From an uncultured Desulfobacter sp. (lineage in GTDB: Bacteria; Desulfobacterota; Desulfobacteria; Desulfobacterales; Desulfobacteraceae), in contig OY762069.1 in NCBI GenBank assembly GCA_963665095.1, positions 5,856,001 through 5,920,000 of the forward strand: a DNA stretch of 64,000 nt, given 5' to 3'. Positions 1-64,000 of the stretch are shown here, one piece after another (within the stretch, counting starts at the first letter, position 1; every line of letters begins with the position of its first letter). Under the pieces are notes generated by a model. That model was not told the origin of the DNA, ran no database searches, and was given only the letters and a program-made list of their open reading frames with translations. The position numbers and the translations under genes are program-made.

Positions 1-233
1 TGCCAGAACAACAAAATAAGCCGCCCATTTCCCAGGAACAACAGGATAAATTAATGGCACAACTTAGCCTGGCAGTAAAACAACGAAGGCCACGGCGCAT
101 TGAAACGGCAATGGCGGAGATATGCGCCTATGCCCTGGATGAAAAAACCACGCAACTGCTGGACGGTGCAGCACGGTTAATACGAAAATATAAGTACAAA
201 GAGGCGTATGATCTATTAAAATCAGATAGATAG
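1..233 (+). CDS. 3' end of a gene entering the window, possibly the tail of a hybrid sensor kinase
   Basis: Frame 3 is open from the window edge to TAG at 231-233 (..LSLAVKQRRPRRIETAM..LIRKYKYKEAYDLLKSDR*). It resembles the helical tails after Hpt domains. Confidence 0.4.
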   Translation, partial: PEQQNKPPISQEQQDKLMAQLSLAVKQRRPRRIETAMAEICAYALDEKTTQLLDGAARLIRKYKYKEAYDLLKSDR

Positions 234-491
234 GGGAAAAATATCATCCATTAAAAAAATATAGAGATGGCGTATGAGATAGCGGGCCTTAGTTTTTTAG
301 ATCGGCTTCATACTCGATCGTTTGTCCGGTGACCAGCCGGTCGCACTCAATTATCAATTATTCACTAACCGGCACTGCTGCTAACGGGACTGACTATAGT
401 ACCCTGAACAGAACGCTCACCATAGCAAAAGGAGAAACTTTTGCACCATCAATATAGATGTGAACGATGACGATTATCCTGAAACTGAATC

Positions 492-971
492 ATGGAAGTA
501 CTGCCAAAGAGATTTCGCAGCTATGATCTGTCACTTCACCCGACAAAAACAGTGATCCTGCCATTTGGTAAACCGTGTGTTTTCCTACGTAAAGATAAAA
601 GAAATGGAACGTTTGACTGTCTTGGATTCACATTCTATTGGGCCAGATCTCTAAAAGGGTACTGGATCATAAAGAAGAAAGCGTCAGGAAAGCGGGTGAA
701 CCGGTTTATGAAAATGTTGTGGCAGTGGGCTCGTGCCCATCGACATGACCCGACATGGGACCAGTATTTGACTTTAAGCAGCAAGCTTCGCGGGTTTTAT
801 CAGTACTATGGTGTAAGAACCAACTACAAAGCACTGGAAGCAGTGTTTGAATATGCGCAGAAAGCCTGGCGTTACTGGCTGAGCAAAAGAAGCCAGAGAA
901 GTAATGTGCGGATGGCGGACTTAATTGGTAAGTATCCCCTGCCAAAACCAAGGATCGTACACAATATATAA
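492..971 (+). pseudogene. Group II intron reverse transcriptase/maturase, C-terminal fragment
   Basis: LSLHPTKT, FDCLGFTF and LRGFYQYY motifs (RT7 and maturase X domain). No YADD region upstream and no domain V/VI after the stop. Confidence 0.85.
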
Positions 972-1090
972 TGTCTTTCGTATCATGCACTTCAACATGG
1001 TCTGCATCGGGCACGATTAGCAATTCTTTGGCATCGGAAGCCATCTTGTAAACGTCCTCTGAGTAGTCGCGTGAATGAGCGTGAAGGTAA
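972..1090 (-). pseudogene. Alpha/beta hydrolase C-terminal fragment
   Basis: HAHSRDYSEDVYKMASDAKELLIVPDADHVEVHD resembles the catalytic-His end of alpha/beta hydrolases. The rest of the ORF is antisense to the RT fragment. Confidence 0.55.
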
Positions 1091-1315
1091 GTGTTCACGA
1101 GGGACCGATTTTTAAGGGTTTCCCATGGATGCTTCCGGTTTGGTTCCGGATGTGATATTACCACGATAGAGATTGAAGCAACGCTCTGGATACCCAGTTC
1201 AGTTCCTTATGAAGGGGATGCTGGTGATTGGCGGATACCTGGTCCCTTCGCTCAGAGAACAAGGCCGGGATGATCTGGCCGATAATACCATTGACAGACG
1301 GCAAAAAAAGGAACT

Positions 1316-2881
1316 ATGAAAAAAATAGGCTTATTCTTGGTAGCGGGAAACGTGCTGGGGGGATGTTCCACTTTTTTATATTTTAAATTCTTTCTGCCAT
1401 CAATCCAAAACAATCCAGCCATCCCAGGATATTATGATACAACGTTTTTTCTGGCTAGTATGGCCGTGTTGATCCTACTGGGGTTTTGCATTTTTAAGAG
1501 CAAATCGGGCAAAACCCTGTATGCGGTTGCACAAGGTCGGCGGGACATTTCTGAGTTTGATCCATCAGTAGTTCACCATCTTCAGCGAGAGGCTCTTCAA
1601 TATCCATTTGTCATTACGGTGATCTCTTTTCTGGGATGGAATCTGGCCGGTTTTACTTTCGGGTTTCTGCAACCCGTGATCACAGCAAAGATATTTAATC
1701 TGACCACACCGGGTCTGGTGATCTGCCTGAGGGAATTCTTAGGAATTATTCTTCTTGGCGGAGGGGTGACCTGCCTGGTCCTTTTTTTTGTTCTGGAGGA
1801 TGCCTGGCGTCCTTATATCCCCAAATTTTTTCCCCAGGGCAATTTAAACCAGGTCAAGCATGGGTTTAAAATCAGCGTTAGAAAAAGGTTTCTATTGGTT
1901 GCCCTGGGAATTATATTGATTCCACTTCCCATTATTGCCACCACCATTGTTATAAAAATTCAACAGCTTCACCTGGCCGATACGGCTGCCCGGAACGAGT
2001 TGATTTCTTCCCTTTATTGGGAGTTGTTTTTTATCTCCATAGATTCACTGACCATCGCATCGGTTTTGGCCTATCTCTTGGCAAAAAGTGTCTTAACTCC
2101 CCTGCTTCAGATAAAAAAGGCCATTAAAGTCGTTGAGCAGAATAACCTGGATTCCCAGATTAAAATCATGTCTAATGATGAGCTGGGGGATGTGGCCCAG
2201 GGGATAAATGATATGATTCTAAGCCTAAATGAAAGCCAGCGGGAAAGGAACTCCTTTAGCCGATACATGGGGGAGGAAATCCGTGATGAAATCATGTCCG
2301 GAAGAATCTCCATGGAGGGCGAGATGAAGAGGGTGACACTGCTTTTTTCCGATCTGAGGAATTTTACGGGGCTTGTGGAAAAAAATCATCCCCGACAGGT
2401 GGTAAAAATTTTAAATCAGTATTTTAATGAAATGACTCTGGCCGTTAAAGCACACAAGGGACTTATCCTTCAATATGTAGGAGATGAGATCGAGGCTGTT
2501 TTCGGGGCACCCGTGGGTTTTGAAGATCATCCGGAAATGGCGGTACAAGCGGCCCTGGAAATGAGAGAACGGCTGGCAAAATTAAACATGACTCTTGAAA
2601 AACAAGGGGTTGCTCCCCTGGAACACGGGATAGGTATCCATTCAGGAGCGGTGCTTGCCGGCAATATCGGTAGCCAGGAGAGAATGTCCTATGGCCTAGT
2701 CGGAGATACGGTGAATACCGCATCCCGCATTGAAGGACTGGCCAAAACATATGAGACGGACATCCTCCTGAGCCAAACCACTCAGAACTTGTTAACCAAC
2801 TCCTATGTCACCAAACAGTTGGATCCGGTCAAAGTAAAGGGAAAGGATGAAGGATTGATCATTTATAAGCTATTGTCCTGA
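1316..2881 (+). CDS. Membrane-bound class III adenylate/guanylate cyclase with HAMP domain
   Basis: Several TM helices, HAMP (DELGDVAQGINDM), LFSDLRNFT, YVGDEI, GIGIHSG, GDTVNTASRIE. Confidence 0.93.
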   Translation: MKKIGLFLVAGNVLGGCSTFLYFKFFLPSIQNNPAIPGYYDTTFFLASMAVLILLGFCIFKSKSGKTLYAVAQGRRDISEFDPSVVHHLQREALQYPFVITVISFLGWNLAGFTFGFLQPVITAKIFNLTTPGLVICLREFLGIILLGGGVTCLVLFFVLEDAWRPYIPKFFPQGNLNQVKHGFKISVRKRFLLVALGIILIPLPIIATTIVIKIQQLHLADTAARNELISSLYWELFFISIDSLTIASVLAYLLAKSVLTPLLQIKKAIKVVEQNNLDSQIKIMSNDELGDVAQGINDMILSLNESQRERNSFSRYMGEEIRDEIMSGRISMEGEMKRVTLLFSDLRNFTGLVEKNHPRQVVKILNQYFNEMTLAVKAHKGLILQYVGDEIEAVFGAPVGFEDHPEMAVQAALEMRERLAKLNMTLEKQGVAPLEHGIGIHSGAVLAGNIGSQERMSYGLVGDTVNTASRIEGLAKTYETDILLSQTTQNLLTNSYVTKQLDPVKVKGKDEGLIIYKLLS

Positions 2882-3057
2882 TTTCATATTTTTTGTCCTG
2901 CCTTCATCTATCTATTTCACCATTGATATATAATAATCAGCACATTCATTTCCAGGTAAGAAACCTTTGATCCAATATGTAACTTGGAGGGCAGGATGAC
3001 AACAGAGAGCATTGAGCAATCAGCATTTTCCGAAAAACTTGAGAATTTGAAGCCGGT
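2877..3057 (+). repeat. ~180 bp direct repeat copy of the araC-GRE intergenic region plus GRE 5' end
   Basis: Near-identical to 5262..5442, including RBS GGAGGG and ATGACAACAGAGAGCATTGAGCAATCAGC. Confidence 0.95.
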
Positions 3058-3122
3058 GCAGCCCTGTGGCTGAAATCGGGAGGAGAGATCGCATCGTGTC
3101 TTCCCAAGACAAAGGCCGCCAT

Positions 3123-4201
3123 ATGAATATCCTGTTGCTCTACCCCAAGTTTCCCCCAAGTTCTGGTCCTTTGAAAAGACCATCGCCCTGAGGGGGAAAA
3201 AAGCCTTCATGCCCCCCTTGGGTCTGATCACCATTGCCGCCATGCTGCCCAAGGACTGGGCGGTCACCCAGGTGGACCGGAATATCAGGGAAGTCTCAAC
3301 GGAGGAGTGGGCCCGGGCCGATCTGGTCATGATCTCGGGGATGATTGCCCAGAGAGCGGATTTCACGGCACAGATCAAGGCAGCCAAGGCGTTTGGAAAG
3401 CCGGTGTTCGTCGGCGGTCCCTATGTCTCCTCTTCCCCGGAACGCTTTGAGGCGGCCGGTGCCGACTTCATTGTCAGGGACGAAGGAGAACTCACGATCC
3501 CCCTCCTGGTCCGGGCCCTCAGGCAGGGGCAAACCTCGGGACACTTCAGCGCGGACGGCGAAAAGCCGGACATGTCTCTGGCCCCGCTGCCCCGCTACGA
3601 CCTTCTGGACATGGATACCTATTCGGTCATGCCGGTCCAGTTCTCCAGAGGCTGCCCCTTCAATTGCGAGTTGTGAGATATTATCGTGCTCTACGGCCGG
3701 AAGGTCAGGACCAAATCCAACGCCCAGGTCCTGCCCGGCACCGCCCTTGAGAAACGCCTCCTGGCGGAAGGACGGATGTCGGACCGGTCCGGGGACATCA
3801 GTTATACCACCCTGACCAACTTTACGCCCTCCCGCCTGGTGGATGAAATCGCCAGGGAATTCATGGACGGTTTCTGGATGCTATACGACCCTGCCGCCTA
3901 CATCGACAGGGTATACCGCTGCTACAAAATTTTAGGAAAGGTGAAGTTCCCGCCGAAAAACCGTGAGCACCATAAAATCAAAGCCCAGGATATCAAAGCC
4001 ATGTTCATCCTCCTGTGGCACCTGGGCATCCGGTCCCCCTGCAGGAAGAAATTCTGGACGCGCCTTTTCGGCGTCCTTAAGGAAAATCCGGACGGGCTGG
4101 TCAGTTTTTTAAGTGTCCTGGCCCAGCTGGAACACTTCACGGCGTACCGACAGACCGTCAGGGATCAGATTCAGGCCCAGCTTTCCGGAATGACATCCTG
4201 A
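3123..4201 (+). pseudogene. B12-binding radical SAM protein (DUF4070-type C-terminus), disrupted
   Basis: MNILLLYPKFP start, early frameshift, PPLGLITIAAMLP, SRGCPFNCE followed by TGA where the third Cys should be, then a jump from KSNAQV to LPGTAL (internal deletion). Confidence 0.88.
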
Positions 4202-4228
4202 CCGTTCCCCCCGGGCCTTTGCCGCTGC

Positions 4229-5272
4229 CTAATACTCTTTTCGACTGGCTTTTTCCCGGTAGTCTCTTGTCGTCATCCCTGTCCACTTTCTAAAAGCCGC
4301 TCTGAAGTTCGTGACTTCTGAAAAACCAATTCGATCTGCTATCTGTTCAATTGTAAGGGCGGTGTTTTCAATGTAGTGTTTTGCATATTCAGCCCGTGTC
4401 TCGTCAAGAACCTTCTGGAAGCTCGTATCCTGCTCCTTTAATTTCCGCCGCAGGGTCCTGCCGCTAACGCCGATTTGTCTGGCAACGTCCTCCAGTCTCC
4501 TATCCCTGAACGAAGAAGAAGTCACGATTGTCCGAATAGATTCAATGAGTTCATCCCTTCTTCCCCATTTATCCGCCAATTCCTCGCACCGCTGCATGCA
4601 AACCTCGGCCATCTGATCATGGCTCATTGATATGCGGATATTAAGCAGTTCTATGGGGAAAGAAACAGAATCAATGGTGCGGTCATAATATACCGGACAT
4701 TCGAACATTTCCCGGTACAGACGGCTGTATCCGGGTTTAGGATAGGAGAGATGGATTTCTGTCAAAGGAAGTTTGCCGCCGACAAGAAAACAGGTTGAAC
4801 TGTACCAGGTGGACAGCATTTCCTCTACAGCATATTTCCAAAGGAGCGGTTCTTTATACGGGTATGGCGGCAGGATTTCCCAGATTTGAATATCGCCCTC
4901 AGATTTTCGGATAATGTCTACCAGGCTTCCTGACACCTTCCAATACTGGACCGCAACATCCGCAGCTTCCTTGAGGGTATGGCTGCACATGATGGCATAC
5001 CCCCAAAAACCCAGTCCCGTTAAATTCTGTTCCCTGCCGATTCTGAGTCCAAGGGCCTCATCGGAGCTGAGAGTCAACCCGTTCTTTACGATTTTCAAGT
5101 AATCGGCAGGGGTGATAACGGCATCGGGGTTATGCAGCCATTTTTTGTCCAGGCGGACGCCGAGCAGTATTTTTTCTAGCGGAATTCCCCTCCTCGCCAG
5201 AGTTTTCACCAGCCACTGTGCCGCAGCGGCCGGGACAAATTTTTCCGATGCATGATTTTGGCCTGATTTCAT
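4229..5272 (-). CDS. AraC-family transcriptional regulator (OruR-like long N-domain)
   Basis: C-terminal double HTH (LEDVARQIGVSGRTLRRKL..IADRIGFSEVTNFRAAFRKWTG). Divergent from the GRE. Confidence 0.93.
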   Translation of the reverse strand: MKSGQNHASEKFVPAAAAQWLVKTLARRGIPLEKILLGVRLDKKWLHNPDAVITPADYLKIVKNGLTLSSDEALGLRIGREQNLTGLGFWGYAIMCSHTLKEAADVAVQYWKVSGSLVDIIRKSEGDIQIWEILPPYPYKEPLLWKYAVEEMLSTWYSSTCFLVGGKLPLTEIHLSYPKPGYSRLYREMFECPVYYDRTIDSVSFPIELLNIRISMSHDQMAEVCMQRCEELADKWGRRDELIESIRTIVTSSSFRDRRLEDVARQIGVSGRTLRRKLKEQDTSFQKVLDETRAEYAKHYIENTALTIEQIADRIGFSEVTNFRAAFRKWTGMTTRDYREKASRKEY

Positions 5273-5380
5273 ATCTTTTGTCCGGTCTTCATCTATCTAT
5301 TTCCCCATTGATATATAATAATCAGCACATTCATTTCCAGGTAAAAAACCTTTGATCCAATATTTAACTTGGAGGGCATA

Positions 5381-8300
5381 ATGACAACAGAGAGCATTGA
5401 GCAATCAGCATTTTCCGAAAAACTTGAGAATTTGAAGCCGGTCCGAAAGATGACGACTTTCGACCGCCTTGTGGGATATCCCCAAATGGCATCAGGCATT
5501 TCCCGGTATGTTTTCGGAAAAGTGCTTGGAAATGTGCAATGGCTATTGCTGGGTTTTCTTCGTTTTGTTGCTGCCAAATACAACTCCAGTGCGGTACTTC
5601 AAAAAGAACTAATGGGAACCCGGGGCTGGATTAATGCCGATGTCGTTTTTAAATCCATGGACGGCAACGTGGCGGTTGGCGTCCTGATTAAAGATGGAAC
5701 GATGGTAATTCAGGATTCGATATCGACCACTGCCGATGCAACATTCTGTTTTCAAACGGCCAATTGCATCATGAACTACCTCAACGCCGGCAAAAACCAA
5801 GCCAATGCCATGATGCTGGAAGGTCGGATGTGGATTCATGGCAATATGACCCTGGGCTATTATTTCTTTTACCTGCTAAATGTTGTCCTTTTAAAGGAGG
5901 AGTTTAAATCCCAGAAGCAGGCAATTGATGAAAATCGCAGTCTGGCCAGAAAAGCCGCGAAAGGGGTGTCGACGTGTGGAAGAGCTGAAAAGAAGAAACG
6001 GCGTTCCCAGCGGTTGAAAGCAGAGAAGAGAGACCCCGGCGTTAAATGGCTGAAGAATCCCTATCTGGAGGAATACGGTCTGGAGGATTTTCCACGGGTC
6101 GAAACATTTCGCGAGGAGTTGTTTCACACCAGAACAGAGTTGACGGCTGAGTACGGAAAGCTGTTGACCGATTTCTTTATTGAGAACGGATATGAAACTA
6201 AAAAATCAGGCGAAGAATGGGAGCCCAATCTGCGTAGAGCAGAAAGTTTCCATTACCTGATGTCTAACCGGCAGGCCCTGATTCGGAAAAACGATTTGCT
6301 GGCGGGAACCTATACCCCGAATCCGGTTTCCGGAACCGTAACCCACCCTCATACAATGGGCCATTTGATGTGGCCGGAGCTGAAAACAATAGACAAACGG
6401 GAACTCAGACCTCACCAGATAAGCGAGGAGACTGCGTGGGTCATGCACCACCACGTCCTGCCCTTCTGGGCGGACAGGAATTTGCTGCAATGGTGGAAAA
6501 AGGATTTCAACAACTCATTGCCGGCACAGATCCAGGACCGCTGGTTTGCGATCTTCTTCTGGAAATTCGTGTCTCAAAGCGAAATCAGTCCAGGATATGA
6601 CAATTTTATCCTCAAGGGCCTGAAAGGGATGGAAGCTACGATTGATGCTGAACTTAAAAACGATCCCAATGCCGATGAGGAGAAGGTCAACACCCTTAAC
6701 GCCATGAAAATCGGTCTGGATGCCGCGAGGGCCTATGCCCGCAACCTGGCACAGCAGGCTCGAAAAGAAGCGGCAACCGAATCGCATCCACAACGCAGGG
6801 TCGAACTGGAAGAGATGGCGGAAAGGCTTGAACATGTCCCTGAATATCCGGCTCGAACTTTGATTGAGGCTGTTCAAACCCTCTGGATTATGCATATTTG
6901 CCTGGGACTGGAAAACATGGACGACGGTCCCATGCTGGGAAGGCTCGATCAAATTCTGCAACCGTTCTTTGAGGCCGAGATGGAGCTGTTGAAAACGGAA
7001 AGCGAGAGGGAAGCCTATGTAAAAGATGTTATCGAGATTATGGGATGCCTCTTTTTCAGACTGGCCAGTCACTTGATTGCATCTCCGGAAATCGGAGAAT
7101 GGCAAAACTCAGGAGCCCCGCCGAACACGACCATTACGGTAGGGGGTGTTAAAAAGGACGGAACCGACGCCGTGAATGATATGTCCTATATCATCCTCAA
7201 GGTAATCGAAATGCTGGCCTTGCAGGACCCGAATTGTCATGCCCGTTATAAAATCGGTGTCAACAGCCGTGATTTTTTGAAGCGGGTTTGCGAAGTGAAC
7301 TACACCACCGGTGCAACACCCTGTATTCACAGTGATGAGGCCATGATCACTGCCTTGAGTGCTAACGCAAACTGGGCGTTGGAGGATATCCGCGGCTGGA
7401 CTCCCACCGGGTGTGTTGAGCCTTCCCTCCCGGGAAAGCACTGCTCTGCAACATCCTCACTGGAGGTCAACCTGATGGCGCCGTTTGAGATGGCGATGAA
7501 CAACGGGTATCATCCGCTGGTGAACTGGCGCCTTGGCCCGGAAACAGGGCGGATCGACAAAGGCGATTTCAGGTCCTTCGAGGATTTCTGGGCGGCCTTT
7601 GACAAACAGAGCTGTTTCATCATCGAGCAATCCGTTATCGGCAATAACGAGTTGGGGATCATCCACCAGAAACACATGCCGGCGCCTTTGCTGTCGGCTT
7701 CGATCAAGGGGTGTATAAAAACCGGCAGGGGGATGACCCGAGGGGGTGCGAAGTACAATTCCACCGGTGTTGCAATTATTGGGCTGGCAGACGTGGTGGA
7801 TTCCCTGATGGCCATCAGGACCTTGGTTTTTGATAAAAAGATCGTGACCTTCTCGGAGTTGAAGCAGGCAATCGATAGCAATTATGAAGGATTTGAAAAG
7901 ATTCATGCATTGGTGAAAAACAAGGTTTCCCGCTTCGGTTCCGGAAATCCAGAGGCAGTGGCCATGGCAAATCGGGTCACAAAAATGTGCAACGATTATT
8001 ACAGGAATCACAGAAACTACCGAGGTGGCCATTATGCAACCGGATGGTGGACCATGAATAATCATTCGGTTTACGGCAGGGTTTCCAGCGCCTCGCCTTC
8101 CGGCAGGCTCAAGGGAGAGCCTTTTACCCCGGGTTTAACACCCCATGCGAGTGCATCGAACAATATTCTGGACAATCTGCTGGATGTGGCCCAATTGGAT
8201 CCCACAACCCTGGACAATAATATCGCTTTTAACGTGCGAGTCGTCCCCTCGGCAAAAGACGCCTATGATCAGACGGTCAGCCGGATGGCGGATTACGTCC

Positions 8301-8494
8301 AGACCTACTTTGAAAAAGGGGGGATGCAGATCCAGTACAATGTGGTGGATACGGACACCCTGAAGGACGCCATGGCCAATCCGGAGCACTATGCTGATCT
8401 CCTTGTCAGGATTTCGGGTTACTGCGGCTATTTTGTCCAGTTGCAGCGCGACCTTCAGCTGGAGCTGATCCGTCGTAGCGAGTTTGGATTATAG
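5381..8494 (+). CDS. Glycyl radical enzyme (PFL2/dehydratase-eliminase type) with SCP2-like N-terminal extension
   Basis: Cys loop GCVEP, Gly loop LVRISGY, GGMQIQYNVVD; ~1037 aa; RBS GGAGGG before ATG 5381. Confidence 0.93.
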   Translation: MTTESIEQSAFSEKLENLKPVRKMTTFDRLVGYPQMASGISRYVFGKVLGNVQWLLLGFLRFVAAKYNSSAVLQKELMGTRGWINADVVFKSMDGNVAVGVLIKDGTMVIQDSISTTADATFCFQTANCIMNYLNAGKNQANAMMLEGRMWIHGNMTLGYYFFYLLNVVLLKEEFKSQKQAIDENRSLARKAAKGVSTCGRAEKKKRRSQRLKAEKRDPGVKWLKNPYLEEYGLEDFPRVETFREELFHTRTELTAEYGKLLTDFFIENGYETKKSGEEWEPNLRRAESFHYLMSNRQALIRKNDLLAGTYTPNPVSGTVTHPHTMGHLMWPELKTIDKRELRPHQISEETAWVMHHHVLPFWADRNLLQWWKKDFNNSLPAQIQDRWFAIFFWKFVSQSEISPGYDNFILKGLKGMEATIDAELKNDPNADEEKVNTLNAMKIGLDAARAYARNLAQQARKEAATESHPQRRVELEEMAERLEHVPEYPARTLIEAVQTLWIMHICLGLENMDDGPMLGRLDQILQPFFEAEMELLKTESEREAYVKDVIEIMGCLFFRLASHLIASPEIGEWQNSGAPPNTTITVGGVKKDGTDAVNDMSYIILKVIEMLALQDPNCHARYKIGVNSRDFLKRVCEVNYTTGATPCIHSDEAMITALSANANWALEDIRGWTPTGCVEPSLPGKHCSATSSLEVNLMAPFEMAMNNGYHPLVNWRLGPETGRIDKGDFRSFEDFWAAFDKQSCFIIEQSVIGNNELGIIHQKHMPAPLLSASIKGCIKTGRGMTRGGAKYNSTGVAIIGLADVVDSLMAIRTLVFDKKIVTFSELKQAIDSNYEGFEKIHALVKNKVSRFGSGNPEAVAMANRVTKMCNDYYRNHRNYRGGHYATGWWTMNNHSVYGRVSSASPSGRLKGEPFTPGLTPHASASNNILDNLLDVAQLDPTTLDNNIAFNVRVVPSAKDAYDQTVSRMADYVQTYFEKGGMQIQYNVVDTDTLKDAMANPEHYADLLVRISGYCGYFVQLQRDLQLELIRRSEFGL

Positions 8495-8498
8495 ACCG

Positions 8499-9422
8499 AT
8501 GAAGCGTCCCCTCATCATCGATATCAAAGGGCACAGCCTGGACGACGGGCCCGGGATTCGGTCGGTCGTCTTTATCAAGGGCTGCCCTCTGCGCTGCAGC
8601 TGGTGCCAGAACCCGGAGAGTCAAAGGACCACGGCAGAATTGTCCTGGGATCGGGAGAAATGCATCGGATGCGGCTCATGTGCACAAATCTGCCCGGAAC
8701 AGGCCATATCCGGGAACAATCCGTTTTTTATCGATCGGAAGGCCTGTTCCCTTTGCTTCGCCTGCGTGGAAACCTGCCCTGCCGACGCCTTGAGAGAGGT
8801 GGGAAAGGCAATGACCGTGGATGAAATTGTGGCAAAAGTGCTGCGCTACAGATCCTTTTTTGACACTTCGGGAGGCGGTGTCACCCTTTCCGGCGGAGAG
8901 CCGATCATGTTTATGGAATTTGCCGCCGCCCTCCTGAGGCGATTCAAGGAAGAGGGGCTGCACACTTTGCTTGAAACCTGCGGCCATTTTGACAGGGACA
9001 GCTTTGAAAACTTGATCTTTCCGTGGATCGATACCATCTACATGGACATCAAAATTGCGGACCGAAAAAAACATCAAGACCACTGCGGCATTTCCAACGA
9101 TTTGATATTGGAAAATTTTACATGGCTCTGTGGGCAAGCCGCCTCTGGAAAAGTGACGTTTCTACCACGAACGCCATTGATACCGGGGATTACGGACAGC
9201 GATGCCCAAATTGCGGAACTCGTCGGTCTTTACACCAGACACGGGGTTCAAAAGGCTTGCCTGCTGGGAAACAATCCGATCTGGATCGATAAATGTGACC
9301 AACTCGGCATTCCTGCCAAGCCGGGGCCTCTATCCAAGCTAAGAGAGTTTTACAGTTCGAAAAACTATGAAGCAATTCGATCGCTGTTCAAAAGAAACGG
9401 AATAACAATGGTTTCTTCCTGA
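8499..9422 (+). CDS. Glycyl-radical enzyme activating enzyme (radical SAM with ferredoxin insert)
   Basis: DGPGIRSVVFIKGCPLRCSWCQNPE, two CxxCxxCxxxCP motifs, GVTLSGGEP. Confidence 0.96.
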   Translation: MKRPLIIDIKGHSLDDGPGIRSVVFIKGCPLRCSWCQNPESQRTTAELSWDREKCIGCGSCAQICPEQAISGNNPFFIDRKACSLCFACVETCPADALREVGKAMTVDEIVAKVLRYRSFFDTSGGGVTLSGGEPIMFMEFAAALLRRFKEEGLHTLLETCGHFDRDSFENLIFPWIDTIYMDIKIADRKKHQDHCGISNDLILENFTWLCGQAASGKVTFLPRTPLIPGITDSDAQIAELVGLYTRHGVQKACLLGNNPIWIDKCDQLGIPAKPGPLSKLREFYSSKNYEAIRSLFKRNGITMVSS

Positions 9423-9458
9423 AGGACAGTCAAATCATGAAGGTGAAGAGGAGGCATC

Positions 9459-10847
9459 ATGATCACCCAAAGCCAGATCCACCACATCGTCGAGAACCAG
9501 CGCGCCTTTTTCAACGCCCATGCCACCCTGGGCCATGAGTTCAGGCTCAACGCCCTGAAAACCCTAAAGGATGGCGTTTGCCGCCATGAGCAACGCTTTC
9601 ATGACGCCCTCAAGGCCGATCTGGGCAAACCGGTCTATGAGTCCTTTATCACGGAAACCGGAATCATCCGCCATGACCTGACCCGAACCATGAAGTCCCT
9701 GAAGAAATGGATGGGCGTTAAATGGAAGATGACCCCCTTTTACCTTTTGCCCGGGATCAGCAAGGTACGCTACACCCCCCTGGGCGTAAACCTGATCATC
9801 GCGCCGTTCAACTATCCTATGCAGAGCACCTTTTCCCCGCTCATCGCAGCCATTGCCGCCGGCAACACCGCCGTGATCAAGACGTCGGAACTTACCCCCA
9901 ACGTGAGCCGGGTGATCCAGAATCTCATCGGCGACTGCTTCAGGCCCGAGCATGTGGCCTATGTGCCCGGTGAGGTGCCGGAAACCCAGATGCTCCTGAC
10001 CCAGAAATTCGACCATATCTTTTTTACGGGCTCCACCCGGGTGGGGGGAATTGTCCTTGAGGCCGCGGCCAGGCACCTGACGCCCGTGACCCTGGAACTG
10101 GGCGGCAAAAGCCCCTGCATCCTCCACAACGACGCCAACCTGGATACGGCGGTGCGGCGCATTGCCTACGGGAAGTTCCTCAATACGGGCCAGACCTGTG
10201 TGGCCCCGGATTATGTCCTGGTCCACCAGGATGCGGCGCAGCCCTTTATCGACAAGCTCAGGAAACGGATCCGAACCCTTTACGGAGACAACCCGTCCCA
10301 GAGCCCGGACTTCGGCCGCATCGTGAATGTGGCCCACCACCGCCGCCTGGTCTCCCTCATTGACCCGGAAAAGGTGGTCATCGGTGGGGACCATGACGAA
10401 GCATCCCTATACATCGGTCCCACGGTCATGACCAACGTGAGCCTGGATGATCCGGTGATGAAGGAGGAAATTTTCGGCCCGGTTCTGCCGGTGATGACCT
10501 TCCGAACCCTGGATCAGATCTACCAGACCATCGGGGCCCTGCCCCAGCATCCCCTGGCCCTCTACGTGTTCACCGAGAACCGGCAGATCCGGGATGAACT
10601 GGTCTCGCTGATCCCCTTTGGCGGGGGCTGCGTCAACCACTGCATCCAGCACCTGGCCAACCCCTACCTGCCCTTTGGCGGCCAGGGCGGCTCAGGCATG
10701 GGACATTACCACGGCTTTGACGGGTTCACGCAGTTTTCCCACAAAAAGGCCCTGTACCAGGCCCCCACCGCCTCCTGGCTGGACCTTCCCCTGATCTACC
10801 CGCCCTACAAGGGCAAACTCAAAATCATGAAGGCCATCTTCAGATAG
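9459..10847 (+). CDS. NAD(P)-dependent aldehyde dehydrogenase, class 3 (ALDH3/YwdH-like)
   Basis: IAPFNYP, FFTGS, LELGGKSP, GQTCVAPDY, EEIFGP, LPFGG..SGMGHYHG. Confidence 0.93.
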   Translation: MITQSQIHHIVENQRAFFNAHATLGHEFRLNALKTLKDGVCRHEQRFHDALKADLGKPVYESFITETGIIRHDLTRTMKSLKKWMGVKWKMTPFYLLPGISKVRYTPLGVNLIIAPFNYPMQSTFSPLIAAIAAGNTAVIKTSELTPNVSRVIQNLIGDCFRPEHVAYVPGEVPETQMLLTQKFDHIFFTGSTRVGGIVLEAAARHLTPVTLELGGKSPCILHNDANLDTAVRRIAYGKFLNTGQTCVAPDYVLVHQDAAQPFIDKLRKRIRTLYGDNPSQSPDFGRIVNVAHHRRLVSLIDPEKVVIGGDHDEASLYIGPTVMTNVSLDDPVMKEEIFGPVLPVMTFRTLDQIYQTIGALPQHPLALYVFTENRQIRDELVSLIPFGGGCVNHCIQHLANPYLPFGGQGGSGMGHYHGFDGFTQFSHKKALYQAPTASWLDLPLIYPPYKGKLKIMKAIFR

Positions 10848-11013
10848 CCAGGCTATCCCCCGGCCTCGGTAAGGTGGTTGTCCAAAGGGGGAATATTTTG
10901 GAGGGAAAGTCCTGTTATAACTCAGGGATGGATGGTGTGGGCCTGGGGTTGGGGCTCTCTGTTTCTAGGAGGTTTTTAAAGCTGTTTTGACATCCGTACT
11001 TTAGACGAACGTA

Positions 11014-11066
11014 TAGGATACCAGATTGGCTGCATTTTTATCGTATGTGCCCAATCTGGTATCCTA
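11014..11066. repeat. Perfect 16-bp inverted repeat (hairpin)
   Basis: TAGGATACCAGATTGG (11014-11029) / CCAATCTGGTATCCTA (11051-11066), between the convergent ALDH and resolvase genes. Confidence 0.8.
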
Positions 11067-11194
11067 ATTTTTGGGAGTTTCGTTTTTATGCCACGATATC
11101 CGGAATGTCATGGCCTGAGTCTTCCCCATTACCGGAAGAACTTGCTGAAAAAGAGTTCCCTGTTGAGTTTCGGCTTTCAAGATATCCTTCCCAT

Positions 11195-11600
11195 TTAAAT
11201 GGAATCTTTCACGCGTCCTGAAGCAGGGCACCATCGATAAAGCGTGGGAATTGAAACACCCAGGTTGTTTGCAACTTCCTTTGGCGGCATACCTTCAGAC
11301 AGAAGCTTTTTGGCGGCTTCAACTTTGCTTGGAGTCATAAGGCGCTTTCTGCCGCCCACACGACCGCGTTTTTTTGCAGAAGCTAATCCAGCTTTCGTCC
11401 TTTCAATAAGAAGTTCCCGCTCCATTTCAGCGAGAGAGGCCATTACATGAAAAAAGAACCTGCCTGCGGGTGTTGTTGTATTAATGCCATCGGTGATGCT
11501 TTGAAAATGAATATCTTCATAATCAAATTTTCCAACCATGCTTATCAATTCTTTTAAATTGCGTCCCAACCTGTCGAGGTTCAAGATCACAAAGGTATCG
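11195..11600 (-). pseudogene. Serine resolvase/invertase, 5'-truncated
   Basis: LDRLGRN, TTTPAGRFFFHVMASLAEMERELLIERT and a C-terminal HTH. The catalytic YARVS N-terminus is missing. Confidence 0.88.
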
Positions 11601-11652
11601 TCCGTGCGTAAATGTGAGAGGGCATTATCAGAAAGGATCGTTTTCGATAACC

Positions 11653-12140
11653 ATGAAATCCCGAGTCTATTCTCATGAACAGATTGTGAATGTGGCCCGG
11701 CTCCAACCGGAAAATATCGAGCAGATCAGAAGGCGAAGGCGTACCCACAACCGGCTCGGTTTCGGTTACCAGCTTTGCTTCGTTAGGTTGACGAACCGGT
11801 TTCCCGTACAAAAACCTTTTGAAATTTATGAGGACATCCTCTCGTTTGCCAGTGTGCAACTGGATATTCCGGCCAGCGCCATTGACACTTACGCCGGCCG
11901 CCAGCCGACCATATCGGAACACCAGGAGCAGATACGAGAATATCTTGGGCTGCGGCGTTTTGATGAAAATGAAATCCCCGAAATCAGCAAATTTGTATTT
12001 GAAGAAGCATGCCGCCTGGAGCAGACAGTGGCCCTGCTTGCCGGCATTGGCCGCTATCTCAGAGAGCACACTATCCTGAAGCCTTCGGATGACACACTTC
12101 GCAGGCTGATTGCCAAGCAAAGGCGGAAAGCCAAAAAGCC
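11653..12140 (+). pseudogene. Tn3-family transposase N-terminal (DUF4158-like) fragment
   Basis: RRRRTHNRLGFGYQLCFVRL..RQPTISEHQEQIREYLG; cut off at the ankyrin gene. Confidence 0.85.
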
Positions 12141-12166
12141 TATAAGATCCTATCCCTATTTTTTAA

Positions 12167-13234
12167 TCATTCAAGAAGACGTATCAGTTTGCTATTTTTT
12201 ATCTTTTTTGCATAGTCCAGAGCCGTTAAATTTTGATTTGTGCGAAGCTCTTTATTGATACCGCTATCCAATAAAAATTCTGCAATTTCATAAGTTTGAT
12301 GAGCGACTGCAAAATGGAGAGCTGATTCTCCGGTTTCACTTACTTTATTTATATTTACACCTGCTTCAACTAGGATTTTAACAAGAGGAAAAGATTTTTT
12401 CTGGATAGCCATAGCTAAAGCGCTTGCCTTTCCGAATGTCAGGTTAGGGTCCGCACCATTAGCTAAAAAAAGCTGAACTTCAGGGATTCTTCTATTATAG
12501 ATTGCATAGTGAACAGCATTGTATCCTTTATCGTTAGCTTCATTCATATTGGCTTTATATCGCAAAAGGGATGAAATGATATTCAAATAATCACTTTTAG
12601 GAACATTTTTTCGTTTTTGCAAAACAGCCCATATTAGAGAGGAATTCCCATTTTCATCCTTGTGATTTGGATCAGCACCGTTTTTTAAAAGAACTTCAAC
12701 AACACCTGAGTTCCCGTATTTTGTTGCCAATAACAGAGGAGACCATATTTTTGATCTGCTTTTACTGTCAGCATCTACCAAGGCCCCTTTGTCAATAAGA
12801 AGCTGGGCAATTTCAGGCAAATCCATTTCCGTATGAAAAGCAAGTTGTTGAAGAGGTTTAAAAGCACCTGCCTGAATATTAACATCTGCCCCACGTTCAA
12901 TCAGGAAACGAACCATCTCCAGATCACCTTTATTAAAAGCATCCCTTAAAGGATATAGATGATATTTTTTTGATATACAATTTACATTTGCGCCATTATC
13001 AATCAAAAATTTTACCAATTCAACATTGCCGCTTTCCACAGCATCGCGGAGAAGGCAATCCTCATTAATATTAAAATTCGGGTCCTGGGATAGAAACTCT
13101 TTAACTTTGCTTAGATCCCCATTGGACGCAGCCTTGTAGATATCATTCTGATATTTTTCAGCCAATGCTGCGCCGCCGCTAAACAAGATCATCAAAAAAA
13201 CAGCCCATATAGAAATTAGAAAGAATCTCTTCAC
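12167..13234 (-). CDS. Exported ankyrin-repeat protein
   Basis: Signal peptide (ALA-E) and many repeats (LIDNGANVN, LLKNGADPN, SALHFAV, TALDYA). Confidence 0.9.
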   Translation of the reverse strand: MKRFFLISIWAVFLMILFSGGAALAEKYQNDIYKAASNGDLSKVKEFLSQDPNFNINEDCLLRDAVESGNVELVKFLIDNGANVNCISKKYHLYPLRDAFNKGDLEMVRFLIERGADVNIQAGAFKPLQQLAFHTEMDLPEIAQLLIDKGALVDADSKSRSKIWSPLLLATKYGNSGVVEVLLKNGADPNHKDENGNSSLIWAVLQKRKNVPKSDYLNIISSLLRYKANMNEANDKGYNAVHYAIYNRRIPEVQLFLANGADPNLTFGKASALAMAIQKKSFPLVKILVEAGVNINKVSETGESALHFAVAHQTYEIAEFLLDSGINKELRTNQNLTALDYAKKIKNSKLIRLLE

Positions 13235-13248
13235 AATAAGTCTCCTTT

Positions 13249-13704
13249 TTACATATCATACTGCTTTAAGTTAAAACTGACGATTTCTCCGGATTTTTCA
13301 TCTTCAACCCAGACAGTCCCTTTCAAATATCCTCTGGGGGAATTAGCAGTATGAAAATTATGTTTCACCTTATAACCATGTCCTTTCTCCAGTTTAACAT
13401 TTAACTTAAACATACCCCCCTTATCTGATCCGGAATATAAAATGCTCAATGTGTGTCTTCCCGGCAGCAATGCTGCGCTTGCATAAATTTCTACCGGCGT
13501 TCCCTCAGCAGCAACAGTGGGATGGTCATTGGAGTCTATGCGCACTATTTTCAATGGTTTTTCCGGGCTGATAATGGCCAATAACTGAGCTGGTTTTTCC
13601 TGACCATTATATAGTTTAAGTTGTTTTTGAGCACTACAGCCACAACTTAATAACAAAATACATAATAATGAAAAGTGGACCAAAATTGTTGTTTTGGTAT
13701 TCAT
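13249..13704 (-). CDS. Hypothetical lipoprotein
   Basis: Hydrophobic N-terminus with a lipobox-like LLLSCGCS; RBS AGGAG; co-oriented with the ankyrin gene. Confidence 0.7.
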   Translation of the reverse strand: MNTKTTILVHFSLLCILLLSCGCSAQKQLKLYNGQEKPAQLLAIISPEKPLKIVRIDSNDHPTVAAEGTPVEIYASAALLPGRHTLSILYSGSDKGGMFKLNVKLEKGHGYKVKHNFHTANSPRGYLKGTVWVEDEKSGEIVSFNLKQYDM

Positions 13705-13932
13705 ATCAGCTCCTTTTATATAGCATTTCTATCCACTCGGTTGAATATTGTTCCCTTCTGACATAGAAATCGAATATCTGTAGGATAAGCGTTCTCTTCA
13801 TGTCAAGAAAAAAATATAAATGCGGCTACCCTGGTGTGAAAACCAAGTGATCCGGTGAGCTGTCCGGATGCCCGTTGATGCCCAGGACCTTTAAAAATTA
13901 TTTATAAGACAGGAAGGGCATTAAAATCCGGG

Positions 13933-15090
13933 GTAACTATTCAGCAAAAAAAAATGCATTTGATGTCATTTTCTCCTTGACAGGGGTTTTGGCGAAAAAT
14001 TTGAATTTTCGGTTTCATATACAAAACCCTTCATTGGGGAGGGTTATAACGGATATCATCAGATCCACTGGTTTTTAGCCGACAGATGAATGGCCAGCCA
14101 TATCCAAAATTTAAAAATGCGTAAAAACGCCTTTATGTTCGAAAAAAATTACCTCAAAAACCTGTGTTATAATATCTTCATTCAAATGACCGATGTTGAG
14201 GAAACGAATGAAGATAGAGTCCATAGACGTTGAGGCTGCAATAGAGAACACCAAAAAAACTGCTGGAAAATGACCCTGGCGTTTCCCCTGCTTTGAAAAG
14301 CGCCATAGAGATGTTGCTGGTATTAATCATTCTTATGATGAATCAACTGGGCCTCAACAGTCGTAACAGCAGCAAACCTCCTTCAACAGACCCTAACCGG
14401 GACAAGAAAAAGAAACCAACGGGAGACCGCAAAGTTGGAGGACAAAAAGGACATACCGGCACTACTCTGCAACAATTTGATTCCCCGGATTTTATTGAAG
14501 ATATCCCTTTGGACAGAAAAATTCTGCCGGAAGGGATGTACAAAGATGCAGGGTTTGAATCCAGACAGGTTGTCGATATTGATATTTCACGGATAGTAAC
14601 CGAATACAGGGCACAAATTCTTGAAGATGCCAATGGGAAAAAGTTCACGGCTCCATTCCCTGAAGGAGTCACCCGCCCGGTGCAATATAGCCTTAATGTG
14701 AAAGTCCATTCAGTCTATATGTCACAGTACCAATTGGTTCCGTATAGACGGATTGAAGAAGATTTTCAGGATCAGGTAAAGAGTCCTCATTTCAAGGGGG
14801 TTCTTTGCCATGATCATTGGAAACCATATTTCAAATTAGACTGCCAGCATGCCCTGTGTAATGCTCATCACCTCAGAGAACTGGAAAGAGCCTGGGAACA
14901 GGACAAATAATCATGGGCCTATCACCTATCAACTTGCAAAAAGCATGGAATGAGAGCAACCGAAGCGTTACGCTTATTGTTCCAAGGCAAACTGCCGGAT
15001 TTTATAGCTGAGTGATTCTTTTGCTTGTCAAAAAGAAAAAAGATTGTATCCCATTAAGTAATCTTGATGTTCATTGAACTGAATAGTTAC
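13933..15090 (+). mobile_element. IS66-family element remnant with internally deleted, frameshifted transposase
   Basis: 12-bp terminal inverted repeats GTAACTATTCAG / CTGAATAGTTAC; NSRNSSKPPSTD, GGQKGHTG, CHDHW, ALCNAHHLREL. No target duplication visible. Confidence 0.9.
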
Positions 15091-15459
15091 GTTCTCTTTT
15101 ACTTTGTCATAATAAGACCCGAAGATCTGGATATGCTCTTCTTCACTTGGGCCTCTGTGGGCACCGGTGGCGATGATGACGTTATAGTTGACCCGGCTTA
15201 AATCTTCAAAAATGAAATCCAGCACCTTTTTCGTCGGTGTGGGGCGTGTGGCATCATTGACAATGACCAGGACATTTTTGGCATCGCCCAGAAACTCTTT
15301 AAAGTTTCTGGAGTTGATGGGATTGGCAATGCCTTCGGCAATACACTTGTCTTTATTTCCGATTTCCACATCATTGGCTTCAAGAAAATTGACGGCCAGC
15401 TTGTCGTCCACGTCTACAGGCATGGATCCGTCCTTTCCGTAAGGGGCAGTAATTTTCAT
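15091..15459 (-). pseudogene. larA: Lactate racemase (LarA family) N-terminal fragment truncated by IS66
   Basis: VIVNDATRPTPT and IATGAHR motifs. The ORF reads into the IS end at 15090. Confidence 0.82.
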
Positions 15460-15477
15460 TAATTTCTCCTTATCCGA

Positions 15478-15960
15478 TTACCGAATCGGACCCATCTGGT
15501 TGAGCTTTTCAATAAAGGTATCTATTTCTGCCTGGAACAGGGTTTTGTCTCCGGCAGGAATTTGAACCAGGTGGATACGTTCGGGGTCAATATCCAGACT
15601 TTCAAAGGTCGCTGTCATTTTTGCCACCTGTTTTTTGCCTTTTCATTGCCTTCATCCTGGCATTCGCCATCCGGACAGCAGGCCACCAGGCCCCCCCCCA
15701 GGCACCGTTGATGAATGGGGTCATGAGAAGCTTGGAATCCAGGCGGCCGCCGCACATATTCACCAGGATCTCATAGTCCTTGTCATCGAGCTCCTCCTTT
15801 GAGGTGCCGAAGGTCTTGGGAATCACAGCCGCCTCAATGGGACAGACCTCCACACAGATGCCGCAGGACTGGCACTTCACCGGGTCTTGAAAAATAGCAG
15901 AATGGCCACACTGGCAACGCAGACTCCGGTTACCCAGGCGGCAAAGGGTTTGTCTGAATA
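15478..15960 (-). pseudogene. Ferredoxin + MvhD-type hydrogenase iron-sulfur subunit fragment (frameshifted)
   Basis: CQSCGICVEVCP, MCGGRLD, then in another frame ACCPDGEC..LDIDPERIHL..FIEKLNQMGPIR*. Confidence 0.75.
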
Positions 15961-15978
15961 TTCGGGGTTTCCCTGTTT

Positions 15979-17280
15979 TTATTGAACCGGCCATTCCAAT
16001 GTAAAACGGGCACCGCCCAGTGGTGAGGAACTTACCTTTGCACTTCCTTTATGCCACTGCATTATCCTTTTTACAATGGAGAGACCAAGCCCGTAACCGC
16101 CTGTCATACGACTTCTGCTGCCATCCAGCCTTACGAAAGGCTCAAAGATCTTCTCCCTTTTGTCTTCAGCAACACCCGGGCCGTCATCATCTATGTGCAC
16201 AACACAAAATTCATGGTGAAGCAGAACCGTGACTTCAATCTTTTCCTTTGAAAAACTCAACGCGTTTTGCACTAGATTCCCAACAGCCCTGGCCATTTGC
16301 TTGGGCTCATATTTGATGGGAGTTGATGCTGGATGAATATTGTACAAAAGCTCTATTGCAATGGTGGAGCCTTCAGGATTGTTTTCCCGGAGCAAATCTT
16401 TTAAAAAAGCATTGAGAGAAGCACAGACAAATGTCATCTCCGGCTTCTCCCTGTCAAACCGTGCATAGGTCAGCAATTCGCTGACCAGATCTTCGAGTTC
16501 CCCAATATCGGTGGCAAGCTCCATTTTATAACGGTCCTGCTTCTCTAAGCTTTCTGACCTGTGCAACATTTCCAGGCTGAATCGAAGCCTGGAAAGAGGC
16601 GTTCGCAACTCATGGGAAACTGCATTTGTTAATTCCTTATGCGAGTTGATCAATTGCTCTATGCGCTTGGCCATGGAATTGAACGACATTGAAACAGGAT
16701 ACAGGGAAGATCTTTTTGATATGTTTATACGCTCTGCCAGATTACCGCGGCCAAAGGCAGCTGTGCCTGCACCTATTTTTTTTACATTTCGCAGAAACGG
16801 CAACGTCCACAAAAAAGTGATCAAAGCAATGATAACAAGGGCGATTGCCCAAAAGACCAGGGCCAGATAGCCAAATTCCGGCTCTATTTCAGACAAAGGA
16901 CCGCTTTTCACAACAAAACCGCTGTTGCCTATCTGTTTGAACAAGAAGTCACCTTCCTCCACCACTGCTATTTCGCCATTTTTCAGCTCATCCACATGGT
17001 GATCGGCAATATCGAGATCTTCGAGTTTCAAAAGAGTCACCTGATACCCGAAGTTGGCCTGCAAATCTTTGAAGTGTTCCGGCCATTTTTCAATGGGCTG
17101 GTCGAGAAGCACCCGCTCCGTCAAATAATAGACTCCGCTGGCAAGCTCTTGGTTATATATTTTTATGCTTTCCTTGAAATGTCTTTTGATGAATTCTTGG
17201 AGAATGGGCATGGCCACAAACTGCAGTATCAAAAGAATAATAATGAAAAAAATGTAAGAATTTATAAACGCCCTCTTCAA
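15979..17280 (-). CDS. Sensor histidine kinase (RstB/ParS-like, HAMP-HisKA-HATPase)
   Basis: Two TM helices, AVSHELRTPL, NLVQNA, DDDGPG, GYGLGLSIV. Confidence 0.95.
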   Translation of the reverse strand: MKRAFINSYIFFIIILLILQFVAMPILQEFIKRHFKESIKIYNQELASGVYYLTERVLLDQPIEKWPEHFKDLQANFGYQVTLLKLEDLDIADHHVDELKNGEIAVVEEGDFLFKQIGNSGFVVKSGPLSEIEPEFGYLALVFWAIALVIIALITFLWTLPFLRNVKKIGAGTAAFGRGNLAERINISKRSSLYPVSMSFNSMAKRIEQLINSHKELTNAVSHELRTPLSRLRFSLEMLHRSESLEKQDRYKMELATDIGELEDLVSELLTYARFDREKPEMTFVCASLNAFLKDLLRENNPEGSTIAIELLYNIHPASTPIKYEPKQMARAVGNLVQNALSFSKEKIEVTVLLHHEFCVVHIDDDGPGVAEDKREKIFEPFVRLDGSRSRMTGGYGLGLSIVKRIMQWHKGSAKVSSSPLGGARFTLEWPVQ

Positions 17281-18005
17281 TCAACGTCTCCCCAGGCGTC
17301 ATCCACAAAAAGGTAGCCTTTCCCCCAAATGGTTTTTATTCTAAACGGCTTGGCGGAGTTATCACCTAATTTTTTTCGAAGACGGGATATGGAAATGTCA
17401 ATGGATCGATCCAATCCATCATAGGAGATCCCTTTTGTCTGGCGAAACAACGAATCCCGGTCTAAAATTTCACCTGAATTCACTGCAAGGTGCCACAAAA
17501 GTTCAAACTCATTGGTGGTAAGATCAATGGTTCTTTGATCCAAAGTTACCGTCTGGGAGGTTTTTTTAATGACCAGGGTTCCAAACTGCAGGGAATCGCC
17601 GCTACCCGTCTCTTTGGCCATCTCTTGACTGCCTGTGTTGAAACGCCTCAATAATGCCCGTATTCTGGCAAGAAGAACCCGGGGTTCAACCGGTTTTTTT
17701 ACATAATCATCTGCTCCGATTTCCAACCCCACAACCTGGTCCATATCATCTTCCCTGGCTGTAAGCATGAGAATCGGGCCGCTGTAATCCGGCCGAACCT
17801 CCCGGCAGACCTGGAAACCATCCATTCCAGGCAGCATAATGTCCAGGATAACAAGTGCAGGCAGATGGGTAATAATGGCCCTCTTCCCGGTATCACCTCT
17901 ATCCTCAACAAGTATCTCAAATCCTTGTTCGCTGAGATAGGCACTGATCAGTTTGGCCAGTCGCTCATCATCTTCCACGATCAATATGGTATGGGCTGAT
18001 TCCAT
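17277..18005 (-). CDS. OmpR-family response regulator (RstA/ParR-like)
   Basis: VEDD, LDIMLPGMDG, GADDYVKKP, winged helix (IKTIWGKGY); overlaps the kinase start. Confidence 0.95.
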   Translation of the reverse strand: MESAHTILIVEDDERLAKLISAYLSEQGFEILVEDRGDTGKRAIITHLPALVILDIMLPGMDGFQVCREVRPDYSGPILMLTAREDDMDQVVGLEIGADDYVKKPVEPRVLLARIRALLRRFNTGSQEMAKETGSGDSLQFGTLVIKKTSQTVTLDQRTIDLTTNEFELLWHLAVNSGEILDRDSLFRQTKGISYDGLDRSIDISISRLRKKLGDNSAKPFRIKTIWGKGYLFVDDAWGDVD

Positions 18006-18110
18006 GGATCTCCCCGCATCATCTATTTTCTGCCATTCCATCTCCTATACCAAAAAAAGCCACCAGAGTATACACATCCCAATAGAACATGAACCTGCCC
18101 ATTGGTCCAG

Positions 18111-18150
18111 GATAACAAATTATTACAATTTGAAACAAAATGAGGACAGA
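18111..18150 (+). promoter_or_regulatory. Putative response-regulator binding site, WACA repeats at 10-bp spacing
   Basis: AACA 18114, TACA 18124, AACA 18134, upstream of the OMP gene. Confidence 0.5.
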
Positions 18151-18253
18151 TTTATCAAATAAACAGCGCTATACATACCCTTAAGACTGCATCGGGGTGA
18201 ATACCGACCAGACCTTTTTACAAATAATATTAGCAATTAAAGGAGAGATGATC

Positions 18254-18907
18254 ATGAACATTGGGAAAAAAATGATTTACAGTTTTGCCATGCTGCTTTT
18301 CATGGGAACGACATACACCCAGGCCATGGCAGAAGATGCGCTGAAATATAAAAACTTTGCCCAGGTAAAACTGGGTTATTTTCAGCCCACAAGCGACATG
18401 GACGACGATGACTATGACCCGGGGGTTAACGGTTCCATAAGCTATAACAGGTACTTAACTAAAAATTTTATATTTGAAGTCGGGCTGACCGGATATGGAT
18501 CCGATGATACCAGGCGGGGTGTCAATGGAATCGCCGGCAGCTACAAGCAGGAGAATTGTTTAGCAGTAAGTGCCCTGGTAACCAATTTAAAAGGGGAAAT
18601 CGCAGTTGGTGACGCGGATCTTTATGCCGGAGCGGGCATAGGGTTATACACTGCCACCTTGTTCAGCGAGATTGAATCCTCAAGACTTGGCTCTTTTGAC
18701 AGAGATGAATCAGATACCGTAATGGGCGGACAATTTATTATCGGTGCCAGGTATAATATAACAAGCCGCTGGTTCGCAGGGGTTGAAGGCATATACAGAA
18801 TCACCGATAAAGTGGACATTGACAAGACGGTTATCGGGGTTCCGGTTGAGTATGCCGGGAACTTGAACGGATTTACAGTAACAGCAACCGCTGGTTTTCG
18901 TTTCTAA
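18254..18907 (+). CDS. Small outer-membrane beta-barrel protein (OmpW/OmpA-like)
   Basis: Signal peptide (AMA-E), amphipathic strands, C-terminal AGFRF. Confidence 0.85.
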   Translation: MNIGKKMIYSFAMLLFMGTTYTQAMAEDALKYKNFAQVKLGYFQPTSDMDDDDYDPGVNGSISYNRYLTKNFIFEVGLTGYGSDDTRRGVNGIAGSYKQENCLAVSALVTNLKGEIAVGDADLYAGAGIGLYTATLFSEIESSRLGSFDRDESDTVMGGQFIIGARYNITSRWFAGVEGIYRITDKVDIDKTVIGVPVEYAGNLNGFTVTATAGFRF

Positions 18908-18921
18908 GCCCACACAGCATT

Positions 18922-18965
18922 AAGACCGGATCAGTAAAATTCATATGAAAGGGTGATCCGGTCTT
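18922..18965 (+). terminator. Hairpin after the OMP gene, possible terminator
   Basis: AAGACCGGATCA / TGATCCGGTCTT 12-bp inverted repeat with a long loop. Confidence 0.45.
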
Positions 18966-19146
18966 CCTTAAAAAAACCATAGGCTTCCATTGGCTTGCCC
19001 TGAAGGTATATTCACGCCCGGGCATCTATGGAAGCTTTTTTACTGTGGCCCGGACAATTCATGCCCGGATATTTCACGAAGTTTTCTAGCTTCGGGGGCA
19101 GGGCACAGAGAGTGAAGCTGCCGCTGCTCCGCCGTGACCGGCCAGC

Positions 19147-19398
19147 TTAGTAAACCAATTGGGCATCAGAATCCAGGGCAAGCATGTTCAGGGTCCCGCC
19201 GGTGGTAATCTGGGCTCCGTCAATAAGATCCGATTCCTTAATATTGCGGTCTTCAATACACGGTTTGCATACCATCAGCTTTCCGCCCAGTTCCATATAA
19301 TCGGCAATGAGCTTAGTCAGCGGGGCAAAACCCCCTGTGGCGGGGACATGCTCGATATACCCCTTCTGGGCCAGGTACACGGCACTGCCCTGGAGAGC
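19147..19398 (-). pseudogene. DsrE-family sulfur relay protein, C-terminal fragment
   Basis: LQGSAVYLAQKG..GGKLMVCKPCIEDRNI..LIDGAQI; fused to unrelated sequence upstream. Confidence 0.75.
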
Positions 19399-19830
19399 AA
19401 CTGGTGAAATCCTTATTGTTCCGTATGTGGGTTTCCCGGATTCCCAAGCCCGCCAGGACTTTTCTGGGGATGTCGGATACACTGAGATACCGGCCGAAAA
19501 AGCAGGGGTCATGAAGGGTGACCTCAAGGCCGGCATTTTTAGATTCAAGGTTTAAGTATTCAAAATAGGGCGTTACCTCGAACCGGGATCCGCCTGTCTT
19601 GGGCAGGTATGGGTGCAAAGCCCGCAGTGCAGGCACTTCCACAGTTCATTGGCGTTGTCTAAGACGGCCTGCTTTGCTCCGATCTGGATATACCGGATCA
19701 TTCGTCTGGGAAAATTGTCGTTGACCAGGGGGCACACGGCGGCACAGGTGCCGCAGTTAAAACATTCCAGAGCGGTGTCCTGGCAATAGGGAGCCAGTTC
19801 CTGGGCAAAATCCAAATCAACACTTGTCAT
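19399..19830 (-). pseudogene. HdrC-like 4Fe-4S dicluster fragment joined to a CCG-domain (HdrB/D-like) fragment
   Basis: CFNCGTCAAVCP and CLHCGLCTHTCP, then VTLHDPCFFGRY in another frame. Confidence 0.78.
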
Positions 19831-19929
19831 GTCACACCTTCACTTTTTCCCGGGGTTGATTATCATTCCCGGACCTATGAGTTTATAAGAAAGTCTGTCA
19901 AATAAAGACGACTTTCGATCTTTATAATA

Positions 19930-20119
19930 GATGGTAATGCAGCTTGCGCAGTCCAGGGGTGGGGAAAACTTTGGAAAGCCGGATCATCTTGCCGCCGATG
20001 GATGCATCTTATTCCACGATCGCAACCTTGTATCCCTGGTCGCCAAGATCCAGGGCCGTCTGAAGCCCTGCGATTCCTGGGCCCACCACAAGGGTGTCAA
20101 ATTGTTGAATGGGGAGCAT
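19930..20119 (-). pseudogene. HdrA-like FAD subunit N-terminal fragment
   Basis: Manual translation after RBS AGGAGG: MLPIQQFDTLVVGPGIAGLQTALDLGDQGYKVAIVE*DASIGGKMIRLSKVFPT, frameshift, LDCASCIT. Confidence 0.82.
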
Positions 20120-20189
20120 GGTTCCTCCTGATAACCGTCATGGACCGTCTTTGATTGTCCAGCCAGGTATTGGTCCATAACAAAAAATA

Positions 20190-20360
20190 TACGTTCTTCC
20201 AGGATGTTAATAAGGATTTCATGTAAAATGTGGCTGCCGTCCGCCTCAAGAAATCCCATGTATTCGTGCCAACCTTGCCGGCCCAGGCAGGGATGTCCTT
20301 CCGGGTTCCCGAATCATTGGACAAAATTTCCAGAACCTGACTCACCTGGACCTTGCCGAT
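20190..20360 (-). pseudogene. TusA-family sulfur carrier fragment
   Basis: QVLEILSNDSGTRKDIPAWAGKVG; frameshifted and lacking the CPxP N-terminus. Confidence 0.7.
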
Positions 20361-20378
20361 GCCTTTATATTTGAGATT

Positions 20379-21719
20379 TCAGTCATTGTGCCCGAAATTC
20401 AGTATATTTCGGCCTGGGGCATTGTCCGCCTTCAGCCGGATGGTAAATTTAGCCCCGCCATGCAAGGATTTTGAAACTATAACATCCCCACCATGCCATT
20501 CCACGACTCTTTTGACAATGGCCAGGCCCATGCCATACCCCCCGGTGTCCCGGCTGCGGCTGGAATCCAGGCGGACAAAGGCGTCAAAGATTCGCTTGTA
20601 ATCGGATTTTGGAATGCCCGGTCCATCATCCTCCACATGGATCATGCAAACGCAGCCTGTTCTTTCAAACCTGATGTCCACCCGGGTTGCAGCGTATTTT
20701 ACTGCATTCTGGACAAGATTACTTAAGGCCCGGGACATATAGCGGGGTTCGGCCAATATCTTATATTCCTGATCCGGTTCCGGCACATGGCATTGGATTT
20801 GGATCTGGGCAGATGTCTTCCCTGTTTTCCGGGAAATATCTTCCATCCAGGGACCCACAGGCAGCTCAACCAGTTCCAGGCATGGTGTTTCCCGCTCAAA
20901 CCGCGCATAAATCAATAATTCGGACACCAATGTATCCAGTTCGTCAATATCCTTTTGAATTTCCAGGATATTTTGATTTCTTTCCTCTTCATCGTTGGCA
21001 GTCTCCAGCATTTCCATGCTGAACCGGATTCTTGAAATGGGCGTACGTAATTCATGGGAAACCGCGCTGGTAAGCTCTTTGTGGGATGCGATCAACTGCT
21101 GAATTCTTTGGGCCATATCATTAAAGGATCTGGCCAGGGGAAACAGTGCGGAGCGTTCGGATATTTCGGCCCGGGCACTGAAGTCTGCTTTACCGAACCT
21201 TTCAGCCGCCACACTGATACGCCGCAGCTTGAGCCAGAACGGCATAGACCAGAGCAGTGCCATTATAGCGAAATTGGCAGCCACCATGCCCCAGAACAAA
21301 ACTTCCACCCGCATGGGGGTTACAAATTCAGGGAAAGGCCCCATGGTAATCACCTGGTCGCTGGAACCGATACGCCGGTAATACAACTCCCCGTCTTTTT
21401 TGACAACCGTACCGCCCTGATTCAAAATATCCCGCTCTTTTTCCTTTAAAGCCAGGGAGTCCATGGGGTCAATTGACAATTGGTAACCAAACTGGGGCTG
21501 CCGGCGTTTTATATAATCGGTCCACTGGGCCCGGGGCAGAACTTCAATGTCCTCAAGCAGCATATTATAAATACCCTGGACAAGTGATCCGTAATACTCA
21601 TCAATCTCCCGGTCAAAAAATTCGTCCACTAACCGGAAGGTCAGCGGAGCAACCACAAACTGCCAGGTAACCACACTTGCCATGGTAAACAAAAAAAAAG
21701 ATAAAAAAATCCGTTTCAT
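20379..21719 (-). CDS. Sensor histidine kinase (RstB/ParS-like), second paralog
   Basis: AVSHELRTPI, NLVQNA, EDDGPG, GYGMGLAIV; clearly similar to 15979..17280. Confidence 0.95.
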   Translation of the reverse strand: MKRIFLSFFLFTMASVVTWQFVVAPLTFRLVDEFFDREIDEYYGSLVQGIYNMLLEDIEVLPRAQWTDYIKRRQPQFGYQLSIDPMDSLALKEKERDILNQGGTVVKKDGELYYRRIGSSDQVITMGPFPEFVTPMRVEVLFWGMVAANFAIMALLWSMPFWLKLRRISVAAERFGKADFSARAEISERSALFPLARSFNDMAQRIQQLIASHKELTSAVSHELRTPISRIRFSMEMLETANDEEERNQNILEIQKDIDELDTLVSELLIYARFERETPCLELVELPVGPWMEDISRKTGKTSAQIQIQCHVPEPDQEYKILAEPRYMSRALSNLVQNAVKYAATRVDIRFERTGCVCMIHVEDDGPGIPKSDYKRIFDAFVRLDSSRSRDTGGYGMGLAIVKRVVEWHGGDVIVSKSLHGGAKFTIRLKADNAPGRNILNFGHND

Positions 21720-21720
21720 T

Positions 21721-22446
21721 TCAATCCCAGGCATCCGGGACAAAAAGGTAACCTTTGCCCCAGATCGTTTTAATACGCATTGGCTTTTCAGGGTCATCGC
21801 TTAGCTTTTTACGCAGCCTTGAGACAGCCAGGTCAACGCTGCGGTCCAGGCCGTCATAATCAATGCCTTTGAATTTCTGGTAGATGGTATCCCTGTCAAG
21901 GATCTGCCCACTGTTTTGAGCCAGAAGCCAGAGCAGGTCAAATTCGCTGGTGGTCAATTCCACAGTCCTTCCTTCTAATTTAACCGTACGGGAGGACTGG
22001 ACAATGGTAAGGGTATTAAAAGTCAATTCCTCCGGGACTGCTGCTGCGGATCGTTCAACAGTCCTGGCCGGTTTTTCCCCAAGCCGTCGCATCAAGGCCC
22101 TGACGCGTGCCAGCAACACCCGGGGTTCAACTGGCTTTTTAACATAATCATCCGCCCCCATCTCAAGGCCGGCCACCTGGTCCATGTCATCCTCCCGGGC
22201 CGTGAGCATTAAAATGGGCCCCTGGTACCGGGACCGGACACTGCGGCACACTTCGAGACCATCCATGCCCGGCAGCATTAAATCCAGGATCACAAGATCC
22301 GGCACTTCTTTGATGATACGGTCAGGGGCTGTGTCTCCCCGCCTTTCAATAAGGACATCGAAACCATTACGACACAAATACTTGGCAACCAGATCCCCTA
22401 GGCGGTGGTCGTCTTCTACCAGCAAAATGGTTGTTTTTTCATCCAT
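21721..22446 (-). CDS. OmpR-family response regulator (RstA/ParR-like), second paralog
   Basis: Shares PILMLTAREDDMDQV.GLE.GADDYVKKPVEPRVLLAR and IKTIWGKGYLFV with 17277..18005. Confidence 0.95.
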   Translation of the reverse strand: MDEKTTILLVEDDHRLGDLVAKYLCRNGFDVLIERRGDTAPDRIIKEVPDLVILDLMLPGMDGLEVCRSVRSRYQGPILMLTAREDDMDQVAGLEMGADDYVKKPVEPRVLLARVRALMRRLGEKPARTVERSAAAVPEELTFNTLTIVQSSRTVKLEGRTVELTTSEFDLLWLLAQNSGQILDRDTIYQKFKGIDYDGLDRSVDLAVSRLRKKLSDDPEKPMRIKTIWGKGYLFVPDAWD

Positions 22447-22580
22447 GGGCTTCCCCGATACGTCAAATGACAGGTTACGCTTTACCGTACATTGTATTCT
22501 CACATGTATAAACGCCTTTTTTCAATACGTCTGTCTGATTTGTGTATGTAATTGTACCATTTTGTAGGGCCGGACCAGAG

Positions 22581-22662
22581 CTGAGATACAATTGGATACA
22601 ATCAGGTACACAAAGACAACAGACCCCGGCTGAAAAACCCCTTACTATCCGCCCATTGATTT
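22581..22662 (+). promoter_or_regulatory. Promoter with three TACA repeats at 10-bp spacing (RstA-box-like)
   Basis: TACA at 22587, 22597 and 22607, followed by ACAGACCCC..TTACTATCCG.CCATTGATTT; homologous to 37321..37404. Confidence 0.7.
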
Positions 22663-22687
22663 GAAAACCCCAGAAAGGAGAAAAACA

Positions 22688-23671
22688 ATGGGATCATTAA
22701 AAGGCGGGTCAATTTTTCTGATTATAATGCTGATTCCGGTGCTGGCCCTGGCCGGATCAAGCCAGGAAACCAATAAACACCAGGAAAACGATGAAAACGG
22801 ATTTTTCGGCAGCATTCTTATCGGCGGCGGCGTTGCAACGGGAAAACCCAGTGGATTAGAGGTGGTGGATGACAACAAAAAAATCAGCACACTGGATGAA
22901 AGGTCTGACCGGCAGAACCGGGACCTTCTTTTAATTATGGGAGAGCTGGGCTATGAATTTGCTTCCACAGGCACCAGGATTTCACTGAGCAACCAGAAAA
23001 GTGAAAAATCTTTTGTCGACCTGGTTGTGGCGCAGCCCCTGGAGGATATAGGCACTGTGCGTGCTTCCTTTGGGTTCGGAAAGGAAGATGTATGGGCAGA
23101 TCCCTATGTCACGGGCGTGGACCGCCGGGAAGCGGATGAAGAATCATACAACCTGAAGCTGGAATGGGAAGAGATCCTGGGGTCTGGTTTTTTTGCCGCC
23201 CTGAAGCTGAGTAGCATAGAGGTGGACCATGATCTGATTGGTGAGCGGTACCAGGAGCTGAAACGGGACGGACAGATAGTGGCGGCAGAGATAGGGTATG
23301 TTTTTCCTGTCGGGGAAAACCAGATGATTATTCCCGGTTTTGACATTGAAGTTCAGGACCGGGACGGTGAAAGCAATTCATGTAAAAAGGCCGGGGTCTC
23401 TTTGTCCCATATTATTGAATTTGACAGGTGGCACTTTTTAACCAGCCTTGGCGTGGGCAAAAGGGATTTTGACAAGACCCACCCGATTTTCCATAAAACC
23501 CGGAAGCAGACCCAATATGAATTGAGCCATTTTGTTACCTATTCCCGGCCCTTTAACTGGAAGGGTTGTTTCCTTCAAGGCCTTGTGGCCTATAGCAGGG
23601 CTGATGCCAATATTGATTTTTTCAAAAAGGATGAACTGACCATCGGTGCAGGCATGGGTTACGAATTCTGA
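22688..23671 (+). CDS. Outer-membrane beta-barrel protein (DUF2860-like)
   Basis: Signal peptide, beta-strand pattern, WADPYVTG, C-terminal GMGYEF. Confidence 0.75.
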   Translation: MGSLKGGSIFLIIMLIPVLALAGSSQETNKHQENDENGFFGSILIGGGVATGKPSGLEVVDDNKKISTLDERSDRQNRDLLLIMGELGYEFASTGTRISLSNQKSEKSFVDLVVAQPLEDIGTVRASFGFGKEDVWADPYVTGVDRREADEESYNLKLEWEEILGSGFFAALKLSSIEVDHDLIGERYQELKRDGQIVAAEIGYVFPVGENQMIIPGFDIEVQDRDGESNSCKKAGVSLSHIIEFDRWHFLTSLGVGKRDFDKTHPIFHKTRKQTQYELSHFVTYSRPFNWKGCFLQGLVAYSRADANIDFFKKDELTIGAGMGYEF

Positions 23672-24000
23672 TCTGCGACAACTGCTTTGTGCCTGCGCCA
23701 AAACGGCTTTTGAGGATATGAGCGTCTCGCATCACCCAGGATAGACAACATTTTGAACAATGAAGGCCTAAGCGTCAGCACCGGTTTAGCAGGCGTTGCT
23801 CAAAAACAGGTGTACTGGTAGTCAGGGAGAATTCCGCCTGCGTGTCCTGTTTTGCCATGACCACCTTTTCCTAGGAGGATGGAATTCGGGTGACAGAATA
23901 CCATTTCTTTTTTAATAAAAATTTGAATTGGCAGGAGCTGGCTCCCCTGGGATACACGTAATATTGCTCGCCGGTTTGATGATTTCAAAAGAGTGGACGT

Positions 24001-24062
24001 ACAGGGATAATCTGGAGAGCAACTGCTTGAAAAACGGAGTTTATCAGACAAGTAGTCCTCGC
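24001..24062 (+). repeat. Cassette-boundary repeat, copy A (degenerate)
   Basis: ACAGGGATAATC..TTGAAAAACGG..AAGTAGTCCTCGC. Confidence 0.55.
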
Positions 24063-24266
24063 CTTAAAAGTCTCGGTTTGGCTGCCGAATTTTTCATATA
24101 AACTCACTTAAAAACGCAAATGATTTAAAACGTATGCTGTTCTGATGGCGGCTTAGCGTGTACAATTAATTAGAATAACGCTTTTAATAATAAGTATAAT
24201 CCGGGAGGGGTACCTTATTTAAATGTAAGCGGTTAAGCAAGATGCCCCCGGAATATTATAAAAAAT

Positions 24267-25322
24267 ATGGGAGACAGATTAATGGCCGGGAACACACCGC
24301 AAGAAACGACACTATCCAAAGGGCAGTTCCTGGTCTATCAGGATGAAGACGGTCGGCTTAAGTTAGATGTCCGGCTTGAGGATGAATCTGTATGGTTAAC
24401 CCAGCAGCTAATGGCAGATCTGTTTCAAAGTTCAAAGCAGAACATCAGCCATCATATTAATTCAATATATGAAGAAGGTGAACTGGCACCAGAGGCAACT
24501 GTCAAAAAATGTTTGACAGTTCGCAGGGAAGGCAACCGGGATGTAAAACGCCTGCTGGATTATTATAATCTAGATATGATCATATCCGTTGGTTATCGGG
24601 TGAAAAGCCGCGTGGCCACCCGTTTCCGTATCTGGGCAACGGAACGGCTCAAGGAATATATTATCAAAGGGTTTACCTTGGACGATGAGCGTTTGAAAAA
24701 TCCGGATCTTCCCTTTGATTACTTTGAGGAACTGGAACGACGGATTCAGGATATACGGACATCCGAGCGCCGCTTCTATCAAAAAATTACCGATATTTAT
24801 GCTACAAGCATAGATTACGATCCCACCATGGATATCAGTATTACATTTTTCAAAACGGTTCAAAATAAGATGCACTGGGCCATCACCGGTCAGACAGCCG
24901 CTGAGATCATCCTTTCCCGTGCTGATGCGGATAAACCCAATATGGGGCTGACCAATTACCGAGGGGCAAAGGTCCGCAAGCAGGACGTTGCCATTGCCAA
25001 AAATTACCTCAATGAGGACGAGTTGGCAGCTTTGAATAACCTGGTTGAACAATACCTTATTTTTGCACAGGGCCAGGCCATGCGCCGTATTCCCATGTAT
25101 ATGAAGGACTGGATTAAAAAGCTGGATGGTTTTCTCTCGATCAATGATCGGGATATTCTGAACCATGCGGGGAAAATTTTCCATGAAGCGGCAAAGCAGA
25201 CGGCTGAAAATGAGTATAAAAAGTTTCATGCCCGGCGTTTGCTCTATTCAAAAAATGAACTGAGCGACTTCGATAAGGCGGTAAAACAAATAGAAAACTC
25301 AAAGAAAATAAAAGACAGATAA
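24267..25322 (+). CDS. RhuM-family protein
   Basis: VWLTQQLMADLF, YNLDMIISVGYRV, ATRFRIWAT, IRTSERRFYQKITDIYA, IAKNYL. Confidence 0.9.
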   Translation: MGDRLMAGNTPQETTLSKGQFLVYQDEDGRLKLDVRLEDESVWLTQQLMADLFQSSKQNISHHINSIYEEGELAPEATVKKCLTVRREGNRDVKRLLDYYNLDMIISVGYRVKSRVATRFRIWATERLKEYIIKGFTLDDERLKNPDLPFDYFEELERRIQDIRTSERRFYQKITDIYATSIDYDPTMDISITFFKTVQNKMHWAITGQTAAEIILSRADADKPNMGLTNYRGAKVRKQDVAIAKNYLNEDELAALNNLVEQYLIFAQGQAMRRIPMYMKDWIKKLDGFLSINDRDILNHAGKIFHEAAKQTAENEYKKFHARRLLYSKNELSDFDKAVKQIENSKKIKDR

Positions 25323-25444
25323 TGACAACCTCATCATTTTTGATGTTTGAATACTCCTGAATTACAGGGAGAGTCTTGGGGCTTTCACCCGTCTGCAAGT
25401 CGAACCTTGTTTTGGAGATAGTCCGCACCCCATACAAACAGGCT

Positions 25445-26488
25445 TCAATCTATCCCTTCAATTTTGCCTTGCTTTAGTTGTTTTATCACCTTATCAAAAT
25501 CGCTTTCAAACAGACGATCCTGAACAATACGGTATTTTTCAAATTCGCTTTCGGCATGGGCTCTGGCCATCCTGGCCGTTGCCTTTCCTGGATCCTGCAA
25601 AATTTCCCGATCGTCGAATGCCAGAAACATATCCAGCCGCTTTGCCCAGTCTTCCATGGTCATGGGAATTTGCCGCCTGGCCCGTTCTTCGGCCAGATCC
25701 AGATATGCATTGACAATGCGCCCCAAGGATGCCAGTTCCTCTTTGTTCAAATAGTTTTTTGCGACCCTCACGTCTGTTTTTACAATCTTGCCGTCCGGGG
25801 CCTTTTCCCATGTTGACAGCCCCATATTGGTTTTCGCACTGTCGGCCCGCTGCATAATCAGCTCGGCAGCTGTATGGCCGTGGATGGCAAAATGCAGTTT
25901 GTTCTGCACCCTGGCAAAAAAAGATTGGGTTGTGGGCGCGTCTTTGTTGTAATCAATGCTGGTGGCGTAAATGTCGGTAATTTTTTGGTAAAAACGGCGC
26001 TCACTGAGCCGGATCTCCCGAATTTCCGCAAGCAGGTGTTCAAAATAGTCCTCACCCAGAAATGAGCCGTTTTCCATGCGCTTTTTGTCCAGCACATACC
26101 CCTTTACGGCAAACTCACGCAGTACCTGGGTGGCCCACTGGCGGAACTGTGTCGCCCGAATGGAGTTGACCCGGTATCCCACCGAAATAATGGCATCAAG
26201 ATTGTAATGTTTGGTAAGATAGGATTTACCGTCTGCCGCAGTTATTCGGAATTTCCGAATAACTGAATCCGGATCCAGTTCACCGGAATCAAAGATGTTT
26301 TTTAAATGTTCGTTAATGGTTGGAATGGAGACACTGAACAATTCCGAGATCAGTTTCTGGGTCAGCCAGACCGTCTGTTCTTCATACCGGGCCTCAATGC
26401 TGTTTTCACCAGCCTGCCCGGTAAAGATCAGGAACTCGGCCGTACTGTTGCGTATTAACTGTTTTGTTTTGTCCTTATCCTGTTTCAT
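25445..26488 (-). CDS. RhuM-family protein, second paralog (convergent)
   Basis: VWLTQ, YNLDAIISVGYRV, IRLSERRFYQKITDIYA, VAKNYL. Confidence 0.9.
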   Translation of the reverse strand: MKQDKDKTKQLIRNSTAEFLIFTGQAGENSIEARYEEQTVWLTQKLISELFSVSIPTINEHLKNIFDSGELDPDSVIRKFRITAADGKSYLTKHYNLDAIISVGYRVNSIRATQFRQWATQVLREFAVKGYVLDKKRMENGSFLGEDYFEHLLAEIREIRLSERRFYQKITDIYATSIDYNKDAPTTQSFFARVQNKLHFAIHGHTAAELIMQRADSAKTNMGLSTWEKAPDGKIVKTDVRVAKNYLNKEELASLGRIVNAYLDLAEERARRQIPMTMEDWAKRLDMFLAFDDREILQDPGKATARMARAHAESEFEKYRIVQDRLFESDFDKVIKQLKQGKIEGID

Positions 26489-26532
26489 GACAGCTCCTTG
26501 GCCGATGTTTTTTGATGTTCATCCTATATATA

Positions 26533-26817
26533 TCAATCGATATATCCATGTTCCAGAAAGCTGTAATGGCCTTTAGGACTGAAAATAATATGATCCAGAA
26601 CGGCAATGCCCAGGGTTTTGCCTGCCTCCTGGAGCTGCCGGGTCAGTTTGATATCGGCCCGGCTCGGGGTCATGTCTCCCGACGGATGGTTATGGGCCAG
26701 GATCACCGCCGAGGCCCGATCGGTTATGGGATCGGCAAACACCTCTCTTAGGTGAACCGGGGCCTGGTCCACAAGACCGATAGAGACCACAGCAAGCAAA
26801 AAATTAATCGGGGTCAT
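26533..26817 (-). pseudogene. RadC-like JAB domain, N-terminally truncated
   Basis: VHLREVF, VILAHNHPSGD, IAVLDHII; lacks the preceding Glu-bearing strand. Confidence 0.8.
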
Positions 26818-27064
26818 ACGCCTCTCCTTCCCAGTCGCTCACTGCAAAACATGTAGCTGGCCGGTTCCGATTTTTCCAAACGTAATTCCATGAAAAAAAC
26901 AAGACATAGGCACAACGGTTTTGCCAGTTAACCCCAGTTGAACTGATTATCATCATTGTTGAATAAAAAGTAAAGAAATTCAAACCGGCCTTTTTGCGTT
27001 AAACGTTGGTATCTTAAAAGCCAGACATGGTTATTGGAGAAATATCAGGCGTTGTCCGGCTTTC

Positions 27065-27142
27065 TCCAAAAGCAATGAATCACAGATAGTCTATGGCAAT
27101 TGTCTATTGAAAAACAAAACCGATCCCATAAGTAGTCCTCAC
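27065..27142 (+). repeat. Cassette-boundary repeat, copy B (degenerate)
   Basis: TCCAAAA..GAATCACAGATAGTC..TTGAAAAAC..AAGTAGTCCTCAC. Confidence 0.6.
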
Positions 27143-27177
27143 TTCAAACGCCCTATAAAAAAAAGCTCGTTCGTGCT

Positions 27178-27498
27178 TTATGCTTTAAGTCTGTAATCAA
27201 GGATATTGGGAGATCTTTGAAGTAAATCAAGAAGAACCCTTGTCGAGCCAGTTGGCTGTCTTTTTCCTTGCTCCCACTGTCGTATTGAAGACGGACTTAC
27301 ATTTAACAATTTGGCAAAAACCGTCTGACTTACGTTCAATGTTTCCCTGATTTCTTTTATTTGGTGCGTAGATAGCTGTACTTCAGGAATGGTAACACCC
27401 AGTGAGTTTAACTCTTTTTCAGTAAAAGAGGTTTTAAAGCCTGAATTCATCATATCCTGGACAGTTTCACCGATTGCTTTTTTAATTGAATCCCTCAT
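27178..27498 (-). CDS. XRE/HTH antitoxin (HigA-like)
   Basis: IKEIRETLNVSQTVFAKLLNVSPSSIRQWEQGKRQPTG; directly downstream of the toxin. Confidence 0.88.
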   Translation of the reverse strand: MRDSIKKAIGETVQDMMNSGFKTSFTEKELNSLGVTIPEVQLSTHQIKEIRETLNVSQTVFAKLLNVSPSSIRQWEQGKRQPTGSTRVLLDLLQRSPNILDYRLKA

Positions 27499-27499
27499 G

Positions 27500-27868
27500 T
27501 TATTCCTCCAAGTCAAACAAAACGTTTTCTGCTATTAATTTTTCAATTTGACGGGCATCCATTGTCATCAAATCAGAGCCCAGCTTTTTGAAATAGTGTA
27601 ATTCTGCCTTGTCTATATTGGTTCTTTCATTTTTGCCAAATCCATACAGAAATATAGTTTTGTCCTCTTTTTTATATGCAATTATTGTCCTGAATCCTGA
27701 ACTTTTCCCTTGTCCTTCCCTGTTTACACGCACGTTAAACAGGTTGCTGCCTAAATTTGCCGCAGAGAGCCCTTTCTCTAAATTCCCAACAGCTTCAATG
27801 AGATGATGATTTTCCAAACTCATCTTCTTTGCCCATTTCTTAAACCATTTTGTGCATAATTTTTTCAT
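27500..27868 (-). CDS. RelE/ParE-family toxin (HigB-like, toxin-first order)
   Basis: TKWFKKWAKK, GQGKSSGFRTI, FLYGFGKNERTNI. Confidence 0.85.
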   Translation of the reverse strand: MKKLCTKWFKKWAKKMSLENHHLIEAVGNLEKGLSAANLGSNLFNVRVNREGQGKSSGFRTIIAYKKEDKTIFLYGFGKNERTNIDKAELHYFKKLGSDLMTMDARQIEKLIAENVLFDLEE

Positions 27869-27984
27869 AAACAACTATAACTCTTTGTGATACACTTTTC
27901 AAGTATTTGTACACACCTTGTTGTGAAATTATGGTGGGACTAAGTGGACAGGTCCGAATATGATACAACGACAGCTCTATACTG

Positions 27985-28048
27985 ACAGGGAAAGTCGATG
28001 GTCGTCTTCCATTTGAAAAAGGGTCCTTTGTTTGGAGGTAGTCTTCAC
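27985..28048 (+). repeat. Cassette-boundary repeat, copy C
   Basis: ACAGGGAAAGTC..GTCTTCCATTTGAAAAAGGG..TTGTTTGGAGGTAGTCTTCAC. Confidence 0.8.
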
Positions 28049-29512
28049 ACCAAAATAATTCGGTTTGACCTTTCCGGCGCTCGTATCTCAAAAAGCAGCC
28101 GGGTTAATCGGCCGCAGGGGAGACCCGGTCTCGACCCAGGTTCTTGCTTTTATACAAAGCTCGGTCGGCCCGCTCCACCAGTTCGGCCGCTGTCGAACCG
28201 GAATCATTTGACTTGCGGCAGGCCACGCCTAAGCTCATGCTGACCCGTCCAAGTTCGTTGGCCGGATGTTCCAAAGAGGCGGAGGTGATAGCCTGTCTGA
28301 CCCGCTCAGCCTGGCTGATGGCTTGGTCCAGGTCGGCATCGGGCAGCACTATGACAAACTCCTCACCTCCATAGCGGGCCACAAAATCGGTCGCCCGCTG
28401 GCAGGCCTCGCGAATCAATTTGGCCACCTCGACCAGACAAGCGTCGCCCGCCTGGTGGCCGAGCTGATCGTTGTACAACTTGAAGTGGTCGATATCGCAC
28501 ATGATCACGCTGATGGGTTTGCCACTCCTGTTGGCGCTTTGGAATTCCCGTTCCAGAACGTTGTCGAAATAGCGGCGGTTGGGCAATCCGGTGAGCCCAT
28601 CGTGCCGTGAAAGGGATTCCAGCTCCCGGTTGGCCCGGGCAAGTTCGGCGGTGCGCTTGGAAACCTGGTCTTCCAAACGCTCCCTTTCAGTCTCGTTCCT
28701 GAGCAATAATTCTTCCTGATAGGCGCTCTTTTGCTCCTGCAACAGCTTGATGCGGTAGGCCAGGGCCTGCGAGAAGACAATCATTTCCAGCAGGGAGCCG
28801 CCCAGAAAGGAATAGCGGGTAAAGAGATTGTAGGGCAACAGTCCCTGGTTCAGGGTCGACAAAATTGACACCCCGACAAAATACCAGATGGTTCCCATGA
28901 GGTAGTACTTTCCCATCTCAAAGCGCCGGTACGTGGCATGGATGGCCAGGAACAATTGTAGCAGCATCAATGGCATGGCCAAGATCACCAGGAACTTGTA
29001 GTAGGTGGTATCCAGAAAGACCATAATCGACAACAGTGCCATCAAACCGGCCAGACTCAGCAAAACCCTGTCCAATCGTGGCAAACGCTGGGCCGTCTTC
29101 AGGATTTCCCTGGTGAAAAGCAGCAAAGAGCTCTGAGCCAAGGTCGTGAAACCGCCGAAACGGTTGAAATCCTCTGCCGAAATACCAGCCAGCACGGCCA
29201 GGCCGCTGTAGCTTGTCACTGTTGAGTCGCATTTTATCCTGACTTAAATTTTCTAATTATTTTGAACAGATTAAATCTTTTCCATATTATTTAAGACAGC
29301 TACAGAAGTCGCTGCGCTCCTTCTCAGTAGGTTTTTAAGGCATAGGCAGAACAGCTTGAATAAAGCAGAAAGGGGAAGCAGGTAATCCCCACTTCCCCTG
29401 GCGCATTATTCAATGCTGCCTGCTTCCGGCTATCCCTTACCAGGTTGCTCCTCAGCAGAGCCCGGCTCCGTTTCACCGAAATCGTAATATTCTGCTCTAT
29501 GGCTGTTTTTTC

Positions 29513-30322
29513 TTAAAAAATTTCCGATGAAGCAATGCGGACATGCTCTGCAGATACCGTCATTGATTTTTCTGCCGCAGCAGCAATCAATGAGCCTCTG
29601 GCAAGATTATTCGCCTTTCGTAAAAGGCCGCCGGAGCCTTGATGAATCGCAGTCACCGCCTGGTCAGAAAAAAAGTTGGTGTCAACACCGCATAGTTTTA
29701 AATGATGGATCAGGTAAGTTTTCATTCCAGCCACATCCAGACCATCCAGATGGCTTTTAGCCACAATCCTGGATGCAAACGGGATTGACGTCCGGTACTG
29801 AAGCTTATCTATCAATGTCGGCTGACCTGCAAGGATCACAGGCAGCCAGGGCATGGCGTCTTTTTCAAATTGAACCAGGGTGTGAAGTTCGGCAAAGACT
29901 TCCATGCGAAGCAGAGATGCCTCATCTATAATCAAAACGGTTTTGATCTTTTTTCCCAGGACGAATTCACGTATTTCATTTTTAATAATGGAGATCATAA
30001 CAGCGCGGGACGTCGATGTCCGCTCTATGCCCAGTTCTTCAACAATCTGCCGGTAAAGTTCCATGATGGAACCGCTTGAGGCCGTAACATAAAAGACTTT
30101 GTATTCCGAAGGGTGTAGGGATGAGGCGGCATACCTTAAGGCGGTGGACTTTCCGCTGCCCACATCCCCTGTGATAACCGCACTGCAGCCAAGTCTTAAG
30201 GAATAATCAATCCGATTTTTAACGCCCGAGACCTCCGGGGTGACCAGGATATCATTGATTTCTATCTGCGCCGGGAAGGCCTCCCTATATAAGCCAAAAA
30301 AGGTACGATACATTTCACTCAT
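29513..30322 (-). CDS. ExeA-like AAA+ ATPase (transposition helper)
   Basis: GDVGSGKST, LIIDEA, ILAGQP; overlaps the transposase stop. Confidence 0.9.
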   Translation of the reverse strand: MSEMYRTFFGLYREAFPAQIEINDILVTPEVSGVKNRIDYSLRLGCSAVITGDVGSGKSTALRYAASSLHPSEYKVFYVTASSGSIMELYRQIVEELGIERTSTSRAVMISIIKNEIREFVLGKKIKTVLIIDEASLLRMEVFAELHTLVQFEKDAMPWLPVILAGQPTLIDKLQYRTSIPFASRIVAKSHLDGLDVAGMKTYLIHHLKLCGVDTNFFSDQAVTAIHQGSGGLLRKANNLARGSLIAAAAEKSMTVSAEHVRIASSEIF

Positions 30323-31575
30323 AACAGTTGCCCTCCCTTGTAATTTGAGGGTTCAGGCATAATCCGGATATCATTTTCGTTCCAGCGGTGCCGCTTGACC
30401 CGACAGTTCACAGCAAGGTCCACCGGGGTTAACAAGCCATAAGACTTTGCTTTATAGATAACTTCAGCCTGCAAAGGGGTGTCCTCATGGTACTTTACAT
30501 CCACATGTCTGCCGATCAGCGCAACCGGGGCCTCAAACATGTTGCCGTCAAGGGTGATGGTTCGGTCCTTTGCCACCTTGCGCCGGGCGGTTTTGCGGAA
30601 GTGGTCTTTCAGATCCGGTGGGGCGGTACGGATGCACTCCATGGCCGAGGTAAATCTTTTAAACGGTGATTCGCCTGTGGAGCTGTGTTTACGCTGATGG
30701 TACTCATTATGAAGCCACTTCTCAAATGCCCCATTCAGATCATCCAGGGTCTTACCTGTAAATCTTTGCAGAAACTGAAGCCGAACCGTTCTGAACCAGC
30801 GCTCGATTTTACCTTTCCCCTGGGGCTTATATGGCCTTGCATGGATTAAAGCGATGGACAGAGACGCTGCTACATATTTTAAATGATGGGATCTGAACGC
30901 AGGACCGTTATCTACATACAGCTTGCGGGGAAGCCCACGGCTCAAAAAAGCCTGCTCCAGCACCATAAGATAGGTCTTCAGATTCTCAGATAAATAAAAA
31001 CCTGCAGCCGTAACCAGCCTGGAATGATCGTCCATAATGGCAATCAGGTACGTTTTTCTTTGCTTATCCTGAACCAGGACTGTAGGGCCGTGCATGACGT
31101 CGCTTTGCCACATATCATTGGGGTGCGGGGCTTCAAACTTTCTTCTATCCTCTGGCCGGGCCGTGTTCATTAGCCCCCGGCCGCGTAAAAAACGGTATAC
31201 ACTGGATGGACTGTATGTCTGGCATGTAGTTTTTTGAAGTGAACAGATCAATGTATCGACTGTCGCATCAGGCTGGTCTAACCGGAGTTTGATTAGTTGA
31301 GATGCAGTCTCGTCATCGAATACCCTTGATTTTCCCTGGTCTGAACGGTCTTTGGGGTAAAGAGACTCTATTCGACCGTTATACTGCCGGACCCATCCCA
31401 GAATCGTACTTCTGGAAAGCCTGGTCCTTCCAGAATACGGGATGGACCATTTGCGGGCGCACTTCTGCTGTAAAATTCGTTCTTTTTCACCGTAATCAAA
31501 ATTTGTTCCGGTCACAAATTCACAAATGACCCCAAACCTGAACACGGCAACCTCTTTTTTCTGATTTTCTGTCAT
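30319..31575 (-). CDS. DDE-type integrase/transposase (rve, Mu-like C-terminus)
   Basis: WQSDVMHG, MDDHSR, YVDNGPAF, PQGKGKIERWFRTV, YHQRKHSSTG. Confidence 0.93.
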   Translation of the reverse strand: MTENQKKEVAVFRFGVICEFVTGTNFDYGEKERILQQKCARKWSIPYSGRTRLSRSTILGWVRQYNGRIESLYPKDRSDQGKSRVFDDETASQLIKLRLDQPDATVDTLICSLQKTTCQTYSPSSVYRFLRGRGLMNTARPEDRRKFEAPHPNDMWQSDVMHGPTVLVQDKQRKTYLIAIMDDHSRLVTAAGFYLSENLKTYLMVLEQAFLSRGLPRKLYVDNGPAFRSHHLKYVAASLSIALIHARPYKPQGKGKIERWFRTVRLQFLQRFTGKTLDDLNGAFEKWLHNEYHQRKHSSTGESPFKRFTSAMECIRTAPPDLKDHFRKTARRKVAKDRTITLDGNMFEAPVALIGRHVDVKYHEDTPLQAEVIYKAKSYGLLTPVDLAVNCRVKRHRWNENDIRIMPEPSNYKGGQLL

Positions 31576-31678
31576 ACTTCCTCCTTAAAATTTGGTTCTA
31601 AGGGCTTGTATGACAGTATGATCCTTCGGTAAATCACAGCCTTCGGTAGGGTGGTTTAACCCTGATCCAGCCCCATGG

Positions 31679-32125
31679 TTAAATTGAACTGGTAACCGGG
31701 ATTTTACCCATACCGATTAGCTTGATAAAACCAGCAACCACACCTTTGTCCCAACTGTTGGACAGGTAGGCCGCTATATTTCGTTTCAATGCAGTAAACC
31801 AAAAATGCTGTCGACTCCAGGAGAGTTCCGGCAGATACCGGTCTGTGTATAGACGACTCATAATGCTGGTAAGGATTTGCCAGATACTGGCCTGGAACCT
31901 CTTGAAAAAACCATATGGCTTCAATTTGAATACGGTTTTGCAATAGGGGCAGCGATATCGCTTCAAATACACCCCTTGATCAAATCCATCAAAAAAGGAG
32001 AGTACAAAGCCGTGTCCCCACAGCCTGGAGTCGTTGCAATGTGGACATCGTGACGGTTTTGGCCATGTAAAATTTTTGCCCTGCTTGAAAATTTGCTTGA
32101 TATCAGCTTTGACCTTTATTATCAT
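31679..32125 (-). CDS. Zn-ribbon accessory protein of the transposon (DUF6431-like)
   Basis: CPHC..LWGHG..RYRCPYC; first gene inside the element. Confidence 0.72.
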   Translation of the reverse strand: MIIKVKADIKQIFKQGKNFTWPKPSRCPHCNDSRLWGHGFVLSFFDGFDQGVYLKRYRCPYCKTVFKLKPYGFFKRFQASIWQILTSIMSRLYTDRYLPELSWSRQHFWFTALKRNIAAYLSNSWDKGVVAGFIKLIGMGKIPVTSSI

Positions 32126-33246
32126 TTTTATGGTTGTTTTGGGATTTTATAAATCCCGGTCTTAAGGGCGAGGCTCTGCAAAGCTTTTCGCCCTTTTCAT
32201 TTTTGTCAGAATGCTTTGATCAGAACCTGTACAGGATAATTTGAGAAAAATGGAACTTTGTCAATTTAATATGAAAAATTTGGCGGGTTTTTGTTCAGAT
32301 TATTTCGGGAATCTACAGTCACGAACAGGCCAAACAATGTTGCGTGGGCTACATAAAACAGGTAGACCCTTTCCCTGAGTGAAAAAAACAGGAATAGGTT
32401 GTATAAAAGCAGCGCCCCTAAGGCTCCCAGATAGAGGCTGTTCAAAATGTTCTGCAGACGATCCTGCCGGTGGAACTGATTTTTACTGGAGACTGTAATC
32501 CCAGACGTGGTCAGGTTGTATTCGGAATTTACCATCATATAGATGGTCTTGGTTTGACCCGGCTGAAGTTTCAACTCGAACATGGGAAGCCGACTGTCGA
32601 CCTGTCGTTGCGATATAGGCACCACAAGACCGTTATGTTGTTGTTGCCAGACGCCGTTCTCCCGGGTGAAGAGGTCGGCATTCTGCATGTGAACTTCATC
32701 AAACCCGACAATGCGTATCACCGGTTTGTCTGTCCCATTTGCAAGACGGAAGCCCAACCAGATATTGGCACGCTCGGCAGGTATGACAAACCGCGAAGGG
32801 TGTATACGATCCTGGACAGGTAGAGCTGCCACTTGGTCGATGGTCAACGAACTGGTTTCATCCATTGTAATAAATACTGGAAAATCGACCAATGTTCGAG
32901 ACAGCTCGCCCACCTGATAAACCGGCAGCTGTGCCTGGGAGGCCACAGGTAGGACAAAAAGCACAACACTCAGAATAAAAAGATATCGTGTGCATCGACG
33001 CATGGTGTCATTACTCCTCTGGATTTATATTAAGAGACTGTTTTTGAATCGCCCGGACGGTCCGGGTTGGCCAGCCAACTCACCCTTGGCCGTTTTTCAC
33101 AGTAAGCATTTTTTTGCTCCTGATAACCAGTATCTTTATCTCTTACCATTGGGAGAAGTCAGTTTCAAAGATTTATTGCTATCACTGATATGCGTAGGTC
33201 TCTTATCTCTAAGAATCCAAGCCCGATTTATTTGAGTTGAGTCGTG

Positions 33247-33430
33247 TCCAAAAACAACCGGAATCACAGGGATAGTCCGGGGTGGTCTTCCATACAAAAA
33301 ATGGACCTTGTTTTAGAGGTAGTCTTCACCTCTGACCCTTGATTTGATCCTCCAGATTCTCGATCCAAGTCACCAATAACAAAAGCAGTGACCGCCGCCT
33401 CAAAATTGGCTTAGGAGTTTTTAAATACCA
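33247..33430 (+). repeat. Cassette-boundary repeat, copy D (64-bp core 33266..33329 plus ~100 bp extension)
   Basis: Aligns without gaps to 34157..34321; the core also aligns to 27985..28048. Confidence 0.9.
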
Positions 33431-33545
33431 AAAGTTAACAGTGTTGAGGCTAAGAAAGTATAAGCCTTTGGATTGACAGTTTTTTTATGATATACATGAA
33501 TATATTGGCAAAAATAATCAGAACAGAGTCAAAGAGAGTAATTCA

Positions 33546-33878
33546 ATGAAACTGCCAAATGCAGAAAATGCCATAATTGATAAAGACAAAATTGAAAATT
33601 ATTGTCTTAACCTTGAACACCCTCGTGGTAAACACAAAGCAAGGGTTTTCATCAGTGTTCTTGGATTGACGGTAAAAGATTCTGAATACTTGATAGGCCG
33701 AATAAAAACAATGATAATAAAAGTAGATTGCCTAAAAGGTGAACAGGATCAATATGGTCAACGCTACACAGCCGATATCGAAATTAAATATGAATCGAAA
33801 AAAGCTGTTGTACGCACAAGTTGGATTATTAAACGAAATGAATCAAACCCAAGACTAACAACTTGTTACGTCAAATAA
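33546..33878 (+). CDS. DUF6883-like putative toxin/nuclease
   Basis: LPNAENAII..KIENYCLNLEHPRGKHKARVF..YGQRY..PRLTTCYV. Confidence 0.75.
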   Translation: MKLPNAENAIIDKDKIENYCLNLEHPRGKHKARVFISVLGLTVKDSEYLIGRIKTMIIKVDCLKGEQDQYGQRYTADIEIKYESKKAVVRTSWIIKRNESNPRLTTCYVK

Positions 33879-33892
33879 AGGCAGGTAGAATA

Positions 33893-34108
33893 ATGAAAAA
33901 TAATATAAAAATTTATGATGTTGTAGCACTTGTTGAGAATTTATCTAAACGAGGGCTGGTGATTGGGCAAGTCGGCACGGTTGTTGAAATCCTTGATGAT
34001 GGTGTTTTTGAAGTAGAATTTTGTGATAATGACGGAAGGACTTATGAATGTCTGGCATTACGATCCGATCAATTGATGCCTCTTCATTATTCTCCTGTAG
34101 CTGCTTGA
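33893..34108 (+). CDS. DUF4926-like putative immunity/antitoxin protein
   Basis: YDVVAL..GLVIGQVGTVVE..FEVEFCDNDGRTY. Confidence 0.78.
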   Translation: MKNNIKIYDVVALVENLSKRGLVIGQVGTVVEILDDGVFEVEFCDNDGRTYECLALRSDQLMPLHYSPVAA

Positions 34109-34156
34109 TTTTGATGGCAAGGCTATATCTAAAGAATCGGTCAAGTCTATTTCAAA

Positions 34157-34321
34157 ACAGGGATAGCCAGAGGTTGTCCTCCATAGAAAAAACGGATCTT
34201 GTTTTAGAGGTAGTTTTCACCTTAGTTCCTTGATTTGATCATCCAGATTTTCGATCCAAGTCACTAATAACAAAAGTAGCGAACGCCGATTCAAGATAGG
34301 CTTGGGAGTTCATAAATACCA
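34157..34321 (+). repeat. Cassette-boundary repeat, copy E (core plus extension)
   Basis: Direct repeat of 33266..33430. Confidence 0.9.
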
Positions 34322-34602
34322 TAAATCAACTCCTTGGAATTACTAATTTTGCTCAACGATATCACGAGAATACATGTATTCTAAAATCGATACAAAATGT
34401 TTGATTCTAAAACTAAAAAAAACGATCTCCACCGTTTTTTCTTTTCATTTCTATCAAAATAAATTGTCGGTATTGTTCATAAACAAACAAAAATTGAAAG
34501 CGTTCGTTTTGACTTTATAGATGGCTCTTAAAATCAATTGACACGGCAGAAATCAATGACAATATACATTGAATTTATGTAATTAAAGAGTACAATTTAA
34601 AA

Positions 34603-35100
34603 TTACATCACGTACGATGAACTTCCCAAAAAGCCATTATATGTGATTTCAAAGCTATCTTTCTTGTAATAGCCTGATAGTTTAGATCTTTTTTGGAATC
34701 CGAAATGATCAAACAATCTTTTAAATTGATACTCACGTGCTGAAGACACAGTGATGAGAGGCTTCTCGGTGTCAAGGATAGCAAATGAATTTTTTATTAG
34801 GTCCTTACCGATCCCTTGATTTTGGAACTTATCCATGACACGGAGAGTACAGATTTTCTTTTCATTCGTCGTGTTTTTTAAAATTGCAAGGCCTGATATA
34901 TAGTCATCTGAAACCGTAAAAAGAATCTCCCTCATACCGATTGCTACGTCATTAATCACCTTTTTATAGTACCAATCAAAAAATAGTGGGTATTCCTGCT
35001 CAAGTTGTGAAATAGTCTGATAAATCGAATCACAAAAGAAATTAAAGAGAGGCTTGCTATGAATTACACTTGATATTTTTATCAATTTAATATTTTCCAT
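34603..35100 (-). CDS. GNAT-family acetyltransferase
   Basis: KICTLRVMDKFQNQGIGKDL (motif A), LFDHFGF; 1-nt overlap with the upstream stop. Confidence 0.88.
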   Translation of the reverse strand: MENIKLIKISSVIHSKPLFNFFCDSIYQTISQLEQEYPLFFDWYYKKVINDVAIGMREILFTVSDDYISGLAILKNTTNEKKICTLRVMDKFQNQGIGKDLIKNSFAILDTEKPLITVSSAREYQFKRLFDHFGFQKRSKLSGYYKKDSFEITYNGFLGSSSYVM

Positions 35101-36215
35101 TATTCCCCTCCTACTGGTGACGTTACCATTGCTCGGGATTTATTAACAGTCTTTTTTCCATTTTTCTGTGGTGCGTGCTCTTTATTGTCTTTTCTTACGT
35201 TTTCGACCGTCGCGGGTTCATCTTGAATGCCTTTCAGGATATATGAAGAAGCCAAATTGAAACAGATACTCATAAATCCGATAATTGCAACATATAAACA
35301 GATCGTTTTAAAATTCGATCTATGGTATTTCATCTTCACCAATGTATTGAAAGAGTCTATTGGTTTTGCATCTTCAACATTTTTAACCTTTTCGGACCAA
35401 TGATAAGCGATGATATTTTCTAAATTATATTCTTCACCGATATACCTCATCCAAAGCTCAGGTTCCAAAGTCCGGCATGTAAAATTAATATGCTGAGACT
35501 CAAAATCTTCTGTGGCATCACGCATCAGTAGAAAGTGGATTTTTTGTATTTTAAATTCATTATTTTCACCAATATGTTCGGCCAAACTATGGTGATAGTT
35601 TCTTTTTTCATTTACCCTGAAATCTATTGTTTCCGTTTCCGTGAAGGCACTTTGGAAAAACCAATTCCTTGGCTCATGGTTGCGCTTAAAATTCGATAAT
35701 ACATCTCCTTTCAATCGAAACCGAAAATAATATTTCGAACAATGATTTCCATTATTTATTGAAGTTAGATCTATAGATAGTTTGGTCCCACCGTATACAT
35801 CTACAATTGAAATATCATTCGAATTTTCTAAAAAATCAATTGCATAAATATTAAAAAGCGTTTCATTGGAACTATTTTGAACACTACGCTGTTTGACCAC
35901 ATTACCATCATGAATATGATAATTTTCATTAAAAATCGATTTTGTTAATTCATGGTTGTCTATTAATTTAGTACCTATGTCTTCAATGTCATTTCGACTG
36001 ATTTTAAATGGGAAATGTATATTTAAGCTTGCAATACTGCTGATATTTTCTATCTTGAAACCGAAATCCAGAAAATATCTCTTTTGAGAAAAAAATAACC
36101 CTTTAAAGAAATGACCTTTTTTCGATAGTTTCCAAAAGTTTATGTGTAGATCCAGCTTTATGTCGTCATTTACATTATTGTCTTTGCGATCGAACCAAGT
36201 TGCTATTGTTTTCAT
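35100..36215 (-). CDS. Uncharacterised beta-rich protein with C-terminal transmembrane helix
   Basis: 371-aa ORF coupled to both neighbours; hydrophobic ICLYVAIIGFMSICFNLASSYI near the C-terminus. Confidence 0.8.
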   Translation of the reverse strand: MKTIATWFDRKDNNVNDDIKLDLHINFWKLSKKGHFFKGLFFSQKRYFLDFGFKIENISSIASLNIHFPFKISRNDIEDIGTKLIDNHELTKSIFNENYHIHDGNVVKQRSVQNSSNETLFNIYAIDFLENSNDISIVDVYGGTKLSIDLTSINNGNHCSKYYFRFRLKGDVLSNFKRNHEPRNWFFQSAFTETETIDFRVNEKRNYHHSLAEHIGENNEFKIQKIHFLLMRDATEDFESQHINFTCRTLEPELWMRYIGEEYNLENIIAYHWSEKVKNVEDAKPIDSFNTLVKMKYHRSNFKTICLYVAIIGFMSICFNLASSYILKGIQDEPATVENVRKDNKEHAPQKNGKKTVNKSRAMVTSPVGGE

Positions 36216-36598
36216 AAGATTAATCCAGATTCAAGATATTTGAATGATTGAGGAGGACAGAAGCTTTTATTCATTTTATAAGGATTTATTGCCTTCTGAA
36301 ATATCGTTAACTGATTAATTTTTAATGCATATCCAATACTTATTCCATTGAAATAGTTTTGAAACTCAATTTGAGTAATCCCTGCCTCTTTTTTCGTCTC
36401 TTCCCACAATTGTCCCGGATTCTTTGATAAGTATCCCCCATAGATAAAAAAGCCAACTATTTTTTTCTCGGGAGAAGAAGAATAAATGTAGATTCTATCA
36501 ACTTCACGTTTAAAAATTCTCTTCCGATATTCGAATTTCTTTTCGCCAGTTAGAATTTTTTGTACATAAATGGGCTTTATTGATATTAGAACATCCAT
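36212..36598 (-). CDS. ASCH-domain protein
   Basis: LISIKP..ILTGEKKFEYRK (GxKxxExR), IYSSSP, PPQSFKYL. Confidence 0.9.
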   Translation of the reverse strand: MDVLISIKPIYVQKILTGEKKFEYRKRIFKREVDRIYIYSSSPEKKIVGFFIYGGYLSKNPGQLWEETKKEAGITQIEFQNYFNGISIGYALKINQLTIFQKAINPYKMNKSFCPPQSFKYLESGLIL

Positions 36599-37320
36599 AA
36601 AATTCAATTACCATAACTAAAGGAAATCTACAATTTTAATACCCAAATAGCATGTGTGAAAAATATGATACACTATGGTCACAGACGGTAATAGATGAAT
36701 ACAAAGCCTTTTGAAAACATTGAAAAAAGCTTGATATCGCATTGGGGCTTTCCGTTCTCTCTCATCGGAAACCATTATAGGTATGGATTTACCGGTATCC
36801 GGTCAAGACGAATTATCTGATACATAAAATTCTGAATGCGAGAATTGTTAAAAATACCGGTTTGAATTTTTGACAATATCGGATGCAAAATGAGGTGAAT
36901 AATTAGGAATCAAGGACCCCACAATCTGTCTATTTAGGCTCGCCAAGACATACTTCAAAGCAGCGCTCAATAACAGAAGCATTGTGGGGGATCGGTCATT
37001 TCAAATTCTCCACTGTGGACTATGTCAAAATGATACCCCACCGATAGTGGCTTCAAAACCCAGGACTATTATTAATATTGGACACTCCGAGATTACATGT
37101 TTAAAGGTTTTTTAAGTAGGGTCTGGGTTTATGCCCTATACCCATCTTCTTCCCTTTCATGGGCTTTCCTCAAAAAATCGTAAGATACGTTTTCACCTTA
37201 ACGCACATTGCATTTTCATATATATAAACGCCTTTTTTCATAACATCCGGCTGTGATTTGTGTCTTGGGTTGCCGTAAAAATATCCGGTCGGTTTTGTAT
37301 CCCCGGATTAGCCGATCAGG

Positions 37321-37404
37321 GGGCTGTGTACAATTGGTTACAAATGGGTACATAAAGCAGACAGACCCCTGATTTAAAATCCTTTACTATCCGACCATTG
37401 ATTT
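37321..37404 (+). promoter_or_regulatory. RND operon promoter with three TACA repeats at 10-bp spacing
   Basis: TACA at 37329, 37339 and 37349, then ACAGACCCC..TTACTATCCGACCATTGATTT; homologous to 22581..22662. Confidence 0.7.
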
Positions 37405-37503
37405 TAAAAAAAGCAACAAAAGAGATAGATGGTGGGATGGTTAAACAGGCAGGCTTTTCTCCCGGAGATGATGTTTAATGAGTTGACAATTTGGGGGTGA
37501 GCA

Positions 37504-38910
37504 ATGGGCAGGATGAAAAGCACGATACATAAAATACGATTACTCTTCGGGCTGGGGATTATTATTCCGGCATTGTGGCTCCAGGGCTGCGCTTCAACTT
37601 TCTCCAAGGCTCCGGCTGTGCTTCCCCGGGATATTCCCGGCACATTCGGCACATCTTCTGGCCCGGATGCCCTGCCCATTACCGCAGGGCTTCTGGACAT
37701 CATTGATTCCAACAAACTTCGCAGCCTGGTGGACGAAGCCCTGGAAAACAACCCGGATATAAAAGCTGCGGCATTCCGGCTTGGGTCCGCACGGTATCTG
37801 CTTTCAGGCCCTGCATCCCAACGATTGCCAAAGCTTTCCGCAGGATTTTCCAGTGGAAAAAGCAACCAGGAGTACAATTACACCACATTTGAACGCGACA
37901 CCCAGACCACCCATAAAATTACAGCCAATGTGAGCTGGGAAATCGATCTGTGGGGCCGGCTGGCTGACCAATACCAGGCCGCAAACCAAGAGGTCCAGGC
38001 CAAGGAGCAGGATTTTCAAAAGGCCCGGGATCTTCTGGCTGCCCGGGTGATCCAGGCATGGATACGGCAGGTGTCGGCCCGCCGGGCAAAAGCCATTGAA
38101 ACACAGCGTATTTCGGTTTTACAGCAGATTGAAGATATTTTGATCCACCGGTACCAGGACGGCATCGGCAGCCTGGACGAATATGCCGCAGCCAGAACCC
38201 GGACCCAGGTGGCCAAAGCAGATCTAAGCGCCAGAGAGGCAGATCTTGCCAATTCCATTCGCTCCCTTGAAGTCCTTCTTGGCCGATATCCACAGGGACA
38301 ATTGTCCCGGGGCCGGGACTGGCCCGCCCTTGCCCTGCCGGCGCTGGATACGCCGGCAGCGGTTCTTTTAAACCGGCCGGATATCCGGGCAGGCCTTGCC
38401 CGGGTTGACGCAGCCCGACATCAGGCCCGGGCTGCAGACAAGGCCAGGCTTCCCGGGGTCACCCTGTCCGGCGAACTGTTCCGGTCCGGGACTCGGCTGT
38501 CGGATATCGGCAGTGCCACAACCTATTGGGGACTTTTAGGATCTGTGTTCCAGCCGCTGTTTGAGGGTGGACGCCTGCGGGATGAAGCCCGGGCCGGTCA
38601 CCTTGAGGCGGATGCCGCCATCCAGGACCTTCATGCCATTGTGCTCCAGGCATTTGCCGAAATAGAAAATGCACTCACCCTGGAAAAGGAACTGGCAAAT
38701 CAGACAAAGGCCCTTGAAATCGCTTTCATTGAGTCTGAAAACAGCAGCCGTTACTTTGTGGACCGGTATCGCCAGGGCCTGGACAATATCCAGACACTGC
38801 TCATTGCCAAAGAGCAGGAGATCACCGTGAAACTGCAACTGAACCAGGCCCGGGCCGACCGGCTGAGCAACCGGGTGGATCTGGCAATCGCCATAGGCAA
38901 AAGCATTTGA
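37504..38910 (+). CDS. RND efflux outer membrane factor (NodT/TolC-family lipoprotein)
   Basis: Lipobox LQGC, ALENNPDI, SWEIDLWG, RPDIRA. Confidence 0.92.
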   Translation: MGRMKSTIHKIRLLFGLGIIIPALWLQGCASTFSKAPAVLPRDIPGTFGTSSGPDALPITAGLLDIIDSNKLRSLVDEALENNPDIKAAAFRLGSARYLLSGPASQRLPKLSAGFSSGKSNQEYNYTTFERDTQTTHKITANVSWEIDLWGRLADQYQAANQEVQAKEQDFQKARDLLAARVIQAWIRQVSARRAKAIETQRISVLQQIEDILIHRYQDGIGSLDEYAAARTRTQVAKADLSAREADLANSIRSLEVLLGRYPQGQLSRGRDWPALALPALDTPAAVLLNRPDIRAGLARVDAARHQARAADKARLPGVTLSGELFRSGTRLSDIGSATTYWGLLGSVFQPLFEGGRLRDEARAGHLEADAAIQDLHAIVLQAFAEIENALTLEKELANQTKALEIAFIESENSSRYFVDRYRQGLDNIQTLLIAKEQEITVKLQLNQARADRLSNRVDLAIAIGKSI

Positions 38911-38982
38911 ACCCGGACTTACCCGGCTGCGGCGTTGCTGTAAAAATTTGACAAAAGCTGATTGTTTACAAGGAGTTTATAT

Positions 38983-40197
38983 ATGAAAAAAATCATTCAA
39001 ATACTTACGGGGAAATGGGCGGTTTTTATTGTGACCGCCCTGGTGTGCACGGCAGGGGCTTTTGTGTTCCTGGAATCAAAGCCTGCCAAGGGGCAGCTAC
39101 AGGAGGACACGGCTGTTCAGCTTACGGGCATGCCCGTAACGGTTCAAAAGGTGACAGAATCTGCCTATCCTGCGCGGATCAGTGCCCTTGGCGAGGTAAA
39201 GCCCCTGTGGCAATCCACCATCAAAGCCCGGGTGGACGGCCCCATTGTCTACCTGAATCCAACGCTCCAGCCAGGAGCCAGGGTTAAAAAAGGCGACCTC
39301 CTTGTAAAAATAGAAGAGACCGCCTACCAGGCCCAGGTCAGCGAGGATAAAAACCGGGTGGCCCAGGCAAAGGTTGAGCTGCTCAAGGAGGAACGCGAAG
39401 CCAAAGAAGCGTTGCGAAACTGGGAGCGCTCCGGCATAAAAGGATCGCCTGCGTCTGACCTTGTGCTGCGCAAGCCCCAGCTCAACTGCGCCCGGGCAGG
39501 GCTGAACGCCGCGGACAAAACACTTGCGCTTTCCAAAACCCGGCTGTCATACACCAAAATCTGCGCCCCCTTTGACGGCATCATCCTTGAGCGCCATGTC
39601 AATCCCGGGGAGACCCTTTTAACCGGGGATGAGGTCTTCACCCTGTACGGCATTGACACAGCCGAGGTGGGCATCCATGTCTCTGCCGAACAACTGGCCC
39701 TTTTGGGTATGAACCTGTCTTCGGGCAACCAGGAAAAAGAGACCCCCTTGTCCGGCGGCCCGGACAAAGGCGTTGCCGCCCGCCTGGTATCCACCCAGCA
39801 AAACGCGTCCTGGCAGGCCCGGGTGGTGCGAAACGGACAACGTCTTGATTCTGAATCCAGGCTGCAGACCTTGTTTCTCCAGGTGGCTCACCCCATGGCC
39901 CAGAAGCCGCCCCTTTTGCCCGGTGCCTTTGTGCGCGCTGAAATCGTTGGCCAAAAGGTTACAGGGCTTTTGTGCCTGCCGGAAACCGCACTTACCAAAC
40001 AGGGGGTGGTCTGGTTTGTAGATGACCAAAACCGGCTGAAACCGGTTCACGCACAGCCTGTATTTTACGGCAATGGCGTGGTCTACATTAATATGCCTGA
40101 AAACATCGGCCAGGCGTCTTTACAGGTTGCCGTGTCACCCAATGCAAGCTTTGCCGCAGGGCTTTTAGTTCAGCCCGGACAAAAGGAGAGAGGATAA
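38983..40197 (+). CDS. RND efflux periplasmic adaptor (MFP)
   Basis: N-terminal TM helix, VKKGDLLVKI, ICAPFDG, LLPGAFV. Confidence 0.92.
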   Translation: MKKIIQILTGKWAVFIVTALVCTAGAFVFLESKPAKGQLQEDTAVQLTGMPVTVQKVTESAYPARISALGEVKPLWQSTIKARVDGPIVYLNPTLQPGARVKKGDLLVKIEETAYQAQVSEDKNRVAQAKVELLKEEREAKEALRNWERSGIKGSPASDLVLRKPQLNCARAGLNAADKTLALSKTRLSYTKICAPFDGIILERHVNPGETLLTGDEVFTLYGIDTAEVGIHVSAEQLALLGMNLSSGNQEKETPLSGGPDKGVAARLVSTQQNASWQARVVRNGQRLDSESRLQTLFLQVAHPMAQKPPLLPGAFVRAEIVGQKVTGLLCLPETALTKQGVVWFVDDQNRLKPVHAQPVFYGNGVVYINMPENIGQASLQVAVSPNASFAAGLLVQPGQKERG

Positions 40198-40201
40198 CAT
40201 C

Positions 40202-43200
40202 ATGCATGCATTATCTGCCTGGTTCACCAGGAATCCCGTGGCTGCCAACCTGTTGATGATCCTTGTGCTGATCGCAGGATTTTTCACCTTGTTTTCCATT
40301 CGCATTGAAGGATTTCCCGCCCTGCCGGTGAACAGTATCACCGTGCAGACCACCTATCCCGGCGCCAGTGCCGAACAGGTGGACAGGGGCGTTTCCCGGA
40401 AAATTGAAAATGCCCTGGAAGGCATGCCCGGCGTAAAAAAAATTTCATCCACATCCTATGAAGGCCTGTCCACGGTCAGCATCCGCAAAACACCCAAATT
40501 TGACATGGACCGGTTCCAAAATGAGATCCAGTCCCGGGTGGACAGCATCTACAATCTGCCGGACCGGGCCGAGCGCCCGGTGGTTTCCAGGGATGAGTTT
40601 AATGTCATGGGCCTGATCGTCCAGGTGTATGGGGATACTGACGAAATCACGCTGCAGCAGACGGCAAGGCAGGTCAAAGAGGAGCTGCTTTCCCATCCCA
40701 TGCTGACCCGCATAGAGGTGTTTGGTCAAAAACCCTATGAAATCCGCATTGAAGTGGATATGGACAAGCTTCGCTCCTGCGGCATGACCCTGGAAGAGGT
40801 GGCATCCGCCATTAACCAGGCCTCCCTGGATTACGCCACCGGCACCATTGAAAGCAAAAGCGGCAAGGTGGTGATCCGGGCGGATAAAAAAGCGTTCTCC
40901 TTTGAAGAATTTTCCAATATCGGTGTGCGTACCTTAAGCAACGGCACACAGCTTCTGGTAAAAGACATTGCAACGGTTGTGGACGGGTTTGAAACAGAAC
41001 CTTTTTTTGCACGGTTCCAGGGCAAACCGTCCGTGGGCATGCTGATCTACACCGGACAGAAAGGCGATCTTATGGCCGTGAACAAGGCGGCCCGGGATGT
41101 GATTGAAAAAATCCGTCCGGGTCTGCCCAGGGGCATTAAGATCGACATCTGGGCGGAGCAGGCCACCTACATGAAGGACCGGCTCAAACTTCTGGCCTCC
41201 AATGCCTGGCAGGGGCTGTTAATTGTGTTTGTGCTGCTGGCCTTGTTTCTCAATGTTAAACTTGCAGTGTGGGTGGCCATGGGTATTCCCATCTCCCTGG
41301 CAGGGGCTTTGTCCCTTATGGGCGAGCGGTTTTTGAACTACTCTTTAAACGATATCACCACATTCGGCATGATCATTGTGCTGGGCATCCTGGTGGATGA
41401 CGCCATTGTGGTGGGCGAAAGCGTGTTTGATGCCAGAAAGCAAAACTCTGATCCGGTCGCAGGCACCATTGAAGGGGTGCACCGGGTCTCCACAGCCACG
41501 GTGTTTGGCTGTTTTACCACGGTGGCGGCCTTTTATCCCCTGCTGCTCATTGAAAATGAAATCGGCAAACTGTTTGCCAGTTTCTCTGTGGTGGTGATCA
41601 TTTCGGTCATTGCCTCCATGCTGGAAAGCAAGCTTGTGCTGCCGGCTCACCTGGCTGCCATCTCCATGAACCAGGACGCACCAGGCACACAAAAATCCAA
41701 AGGGGTTGTACACAGGGTGTGGGCCTTTGTGCAGAAAAAAGCCTCGGGCCTGATGGATTTTGTCAACACCCGCATTTACCAACCAATGCTTAAAACCACC
41801 CTTAACCACCGTTATGCCACCCTGGTATTCCTTGTCACGGTTGCCGTGTGCGGCATCGGCCTGATATCCAACGGCTGGATCAGAACGGTTTTTTTCCCGC
41901 AGGTGCCTGGCCAGATCATCACCGTGACCCTGAAAACCCGTTCCGGTTCCCCGTCTGATCTGACGGCTGACCATATCTCCTTTATTGAAAAACAGGCCCA
42001 AGCGCTCAATGAAGAGGCCATGGCTGAGTTGAACACGGAACAACCGCCCATTGCCCGGATCATGACGGCGGTCACAGGTTCCAACAATGCAGAAATTTAC
42101 GCGGAACTGCAGCCGGAAAGCCAAAGGCAGCTTGACACCCTGGAGACCTTGAAGCGCTGGCGCAAACGGGTGGGCACCCTGGAAGGGGTGGAAACACTGA
42201 CCTTCAGCGGATCATTTGAAACAGGCGGCGGATTCGTGCTTGAGCTTGGTGCGCGGGATTCTGCCGTGCTCACGGATGCGGTGGCCCGGTTTGAGGCTGA
42301 CTTTGCCAAGATCAAGGGTGTCCATGATATCCGGGACGACCTGGACCAGGGTAACCCAAGGCTTCGGCTGCATCTCAAGCCCGAAGCCAGGCATATGGGC
42401 CTTACCACCGCAGACCTTGCCGGCCAGATCGGAAACGCCTTTGGGGGCCTTGAAATCCAGCGCATCCAGCGGGGCACCGAAGAGGTTAAGGTAAAGGTCA
42501 GATACGGGGAAGACCGGTGCCGGTATATCCGGGATCTTCTTTCCACCCGGATCCGCACCCGGAACGGACAATGGGTTCCCTTGTCCCTGGTGGCCGACAT
42601 TGAATCCGGGTATGTGCCGGCAGCCATTGTGCGCCAGGATAAAAAGCGGGTGGCCCAGGTCGAGGCGAACCTGGATAAAGAAGTTATCAGCGCCGAAGAG
42701 GCAATCAAGCTCATTAAAAAGGATATCATCCCCCGGTTACAGCAGCTTTACCCCCAGCTGACCATCAAAGCGGCCGGCGAACTTGAGGATATGGGTGAGA
42801 TGAAAGGGGGCATGATCCGAGCCCTTGCCATGATCCTGATCCTGATCTACGCCCTTTTGGCCGTACCCTTGAAATCCTATTGGCAGCCCCTTGTGATCAT
42901 GTCTGTCATTCCATTCGGGTTTGTGGGCGCTGTGGCCGGGCACTGGGCCATGGGGTTTGATTTAAGTGTGCTCTCTTTTTTTGGCATGCTGGCTGTCACG
43001 GGCGTCGTGGTCAATGACAGCCTGGTGCTTTTATCCCGGTTCAACGATGTAACCGACGATTTCCCAAACTGTTTTCAGGCATTGATAAACGCAGGAAACA
43101 GCCGGTTTCGGGCCATTGTCTTAACCACGCTGACCACGGTGTGCGGACTTATGCCCCTGCTGTCCGAAACATCGGAGCAGGCCCAGTACCTGATTCCGGC

Positions 43201-43357
43201 TGCCATATCCCTGGCCTTTGGGGAGTTGTTTGCCACCCCTGTTACCCTGTTCATTGTCCCGGTGCTGATCCACATCGGGCATGACGCAAAAAAAGCGGCA
43301 GGAAAAGTAAACGGTTTTATTTCTTTGGCCCAGGCTGCGAAAATAAATAATCAATAG
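40202..43357 (+). CDS. RND efflux permease (AcrB/AcrD/AcrF family)
   Basis: NPVAANLLM, GILVDDAIVVGE, GVVVNDSLV, RFRAIVLTT; 1051 aa. Confidence 0.95.
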   Translation: MHALSAWFTRNPVAANLLMILVLIAGFFTLFSIRIEGFPALPVNSITVQTTYPGASAEQVDRGVSRKIENALEGMPGVKKISSTSYEGLSTVSIRKTPKFDMDRFQNEIQSRVDSIYNLPDRAERPVVSRDEFNVMGLIVQVYGDTDEITLQQTARQVKEELLSHPMLTRIEVFGQKPYEIRIEVDMDKLRSCGMTLEEVASAINQASLDYATGTIESKSGKVVIRADKKAFSFEEFSNIGVRTLSNGTQLLVKDIATVVDGFETEPFFARFQGKPSVGMLIYTGQKGDLMAVNKAARDVIEKIRPGLPRGIKIDIWAEQATYMKDRLKLLASNAWQGLLIVFVLLALFLNVKLAVWVAMGIPISLAGALSLMGERFLNYSLNDITTFGMIIVLGILVDDAIVVGESVFDARKQNSDPVAGTIEGVHRVSTATVFGCFTTVAAFYPLLLIENEIGKLFASFSVVVIISVIASMLESKLVLPAHLAAISMNQDAPGTQKSKGVVHRVWAFVQKKASGLMDFVNTRIYQPMLKTTLNHRYATLVFLVTVAVCGIGLISNGWIRTVFFPQVPGQIITVTLKTRSGSPSDLTADHISFIEKQAQALNEEAMAELNTEQPPIARIMTAVTGSNNAEIYAELQPESQRQLDTLETLKRWRKRVGTLEGVETLTFSGSFETGGGFVLELGARDSAVLTDAVARFEADFAKIKGVHDIRDDLDQGNPRLRLHLKPEARHMGLTTADLAGQIGNAFGGLEIQRIQRGTEEVKVKVRYGEDRCRYIRDLLSTRIRTRNGQWVPLSLVADIESGYVPAAIVRQDKKRVAQVEANLDKEVISAEEAIKLIKKDIIPRLQQLYPQLTIKAAGELEDMGEMKGGMIRALAMILILIYALLAVPLKSYWQPLVIMSVIPFGFVGAVAGHWAMGFDLSVLSFFGMLAVTGVVVNDSLVLLSRFNDVTDDFPNCFQALINAGNSRFRAIVLTTLTTVCGLMPLLSETSEQAQYLIPAAISLAFGELFATPVTLFIVPVLIHIGHDAKKAAGKVNGFISLAQAAKINNQ

Positions 43358-43413
43358 GACAAAAAAGACCATGAATACGCCAATATGTACCGGATCATTT
43401 AACCGGAAAAAAG

Positions 43414-43641
43414 ACGGATAGGAACTTCCTTTTTTACCGAAAAGGTATAGCAAAGAATGAAAAGATCATCAAGAACCTTGAATATGGCTCCAGCCGGTCA
43501 CGGATGTCAGAAATAACACCAGAGAGAAACAATAAAAATCCGGCCTGCGCCACTGAAAAAGCGCTGAACAGCTATCTTTTTTGACTGATTTTGAGCATAC
43601 CCCACCGGAAATCCCCCAAAGTGCTGGAATTAATGCCAGCC
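43414..43641 (-). mobile_element. IS91-family oriIS end fragment (228-bp repeat, copy 1)
   Basis: Near-identical to 63309..63536. The minus strand ends AAAAGGAAGTTCCTATCCGT, like IS91/ISCR oriIS. Confidence 0.75.
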
Positions 43642-43852
43642 GAAGGTTGGCCTATGGGGATGCGGGAAGGGTGTGCCATTCAAATTTTTATTCATAATAT
43701 CAAACACTCCTCTTTCAGACAAAATGGTTTACAGGACAAACAAAAATAACTTTTCAAACAAACACATTTTTTCTGTTAATGTATTCTTCTCCTAACTTTA
43801 CGGCTGTTTCATTAAATTTTAGACTGGTACAAGATTAGAAAAGGAGAATCAG

Positions 43853-45802
43853 ATGAATTGTAAACGCATTATTTCAGCGGTTTTTGCAATGGCCCTTTTA
43901 GGGGCCGTGTTTGGCCAGGCCGGCTGGGCAAAGGAGGACCACTCCCCTGAAGCCCTGGAGAGCATGGTGATCACCGCCACAAAAACACCCTACACCCTTG
44001 AAGATGTGCCCGTGGAGACAGTGCTCATCACCGGCAAGGATATTGAGCGTTCAAACGCAAAGACAATTGAGGGGCTTTTGGGAACCATACCGGGATTTAA
44101 CTTTTCCCAGGCACCGGACCTTACCGGAACCATGAACTTTAGAAATACCATCCGCGGATTGAACATCGAAGACCGCCGTATGCTTGTACTGGTTGACGGG
44201 CAGCGGGTATTTGGCGGATATGCCAGCGGCGGAATGGCCTTTGGCGGAGATGCTTTTAATGTCAATGTGGTGCCTTTGAGCCTGGTGGATCACATTGAAG
44301 TGGTAAAGGGGCCGGCCTCTGCATTATACGGCAGTGAAGCCGTAACAGGTGTTATCAATATCATTACAAAAGTGCCTGAAAAACAGACCAAAGCCGCTGT
44401 GGCAGCAGGCTATGGCTGGTACACAATGGACGGCGAAAGAAATGGGCGCAAGGTCACTGAAACAACCCGGTCCACCTACAATGCTTTCGGCACTGTACAA
44501 GGCGCTGTAACAGACACGCTCAGCGCCACTTTAAGCTTCAGCCACGAAGCCCATGAGGGCATCAAAGAAATAGGCCAGACTGTTTTTAAAAATTATATCC
44601 ACACCCAGTTGCAGCTGTCTGCTTCGGATAATTTTACACTGAAAGGAGGCGCAGAGCTTACCGCCTATGAAGCAGACGGGAAAGATTGGGTCAGCTGGAC
44701 TTCCACATGGGAAGATGACACGGCCGATGAATTGATTCCCCGGTTCTGGCTTGTGGGAGACTATAAGATTAATGCTGATCACAGTCTCAAGCTCCAGGGA
44801 TATTTTCAAAGAATAGACGGTGACATTGTTGCGGCAGCTTCCACAGGTGCCCAGAATTATGATAACAGGTACGGTGATGTGGAAATTCAATACACAGGCC
44901 GGTTCTTTGACGATCATTTGTTCACCTCCGGCATCGAATACCTGCGGACCTCGTATGAAGGCAACTTTGTAGCTGACAGTGAAAATACCACCCTGAGCCT
45001 ATATGCCCAGGATGAATGGCGGCTCTTTGACGGTGCCCTTATTCTTATCCCGGGCGCTCGGGTTGATGACAACAGCGACTATGGGCGGCAGTGGAGTCCG
45101 AAATTCAATGCCATGTACACCCCTTTACCCGGAACAAAATTCCGTGCAGGCCTGGGCAAAACCTTCAAAGCCCCCACCCCGGGCCAAATGTCAAGCGAAC
45201 GGTTCTGGATGGTTTATATGTGGGCCCAAGGTAATCCCGACCTGACGCCGGAAGAGGGTTTCACATGGCAGGTGGGACTGGATCAGGACCTATGGGATGG
45301 CCGCTTGAATTTAGGGATCACCTACTATAATACCGAGCTTACGGATATGATTGCCGAAGGCTTGAGGGACGACGGTGTTTACAGCTACTCCAATATATCT
45401 GAAGGAGAAATCCAGGGGGTTGAAACCACAGCCAACATAGCGCTTTGGGCATCTTATCATCTTGTTTTGACATACGCCTATACCGATGCCAGGGATGGCC
45501 AGACCGGCGAACGTCTGGTTTGCGTACCCGAGCATTCATTCGGTGCCCAACTGGACTATGCCAATAAAAAATACGGCTTTGACGCAATGCTGTCTGTGTC
45601 CCATACCACCGATCAGATCAATGGCATGAGTGCCGGCACCACAGAGGACTTCACCACTGTGGGATGCAAATTACAAAAAGATATTATGGAAAACGGGCGG
45701 ATTATCCTGGCGATGTCCAATCTTTTTGACCAGGAATTGCGCGGGTCTGAACTTTTTTATCCCAGGCAGGCCATTAAGGCCGGTATAGAGTTTGACTTTT
45801 GA
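43853..45802 (+). CDS. TonB-dependent receptor
   Basis: TonB box ESMVITAT, IEVVKGPASALYGSEAVTGVINIIT, GNPDLTPE, C-terminal F. Confidence 0.95.
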   Translation: MNCKRIISAVFAMALLGAVFGQAGWAKEDHSPEALESMVITATKTPYTLEDVPVETVLITGKDIERSNAKTIEGLLGTIPGFNFSQAPDLTGTMNFRNTIRGLNIEDRRMLVLVDGQRVFGGYASGGMAFGGDAFNVNVVPLSLVDHIEVVKGPASALYGSEAVTGVINIITKVPEKQTKAAVAAGYGWYTMDGERNGRKVTETTRSTYNAFGTVQGAVTDTLSATLSFSHEAHEGIKEIGQTVFKNYIHTQLQLSASDNFTLKGGAELTAYEADGKDWVSWTSTWEDDTADELIPRFWLVGDYKINADHSLKLQGYFQRIDGDIVAAASTGAQNYDNRYGDVEIQYTGRFFDDHLFTSGIEYLRTSYEGNFVADSENTTLSLYAQDEWRLFDGALILIPGARVDDNSDYGRQWSPKFNAMYTPLPGTKFRAGLGKTFKAPTPGQMSSERFWMVYMWAQGNPDLTPEEGFTWQVGLDQDLWDGRLNLGITYYNTELTDMIAEGLRDDGVYSYSNISEGEIQGVETTANIALWASYHLVLTYAYTDARDGQTGERLVCVPEHSFGAQLDYANKKYGFDAMLSVSHTTDQINGMSAGTTEDFTTVGCKLQKDIMENGRIILAMSNLFDQELRGSELFYPRQAIKAGIEFDF

Positions 45803-45865
45803 GAACATGAAAAAGGGCAATAGTTCTTTTTTGTTCTCGTTATAAAATTTGCGGTTTTCACCATT

Positions 45866-45912
45866 GTTGTGGGCTGATCCGGGGTTAAAACCCGGTCGGC
45901 CCATGGCCGTTA
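45866..45912 (+). repeat. Palindromic element GTTGTGGGCY..TCGGCCCRTGGCMGTTA, copy 1
   Basis: Same arms at 47060..47133 and 59919..59969, with different loops. Confidence 0.75.
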
Positions 45913-46013
45913 TTCCAACCATCACCGTTTTTTGTTTGACAAAAAGTCAGGCGCCTTTTAATGTTTTCCCTAACTATTTATTGTATGCCATTATAAATAA
46001 TTGGGAAATTGTT

Positions 46014-46883
46014 ATGGATTTTGTCACTGAAACCCAAAAGTATCCTCCACAGATAGATATTGAAAAATGGAATAAGCGCCTCACCCTGTATCCTGGATTC
46101 CAGCTTCGATGCATGGAACTTAACGCCACCCGCAATGTGGTTGCAGATTTCCGGCGCGACTACCCATTTCTTGAATTCGGCTGTCTGCTCTCCGGGAAGC
46201 TCACCGGATCTGCCCGCACAGATAATGGGCAAAACCGGTATGTAGAAGGGCACCCGGGCCAGACATGGTGCTCGTTTTGCAACAAGTCCCGGGGCACCAT
46301 TGAGTATCTTGCAGGACAAACTGTTCAGGTTGTGCTTTTTCATATTCACGGCCCGCTGCTGGAGAATCTGTCTCTTCCCCGAAAAGGGCACTCCTTAAAC
46401 ACATCCGGCCACCTGACCCCTGCCGTAAACAAAATTGTCCAGCAAATTATTCAGATCAATGACCATACCGATACATGCAATCAGCTGCTTCTCACCTCCA
46501 AAGCCTATGAGCTTCTTTTTCACCTTTCCTCCTATGAAGACATTGCTCCGGATTATTCCACTGAAAACCGGCAAAAAGTGAAAAAGGCCCAGGACATCCT
46601 GAACCACAATCTGGCCTCCCCGCCTTGTCTTTCGGAGCTTGCCCGGAAGACTGGCTTGTGCAAAACCAATCTGGCCAGAGAATTCAAAAAACAATCCGGC
46701 ACCACTGTATTTGGCTATCTTCGGCAGCAACGGCTGGCCCGGGCAAAGGAGTTGATTACCCTTCACAACCTTAGCGCCTCCGAAGCGGCATGGGAGGTGG
46801 GATATTCCAGCTTAAGCTCTTTTCACCGCGCCTTTTGCGCCCATTACGGTGCAACACCCGGTTCTTTTACCCCAAAATCCTGA
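46014..46883 (+). CDS. AraC-family regulator (PchR/YbtA-like)
   Basis: PPCLSELARKTG..GTTVFGYLRQQRL..VGYSSLSSFHRAF. Confidence 0.9.
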   Translation: MDFVTETQKYPPQIDIEKWNKRLTLYPGFQLRCMELNATRNVVADFRRDYPFLEFGCLLSGKLTGSARTDNGQNRYVEGHPGQTWCSFCNKSRGTIEYLAGQTVQVVLFHIHGPLLENLSLPRKGHSLNTSGHLTPAVNKIVQQIIQINDHTDTCNQLLLTSKAYELLFHLSSYEDIAPDYSTENRQKVKKAQDILNHNLASPPCLSELARKTGLCKTNLAREFKKQSGTTVFGYLRQQRLARAKELITLHNLSASEAAWEVGYSSLSSFHRAFCAHYGATPGSFTPKS

Positions 46884-47029
46884 ACCAGCCCGAACATTTC
46901 ATTAAAATTCAAATTCATCATGTTTTATCCTGTCCAACAAAACGGCCAATGGGATAAAGCAAAATGTATTCTTGGACAAACATTTGTTTCAAAAGTCAAT
47001 TATACTCTTCTGGTTTTTAAAGAAAGTCA

Positions 47030-47133
47030 CAATAAGTTGTTGAGTTACTTTTATTTTTCGTTGTGGGCTAACGTCTGGGCCCAGATAGATGGCCCGGACG
47101 GACCAGATAGCCCAGATCGGCCCGTGGCAGTTA
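47030..47133 (+). repeat. Palindromic element, copy 2 (with 5' CAATAAGTTGTTGAGT extension)
   Basis: Shares both arms and the upstream 30 bp with 59890..59969. Confidence 0.75.
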
Positions 47134-47163
47134 ATTAAAAAAAACACAGAGGAAATTTCAAAA

Positions 47164-48954
47164 ATGACCACATCCCGAAGGGCCACCCTTGTGTGGCTGT
47201 TTGAAAACAGCAGGGGGTACAGGATCAAGCTGTTTGCCGCCCTGGGGCTTGCGTCAGTCAGCGCCGTACTGGCGGTTGTGCCCATGGTCTGCGTCTACCT
47301 GGTCGCCCAAAACCTGTTTAACAGCCAAGAAGCGGCCAGGGGGCAGATAATGGAGCAGGTAATGCCCCTGCTGCTGATAGCGGCAGGCTCCGTGGTACTT
47401 CGCTGCGCCACCTATCTTCTGGCCATGATCTGCTCCCATGTCAGTGCGTATGGCATTAACTATGACCTGCGGGCCCGCATCGCCGCCCACCTTGCCAGGC
47501 TGCCCATGGGGTTTTTCACCCAAAAATCATCCGGGGCAACCAAAAAAATCATGCTTGAAGATATGGAAAACATGGAGCCTTTTATTGCCCACTATCTGCC
47601 GGACCTGGCTTCGGCCCTTGTTCTGCAGGTGGTATCGGCAGTCTTTCTTTTCAGGGTGAATCCTATGCTTGCCCTTGCCGCTGTCTTGCCGGTTCCCATT
47701 GCAGCAGTTATGCATGTGGGTATGAACCGGGTCTACCGGGAAAATGTCAAGCCCTTCCATGACAACATGGAGTCCATGAATAATGCCATTGTGGAGTATG
47801 TCAGGGGCATGCCGGTCATTAAGGCATTTAACCGGACCGCCCGTTCTTTTGGCCAGTACCGGCAGACCCTTGAAACCCACCTAGGTATTTCCGAGGATTG
47901 GAGCAAGCGATCCGCCGGGTTTGCCTCCTTTTTCTGGGTATGCCTTGACCTGGGATTAATGTTTATCCTGCCGGCCGGTTTTTTCATGTTCAACTCGGGT
48001 CGGATTGATGGGGCGCAGCTTGTGCTGTTCCTGTTGCTAGGCACCGGACTGATGGAGCCTTTGGGCCGGATCATCATGATCACGGGGCTTTTGGACCGGA
48101 TAGGGGAAGGGTTTAACCGCATCCAGGCGCTGCTGGACCAGCCGCCGTTGCAGGAACCATGTTCCCGGGCCGAACCCCGGGGCCTGGAATCGGAAAATTA
48201 TGACTTAGAGTTTCGGCACGTGTCATTTGGATATGGGGAAAAACAAGTATTAAAGGATCTGTGTTTTAAACTGCCCCAGGGGAGCGTAACCGGGATGGTC
48301 GGTCCATCAGGCGCCGGGAAGTCCACAACGGCAAGGCTTGCGGCAAGGTTCTGGGATATATCCAAGGGGGAAATTCTGATCGGCGGTAATAATATCAAAG
48401 AGATACCCATGCATGATCTGATGGAAACCATTGCCTTTGTTTTCCAGGATGTTTACCTGATGAACGACACCATTATGGAGAATATCCGCATGGGACGTCC
48501 CGGGGCCACGGACAAGGAGGTTATGAAGGCGGCCCAAAATGCGTCAGCCCATAAGTTTATCTGTTCCCTTTCAAAGGGGTACCAGACCATGGCAGGTGAA
48601 GGAGGCGCTCATCTCAGCGGCGGTGAAAAGCAGCGCATTGCCATTGCAAGGGCGATTTTAAAAGATGCCCCCATCCTCATCCTGGACGAAGTCACCTCGG
48701 CCACGGACCCTGAAAACGAGCGGCACATTCACCAGGCCCTTAACCGGCTCATGGACGGCAAGACCGTTTTGGTCATTGCCCACAAGCTCTCCTCTGTCAT
48801 GCATGCCGACCATCTGCTGCTGTTCGAAAACGGGCGCATTCGCACCCAGGGACTTCACCGGGAACTGCTTAGTGACGAACTTTACAACAACTTATGGCAA
48901 CGCTGCACCCGGGCAGAAAACTGGAAGATTAAGGAAAACGCCCATGTTTATTAG
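47164..48954 (+). CDS. ABC half-transporter (YbtP/IrtA-like)
   Basis: TMD + NBD; GPSGAGKST, LSGGEKQR, ILDEVTS. Confidence 0.92.
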   Translation: MTTSRRATLVWLFENSRGYRIKLFAALGLASVSAVLAVVPMVCVYLVAQNLFNSQEAARGQIMEQVMPLLLIAAGSVVLRCATYLLAMICSHVSAYGINYDLRARIAAHLARLPMGFFTQKSSGATKKIMLEDMENMEPFIAHYLPDLASALVLQVVSAVFLFRVNPMLALAAVLPVPIAAVMHVGMNRVYRENVKPFHDNMESMNNAIVEYVRGMPVIKAFNRTARSFGQYRQTLETHLGISEDWSKRSAGFASFFWVCLDLGLMFILPAGFFMFNSGRIDGAQLVLFLLLGTGLMEPLGRIIMITGLLDRIGEGFNRIQALLDQPPLQEPCSRAEPRGLESENYDLEFRHVSFGYGEKQVLKDLCFKLPQGSVTGMVGPSGAGKSTTARLAARFWDISKGEILIGGNNIKEIPMHDLMETIAFVFQDVYLMNDTIMENIRMGRPGATDKEVMKAAQNASAHKFICSLSKGYQTMAGEGGAHLSGGEKQRIAIARAILKDAPILILDEVTSATDPENERHIHQALNRLMDGKTVLVIAHKLSSVMHADHLLLFENGRIRTQGLHRELLSDELYNNLWQRCTRAENWKIKENAHVY

Positions 48955-50668
48955 CACCTTGAAAAAAATAACCAACGGCAACATCAGTTATCTTAATGCC
49001 CCTGTGGCTGCCGCTGTTCTGGAGGCCCTTTTCGTGGCCGCACCCTATGCCCTTCTTGCCCTGATTCTGCCTGACATCCTGGCCGGCCGCATGGCCACGG
49101 CAACCTTTGGGTACTGGTATATGGCACTTTTGTTTTGTTTTGCCATGCGCGCTTTTTTTTCCCTTAAAAGCTACGGCGGCGGCATGTGTGCCGGATACAG
49201 GATGGGCGCGGCCATCCGCCTGAGCCTAGGCGAGCATTTGCCTAAACTGTCCATGGGATTTTTTTCCAAACGGGATATCGGCGAGCTGGTCAACCGGCTT
49301 TTTCTCAACACAGAGATGGTTGAACAGATGGTCGGCCACTTTCTGACCCAGTCCATCACCAATATCTGCACATCTTTGTTTGTCATGATTGCGTTGTTCC
49401 TGATCAATCCGAAGATGGCGGCTGTCATGGTGGCGGCCTTAGGCCTGGGCCTTCCCCTGCTGGCAGGCCTGCTCAAATTTGTGGGCAGGGAGATCAAAAA
49501 AAAGGGGGAGATCACAGACAGGGCCAACTCCCGGATTCTTGAATACCTGCACGGTATCATGGTGTTTAAGGCGTTCAACGTTACGGGCATGGGGTTTGAA
49601 CGGCTTAAAGAAGCACTGGATGACCTGCGCAGATTTACCATTCAGCTGGAGATCAAGGGATTTACCGTTGCCCTGACCTATGTTGCCATCCTGGAGCTTG
49701 GCTTTGTGGTGCTGGTTTTTGCAGGAATTTACTTTGTGAAGCAAAACAACCTGGGAATACCTGAGATGATTGTTTTTCTTGTGGTCAGCCTCCGGTTTTA
49801 CAGGCCTTTGCACAGATTCTCGGAAAATGCAGCCCTGACCCGGGCCACCTTTACCGGAGCCCGGGCCATTGAAGAGATCTTTGACCATAAACCCATTGAA
49901 GGAAACGACACCGGTCCTGTATCTGACTTTACCATCTGCTTTGATTCGGTGGGATTTGGATACAAATCATCCGAGGTGGTCAGCAACGTAAGCTTTACGG
50001 CAAAACAAAGAAGCATGACCGCCCTTGTGGGGCCGTCCGGCTCAGGCAAAAGCACCCTGATAAAGCTTGCAGCAAGATTCTGGGATGTGGACCGGGGCAA
50101 AATCACAGTGGGCGGGAAAGATATCCGTACCATGGCGCCCGAGGCGCTGCTTTCCAACATCAGCATGGTGTTCCAGGATGTTTACCTGTTCAACGATACC
50201 ATTGAAAACAACATTTGCATGGGAAAAGAAAACGCCGGCCGAAACGAGGTGATGGCCGCAGCACGCAAGGCCCAATGCCATGACCTGATCATGGGCCTGC
50301 CCCAGGGGTACGATACAATAATCGGGGAAGGCGGGGGCACATTGTCAGGCGGTGAAAAACAGAGGATCGCCATTGCCAGGGCCATGCTCAAGGATGCACC
50401 CATTGTCCTGCTGGACGAGGCCACAGCCTCCCTGGACCCGGAAAACGACCGGCTGGTCCAGACGGCCATTGACAGCCTGATCAGCTCCAAAACATTGCTG
50501 GTCATTGCCCACAGGCTCCATACGGTCACGGCAGCAGACCAGATCGTGGTACTGGATCAGGGAAAGATAATACAGCAAGGACAACACAAAGAACTGCTGG
50601 CAAAAAACGGTCTTTATGCCCGTTTGTGGAATGAACAACAACATCCCATGGGATTTGGAAAAAAATAA
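48944..50668 (+). CDS. ABC half-transporter (YbtQ/IrtB-like)
   Basis: GPSGSGKST, LSGGEKQR, LLDEATASLD; overlaps its partner. Confidence 0.92.
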   Translation: MFISTLKKITNGNISYLNAPVAAAVLEALFVAAPYALLALILPDILAGRMATATFGYWYMALLFCFAMRAFFSLKSYGGGMCAGYRMGAAIRLSLGEHLPKLSMGFFSKRDIGELVNRLFLNTEMVEQMVGHFLTQSITNICTSLFVMIALFLINPKMAAVMVAALGLGLPLLAGLLKFVGREIKKKGEITDRANSRILEYLHGIMVFKAFNVTGMGFERLKEALDDLRRFTIQLEIKGFTVALTYVAILELGFVVLVFAGIYFVKQNNLGIPEMIVFLVVSLRFYRPLHRFSENAALTRATFTGARAIEEIFDHKPIEGNDTGPVSDFTICFDSVGFGYKSSEVVSNVSFTAKQRSMTALVGPSGSGKSTLIKLAARFWDVDRGKITVGGKDIRTMAPEALLSNISMVFQDVYLFNDTIENNICMGKENAGRNEVMAAARKAQCHDLIMGLPQGYDTIIGEGGGTLSGGEKQRIAIARAMLKDAPIVLLDEATASLDPENDRLVQTAIDSLISSKTLLVIAHRLHTVTAADQIVVLDQGKIIQQGQHKELLAKNGLYARLWNEQQHPMGFGKK

Positions 50669-51897
50669 TGAAAAACTTTTTTAACAGGCAATACACCATC
50701 CTGGCCCTGCTGTTCATGGTCAGGATGATTCCAACGGTATTTTTTATGATGGCCTTGCCCGTCGTCCTCCGTCTTGAGGGATTTTCCCTGGATGTCATAG
50801 CGCTTTTACAGCTTGCCGGGGTGCCCTATCTTTTAAAATTTGTCTGGGCGCCCCTGCTGGACCGCAACAGCGGTGCCAGGAACCATTACAAACAATGGGT
50901 CTGGTGGTCATGCCTTGGCTGCGGACTGCTGCTGCTGGTATTGGGCACCCTGGATTTAAGGTCCCATTTCCGGTTAGCCGCCACCCTGATCATGGTCATT
51001 TCGGTTATCACCTCCACCCTGGATATTGCCATTAACGCCCTTTACATCAAACTTCTTCCCTTTGAAAAAAGGGGGACTGGATCAAGCACCAAGATGCTGG
51101 GGCTGAACCTGGGCAGTATCCTGGGAAGTGGTTTTTTTCTCCTGGTTTACAACCATTTTGGCTGGCAGGCCTGCATATGGGGCATCGGGGCTGTCATATT
51201 ATGCTGTCTTGGTTTAACACCCCGGCTTGAAGAGGCAGAACAGGCGTTGTTCAAAGAAACCAACACCGTTAGATGGCCGGCCATTTTCTCCTTTTTCAAG
51301 ACAAAGGGCATGGGGCGCTGGACCGCGCTGATCGTTTTAAACTCCCTGGGCCCGGCTGCGGCATTCTTCATGATGAAGCCCTTTCTGGTGGACCGGGGCG
51401 TGGATACGGACGTCATTGCCTTTCTGGTGGGATTCTACGGCATGAGCGTGGCGGCTCTGGCAGCCATGGCCACAGGCAGCCGCCGTTTCCAGAAATACCT
51501 GTTGCAGCGCAGGCGGGCCTATATCAACAGTATTTTTCTCAACGCCGTGGCCGTGGGCCTGTTCGTCCCCATCGTCCGGTCCACTGAGTCAACGGTTTTG
51601 CTTTACCTTGCCGTGGCCCTGCTCAACGCCGCCATTACCCAGGCTTCGGTTGTCAGCGCAACCCTGGTCATGGATTTTTCCCGCAAGGATCTGGCAAGCG
51701 TTGACTATGCCTTGCAAATGACCGGCATTCACATCGGAGGCCTGGCCATGGCCTCTTTGAGCGGCATGGTCGTGGCGGCCATGGGATACTTTCATTTTTT
51801 CCTTGGCCTGGCCCTTTTTTCCCTACTGATGATTTTGGTCAGCATAGGTCTGTTCCGGGGCGACTGGATTTTCTCAGGCGTGCATGATCACTCCTGA
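50668..51897 (+). CDS. MFS transporter (AmpG/RhtX/FptX/YbtX-like)
   Basis: PYLLKFVWAPLLDR motif, ~12 TM helices. Confidence 0.88.
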   Translation: MKNFFNRQYTILALLFMVRMIPTVFFMMALPVVLRLEGFSLDVIALLQLAGVPYLLKFVWAPLLDRNSGARNHYKQWVWWSCLGCGLLLLVLGTLDLRSHFRLAATLIMVISVITSTLDIAINALYIKLLPFEKRGTGSSTKMLGLNLGSILGSGFFLLVYNHFGWQACIWGIGAVILCCLGLTPRLEEAEQALFKETNTVRWPAIFSFFKTKGMGRWTALIVLNSLGPAAAFFMMKPFLVDRGVDTDVIAFLVGFYGMSVAALAAMATGSRRFQKYLLQRRRAYINSIFLNAVAVGLFVPIVRSTESTVLLYLAVALLNAAITQASVVSATLVMDFSRKDLASVDYALQMTGIHIGGLAMASLSGMVVAAMGYFHFFLGLALFSLLMILVSIGLFRGDWIFSGVHDHS

Positions 51898-51988
51898 ATT
51901 CAATGAAATATCCGGATTTTAAAAAATCATGGTCAGTCGGATTGGCTTCAGCGCATAAAATTTCACTCTGATCCCAAAATCCCTGCCA

Positions 51989-53761
51989 TCACACTTTGAT
52001 ACACCAATCTTTGCTTCGCTGCTGTGCTTGCCAAAGGTTATTGTATCTACCCTGTTGTGCCAGCAAAGATGCGTGCGTCCCCTGTTCAACCAGAGCTGCG
52101 TTGTCAATCACAAGAATTTGATCTGCGCCTGTAATTGTTGACAGGCGATGTGCGAGAACAATCACGGTTTTGTCTTTGACAAGGGTGTCAATTGCCTTTT
52201 GAACGGCGAGTTCACTCTGGGTGTCCAGAGCTGCCGTGGGCTCATCTAAAATGACAATGGGGGCGTCTTTGAGTATGGCGCGGGCAATGCTGATGCGCTG
52301 GCGTTCACCGCCTGAAAGGCTTGCTCCGATATCACCCGCAATGGTATGGTACCCTTCGGGTAAACGCTGAATAAACCCATGACAACAGGCGGCTTTTGCA
52401 GCCTCTATAACTTGCTCATCTGTTGCATCAGCCTTTGCCATACGGATATTTTCAATAATGGTTTCATCAAAGAGATAAACATCCTGGAAAACAACCGCAA
52501 AATAGCTTTCAAGCTCTTCCTGACGTATTTGGCGGATATCGGTTCCGCCGATCATGATCGAACCTGTCTGGGGATCTGCATAACGCATCATGAGCCTGGT
52601 AATCGTGGTCTTGCCTGATCCTGATGGCCCCACGACGGCAGTCATGGCCTGTCCGGGTATTTTGATGGTACATTTTTTCAGGGCCTTCGCCTTTTGTCCC
52701 TGGTAGGTGAATTCCACATTGTTGAAAACAATTTCAAAGCTTTTGGCCTTGCTTTGAGGCGTGATCACCTCAAGCGGTGGTGTTTGCATGACGGTTTTGA
52801 CCCGATCAAAACCGGCGTGCATGATATCCAGTGAAGAAGCAACAGCCAGAAACAGCGACAGTGGTTCCATCAACCGTGACACAATGACAAGCAGCGCGGA
52901 TAAGGCAGCGATACTCATTGTCCCGTTTCCGATCCAGATGCTCCCCGATATGGCGATCATGATAAGTGCAAACAGGATCAGCATGTTACCCATGACCAGA
53001 TCGACAATAGTACCCCACACCGAAGCCCGCTGGAGATCTTTAACATGAACAATCCCTGCATGAAGGCGAGTCGCGTTTTTTCCGGTTTGATTCGTGGCGC
53101 GTAAAACGGGAAGCCCCTGGATGTATTCTATGATGTCCGACTCCAGTGTACTGTTGGCTTGTACATTTTGTGTTTTTTCATGAACGCTGCTCTTTCGTTT
53201 TTTGTGGTACAAAGGGATGCCAAGGGGCATGATGATCATCAAAAGCACCGCCATCCGCCAGTCGATGAAAAACATACCGGTAACAACGACAACAGGTGTG
53301 ACAACGATTTCAATAAACATTCCCGAAATCATCCCCAGCATCATAACGCTTTCGTCGACATTACTGGATAAACTGGCGTTAAGGTCTCCGGTCTTGTAAC
53401 TACCCAGAACCTCAAGGGGCATGGTTCGAAGTTTTTTCCCCAGGTTTGCACGCATATTGTGTGTAACGTTTGCCGTGGTCTCTCCATAATCAAAATCATG
53501 GGCAAACCACCGCGCAACAGCGTTAATCAGAACAAATACTGCCATTAAACCAAACCATCCCCAGGCATGCCCTGCATCGAAAACAGGGCAAAAAAGTGCT
53601 GACATGACACCATAGATGCTTAAGTAGGACAAACCCTGCATCGTATACGCCAGGACATAAAAAAGCAGACTGCGATTTAAATCTTTTGCATGGTTACCGG
53701 CAATTATTTTGCCGGTTTCGTAAGTTTCCTTAAACGTGGCATAGGTGGTTGCACCGGACAT
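51989..53761 (-). CDS. ABC half-transporter (YbtQ-like)
   Basis: GPSGSGKTT, LSGGERQR, ILDEPTAALD. Confidence 0.92.
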   Translation of the reverse strand: MSGATTYATFKETYETGKIIAGNHAKDLNRSLLFYVLAYTMQGLSYLSIYGVMSALFCPVFDAGHAWGWFGLMAVFVLINAVARWFAHDFDYGETTANVTHNMRANLGKKLRTMPLEVLGSYKTGDLNASLSSNVDESVMMLGMISGMFIEIVVTPVVVVTGMFFIDWRMAVLLMIIMPLGIPLYHKKRKSSVHEKTQNVQANSTLESDIIEYIQGLPVLRATNQTGKNATRLHAGIVHVKDLQRASVWGTIVDLVMGNMLILFALIMIAISGSIWIGNGTMSIAALSALLVIVSRLMEPLSLFLAVASSLDIMHAGFDRVKTVMQTPPLEVITPQSKAKSFEIVFNNVEFTYQGQKAKALKKCTIKIPGQAMTAVVGPSGSGKTTITRLMMRYADPQTGSIMIGGTDIRQIRQEELESYFAVVFQDVYLFDETIIENIRMAKADATDEQVIEAAKAACCHGFIQRLPEGYHTIAGDIGASLSGGERQRISIARAILKDAPIVILDEPTAALDTQSELAVQKAIDTLVKDKTVIVLAHRLSTITGADQILVIDNAALVEQGTHASLLAQQGRYNNLWQAQQRSKDWCIKV

Positions 53762-55550
53762 TTTTTACTCCTTTTGCGTGAAGCCCCCAACGTTGTGCTG
53801 CTTCATAATTTGCCCACAAACGGGCATACAGTCCATTGTTCAATACAAGCGCCTCATGGTTGCCCCTTTCAACAATACAGCCCTTATCAAAAACCAGTAT
53901 CTGGTCGACATGGGTGATGGCTGACAGGCGGTGTGCAATAGTGATAACGGTCTTGTTTTTGGTCAGACAGGCAATTGCCTTGATAATTTTTTCTTCGCTT
54001 TCAGGATCTGCAAACGCGGTGGCCTCATCCAGAACAACAACCGGGGCATCCCGCAGGATGGCCCGTGCAATGGTGATCCGCTGCCGCTGGCCGCCGGACA
54101 GGCGCGTTCCCCTGTCGTAGGCCAGGGTGTCATACCCTTTGGGAAGGCTTGTGATAAAGTCGTGGATCTGTGCCGCTTTGGCAGCCTGAACCACCATTTC
54201 ATCCGTGGCGTCGGATTTTGCCATTCTGATATTGTTTGCCAGGGTGTCATGAAAAAGATATGTGTCCTGGAATACAAAGGCGACGGTATTCATCAGATCT
54301 GTATTGCTCATTTGACGGATGTCGATGCCGCCGATGGTAATCGCACCGCCCGTCACATCCCAAAAACGCGGTAAAAGTTTTGCCACCGTACTTTTCCCTG
54401 CGCCGCTGGGGCCCACCAGTGCCGTTGTGGTTCCGGGTTCAACAGCAAAACTTACATCAGCCAGTGCATTCTCATCGCGATTTTCATACCTGAAGGTCAC
54501 CTGGTCAAAACGGACCGTCATCTCCCGGGGAATGAGACCGTGCTCGACAGCCGGCATGGCCGGTATCGCCAGCAGTTCTTCTATGCGATTGGCTGCGGCT
54601 TTGGATTTGCGCAGAAAATTGTTCAGCCACATCAACTGCATAAACGCATCCACCATTCCTGTTGCCAGAAAAAGGGCGGCAATCAGTGCGGGCGGTGATA
54701 ATGTCCCCTGGTTGATGAAAAAAATGCCTCCGGCCAGAACAGCCAGTATGGTCGGCAACGGGGCCAGTATTACAAGGGCTATTCGTGAGGGGGTGCCGTT
54801 GTTTTTCATCCACTGGATGTAAACCTGCCTGTATTGGTCCAGGGCGTTAAGATACCGTTTGAAAGAACTTGTTCCGCCATCAAAGGTGCGCACCACCGGC
54901 ATGGCCTGGATGAATTCAATCACGGACGCATTGATCCGGTCCTGGCTTTTTTCAAACTTTTCCTGCATGGTTTTGCTGTCACGCATGGCGATACGCATAG
55001 CAACCATGCCAATGAGCATCACACCCAGTGCAATACAGGCCAGGCGCAGGTCAATGACAAACAAAAGCGTAAGCGTCACAAGCGGGGCCACATACCCGCG
55101 CCCGAAGGTCGGGGTGCTGTCCGCAACAAAGGTGTGCAGATACCTGACATCTTCGAGCATCACCTTTTTAAGCGCGCCTGTTCCGGTGGTGATAATGAAC
55201 CCCAGCGGCAGTTGTGCCAGATGATTTGAAAGGCGTGTACGAAGGTCTTCTTCCAGATAAAAAGCACCTATATGCGAAATCCCGAAGCCGGTCATGGTAA
55301 AGCAGAACGCCATAACTCCAAAAACACCCACGCCGGCCAGCGCCCAGGTTGTCGTCCATGATATACCGCAAAAAAGCAGTCCCTGTTTGCCTTCAAGCAG
55401 TACTGCCACAAGAATTGAAAGCATTAAAAGGGTTGCGATGGTGGCCATTGATCCGAGCGCGGCAAGCCCCATCGCGCTGTATATGTATCTGTTAACCGGT
55501 TTTATGATTCGCCATAAAGCCGCGTACCCTTCAAATTTCGGGTCAGACAT
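53730..55550 (-). CDS. ABC half-transporter (YbtP-like)
   Basis: GPSGAGKST, LSGGQRQR, LDEATAFADPE. Confidence 0.92.
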   Translation of the reverse strand: MSDPKFEGYAALWRIIKPVNRYIYSAMGLAALGSMATIATLLMLSILVAVLLEGKQGLLFCGISWTTTWALAGVGVFGVMAFCFTMTGFGISHIGAFYLEEDLRTRLSNHLAQLPLGFIITTGTGALKKVMLEDVRYLHTFVADSTPTFGRGYVAPLVTLTLLFVIDLRLACIALGVMLIGMVAMRIAMRDSKTMQEKFEKSQDRINASVIEFIQAMPVVRTFDGGTSSFKRYLNALDQYRQVYIQWMKNNGTPSRIALVILAPLPTILAVLAGGIFFINQGTLSPPALIAALFLATGMVDAFMQLMWLNNFLRKSKAAANRIEELLAIPAMPAVEHGLIPREMTVRFDQVTFRYENRDENALADVSFAVEPGTTTALVGPSGAGKSTVAKLLPRFWDVTGGAITIGGIDIRQMSNTDLMNTVAFVFQDTYLFHDTLANNIRMAKSDATDEMVVQAAKAAQIHDFITSLPKGYDTLAYDRGTRLSGGQRQRITIARAILRDAPVVVLDEATAFADPESEEKIIKAIACLTKNKTVITIAHRLSAITHVDQILVFDKGCIVERGNHEALVLNNGLYARLWANYEAAQRWGLHAKGVKNVRCNHLCHV

Positions 55551-55565
55551 GATTTCCTCCTTTTG

Positions 55566-56384
55566 TTACTGAGCCATTCTCACATGAACCATTGAACATA
55601 CGCCGAGGATATCAGGGATAGATAAAATTAATTTTGCCTTAAAAGGAATTTTCTTTTTTACGCCCTTATGCATGGGCACTGCACTGATGACTTTTATTCT
55701 TCTGTCCCACTTTTCCATGGATTGCACGGGTTTCAATCCCCAGCCCACGGTAGCAACGCCGCCCATGCCGCCGGATTTTAATACCTTTTTCTTCGCAATT
55801 TTAAGTCCCATGGGAGACAGGGTATCAAAGTAAAAATCGCACGCGCCAAAATAATCTGCCACGGCAATGAAGAAATTTTTGATCTGTTCTTCCTTAAAAT
55901 AGTAAAACACGCCGCCGGCCAATAACAACAGGCCGTCTTTCACACGTATCTGCTCAAACCATTTTGTATCCAGAAATGACAAAGCAATGCTTTTGTGCCT
56001 TTCGTTGTCTTGGAAAAAATGCGTTCTAAGTTCAATAACCTCCGGCAGATCAAGTTCATAAAAGGTGATGCGGCCGTTATCAATACGGCTGAAGGTGGTG
56101 TCCATGCCGCAGCCGATATTGACAATTGAGGCATCCGGGTGGTTTTTAATAAAATCCCGGGCCACCTTGTCGGTATGCAGGCTGCGTGCAACCCACCCAT
56201 GCTGGGACATGGCTTGTGTTTCAGCGATTACCGAAAAGTCATAATCAAGTTTTTCGATAATTTCCACAGCCTTGTTATCAATCAACCGCGGACTGTTTTT
56301 TTGGGTTTCAAAAGCCCTGCCCCATAAGGGAAGCAAAAGTGTTTCCTGAACATCGCCTTGTTTTACAGATATTTCCCCGCTCAT
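55566..56384 (-). CDS. Class I SAM-dependent methyltransferase (LCM/TcmP-like)
   Basis: VQETLLLPLWGRA, IVNIGCGMDT, ELDLPEVI. Confidence 0.88.
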   Translation of the reverse strand: MSGEISVKQGDVQETLLLPLWGRAFETQKNSPRLIDNKAVEIIEKLDYDFSVIAETQAMSQHGWVARSLHTDKVARDFIKNHPDASIVNIGCGMDTTFSRIDNGRITFYELDLPEVIELRTHFFQDNERHKSIALSFLDTKWFEQIRVKDGLLLLAGGVFYYFKEEQIKNFFIAVADYFGACDFYFDTLSPMGLKIAKKKVLKSGGMGGVATVGWGLKPVQSMEKWDRRIKVISAVPMHKGVKKKIPFKAKLILSIPDILGVCSMVHVRMAQ

Positions 56385-56431
56385 ATGTTTTCATCCTGTT
56401 TTCTGATACGTTATTAGTATGGCAACAGCCC

Positions 56432-58591
56432 TTAAAACCTGCATGTTAATGTAACACCAAATGTCTGCGGGTCCCCGGCGCGGGCAAACCACCCCATGGT
56501 ATCAGAGCCAAAAGCGCCGGTTGCATATTCTTCATCAAAAAGGTTCTTGGCCCATAAATAGAGGCTGATATCAACTTCCTTGAATGCTTTTTCATACCCC
56601 ACCCTGGCATTGACCAGGTTGCAGGCGCCTTCTTTCCTCTGGTTTTCCAGGTCATGATAGAAATCCCCCACATGCTGAAGTTCCAATCTGCAAAACAGGG
56701 AAGAGGAGCCGGGCAGGGCGTAGCGATATTGTGCAGCCAGATTCCAATTGAATTCAGGGGCCATCTCCAGTTTATTGCCCTCATAATCTTCTCCGGATTC
56801 CCATTTGCCGTATTCCGCATCGATGTAACCAAAGCCGCCGACAAGTTCGAGACCTGGAAGCGGTCTGACCAGAGCCTCGATTTCAACTCCCTTGCTGGTT
56901 GCCTCGGTGGCATTCTTGAAAAGCGCACTGGTTGCGCCGGTATGAATGAAAACCTGCTTGTCTTCCCAATCAATATAAAAGACAGACATGTTCAGAATAA
57001 CCCGGTTGTCCAGCCAGGCGGTTTTAAGGCCGGCTTCATAGTTCCAGGAAAATTCAGCATCATAGGATACCCCTAAAACAGAGGAATCCAGATCATTAAA
57101 AGAACCGGCAGTGTATCCTTTGGCAACGCTTGCATAGCTCATAACATCCCGGGTGAAGCGATAATCAACGGCGAATTTGGGAAGCCACACCTCAAGTGTC
57201 TTTTCTTTTTCTACTTCAATGGTTCCGGTCCCCATGACATCCGGTGAATTATAGGTGGTTCCCTTAAATTCTTTTTTATCTTTTTCATAACGCAACCCAG
57301 CGGTCAGACCCAGTTTCTCCCATAAAGTATAGGTTGCCTGGCCGAAAAAAGCGTAATTTGTCGTATCGAGTTCGGTCAGCGTAGCAGATTTATATGCAGG
57401 TATTCCGTATGACGGATATCCCTGCCGGTAATCGTAAATCAGATCAACATCAAAATCTTCGTCAAGAAAATAGGCCCCGGCCAGCCACTTGAATACTTTG
57501 GCGCCCTTGGGAGATGCAAAGCGGATTTCCTGGCTCCACTGGTCATGATCCTGCCCATAGTCCGCTCTGTAATTATCTGCCGGCGTGGCGTCCATATCAT
57601 AGGTATTGCTATAGTCCCCATCCCTGTGGGCTGTAATGGAGGTGAAATTGAACACCTTTCCTTCATAATTTACGCTCAACGACTGACCGTTCAAATCGTT
57701 TTCAAGGCTTCCCGGATAGTCCAGGCTTATCTCATGTGTCATTTCACCAATGGGAGCAAAGGCAAAAAAACCGTCCTCACACCGTTCGGCATTGGCGTTC
57801 AGGATAATGTCCCAGGCCGGGGTCGGGGTCCATCTGAGTGTGGCGCGTCCGGACAGATCATCCCGTTGTTCAACGTCATCGGTGCCAAGGTAGGTATTTT
57901 CAAAATATCCGTCTGAAGAATATTGTTTGGCGCTTATGCCGAAAAAAAGTTTATCTTCCACCAGGGGGCCCCTTGCAGCGGCTGAAAACTCCCGGGTATT
58001 ATAATTGCCATAGGTAACCGATGCCTTGCCTTCCCATATATCTCCCGGTTTTTTTGTGATGATTCTTATGACCCCGGCCTCGGTATTCCGGCCGAACAAT
58101 GTTCCCTGGGGCCCTTTGAGCACCTCAATGCGCTCGATATCGGAAAGATCCGTATCATAGGCCATATGCCGGGAATAGGCGACATCATCCACATACAAGC
58201 CCACCGTCGGATTGGGATTCATCCGGTTGTACATGCCGCGTATCACAGGTGACAGTTCCGCATTATTTCCAGCACCACCGATATAAAGGTTGGGCGTGTA
58301 AAACCCTAAATCCTCCATGTCCCGGATTCCTGCGTCCTCAATCTGAATTTCGGACAAGGCCGTGATGCTCGCCGGCACTTCCTGGATATTTTCTTCCCGC
58401 TTCTGCGAGGTAACGATTATGGTCTTAAGTTCATATTTTTCATGGGGGTTTTCCTTTTGCAGGATCTCATGTTTTGATTTTTCTTCATCCGCCACGGCAA
58501 ATGACACCGGACAGAAGTTCAGCATGAGTACAACTGCAACCAGCATATTCATCACACCCGCCTGAACAAAGCTTTTCTGCCTTTTTTTCAC
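56432..58591 (-). CDS. TonB-dependent receptor (FyuA/pesticin-receptor-like)
   Basis: IIVTSQKREENIQEVP, IEVLKGPQGTLFGRN, C-terminal F. Confidence 0.93.
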   Translation of the reverse strand: MKKRQKSFVQAGVMNMLVAVVLMLNFCPVSFAVADEEKSKHEILQKENPHEKYELKTIIVTSQKREENIQEVPASITALSEIQIEDAGIRDMEDLGFYTPNLYIGGAGNNAELSPVIRGMYNRMNPNPTVGLYVDDVAYSRHMAYDTDLSDIERIEVLKGPQGTLFGRNTEAGVIRIITKKPGDIWEGKASVTYGNYNTREFSAAARGPLVEDKLFFGISAKQYSSDGYFENTYLGTDDVEQRDDLSGRATLRWTPTPAWDIILNANAERCEDGFFAFAPIGEMTHEISLDYPGSLENDLNGQSLSVNYEGKVFNFTSITAHRDGDYSNTYDMDATPADNYRADYGQDHDQWSQEIRFASPKGAKVFKWLAGAYFLDEDFDVDLIYDYRQGYPSYGIPAYKSATLTELDTTNYAFFGQATYTLWEKLGLTAGLRYEKDKKEFKGTTYNSPDVMGTGTIEVEKEKTLEVWLPKFAVDYRFTRDVMSYASVAKGYTAGSFNDLDSSVLGVSYDAEFSWNYEAGLKTAWLDNRVILNMSVFYIDWEDKQVFIHTGATSALFKNATEATSKGVEIEALVRPLPGLELVGGFGYIDAEYGKWESGEDYEGNKLEMAPEFNWNLAAQYRYALPGSSSLFCRLELQHVGDFYHDLENQRKEGACNLVNARVGYEKAFKEVDISLYLWAKNLFDEEYATGAFGSDTMGWFARAGDPQTFGVTLTCRF

Positions 58592-58754
58592 TGTCTTTCC
58601 TCCTGTATGCGTTGTTGTATATAGGGGCCCAATGGCTATCTATATCCCGCATCCTTTTTTTTTACCTGTCATCAAAGACTTTTCAGCTGTCATGATGACA
58701 CTTTCTGCAAAAAAGGCCGGAAAGAAGGTGATTCTGATTAGATTAGAGAAATGA

Positions 58755-59795
58755 TCAAAGAAGATGATCTTTGGGGGACGTGCAAAAATGTCTTTTATAA
58801 GCCCTTGTAAAATTTTCCGGGTGTGTGTATCCCACTTCATAGGCGACTTCGGTGACACTCTTGTGTTCGTTCACCAGAAGCTGTCGGGCCCGTTCAAGGC
58901 GAAGTATGCGTAAATGCTCAAACACACTGGTTCCAAAAATTTTTCTGAACCCCTGGTTTAATTTGTTTTTATTGATACCGGCCCTGCGGGCTAACTGTGG
59001 CAGAGATGGCGGATTTTCAAGGTTTTCCCTTAAAAAAAGTTCGGTTTCACGAATTAAATCGGTATCTCGCTTATCAATTGAGACAACCGAAGCGGCTCGT
59101 TTCAAAGCAGGGCCGCTTGACGGGACCATTTTGGGGACAATCAGTTCAAGGGCTTTGGCTTCTAGATACAGACGCTTTAACGCACCCCGGTAGGGGCAGG
59201 TTATAATCTGGTTCAGAATAACATCGGTTTCAGGCGAGCTTTTGGACAGCTCACTGTAAGGTCTTTGAATACCATCTAAAACGCCAAGCAACCCGGCCGG
59301 TGCCTGACGATACTCCTCGCCCATCCAGGTCTTGAGCAACCAGGGATCAATACTGATACCTATGGCACTTACACTTACCCCAACCGGCGGCCTGCAGACA
59401 CATCGCTCACCCGGTAAATAGCCCACCAGCATATGCCCGGGCCTGTTACATATGTTCCGGTGATTCTTTCCGGATTGCAAGGTGTATGTCACGCTTCCCG
59501 ATTGAACATATCCGAAAAAAAGGGAGGCATCGGATTCGGTATATTCAAACCCAAACTCGATATATTCCTTTAACCTGTAGTTCCCAATACCAAGAAGAAG
59601 CCCCGGCCTGAGCTGTATCATGGTTACATGGCCCACGCCAATTTCAGAAGGCCATTTCCGGCAGGTTTCCGAAAAGCTGCAATGATCGCGTATATCATTA
59701 AGTCTGCAATTGTGGTCAAAAAGGGCTTGTGTTCTGATTTGTGATCTTTCTTGTTCAATATCCCTCTTAATTTCAGAACAAGTGTTGTAATTCAT
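58755..59795 (-). CDS. AraC-family regulator (PchR/YbtA-like)
   Basis: LYLEAKALEL, PPSLPQLARRAG..FGTSVF..VTEVAYEVGY. Confidence 0.92.
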   Translation of the reverse strand: MNYNTCSEIKRDIEQERSQIRTQALFDHNCRLNDIRDHCSFSETCRKWPSEIGVGHVTMIQLRPGLLLGIGNYRLKEYIEFGFEYTESDASLFFGYVQSGSVTYTLQSGKNHRNICNRPGHMLVGYLPGERCVCRPPVGVSVSAIGISIDPWLLKTWMGEEYRQAPAGLLGVLDGIQRPYSELSKSSPETDVILNQIITCPYRGALKRLYLEAKALELIVPKMVPSSGPALKRAASVVSIDKRDTDLIRETELFLRENLENPPSLPQLARRAGINKNKLNQGFRKIFGTSVFEHLRILRLERARQLLVNEHKSVTEVAYEVGYTHPENFTRAYKRHFCTSPKDHLL

Positions 59796-59889
59796 ATAAC
59801 CCCGCCAAAAGTTTAAAGAACAATCTAACCGCAATCCTTTAAAAACATATCATGAAAGTTCCTGCACTGGTTTTTTTTATGAAAGAGAT

Positions 59890-59969
59890 CAATAAGTTGT
59901 TGAGTCCTTTCTGTTTTCGTTGTGGGCCGAAGCCCGGCAATGATATGTCAGGTCGGCCCATGGCCGTTA
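59890..59969 (+). repeat. Palindromic element, copy 3
   Basis: CAATAAGTTGTTGAGT..GTTGTGGGCCGA..GGTCGGCCCATGGCCGTTA. Confidence 0.75.
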
Positions 59970-60169
59970 TATAGTGATATTATTAGGTGTGTCAAACATT
60001 ATAATTGATAGAGATCATAAAAAGGCGGGCCGGTCACTGGGGCTGGGGGTGAATATGGGCTCCCACCAACGACGTCATGCCCAATGACCCGCATATTATC
60101 TGGCATGGGGCCGGGATTACGGCGATGTAATCCCGGTTAAGGGAACCGTGCTTGGCGGCGGAAACCACC

Positions 60170-60445
60170 GTCTCCAGGTTGCTGAAAAACTGAATGCCAG
60201 CAACACAGACTCAACCGTGATGACAGCCTTCCACTGACTATAACTGCTCATGGCGTAACATCCTGATATGCCGAGAATAACACCCAGAAGGCCACCGGTC
60301 TGAGACAGCACAATGGATTCGATCAAAAATTGAGACATGGTATTTTTCCCGGTGGCGCCTATGGCCATTCTAAGGCCGATTTCCCGGGTCCGTTCCGTGA
60401 TGGATACCAGCATGATATTCATGATTCCGATTCCCCCCACAAATG
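60170..60445 (-). pseudogene. MacB/FtsX-type ABC permease C-terminal fragment
   Basis: [29 protein letters not shown]; both ends missing. Confidence 0.85.
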
Positions 60446-60663
60446 CTGATTGTTGGGTCGGGTGACCCCAACCAAAACCAAAAAGTAACCAACCCAACCA
60501 AAACTCTTTATACCCCTGGCCGGTTTGGTAAAAAGAGGCCGGTGCTCTAACAAATGTGGTAATTAACTTGATTCGATATGCAATATGTCGTATCTAATAT
60601 TGGATTTAAACACAATATGTGGTGTTCTCATCTAAATTTGAAAATTTGTAAAGGACAACGATA

Positions 60664-61602
60664 ATGAGATGCAAAGATCCACAGGTAAATGCATGGCTTG
60701 ATGTTTTCCTGAAAGGTATGGAAAATGCGCCTTCCCCTAGGGATATCCCCATGGAAGAATGGAGATCTATGAACAGTGAATTCTGGAAAACCGTTGATCC
60801 GCCTGTCAGGGATCTGTACAGAATGGAAGATATTTACATTCCCGGTCCGGAAGGTGAAATTCGCTGTAAGCTTTATGTTCCCAGAAAAACTGATCAGCTT
60901 TTGCCGGCACTGGCCTATTTCCACGGTGGAGGGGTCTGTCTTCTGTCTCCGGACGATTACCATGGTCAAAATTCCGTATTATCCCAGGAAGCCGATTGTA
61001 TTGTCCTGGCTCCGGCATACCGCCTGGCCCCGGAACATAAATGCCCAGCAGCCCTGGAGGATTGTTACGCAGTTTTACGGTATCTCCAGCAAAACGGGAA
61101 TGAGATTGGCGTAGACCAGGACAGGGTCGCCATTGCAGGTGACAGCGGCGGTGGATATCTAACCTGTGCAGTGACCCATCAGGCTAAACGGGAAGGTACC
61201 CCGCAGCCGCTGCTCCAGATACCGATTTATCCTGTGGTGGATGTGGCGTGTGAAACCAGCAGTCGGATAGAGCACGGTACTTTTTTGCAAACAGACATTG
61301 TTAAATATACCGTGGGGGAATTATATGCCGATGGAAATCTGTCGGATCCGATAGTTTCTCCCTTAAGAGAAAAGGATTTCACAGGCCTTGCTCCGGCCTA
61401 TATTATTACTGCCGAGTTTGACCCTTTAAGGGATGAGGGGGAAATTTATGCCCATAAATTGCGGGCGGCAGGTGTCAGAACCTTTTACCATTGCTATGAA
61501 AACATGTATCATGGATTTTTTTCTTTTGGCGCACTGTTTGATGTTGCCAGGCTGGCAAACCAGCACGTAGCAGGCGCATTGAGGGAGGTATTCAGGCAAT
61601 GA
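60664..61602 (+). CDS. HSL-family alpha/beta hydrolase (esterase/lipase)
   Basis: HGGG, YRLAPEH, GDSGGG, DPLRDEG, HGFF. Confidence 0.93.
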   Translation: MRCKDPQVNAWLDVFLKGMENAPSPRDIPMEEWRSMNSEFWKTVDPPVRDLYRMEDIYIPGPEGEIRCKLYVPRKTDQLLPALAYFHGGGVCLLSPDDYHGQNSVLSQEADCIVLAPAYRLAPEHKCPAALEDCYAVLRYLQQNGNEIGVDQDRVAIAGDSGGGYLTCAVTHQAKREGTPQPLLQIPIYPVVDVACETSSRIEHGTFLQTDIVKYTVGELYADGNLSDPIVSPLREKDFTGLAPAYIITAEFDPLRDEGEIYAHKLRAAGVRTFYHCYENMYHGFFSFGALFDVARLANQHVAGALREVFRQ

Positions 61603-61676
61603 AGCAGGATGGATTTCTTCAGCCGAACGGGAATCATGCCCAGGTTGTATGTAAGGTCTATCTCTTCTTGTTACTC

Positions 61677-62841
61677 TCTTGAGGGATTTTCCCTGGATGT
61701 CATAGCGCTTTTACAGCTTGCCGGGGTGCCCTATCTTTTAAAATTTGTCTGGGCGCCCCTGCTGGACCGCAACAGCGGTGAAAGGAACCATTACAAACAA
61801 TGGGTCTGGTGGTCATGCCTTGGCTGCGGACTGCTGCTGCTGGTATTGGGCACCCTGGATTTAAGGTCCCATTTCCGGTTAGCCGCCATCCTGATCATGG
61901 TCATTTCGGTTATCACCTCCACCCTGGATATTGCCATTAACGCCCTTTACATCAAACTTCTTCCCTTTGAAAAAAGGGGGACTGGATCAAGCACCAAGAT
62001 GCTGGGGCTGAACCTGGGCAGTATCCTGGGAAGTGGTTTTTTTCTCCTGGTTTACAACCATTTTGGCTGGCAGGCCTGCATATGGGGCATCGGGGCTGTC
62101 ATATTATGCTGTCTTGGTTTAACACCCCGGCTTGAAGAGGCAGAACAGGCGTTGTTCAAAGAAACCAACACCATTAGATGGCCGGCCATTTTCTCCTTTT
62201 TCAAGACAAGGGCATGGGGCGCTGGACCGCATTGATCGTTTTAAACTCCCTGGGCCCGGCTGCGGCATTCTTCATGATGAAGCCCTTTCTGGTGGACCGG
62301 GGCGTGGACACAGACGTCATTGCCTTTCTGGTGGGATTCTACGGCATGAGCGTGGCGGCTTTGGCAGCCATGGCCACAGGCAGCCGCTGTTTCCAGAAAT
62401 ACCTGTTGCAGCGCAGGCGGGCCTATATCAACAGTATTTTTCTCAACGCCGTGGCCGTGGGCCTGTTCGTCCCCATCGTCCGGTCCACGGAGTCAACGGT
62501 TTTGCTTTACCTTGCCGTGGCCCTGCTCAACGCCGCCATTACCCAGGCTTCGGTTGTCAGCGCAACCCTGGTCATGGATTTTTCCCGCAAGGATCTGGCA
62601 AGCGTTGACTATGCCTTGCAAATGACCGGCATTCACATCGGAGGCCTGGCCATGGCCTCTTTGAGCGGCATGGTCGTGGCGGCCATGGGATACTTTCATT
62701 TTTTCCTTGGCCTGGCCCTTTTTTCCCTACTGATGATTTTGGTCAGCATGGGTCTGTTCCGGGGCGACTGGATTTTCTCAGGTGTGCATGATCACTCCTG
62801 AATTCAATGAAATATCCGAATTTTAAAAAATCATGGTCAGT
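61677..62841 (+). pseudogene. Duplicated MFS transporter pseudogene (copy of 50772..51937)
   Basis: Near-identical DNA; lacks the first ~35 codons; 1-bp deletion near 62209 (ACAAAGGGC to ACAAGGGC). Confidence 0.95.
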
Positions 62842-62844
62842 GGG

Positions 62845-63100
62845 AACGGCATGGAAGAAAGAGCCCAGGGGGCATCATCTTTGTTATATTGCATACAACA
62901 GCCGTTTTTTGATTTTACCGATGTTCCGGGAGCCTCGCCTGGCCTCTTATCTTTTGGGTTACATGGCCAGAAACCTGGCAGATGAGAGAACCTGGATATT
63001 TGCCACAGGCATCATTTCTCAAATCGGAGACAACCGGGAAACAGCCCTGTTTTACACAGGTCGGAACCATGCCGGTAAAAACATCGCCCGGCTCTACGGG
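62845..63100 (+). pseudogene. Fused IS fragments: DUF4338-like piece + IS66-like transposase piece
   Basis: IAYNSRFLILP..LASYLLG followed by ERTWIFATGIIS..ALFYTGRNHAGKN. Confidence 0.6.
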
Positions 63101-63308
63101 ATAGGGCTGTTCCTGCCTTTCTGTGCTATTGCAACTTGAATTGTATCCTTATGGACATCAAGGCCTATATATTTTATTGTTTCTTTCACGACTTGCCGCC
63201 TTGTTTTTAAAAGTCATTTTTGTCTAAAATTTTTATACATTGAGGCAGGTCGTGTTTTCAACTGTCAGCCATTATGTCTAATCGTCATCTGTGGACATCA
63301 TTGTATCA

Positions 63309-63700
63309 ACGGATAGGAACTTCCTTTTTTACCGAAAAAGTATAGCAAAGAATGAAAAGATCATCAAGAACCTTGAATATGGCCCCAGCCGGTCACGGAT
63401 GTCAGAAATAACACCAGAGAGAAACAATAAAAATCCGGCCTGCGCCACTGAAAATGCGCTGAACAGCTATCTTTTTTGACTGATTTTGAGCATACCGCAC
63501 CGGAAATCCCCCAAAGTGCTGGAATTAATGCCAGCCACTGGTTGGGATTTGGGGCACGAAGTAAAGCTTTAGCGCTCAAAACAGGCCCGGATGGAGTACC
63601 TGGCAAGATTCCCTGGGCTTGCCTTATCATTGGAAAAAATTCTGTCCCCGATATAAACATTAAAACCTGAATGGCGCCATGAAAGCATATTTTCGATAAT
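63309..63700 (-). mobile_element. IS91-family remnant: transposase fragment plus oriIS end (repeat copy 2)
   Basis: ENMLSWRHSGFNVY..NLARYSIRACF resembles the IS91 Y2 transposase core; 63309..63536 repeats 43414..43641. Confidence 0.8.
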
Positions 63701-63884
63701 AGTGGCGATATCCGGACATCCCGGTTGTTTTTCAGATATTACTAGAAGCCATCTCAAAATAATTTTTTGGCCCAGCTTCTGCGTTGGATCAAAATTTAAA
63801 TCCTCGAAATACTTCATGTATTCCTCCGGTTAAAATTATCCTCCGCCTTGAACTTGAACCAAAATATTTATTTTGAGATAGCTT

Positions 63885-64000
63885 CTAAGAGATATGCCGC
63901 TCTATCATCTCGATAACGGTTTTCTGACAGGCATCTAAATCCACAGAAGATTTATCTGCGATCCACTGAATGCCTATTCCGTCCAGCATTCCCTGGATAA
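63885..64000 (-). CDS. 3' end of a probable TetR-family regulator entering from the right edge
   Basis: Manual translation IQGMLDGIGIQWIADKSSVDLDACQKTVIEMIERHIS*; resembles a BetI-type C-domain. Confidence 0.5.
   Translation of the reverse strand, partial: IQGMLDGIGIQWIADKSSVDLDACQKTVIEMIERHIS

Follow-up and report, generated by a model that had tools for sequence, protein, structure and literature searches.

An SCP2-fused glycyl radical enzyme from an uncultured Desulfobacter: a candidate 1,2-eliminase or isomerase for amphipathic substrates

The window analysed here is a stretch of 64,000 nucleotides from an uncultured Desulfobacter sp. (contig OY762069.1), and it carries a four-gene locus around a glycyl radical enzyme (GRE). 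The features are listed in Table 1. As originally predicted, the AraC-family, GRE, activase and aldehyde dehydrogenase (ALDH) genes are all intact, with no internal stop in any of the four frames, and the AraC gene is divergent from the GRE. The GRE, activase and ALDH genes lie on the same strand, separated by gaps of 4 and 36 nt. The GRE frame runs from an ATG at 5381 to a TAG ending at 8494, while the ORF finder starts instead at a TTG at 5369.

Table 1. Features of the GRE locus, in window coordinates.
Feature	Position	Strand	Remarks
AraC-family regulator (PF12625 + HTH_18)	4229..5272	-	347 aa, divergent from GRE; putative sensor
Divergent intergenic region, putative shared promoter	5273..5380	.	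GGAGG ahead of GRE ATG
Glycyl radical enzyme (GRE), SCP2-fused, subtype A of an uncharacterised clade	5381..8494	+	1037 aa
SCP2 (sterol carrier protein 2)-fold domain, GRE residues 50-175	5528..5905	+	
Cys loop GCVEP, CxE (Cys678, Glu680)	7409..7423	+	
Gly loop RISGY (Gly1013)	8408..8422	+	
GRE activating enzyme, radical SAM with ferredoxin insertion	8499..9422	+	307 aa
Class-3-like aldehyde dehydrogenase (ALDH)	9459..10847	+	462 aa; local, likely acquired later
95%-identical copy of 5258-5442, ahead of broken B12 radical SAM gene	2873..3057	+	

The neighbouring genes had been described as decayed, which is true of most but not all of them. The upstream B12 radical SAM gene has a frameshift and an internal deletion when compared with the intact copy in the related locus L001, and a truncated resolvase and a DUF4158 transposase-type fragment lie downstream of the locus, but the gene for an adenylate cyclase (1316-2881) appears undamaged. 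The duplicated segment is 185 nt long and spans the AraC start, the intergenic region and the first GRE codons; its copy is 290 nt in L001. For the regulator itself, the best NCBIfam models are QhpR, CypR and GliR, each under its cut-off. It is present in the nearest relatives (L001-L004), but conservation of AraC in the wider neighbourhood, raised with the original prediction, is not borne out: it is near the GRE in only three of ninety clusters (the closest relatives and a single unrelated case), and TetR is the commoner regulator (26/90).

Two metatranscriptome runs contained short, low-depth contigs of relatives covering parts of all four genes. These contigs prove neither transcription nor co-transcription, so the RNA evidence is not usable. 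In one of the metatranscriptome contigs a loose end precedes 9427, close to the point where the match to L002 (see below) stops, which is at most a weak hint.

The GRE core matches PF02901 with 495 bits and PF01228 with 79 bits. Its model matches GRE structures, with a PFL-like barrel, a Cys loop, a Gly loop and an activase encoded next door, and the activase scores 274 bits against TIGR02494, above the cut-off of 174. The single-Cys GCVEP loop and the RISGY motif are present, as had been reported, and C678, E680 and G1013 are invariant in the aligned family members (86/86). Nevertheless, the GRE scores below the cut-off of every NCBIfam model for a characterised GRE, with 430 bits vs 1100 for HypD (NF043068), 354 vs 1050 for CutC (TIGR04394), 433 vs 678 for TIGR01774 (glycerol/propanediol dehydratases), 320 vs 1000 for HpfG, 343 vs 1000 for HpsG, 203 vs 1150 for HPAD, 255 vs 1100 for IAD and 120 vs 994 for pyruvate formate-lyase (TIGR01255). 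Pyruvate formate-lyase has a Cys-Cys loop, and the GRE has a single Cys. Identity to solved GREs is about 26-30%, with no characterised GRE above about 30%, and in the tree the GRE belongs to a clade apart from the HypD, CutC, GD, PD, PflD and YbiW references (support 0.916). By these scores and the separate clade, the GRE falls with none of the characterised small-molecule GREs, in keeping with the original prediction. The activase stays below the BssD model as well (201 bits vs a cut-off of 496). No ORF for an Fe-binding or Fe-S small subunit was found among or between the operon genes, in line with the earlier claim that the small subunits of fumarate-adding GREs are absent. According to a recent review, CxE is found in each of the six C-O eliminases that have been characterised, in CutC, and in the C-S lyases and isomerases (PMC13450708 sections 5.6, 5.7). 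Judged from the aligned sequences, the invariant C678-V-E680 is the signature of GRE 1,2-eliminases and isomerases.

The Pfam PFL-like match starts at GRE residue 243, which puts the N-terminal extension at about 235 aa; the extension first noted is thus present, though slightly longer than the roughly 200 residues given for it. Searching the full-length GRE against Pfam missed SCP2. The isolated N-terminal piece matches PF02036 at E 0.012-0.058 (14-16 bits, under the gathering score of 21.3), and 36 of 67 family members match the same model at E<=0.05, the best at 5.4e-6. Structure comparison gives a firmer answer. Residues 50-175 are predicted with a pLDDT of 91, and VIA-align matches them to human SCP2 with Z 11.7 and an rmsd of 2.6 Å over 111 residues; every one of its top ten rows (Z 11.7-7.6) is an SCP2 fold. 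The top Foldseek matches agree, being SCP2 proteins or SCP2-bearing enzymes. The proposed SCP2-like character of the N-domain is confirmed by these results, and in the predicted structure GRE residues 50-175 are an SCP2 fold. The full-length model has a pLDDT of 92.7 and a pTM of 0.92 over 1037 residues, and the latter suggests a fixed position of SCP2 on the barrel. A shared SCP2 fold alone does not show function. Structure comparison also finds SCP2-like domains in Eis-type acetyltransferases, where the domain is structural. A membrane-binding amphipathic helix at the N-terminus was considered and rejected, as hydrophobic moments of residues 1-86 never rise above the 90th percentile of the core. 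A search of the ESM Atlas with the GRE N-terminus returned only leads below 0.9.

SCP2 occurs with this clade in three architectures: as an N-terminal fusion, as a C-terminal fusion and as a separate gene. The N-domain is found in 78 of 84 aligned GRE ORFs, and the remaining six begin at a contig edge. Fused homologues number more than 100, and a C-terminal SCP2 is present in 10 of 119 homologues. We also retrieved thirty loci using an unfused GRE alone as the query. Among these, all eleven long GREs have an N-terminal SCP2, and in all nineteen loci with an unfused GRE, SCP2 is encoded by a gene of its own no more than 1.5 kb downstream. Fused and free SCP2 domains are homologous (hhalign 99.7%). 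One protein inside the clade (P0107) has no detected fused SCP2. At least four different active-site signatures are paired with one type of SCP2. Of the 401 genomes of the host phylum, 44 contain SCP2-profile matches. A contig scan using the motifs of one protein found seven loci, and for a protein that recurs beside the split loci the ESM Atlas gave unnamed clusters only. No description of a GRE and SCP2 clade was found in the paper listings searched or by word search of a 2026 review, and a search for GRE with SCP2 or sterol carrier returned only one irrelevant fungal paper.

Residues were mapped to reference enzymes through alignments at about 30% identity. The predicted pocket of subtype A, which includes the GRE in the window, is acidic and aromatic (E401, D514, D515, E680, E695, W394, W574, W890) and is without the His residues of diol dehydratases. 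Positions 401, 515, 692 and 890 are Glu, Asp, Ser and Trp here vs His, His, Asp and Tyr in the reference GD and PD, and we take positions 515, 692 and 890 to be diol-binding residues of those enzymes. From its spacing, position 890, the Trp of this GRE, presumably also corresponds to IslA Arg678 (part of the Arg/Gln sulfonate anchor of the C-S lyases IslA, IseG and HpsG). E401 aligns with an Asp of CutC and a Glu of HpyG/HpzG. Over residues 365-740, amine-substrate GREs score 129-156 bits vs 107-117 for diol dehydratases, gaps that are modest. The acidic, Trp-lined site predicted for subtype A hints at an amino alcohol substrate.

Around subtype C, the largest subtype (64 clusters), neighbours include AMP-binding proteins (6), acyl-CoA dehydrogenases (4), aldehyde:ferredoxin oxidoreductases (4), enoyl-CoA hydratases (3) and SDRs (11); these counts, taken without a control set, lean towards lipid or aldehyde metabolism. 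The SDR resembles 3-ketodihydrosphingosine reductase (ketosphinganine reductase, KDSR/TSC10) and may be one, an idea that the PDB, NCBIfam and plasmid matches listed for it do not bear out, as no KDSR is among them. The neighbours of subtype A (an opine dehydrogenase, an amidinotransferase-like protein, a betaine-aldehyde-dehydrogenase-like protein, EamA/MFS and formate-THF ligase) are amine-related and not lipid-flavoured. The host genome has 26 acyl-CoA dehydrogenase matches. It also encodes a second GRE that scores 1117 bits against the HpfG model (cut-off 1000) and has an SCP2-like gene upstream; such a neighbour is found at 2 of 13 HpfG-type loci. HpfG dehydrates DHPS, a small polar substrate.

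On balance, we favour a reading in which the enzyme would be an SCP2-assisted 1,2-eliminase or isomerase of the CxE type that attacks an amphipathic substrate at its polar head. The activase would install the radical on Gly1013, and Cys678 would then take hydrogen off a carbinol carbon. Glu680 would deprotonate the hydroxyl of that carbinol, and the adjacent C-O or C-N bond would be cleaved, leaving a carbonyl product (aldehyde or ketone). Binding or delivery of the hydrophobic part of the substrate would fall to the SCP2 module, so that only the polar head would go into the barrel. AraC would induce the operon on substrate, and the aldehyde may be oxidised by the ALDH and passed on to acyl-CoA oxidation, for which the host has genes. 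Because the predicted pocket is acidic and aromatic without the diol-dehydratase His, our first guess for the head is an amino alcohol (of the sphingoid base or N-alkyl-ethanolamine type), which would take up about half of our confidence in this reading; a glycerol-ether or long-chain diol head would be the second guess. A hydrophobic substrate, as first proposed, or an amphipathic one is still what the evidence best suggests, and the case has grown stronger since then, because SCP2 accompanies the clade in three architectures. One study (10.1101/587956) has the SCP2 proteins UbiJ/UbiT handling hydrophobic intermediates for partner enzymes. Counting against this reading are the HpfG-scoring host GRE with its SCP2-like neighbour, the neighbours of subtype A, the poor conservation of the ALDH, and P0107.

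The strongest alternative is that SCP2 is a structural or gating subunit, serving solubility, channel gating or activation control, with a small polar amine or diol as the substrate and any host dehydrogenase taking the aldehyde. In BSS, MASS and HPAD, small subunits do shield hydrophobic patches or act as a gate to the channel (PMC13450708 section 4.2). The pairing of one SCP2 type with at least four active-site signatures fits this explanation, as do the SCP2-like neighbour of the HpfG-scoring host GRE and the amine-related neighbours of subtype A. However, solved small-substrate eliminases begin at about query residue 236-284 and are without such a domain, the review names small subunits for HPAD, BSS and MASS only (PMC13450708), and lipid-type genes recur beside subtype C. 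We consider a structural or gating role unlikely, though it deserves to be taken seriously.

A different radical reaction with a hydrophobic substrate, be it decarboxylation, hydroalkylation or the biosynthetic modification of a lipid, seems improbable to us. It could draw on an active-site set unlike any reference, on the distance from all characterised GREs (none above about 30% identity), on the B12 radical SAM gene that sits behind a copy of the same promoter region and on the biosynthetic roles of SCP2 partners elsewhere (UbiJ/UbiT; 10.1101/587956). Against this, models and structures of decarboxylases and succinate synthases match clearly lower than those of eliminases, the operon has no Fe-S small-subunit gene, and the CxE loop, with its invariant Glu, is the mark of eliminases and isomerases.

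The best PDB matches of the ALDH include class 3 and fatty aldehyde dehydrogenases, so its assignment as class-3-like stands; against the MdlD model it scores 413 (cut-off 550). Its linkage to the GRE is another matter. Counting ALDHs of every class, 2 of 90 clusters have one within 5 kb (2/53 when clusters with less than 3 kb on either side are left aside), an orthologue of the window ALDH was found in the closest relative only, and the other ALDHs near relatives are different enzymes at 26-32% identity by BLAST. The order AraC/GRE/activase/ALDH is repeated in L001. The match to L002 (90% DNA identity) ends at 9429, right after the activase, and the window ALDH as a query found no orthologue in genome G306 (best 38%). 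GC3 is 0.80 for the ALDH and 0.53-0.61 for the other three genes (0.59 for the GRE), with the genome 95th percentile at 0.67. The GC3 value and the end of the L002 match make the ALDH look like something added later, and it is probably a local, recent addition in this lineage. It is unsuitable for assigning a function to the GRE family; for this strain only, oxidation of an aldehyde to a fatty acid by the ALDH is plausible. The strict version of the proposal, a conserved, dedicated pathway of AraC, GRE, activase and class-3 ALDH from lipid to fatty acid, has the close spacing, the intact genes, the L001 order and the class-3 resemblance in its favour, but the 2/90 count, the L002 and G306 results and the GC3 of the ALDH leave it little chance, and its conserved-pathway form already fails.

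The retention of an SCP2 partner throughout a large clade of anaerobes marks out a concrete enzyme class that is open to testing. The GRE eliminases and isomerases characterised so far work on small polar molecules, and the accessory subunits known to date are iron proteins (PMC13450708). More tentatively than the SCP2-assisted eliminase/isomerase reading itself, we suggest that the clade could be the first lipid-acting GRE class, in which SCP2 would grip the alkyl chain, the barrel would cut the head group and subtypes A, B and C would be specialised. Subtype A, with its acidic site, might then act on sphingoid or other long-chain amino alcohols; subtype B, which has Arg at 890, on anionic heads (for example in sulfonolipids); and subtype C on diols or glycerol ethers, as it has a His at the position of GD His164, a diol-dehydratase site residue (PMC13450708). 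SCP2, fused at either end or free, would be a new kind of GRE accessory subunit. If true, this would explain an oxygen-free opening of head groups, amino alcohols or ether bonds, give an oxygen-free entry into the membrane lipids of sediments and digesters, and offer a biocatalyst for hydrophobic substrates.

Among known systems, the best sequence matches (E 1e-105 to 3e-93) are HypD (trans-4-hydroxy-L-proline dehydratase, PDB 6VXC) and HpyG/HpzG (N-methyl-hydroxyproline dehydratases, 8ID1 and 8IOF). They have the barrel, CxE and Gly loop in common with the GRE, as well as an acid at 515 (HypD) or 401 (HpyG/HpzG). HypD has His at 401 where the GRE has Glu, the clades are separate, and neither HypD nor HpyG/HpzG has SCP2. 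CutC (choline TMA-lyase, 5FAU and 9F3W) resembles the GRE in CxE, in Thr at 691 (84/86 members) and in an acid at 401. It differs in having aromatics at 582 and 695, where the GRE has Asn and Glu; the GRE has the extra SCP2 domain and, in contrast to CutC, no microcompartment genes in its operon. The best fold matches are the B12-independent glycerol and 1,2-propanediol dehydratases (1R8W, 5I2G, 9RCO), with a TM of target of 0.93-0.95, an rmsd of about 2 Å and a shared CxE. For the N-domain, the same fold is found in UbiJ/UbiT, the C-terminal domain of the alkylsulfatases SdsA1/YjcS, human SCP2 and the SCP-2L of MFE-2 (Z 9.8-11.7, or Foldseek E<=1e-3), at 11-22% identity. SCP2 is fused to or beside an enzyme here, much like the ubiT-ubiU fusion (10.1101/587956), except that the partner is a GRE. 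BSS, MASS and HPAD also pair a small partner protein with the catalytic subunit, and the substrates of BSS and MASS are hydrophobic. The partner in these enzymes is an iron protein resembling HiPIP or rubredoxin (PMC13450708) and their catalytic subunits score far lower against the GRE than eliminases do, whereas the partner of the GRE is SCP2.

The four genes proposed to form an anaerobic lipid-cleaving pathway, encoding an AraC regulator, a glycyl radical enzyme (GRE), an activase and a class-3 aldehyde dehydrogenase (ALDH), lie where the original prediction placed them, and a check of sequence and ORFs found each uninterrupted. Both expected loops are present in the GRE, the Cys loop GCVEP (Cys678, Glu680) and the Gly loop RISGY (Gly1013), and both are invariant in 86/86 aligned relatives; the PFL-like profile match begins at residue 243. 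The activase exceeds the TIGR02494 cut-off, and the closest solved relatives of the ALDH include class-3 and fatty aldehyde dehydrogenases, in agreement with its predicted class. The host genome (6.9 Mb, single contig) has seven GRE-like proteins and twenty-six acyl-CoA dehydrogenase matches. The nearest named relative is locus L001, titled uncultured Desulfobacter (94% protein identity).

Features of the window, and the region of the host's second GRE
Feature	Position	Strand	Remark
Reverse-transcriptase/maturase fragment, candidate	492-971		no Pfam match
Direct repeat, 185 nt	2873-3057 and 5258-5442		95%; copies AraC start, intergenic region, first GRE codons
B12-binding radical SAM/DUF4070 gene	about 3120-4201		frameshifted
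AraC	5272-4229	-	no internal stop
GRE, 1037 aa	5381-8494		no internal stop
Activase	8499-9422		no internal stop
ALDH	9459-10847		no internal stop
Resolvase, truncated	11195-11590		
DUF4158 fragment	11614-12258		
Host's second GRE region	L095:8898-12555 (G000:C1 about 6324900-6328550)	-	HpfG cut-off passed

Pfam did not detect SCP2 on the whole GRE protein, and the isolated N-terminal piece scored below the SCP2 cut-off. Within the family, 36 of 67 members match PF02036 at E ≤ 0.05, and a family profile searched against the PDB ranks three SCP2 chains first, with weak E-values (0.07-0.08). All ten best structural matches to the predicted model of residues 50-175 (pLDDT 91) are SCP2 folds (best Z 11.7, rmsd 2.6 Å over 111 residues), and Foldseek is concordant. 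As modelled, the N-terminal domain is an SCP2 fold, bearing out the SCP2-like pattern first seen there. Because the full-length model is also confident (pLDDT 92.7, pTM 0.92), we infer that the domain holds a defined position on the GRE barrel.

Judged by its sequence, the window's GRE is a member of an uncharacterized clade. It reaches no catalytic-subunit cut-off of any characterized GRE, and structural alignments with solved GREs give 20-29% identity. Among the 120 homologues listed, 105 are 38-99% identical to it, one 37% and the others at most 31%. In a FastTree phylogeny of 171 sequences and 795 columns (dereplicated at 80% from 268, excluding ORFs under 700 aa, with reference GREs taken from annotated plasmid records), fused and unfused forms make up one clade (support 0.916). 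HypD, CutC, glycerol dehydratase (GD), propanediol dehydratase, PflD and YbiW fall outside it, and the anticipated separation from characterized small-molecule GREs was upheld. The sister of the clade is a Moraxella plasmid GRE with no SCP2 match nearby. One homologue is assigned to Patescibacteria in its source. Of 41 related genomes, 10 contain matches at E ≤ 1e-150; in the phylum, 44 of 401 genomes have a match to the SCP2 profile.

The sequences point to SCP2 being coupled to this clade. The N-terminal domain is present in 78 of the 84 aligned GRE ORFs of the first locus set (an alignment that leaves out L007, L009, L019 and L066), and the remaining six start at a contig edge. An SCP2 profile search also returned free SCP2 proteins of 140-170 aa, homologous to the fused domains and encoded between a shorter GRE and the activase. 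Since retrieval by SCP2 would be circular, an unfused GRE alone served as query in a second search (39 matches, 30 with loci). Each of the nineteen unfused GREs is followed within 1.5 kb by a standalone SCP2 gene, though eight are non-independent, being 93-100% identical to the query and seven of them from one genus. All eleven long GREs from this search carry an N-terminal SCP2 (one is frameshifted). The domain is C-terminal in 10 of 119 further homologues, and no fused SCP2 was detected in clade member P0107. Split GRE-SCP2-activase loci (L169-L174) repeatedly have DUF6765, a metallophosphoesterase and an unnamed protein family as neighbours, often in duplicate. Three other loci (L027, L029, L035) carry a tandem pair of SCP2-fused GRE paralogues that share one activase. 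A literature search for GREs with SCP2 or sterol carriers, covering main texts mostly outside subscription journals, returned no relevant paper, and a word search of the accessible text of a 2026 GRE review (PMC13450708) found neither 'SCP' nor 'sterol'; small subunits are named there only for HPAD, BSS and MASS.

The ALDH lies outside the conserved unit. Neighbourhoods were compared across 133 loci, in which GRE ORFs no shorter than 700 aa form ninety clusters (labels rest on one or few scanned members; fifty-three have 3 kb or more of sequence either side). In raw, uncontrolled counts within 5 kb of the GRE, we found an activase in sixty-two clusters, TetR in twenty-six, SDR in eleven, AMP-binding in six, sulfatase, acyl-CoA dehydrogenase and aldehyde:ferredoxin oxidoreductase in four each, enoyl-CoA hydratase in three, AraC in three and ALDH in two. 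Conserved linkage to ALDH, part of the original prediction, did not hold. An orthologue of the window's ALDH occurs only in L001 (95%), other ALDHs being 26-32% identical; with this ALDH as query, none was found in genome G306. Locus L002 (titled Desulfarculus) has 90% DNA identity from 4236 to 9429, ending directly after the activase, and has repeated ORFs on its flanks that resemble insertion sequences. GC3 is 0.80 in the ALDH versus 0.53-0.61 in the other three genes (genome 95th percentile 0.67). From these sequence features we infer a mobile AraC-GRE-activase unit that an ALDH probably joined in one lineage; loss of the ALDH in other lineages is less likely.

The upstream copy of the 185-nt repeat, whose L001 counterpart is 290 nt, precedes the B12 radical SAM gene and may either subject this gene to control by the same regulator or be a scar left by rearrangement. 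Compared with the intact L001 copy, the gene lacks roughly residues 243-389, and its GC3 (0.75-0.79) resembles that of the ALDH. Mobile-element remnants flank the block, of which the reverse transcriptase/maturase is a possible identification. In L001 the whole block from cyclase to ALDH lies between the two copies of a 265-nt direct repeat (4546-4810 and 15493-15757) that appears to be the 3' end of a response-regulator gene; a search of the window's genome did not find this repeat. In two DNA runs, X6 and X8 (window 4295-8956), parts of the AraC and GRE genes are represented by a near-identical copy and also by a minor, divergent one (likeness about 87-90%), which in X6 extends over part of the activase.

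A CxE loop is common to all characterized GRE eliminases and isomerases (PMC13450708). By analogy, we lean slightly towards a mechanism in which the GRE would abstract a hydrogen at a carbinol and cleave the adjacent C-O or C-N bond with Glu assistance, yielding a carbonyl product, while SCP2 would hold the hydrophobic moiety of the substrate, as UbiJ holds ubiquinone intermediates (10.1101/587956). A long-chain amino alcohol is our first guess for subtype A, the active-site group of the window's GRE. That the whole clade acts on lipids is a more doubtful proposal. The main alternative, which we hold less likely, is that SCP2 is structural or gating and the substrate small. It gains from the host's second GRE, which passes the cut-off for HpfG, an enzyme acting on DHPS (PMC11489063), and yet follows an SCP2-like gene of 117 aa and a TetR gene; such an SCP2-like gene lies upstream in 2 of 13 related loci. 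This observation cuts both ways, because the HpfG model may take in non-DHPS dehydratases. This TetR and the one beside subtype C cluster together.

Aligned active sites give at least four signatures within the clade. Subtype B has Arg890 (L011, L013, L015, L016, L022, L023, L026, L028, L033, L034, L043), at what we take to be the position where IslA has its sulfonate-binding Arg678. The genes beside subtype A tend towards amine metabolism, not lipids; the lipid-type neighbours are those of subtype C. One subtype C subgroup (L148, L155-L157) has two zinc alcohol dehydrogenases, split transketolase genes and an IclR regulator as its flanking genes, a setting that hints at a polyol substrate for these members. 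Amine-substrate GREs modestly outscore diol dehydratases when residues 365-740 are compared. Subtype A also has Glu695, Trp890 and Met892, and Asn582 replaces an aromatic residue. His401 is kept in subtype C and the unfused GREs, whereas in subtype A this position, occupied by His164 in GD (numbering as in PMC13450708) and by Asp in CutC, is Glu401. In subtype A, Asp514-Asp515 stand at the position of GD's second His, and Thr691 is common to subtype A and CutC.

Follow-up and report, generated by a model that had tools for sequence, protein, structure and literature searches.

A conserved repeat at the junctions of exchangeable gene cassettes in Desulfobacteraceae, and a candidate Xer-like recombinase clade

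Background

The integron is the textbook example of a device with which bacteria collect and shuffle cassettes of single genes. In tyrosine-recombinase sites in general, exchange occurs in a spacer of 6-8 bp that has a binding element on either side, the two in inverted orientation; in dif and pdif sites these elements are XerC and XerD arms, and the spacer has 6 bp. Several described systems come close to the one considered here. Short Xer-type sites bound adaptive and toxin-antitoxin (TA) genes in the pdif/dif modules of Acinetobacter (PMC6449649), the irs of Tn4430/Tn5401 has an inverted core and two direct repeats upstream of TnpI, a small tyrosine recombinase (PMC7157771), the integron site attI1 combines an inverted core with direct repeats (PMC8946536), and in IME/CIME-type elements, for which tandem accretion and decay are described, int-bearing units enter the site of a resident unit and decay to passive units (PMC5704250).

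We analysed a stretch of 64,000 nucleotides (the window) from the genome of an uncultured Desulfobacter sp. (G000; GCA_963665095.1, contig OY762069.1, positions 5,856,001-5,920,000 of the forward strand). The system seen there is like the integrons in its co-oriented arrays of sites, in its small exchangeable cassettes, in which TA and candidate defence genes abound and which recur across arrays, ending sharply at the site, in the existence of arrays distant from any enzyme (CALIN in integrons), and in that the candidate enzyme is a tyrosine recombinase. Unlike attC, the site is of one sequence-conserved type without a hairpin, the enzyme clade cannot be aligned to the local IntI (its member P0002 scores 49.2 bits on TIGR02249, where the cut-off is 265), the enzyme gene is carried inside a cassette, and cargo lies in both orientations. 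The pdif modules differ from it in that the present site has a non-dif-like sequence, a 7-bp spacer and a distal repeat, and that chromosomal arrays are served by what appears from sequence to be a dedicated recombinase clade instead of the host XerCD. Compared with TnpI-irs as far as PMC7157771 describes it, one distal repeat is seen instead of two, a Tn3 transposase was not found in G000, and many sites per genome bound cassettes. Compared with IME/CIME elements there is no target gene, a transfer module was not seen, the units are only 0.6-5 kb and the dispersed arrays number dozens. Our reading, to which we assign a probability of roughly 0.7, is that exchangeable cassettes meet at the repeat, and that it is the likely double-stranded target of one clade of small Xer-like recombinases, which would excise and re-insert the units at the 7-bp spacer.

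Results

Six copies of the repeat lie on one strand of the window, together with one inverted variant. An earlier, sequence-only reading had listed five of them, with correct positions and on the single strand, and had considered two (A and B) degenerate. We scored the sites with a profile trained on 68 sites absent from G000 and took the best score among 100 shuffled windows, 10.9 bits, as the chance level; copies A and B, with 43.9 and 25.2 bits, are thus far above chance.

The array is preceded by a conserved flank of about 100 bp (U1, 23898-23995, plus strand), which begins at an ATACCAT motif and stands before the first site of many arrays. Site A (23996-24063, plus) has the core GACGT-ACAGGGA-TAATC and a distal GTAGTC repeat. 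The first cassette carries a RhuM-family protein (24267-25322, plus; PADLOC candidate PDC-S05), with a counterpart at 89-91% in loci L199 (27-1363 of 1363 bp) and L207 (256-1363). It is closed by a site that the earlier reading overlooked (25359-25428, plus; GAATT-ACAGGGA-GAGTC; 41.4 bits), and the first interval, proposed as one module, is in fact two cassettes, the second with another RhuM-family protein (25445-26488, minus) and a RadC/JAB fragment (26533-26817, minus). Site B (27077-27142, plus; GAATC-ACAGA-TAGTC) has a spacer of 5 bp instead of 7 bp, by which it is predicted to be recombination-defective. The third cassette (27178-27874, minus) consists of a RelE toxin (27500-27874) and an HTH antitoxin (27178-27516), and counterparts at 92-93% and almost full length are found in L082, L193 and L198.

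Site C (27980-28048, plus; TACTG-ACAGGGA-AAGTC; 42.9 bits) is followed by a 7TMR-DISMED2/7TM/GGDEF gene (28104-33003, minus). This interval also contains more than the single module proposed, as the gene is interrupted by a 3.1-kb IS of three genes (29215-32317, minus; a 148-aa ORF, an IS481-like DDE transposase and an AAA ATPase) with a 5-bp duplication; minus the IS, the cassette is 2178 bp with a single open frame of 605 codons. Site D (33261-33330, plus; GAATC-ACAGGGA-TAGTC; 62.8 bits) adjoins the D1 flank of about 100 bp (33331-33431, plus; end TAAATACCA), which in relatives also adjoins the site upstream of the recombinase. The fifth cassette (33546-34108, plus) holds a DUF6883 gene (33546-33878) and a DUF4926 gene (33863-34108), and then come site E (34152-34221, plus; TCAAA-ACAGGGA-TAGCC; 39.0 bits), with degenerate half-sites, and a second D1 flank (34222-34322, plus; end TAAATACCAT). 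Beyond the same-strand array lies a low-GC block (34603-36607, minus) with a GNAT protein, a 371-aa protein without a family match and an ASCH-like protein, among which PADLOC gives a weak (PDC-M11A) and a strong (PDC-M11B) candidate. It had been counted as an interval of the array, but the site that closes it is the inverted variant with spacer TTAATAA (37011-37080; with its flank, which begins TGTCTATTTA at 36927, 36927-37080, minus), and not a same-strand copy. Cargo genes of the window lie in both orientations. In sequencing run X6, 34396-36843 was uncovered and the DUF6883 cassette had 2.6-fold depth, which by itself is no evidence.

A logo over 227 sites gives a core of half-sites GAcT/wAGTC around the spacer ACAGGGA, and each site has one direct repeat distal to the core; two inverted elements flanking a spacer of this length are the general layout of a tyrosine-recombinase site. 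Of 101 upstream flanks that are unrelated to one another, 53 have the left half-site GA-T, where 1.9 would be expected. The TAGTC sub-motifs pointed out earlier are probable binding sites. The lack of attC, dif or CRISPR structure was likewise seen correctly, the spacer being 7 bp and RNAalifold giving no consensus pairs, hence no hairpin, over 70 sites with one strand folded. A dif search gave three matches, all imperfect. Rfam had nothing in 23000-38000 apart from two chance matches, and a structured RNA was rejected for want of a family and of consensus pairs; the possibility that the repeat forms a gene's 3' end, with the reading VQG-stop, was rejected because the open frames are short.

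The site occurs in 26 copies across G000 and in 87 of 141 family genomes (Desulfobacteraceae), and in none of 150 genomes from the rest of the phylum. The copies are thus scattered genome-wide, but not regardless of genes: none of the 26 is inside an ORF of at least 120 aa, compared with 129 of 150 random positions. They lie at unrelated loci, without a specific chromosomal target gene, and adjacent sites have the same orientation in 12/12 pairs in G000 and 59/63 in other loci. The single local hotspot first proposed is therefore replaced by many dispersed arrays, family-wide.

Among 201 sites, 75 pairs have a common upstream and 66 a common downstream neighbourhood, and none has both; identical sites were merged beforehand, which removed perfect orthologues. 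Core identity is 0.60/0.57 in upstream-linked pairs, against 0.59/0.56 in random ones, and 0.70/0.70 in downstream-linked pairs. The base at position -8 goes with the upstream cassette (0.78, against 0.27 at random), those at positions +11 to +19 with the downstream one, compared over 12 and 17 families. Homology switches across the spacer, and the exchange point is bracketed by -8 on the left and about +8 to +11 on the right. Cassettes without int (RelE-HTH, RhuM, VapBC-like, GFA, a DUF2442 pair, ParDE-like) are found again at 85-98% in places where the neighbours on either side differ, and they end sharply at the site, which is the modular variation among relatives that the sequence-only reading had proposed to look for. 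The cassettes measure 0.6-5 kb and are single-gene or TA units, and cargo ORFs in 59 intervals number 68 on one strand and 61 on the other (mechanical ORFs, some of them antisense shadows). In some the whole core has been swapped (e.g. G000 2767234), which indicates additional exchange by homology. The assembled contigs of seven sequencing runs contained no joint at any spacer. Some contigs did connect D1, U1 and W flanks, with sides of 34-60 letters, and these joints come probably from other loci or organisms.

The candidate enzyme, an Xer-like recombinase of 278 aa whose gene has a frameshift at an A-run, belongs to a clade of 21 rows (SH-aLRT 99, quick tree) among recombinase loci collected by protein search. 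A site lies at most 400 bp upstream of int in 10 of 14 scorable clade rows and in 0 of 32 from other clades; with two of the four misses, where the site is 440-550 bp upstream and a small ORF intervenes, the total is 12 of 14, a count that contains near-duplicates (L241/L276/L277 and L244/L247) and in which kin are not independent. This is the co-occurring integrase family that had been suggested as a check, and its site has a near-fixed place ahead of the int promoter. Complete units in the order site, promoter, int, cargo, site are found in L331, L336, L244, L276, L274 and L285, and the one in L244 is bounded by a TTAATAA and an ACAGGGA site. Several of the sites next to int score weakly, at 13-17 bits and with the core half alone, and some W-type cases (L245, L310, L334, L341) have the site in opposite orientation. 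All 17 family genomes with a match of at least 76% carry sites, against 88 of 142 overall. A clade-type match at E<=1e-60 is present in only 17 of the 88 site-bearing family genomes, and a near-full-length enzyme was not found in most of them. G000 has fragments and broken copies only, one of them an internally deleted int between two sites (744361-745190), and int remnants are found inside cassettes; its array therefore looks orphaned. The sister clade, which has terminal inverted repeats, lacks the site, and the family is thus apparently mobile without it. The R-K-HxxR-H-Y residues, the established catalytic motif of tyrosine recombinases, are legible in P0002, a clade enzyme of the naturally in-frame type; a structure prediction without alignment (pLDDT 36) was set aside.

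Discussion

The earlier proposal of cassette accretion, with TA and defence-type cargo, at a site-specific recombination site is supported by these results. That the recombinase acts in trans also agrees with them, but it need not be an unknown one, since the Xer-like clade is linked to the site in relatives. Judging from sequence, the enzyme that cuts and rejoins the cassette joints is likely to be small and other than the integron integrase. We hypothesize that it binds the GAcT/wAGTC half-sites and also, at a distance of 47 bp, the distal repeat, and that crossover within the 7-bp spacer would excise each site-plus-cargo unit, presumably as a circle with one site, and re-insert it. Such a circle could enter any site with the same spacer, and arrays would therefore grow in one orientation, the spacers ACAGGGA and TTAATAA forming separate compatibility classes. 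Units that lack int would be passive cassettes mobilised in trans, and slippage at the A-run may hold the enzyme level low. As G000 has only broken copies of the clade, its array is probably frozen pending the arrival of an intact one.

It is unlikely, although this is the strongest of the alternatives, that the sites are real but acted on by host XerC/XerD, the integron integrase or a RIT trio, with the Xer-like gene as a frequent passenger. The rarity of near-full-length clade copies would fit, integron integrases are widespread within the genus (21/25), and RIT elements adjoin sites in several loci. However, a site lies within 1.5 kb of intI in only 1 of 30 loci (L072), the two integrons of G000 have no site, and the site has no hairpin; with 29 of 30 intI loci devoid of it, a link to integrons was rejected. 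The core, with its 7-bp spacer, also lacks the XerD arm of the dif consensus. The joints of RIT ends lie at the TGGTATTTAA/GTCTAT flank motif rather than at the core, on which ground RIT was rejected as the mover, and the site is specific to the clade at its near-fixed position.

Also unlikely, and slightly less plausible again, is that the arrays are fossils of tandemly accreted and decayed IME/CIME-type elements, in which passive cassettes are not individually mobile. Int-bearing tandem units and the int remnants within cassettes agree with this, as do the accretion and decay of IMEs (PMC5704250). Against it stand the int-free cassettes whose neighbours differ on both sides, and the sites at many unrelated loci, hence without a fixed target gene; nor was a recurring relaxase family found near sites among the clustered ORFs (22 representatives annotated). 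A resolution site like the Tn4430 irs, as the relic of a replicative transposon or plasmid, with arrays formed through repeated cointegrate resolution, is very improbable. The layout does match, an inverted core with a direct repeat close upstream of a tyrosine recombinase (PMC7157771), but a Tn3-family transposase (PF01526) was not found in G000 and was rejected as partner, no transposase of about 1000 aa recurs in the clustered loci, and the small single-gene or TA units speak against it.

The alternative suggested earlier, that the copies are ends of Tn7-like or IS elements nested in one another, is favoured by the DDE transposase and AAA ATPase within the array but is largely refuted by the spacer-centred switch. 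The repeats are direct, and the exchange point is internal to the inverted core. The IS, with ends and a 5-bp duplication of its own, does not occur in the cassette in contigs of 3 of 4 runs, has 11 of its 14 G000 copies more than 10 kb from any site, and was rejected as cassette mover as a later, secondary insertion.

Conclusions

Recombination of cassettes at the spacer by the Xer-like clade thus remains our preferred reading. Whether it amounts to a second cassette platform, independent of integrons, with a slippage-gated and self-travelling Xer-like enzyme, symmetric double-stranded sites, spacer-sorted pools and sister clades on other repeats across sulfate reducers, we can suggest only tentatively, at somewhat less than even odds; our literature searches found no description of such a system. 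Integron searches based on attC or intI would overlook such a separate system, even with its dozens of sites in each genome. If true, it would be a second, independent bacterial route for gene stockpiling and shuffling, the cassettes would amount to a library, already cut, of candidate defence genes, and it would offer a small one-protein recombinase with sites of about 70 bp that are possibly spacer-programmable. It would also account for part of the turnover of TA and defence genes in Desulfobacteraceae.

Sites and cassettes of the window

All five co-oriented repeat copies that the sequence-only reading had reported in the window were found, and a sixth lies at 25359-25428. Scored with a profile trained on 68 sites, all absent from the source genome, the six copies reach 25-63 bits, so that even those called degenerate exceed the best of 100 shuffled windows (10.9 bits). 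In the source genome, a single contig of 6.9 Mb, 26 copies were found at E<0.02, and again 26 with the site profile model R1, while its reversed sequence gave nothing below E 0.34. The repeat is thus scattered genome-wide, but not regardless of genes, as 0 of 26 copies fall inside ORFs of at least 120 aa compared with 129 of 150 random positions; for 18 of the 26, another copy on the same strand lies no more than 6 kb away. A model of the TTAATAA spacer class, with training sites partly (six) from this genome, gave 11 matches there and 0 in the reversed control.

The first interval, described earlier as one module of rhuM, rhuM and radC, has that gene content but is not a single interval, the extra site lying between the two rhuM genes. 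Its first rhuM cassette has 89-91% matches in two other loci, the RelE-HTH cassette is matched nearly end to end (92-93%) in three, and a ParDE-like cassette occurs twice in the source genome (98% identical). The interval between copies C and D is a 2.2-kb GGDEF cassette, as had been read, but also holds a 3.1-kb insertion sequence (14 genomic copies) that struck later; contigs of three of four runs have the GGDEF gene without it. This element (29215-32317) encodes a small ORF, an IS481-like transposase and an ExeA-like AAA ATPase, and its 14 copies are near-identical with no obvious terminal inverted repeat. The last block (GNAT, a 371-aa protein, ASCH-like) is closed by a variant site in inverted orientation, whose spacer is TTAATAA (37011-37080); this low-GC three-gene block (34603-36607) matches the PADLOC candidate PDC-M11A/B, and its middle 371-aa gene lacks annotation. 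Two similar promoter regions of about 200 bp (22475-22667 and 37191-37409) flank the whole island, each preceding an outer-membrane gene and the left one also a two-component regulator gene. Elsewhere in the window an MFS gene is duplicated (50772-51838 and 61677-62742, 98-99%), the second copy frameshifted.

Anatomy of the site and cassette exchange

The site is laid out as tyrosine recombinase cores are known to be, with an inverted pair of elements enclosing an asymmetric spacer of 7 bp. The consensus of 227 distinct sites reads GAcTn-ACAGGGA-wAGTC; a variable stretch follows, with an A-tract at its centre, and a second GTAGTC stands about 47 bp further on. Of the 227, 178 have the spacer ACAGGG(A/G). 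The left half-site GA-T is, judged by sequence, inherited separately from the core: of 101 upstream flanks unrelated to one another, 53 have it, where 1.9 are expected. In the source genome about 6 kb of nested insertion sequences split one site at its spacer (1827309 and 1833420).

After identical sites were collapsed, 201 sites had enough flank for a pair test: 75 pairs had a common upstream and 66 a common downstream flank, but none had both. The same cassettes recur beside different neighbours, the kind of modular variation that the sequence-only reading had proposed to check among relatives. In pairs linked upstream at 85% or more (n=52) core identity is random, and in those linked downstream (n=58) the core is common and the upstream sequence random. 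Among the 157 sites whose spacer measures 7 bp, grouped into 12 upstream and 17 downstream families, position -8 tracks the upstream and +11 to +19 the downstream cassette, which brackets the exchange around the spacer, with the caveat that some cassettes have had the whole core swapped. Adjacent sites in other loci are co-oriented in 59 of 63 pairs, and the cassettes, mostly 0.6-5 kb, carry many TA pairs, parts of restriction-modification systems and small enzymes.

Candidate recombinase

Clustering of ORFs near 178 sites gave a phage-integrase-family protein, whose gene (int) starts 120-250 bp past the spacer and reads away from the core. Recombinase loci were gathered by protein search, blind to the site, and a quick tree was made of 64 rows, near-duplicates included. 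In one clade (21 rows, SH-aLRT 99) a site lies no more than 400 bp upstream in 10 of the 14 rows that could be scored, against 0 of 32 in the other clades; unscorable were 7 rows of the clade, 9 of the other clades and two basal rows. An integrase family thus co-occurs with the repeat, a point that the earlier reading had proposed to check. Of the four misses, two have their site 440-550 bp upstream, beyond a small ORF; a third has a TTAATAA site 3.6 kb upstream, and the leader of the fourth is truncated. Locus maps show site-int-cargo-site units, tandem int-bearing units within one array, and TA cassettes with an int remnant still at the head; the conserved upstream flank U2 is similar to the flank on the int side of the site. 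Sites are present in every one of the 17 family genomes that have a clade match of at least 76%, compared with 88 of 142 overall, and 71 site-bearing genomes are without such a match at E<=1e-60. It is comparison between loci that shows the exchange at the spacer and the linkage of enzyme and site.

The full recombinase has 278 aa (P0002, a natural in-frame copy), with archaeal XerA and XerD as nearest solved relatives; it reaches no NCBIfam cut-off (archaeal XerA model, the best, 121 of 220 bits; IntI 49 of 265). Of 43 genes that have an A-run around codon 20, 41 have their start in another frame than the rest of the gene, with shifts in both directions, which suggests slippage. The source genome has a broken clade copy adjoining a TTAATAA site (5655681-5656157), an internally deleted copy between two sites (744361-745190), a C-terminal piece of uncertain clade (5998899) and a sister-clade copy with a second frameshift (320226-321040). 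Members of the sister clade (L220-L225, L233, L299, L305 and the latter copy) form compact elements that resemble an IS and have the inverted ends ATGGTATGAAAAAAC ... GTTTTTTCATAGACAT; the cassette site is absent from them, and ATGGTAT may be a third spacer class. Distant-clade rows have A9 runs and lack the present site; one such locus (L268:2649-5029) has three copies of a different direct repeat of about 160 bp between single genes, none directly adjoining the recombinase gene. A small cysteine-rich (CxxC...CxxC) ORF recurs between site and int promoter or in cassettes (L075:10624-11430; L293; L294; L202), and may be an accessory or directionality factor.

Relation to known systems

The array works like that of an integron, but here there is no link to IntI (1 of 30 intI loci has a cassette site), no hairpin, and cargo of mixed orientation. 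The source genome's own integrons lack the site; their two integrases (910166-911560 and 3348309-3354689) comprise an intact copy and one that insertion sequences have interrupted, and an attC-like sequence lies upstream of the second. The earlier statement that the repeat is neither attC nor dif holds, as RNAalifold found no conserved base pairs in the site, unlike attC, and identity with a dif module was rejected. The distal direct repeat recalls both attI1 and the irs of Tn4430, in the accessible parts of PMC8946536 and PMC7157771. IMEs have a fixed target gene, which the cassette sites do not (PMC5704250, in part). No fitting subgroup was seen in the portion available of the tyrosine recombinase classification PMC8138268, where IntDes, which occurs only in Desulfovibrio, has an arm-binding domain. 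RIT elements (PMC3414803) and dif modules (PMC6449649) are treated in papers whose accessible portions do not describe the present system, and the main text of PMC3711429 does not mention an integrase or recombinase. A RIT trio is repeatedly inserted at the TGGTATTTAA/GTCTAT motif ending the downstream flanks (L059:5850-9800; L076; L075; L061; L199; source genome 5632036-5633230); in at least two of these loci a pair of further ORFs, one zinc-finger-like (179 aa) and one CHC2 (102 aa), lies upstream of it. A Tn3-type element was rejected since no Tn3 transposase was found in the source genome. In the search listings and abstract openings covered, largely of open-access papers, we found no description of the cassette system; a prior mention may exist.

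Probable mechanism, and distribution

Most likely, an int-bearing unit would leave as a circle with one site and integrate at any site of equal spacer, so that co-oriented arrays grow, and loss of int would leave passive cassettes, mobile only while an intact int copy is present. Catalysis, circles, control of direction by the distal repeat, spacer classes and control by slippage are all inferred. Several points count against this mechanism: no recombination product was seen in contigs of seven runs, sites far outnumber intact enzyme genes, some of the sites near int are weak or inverted, and the sister-clade elements, with their inverted ends, lack the site.

A search with a DNA query found the repeat in 21 of 24 genomes of the genus and in none of the 16 taken from the order's other families. 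With model R1 there were matches in 87 of 141 genomes of the family and in none of 150 from elsewhere in the phylum. Of the 89 genome_contigs loci that fit an exact site pattern, the 80 listed belong by title mostly to Desulfobacter, Desulfobacula, Desulfospira, Desulfotignum and other Desulfobacteraceae/Desulfobacterales, some being labelled just Proteobacteria and a few bearing unrelated labels, which may be chance or misbinned. On this distribution the window itself probably belongs to the same family.

The cassette system is real, extends across the family and has a strong candidate enzyme; it is probably a new form of recombinase-driven cassette accretion, and possibly an independent analogue of the integron.
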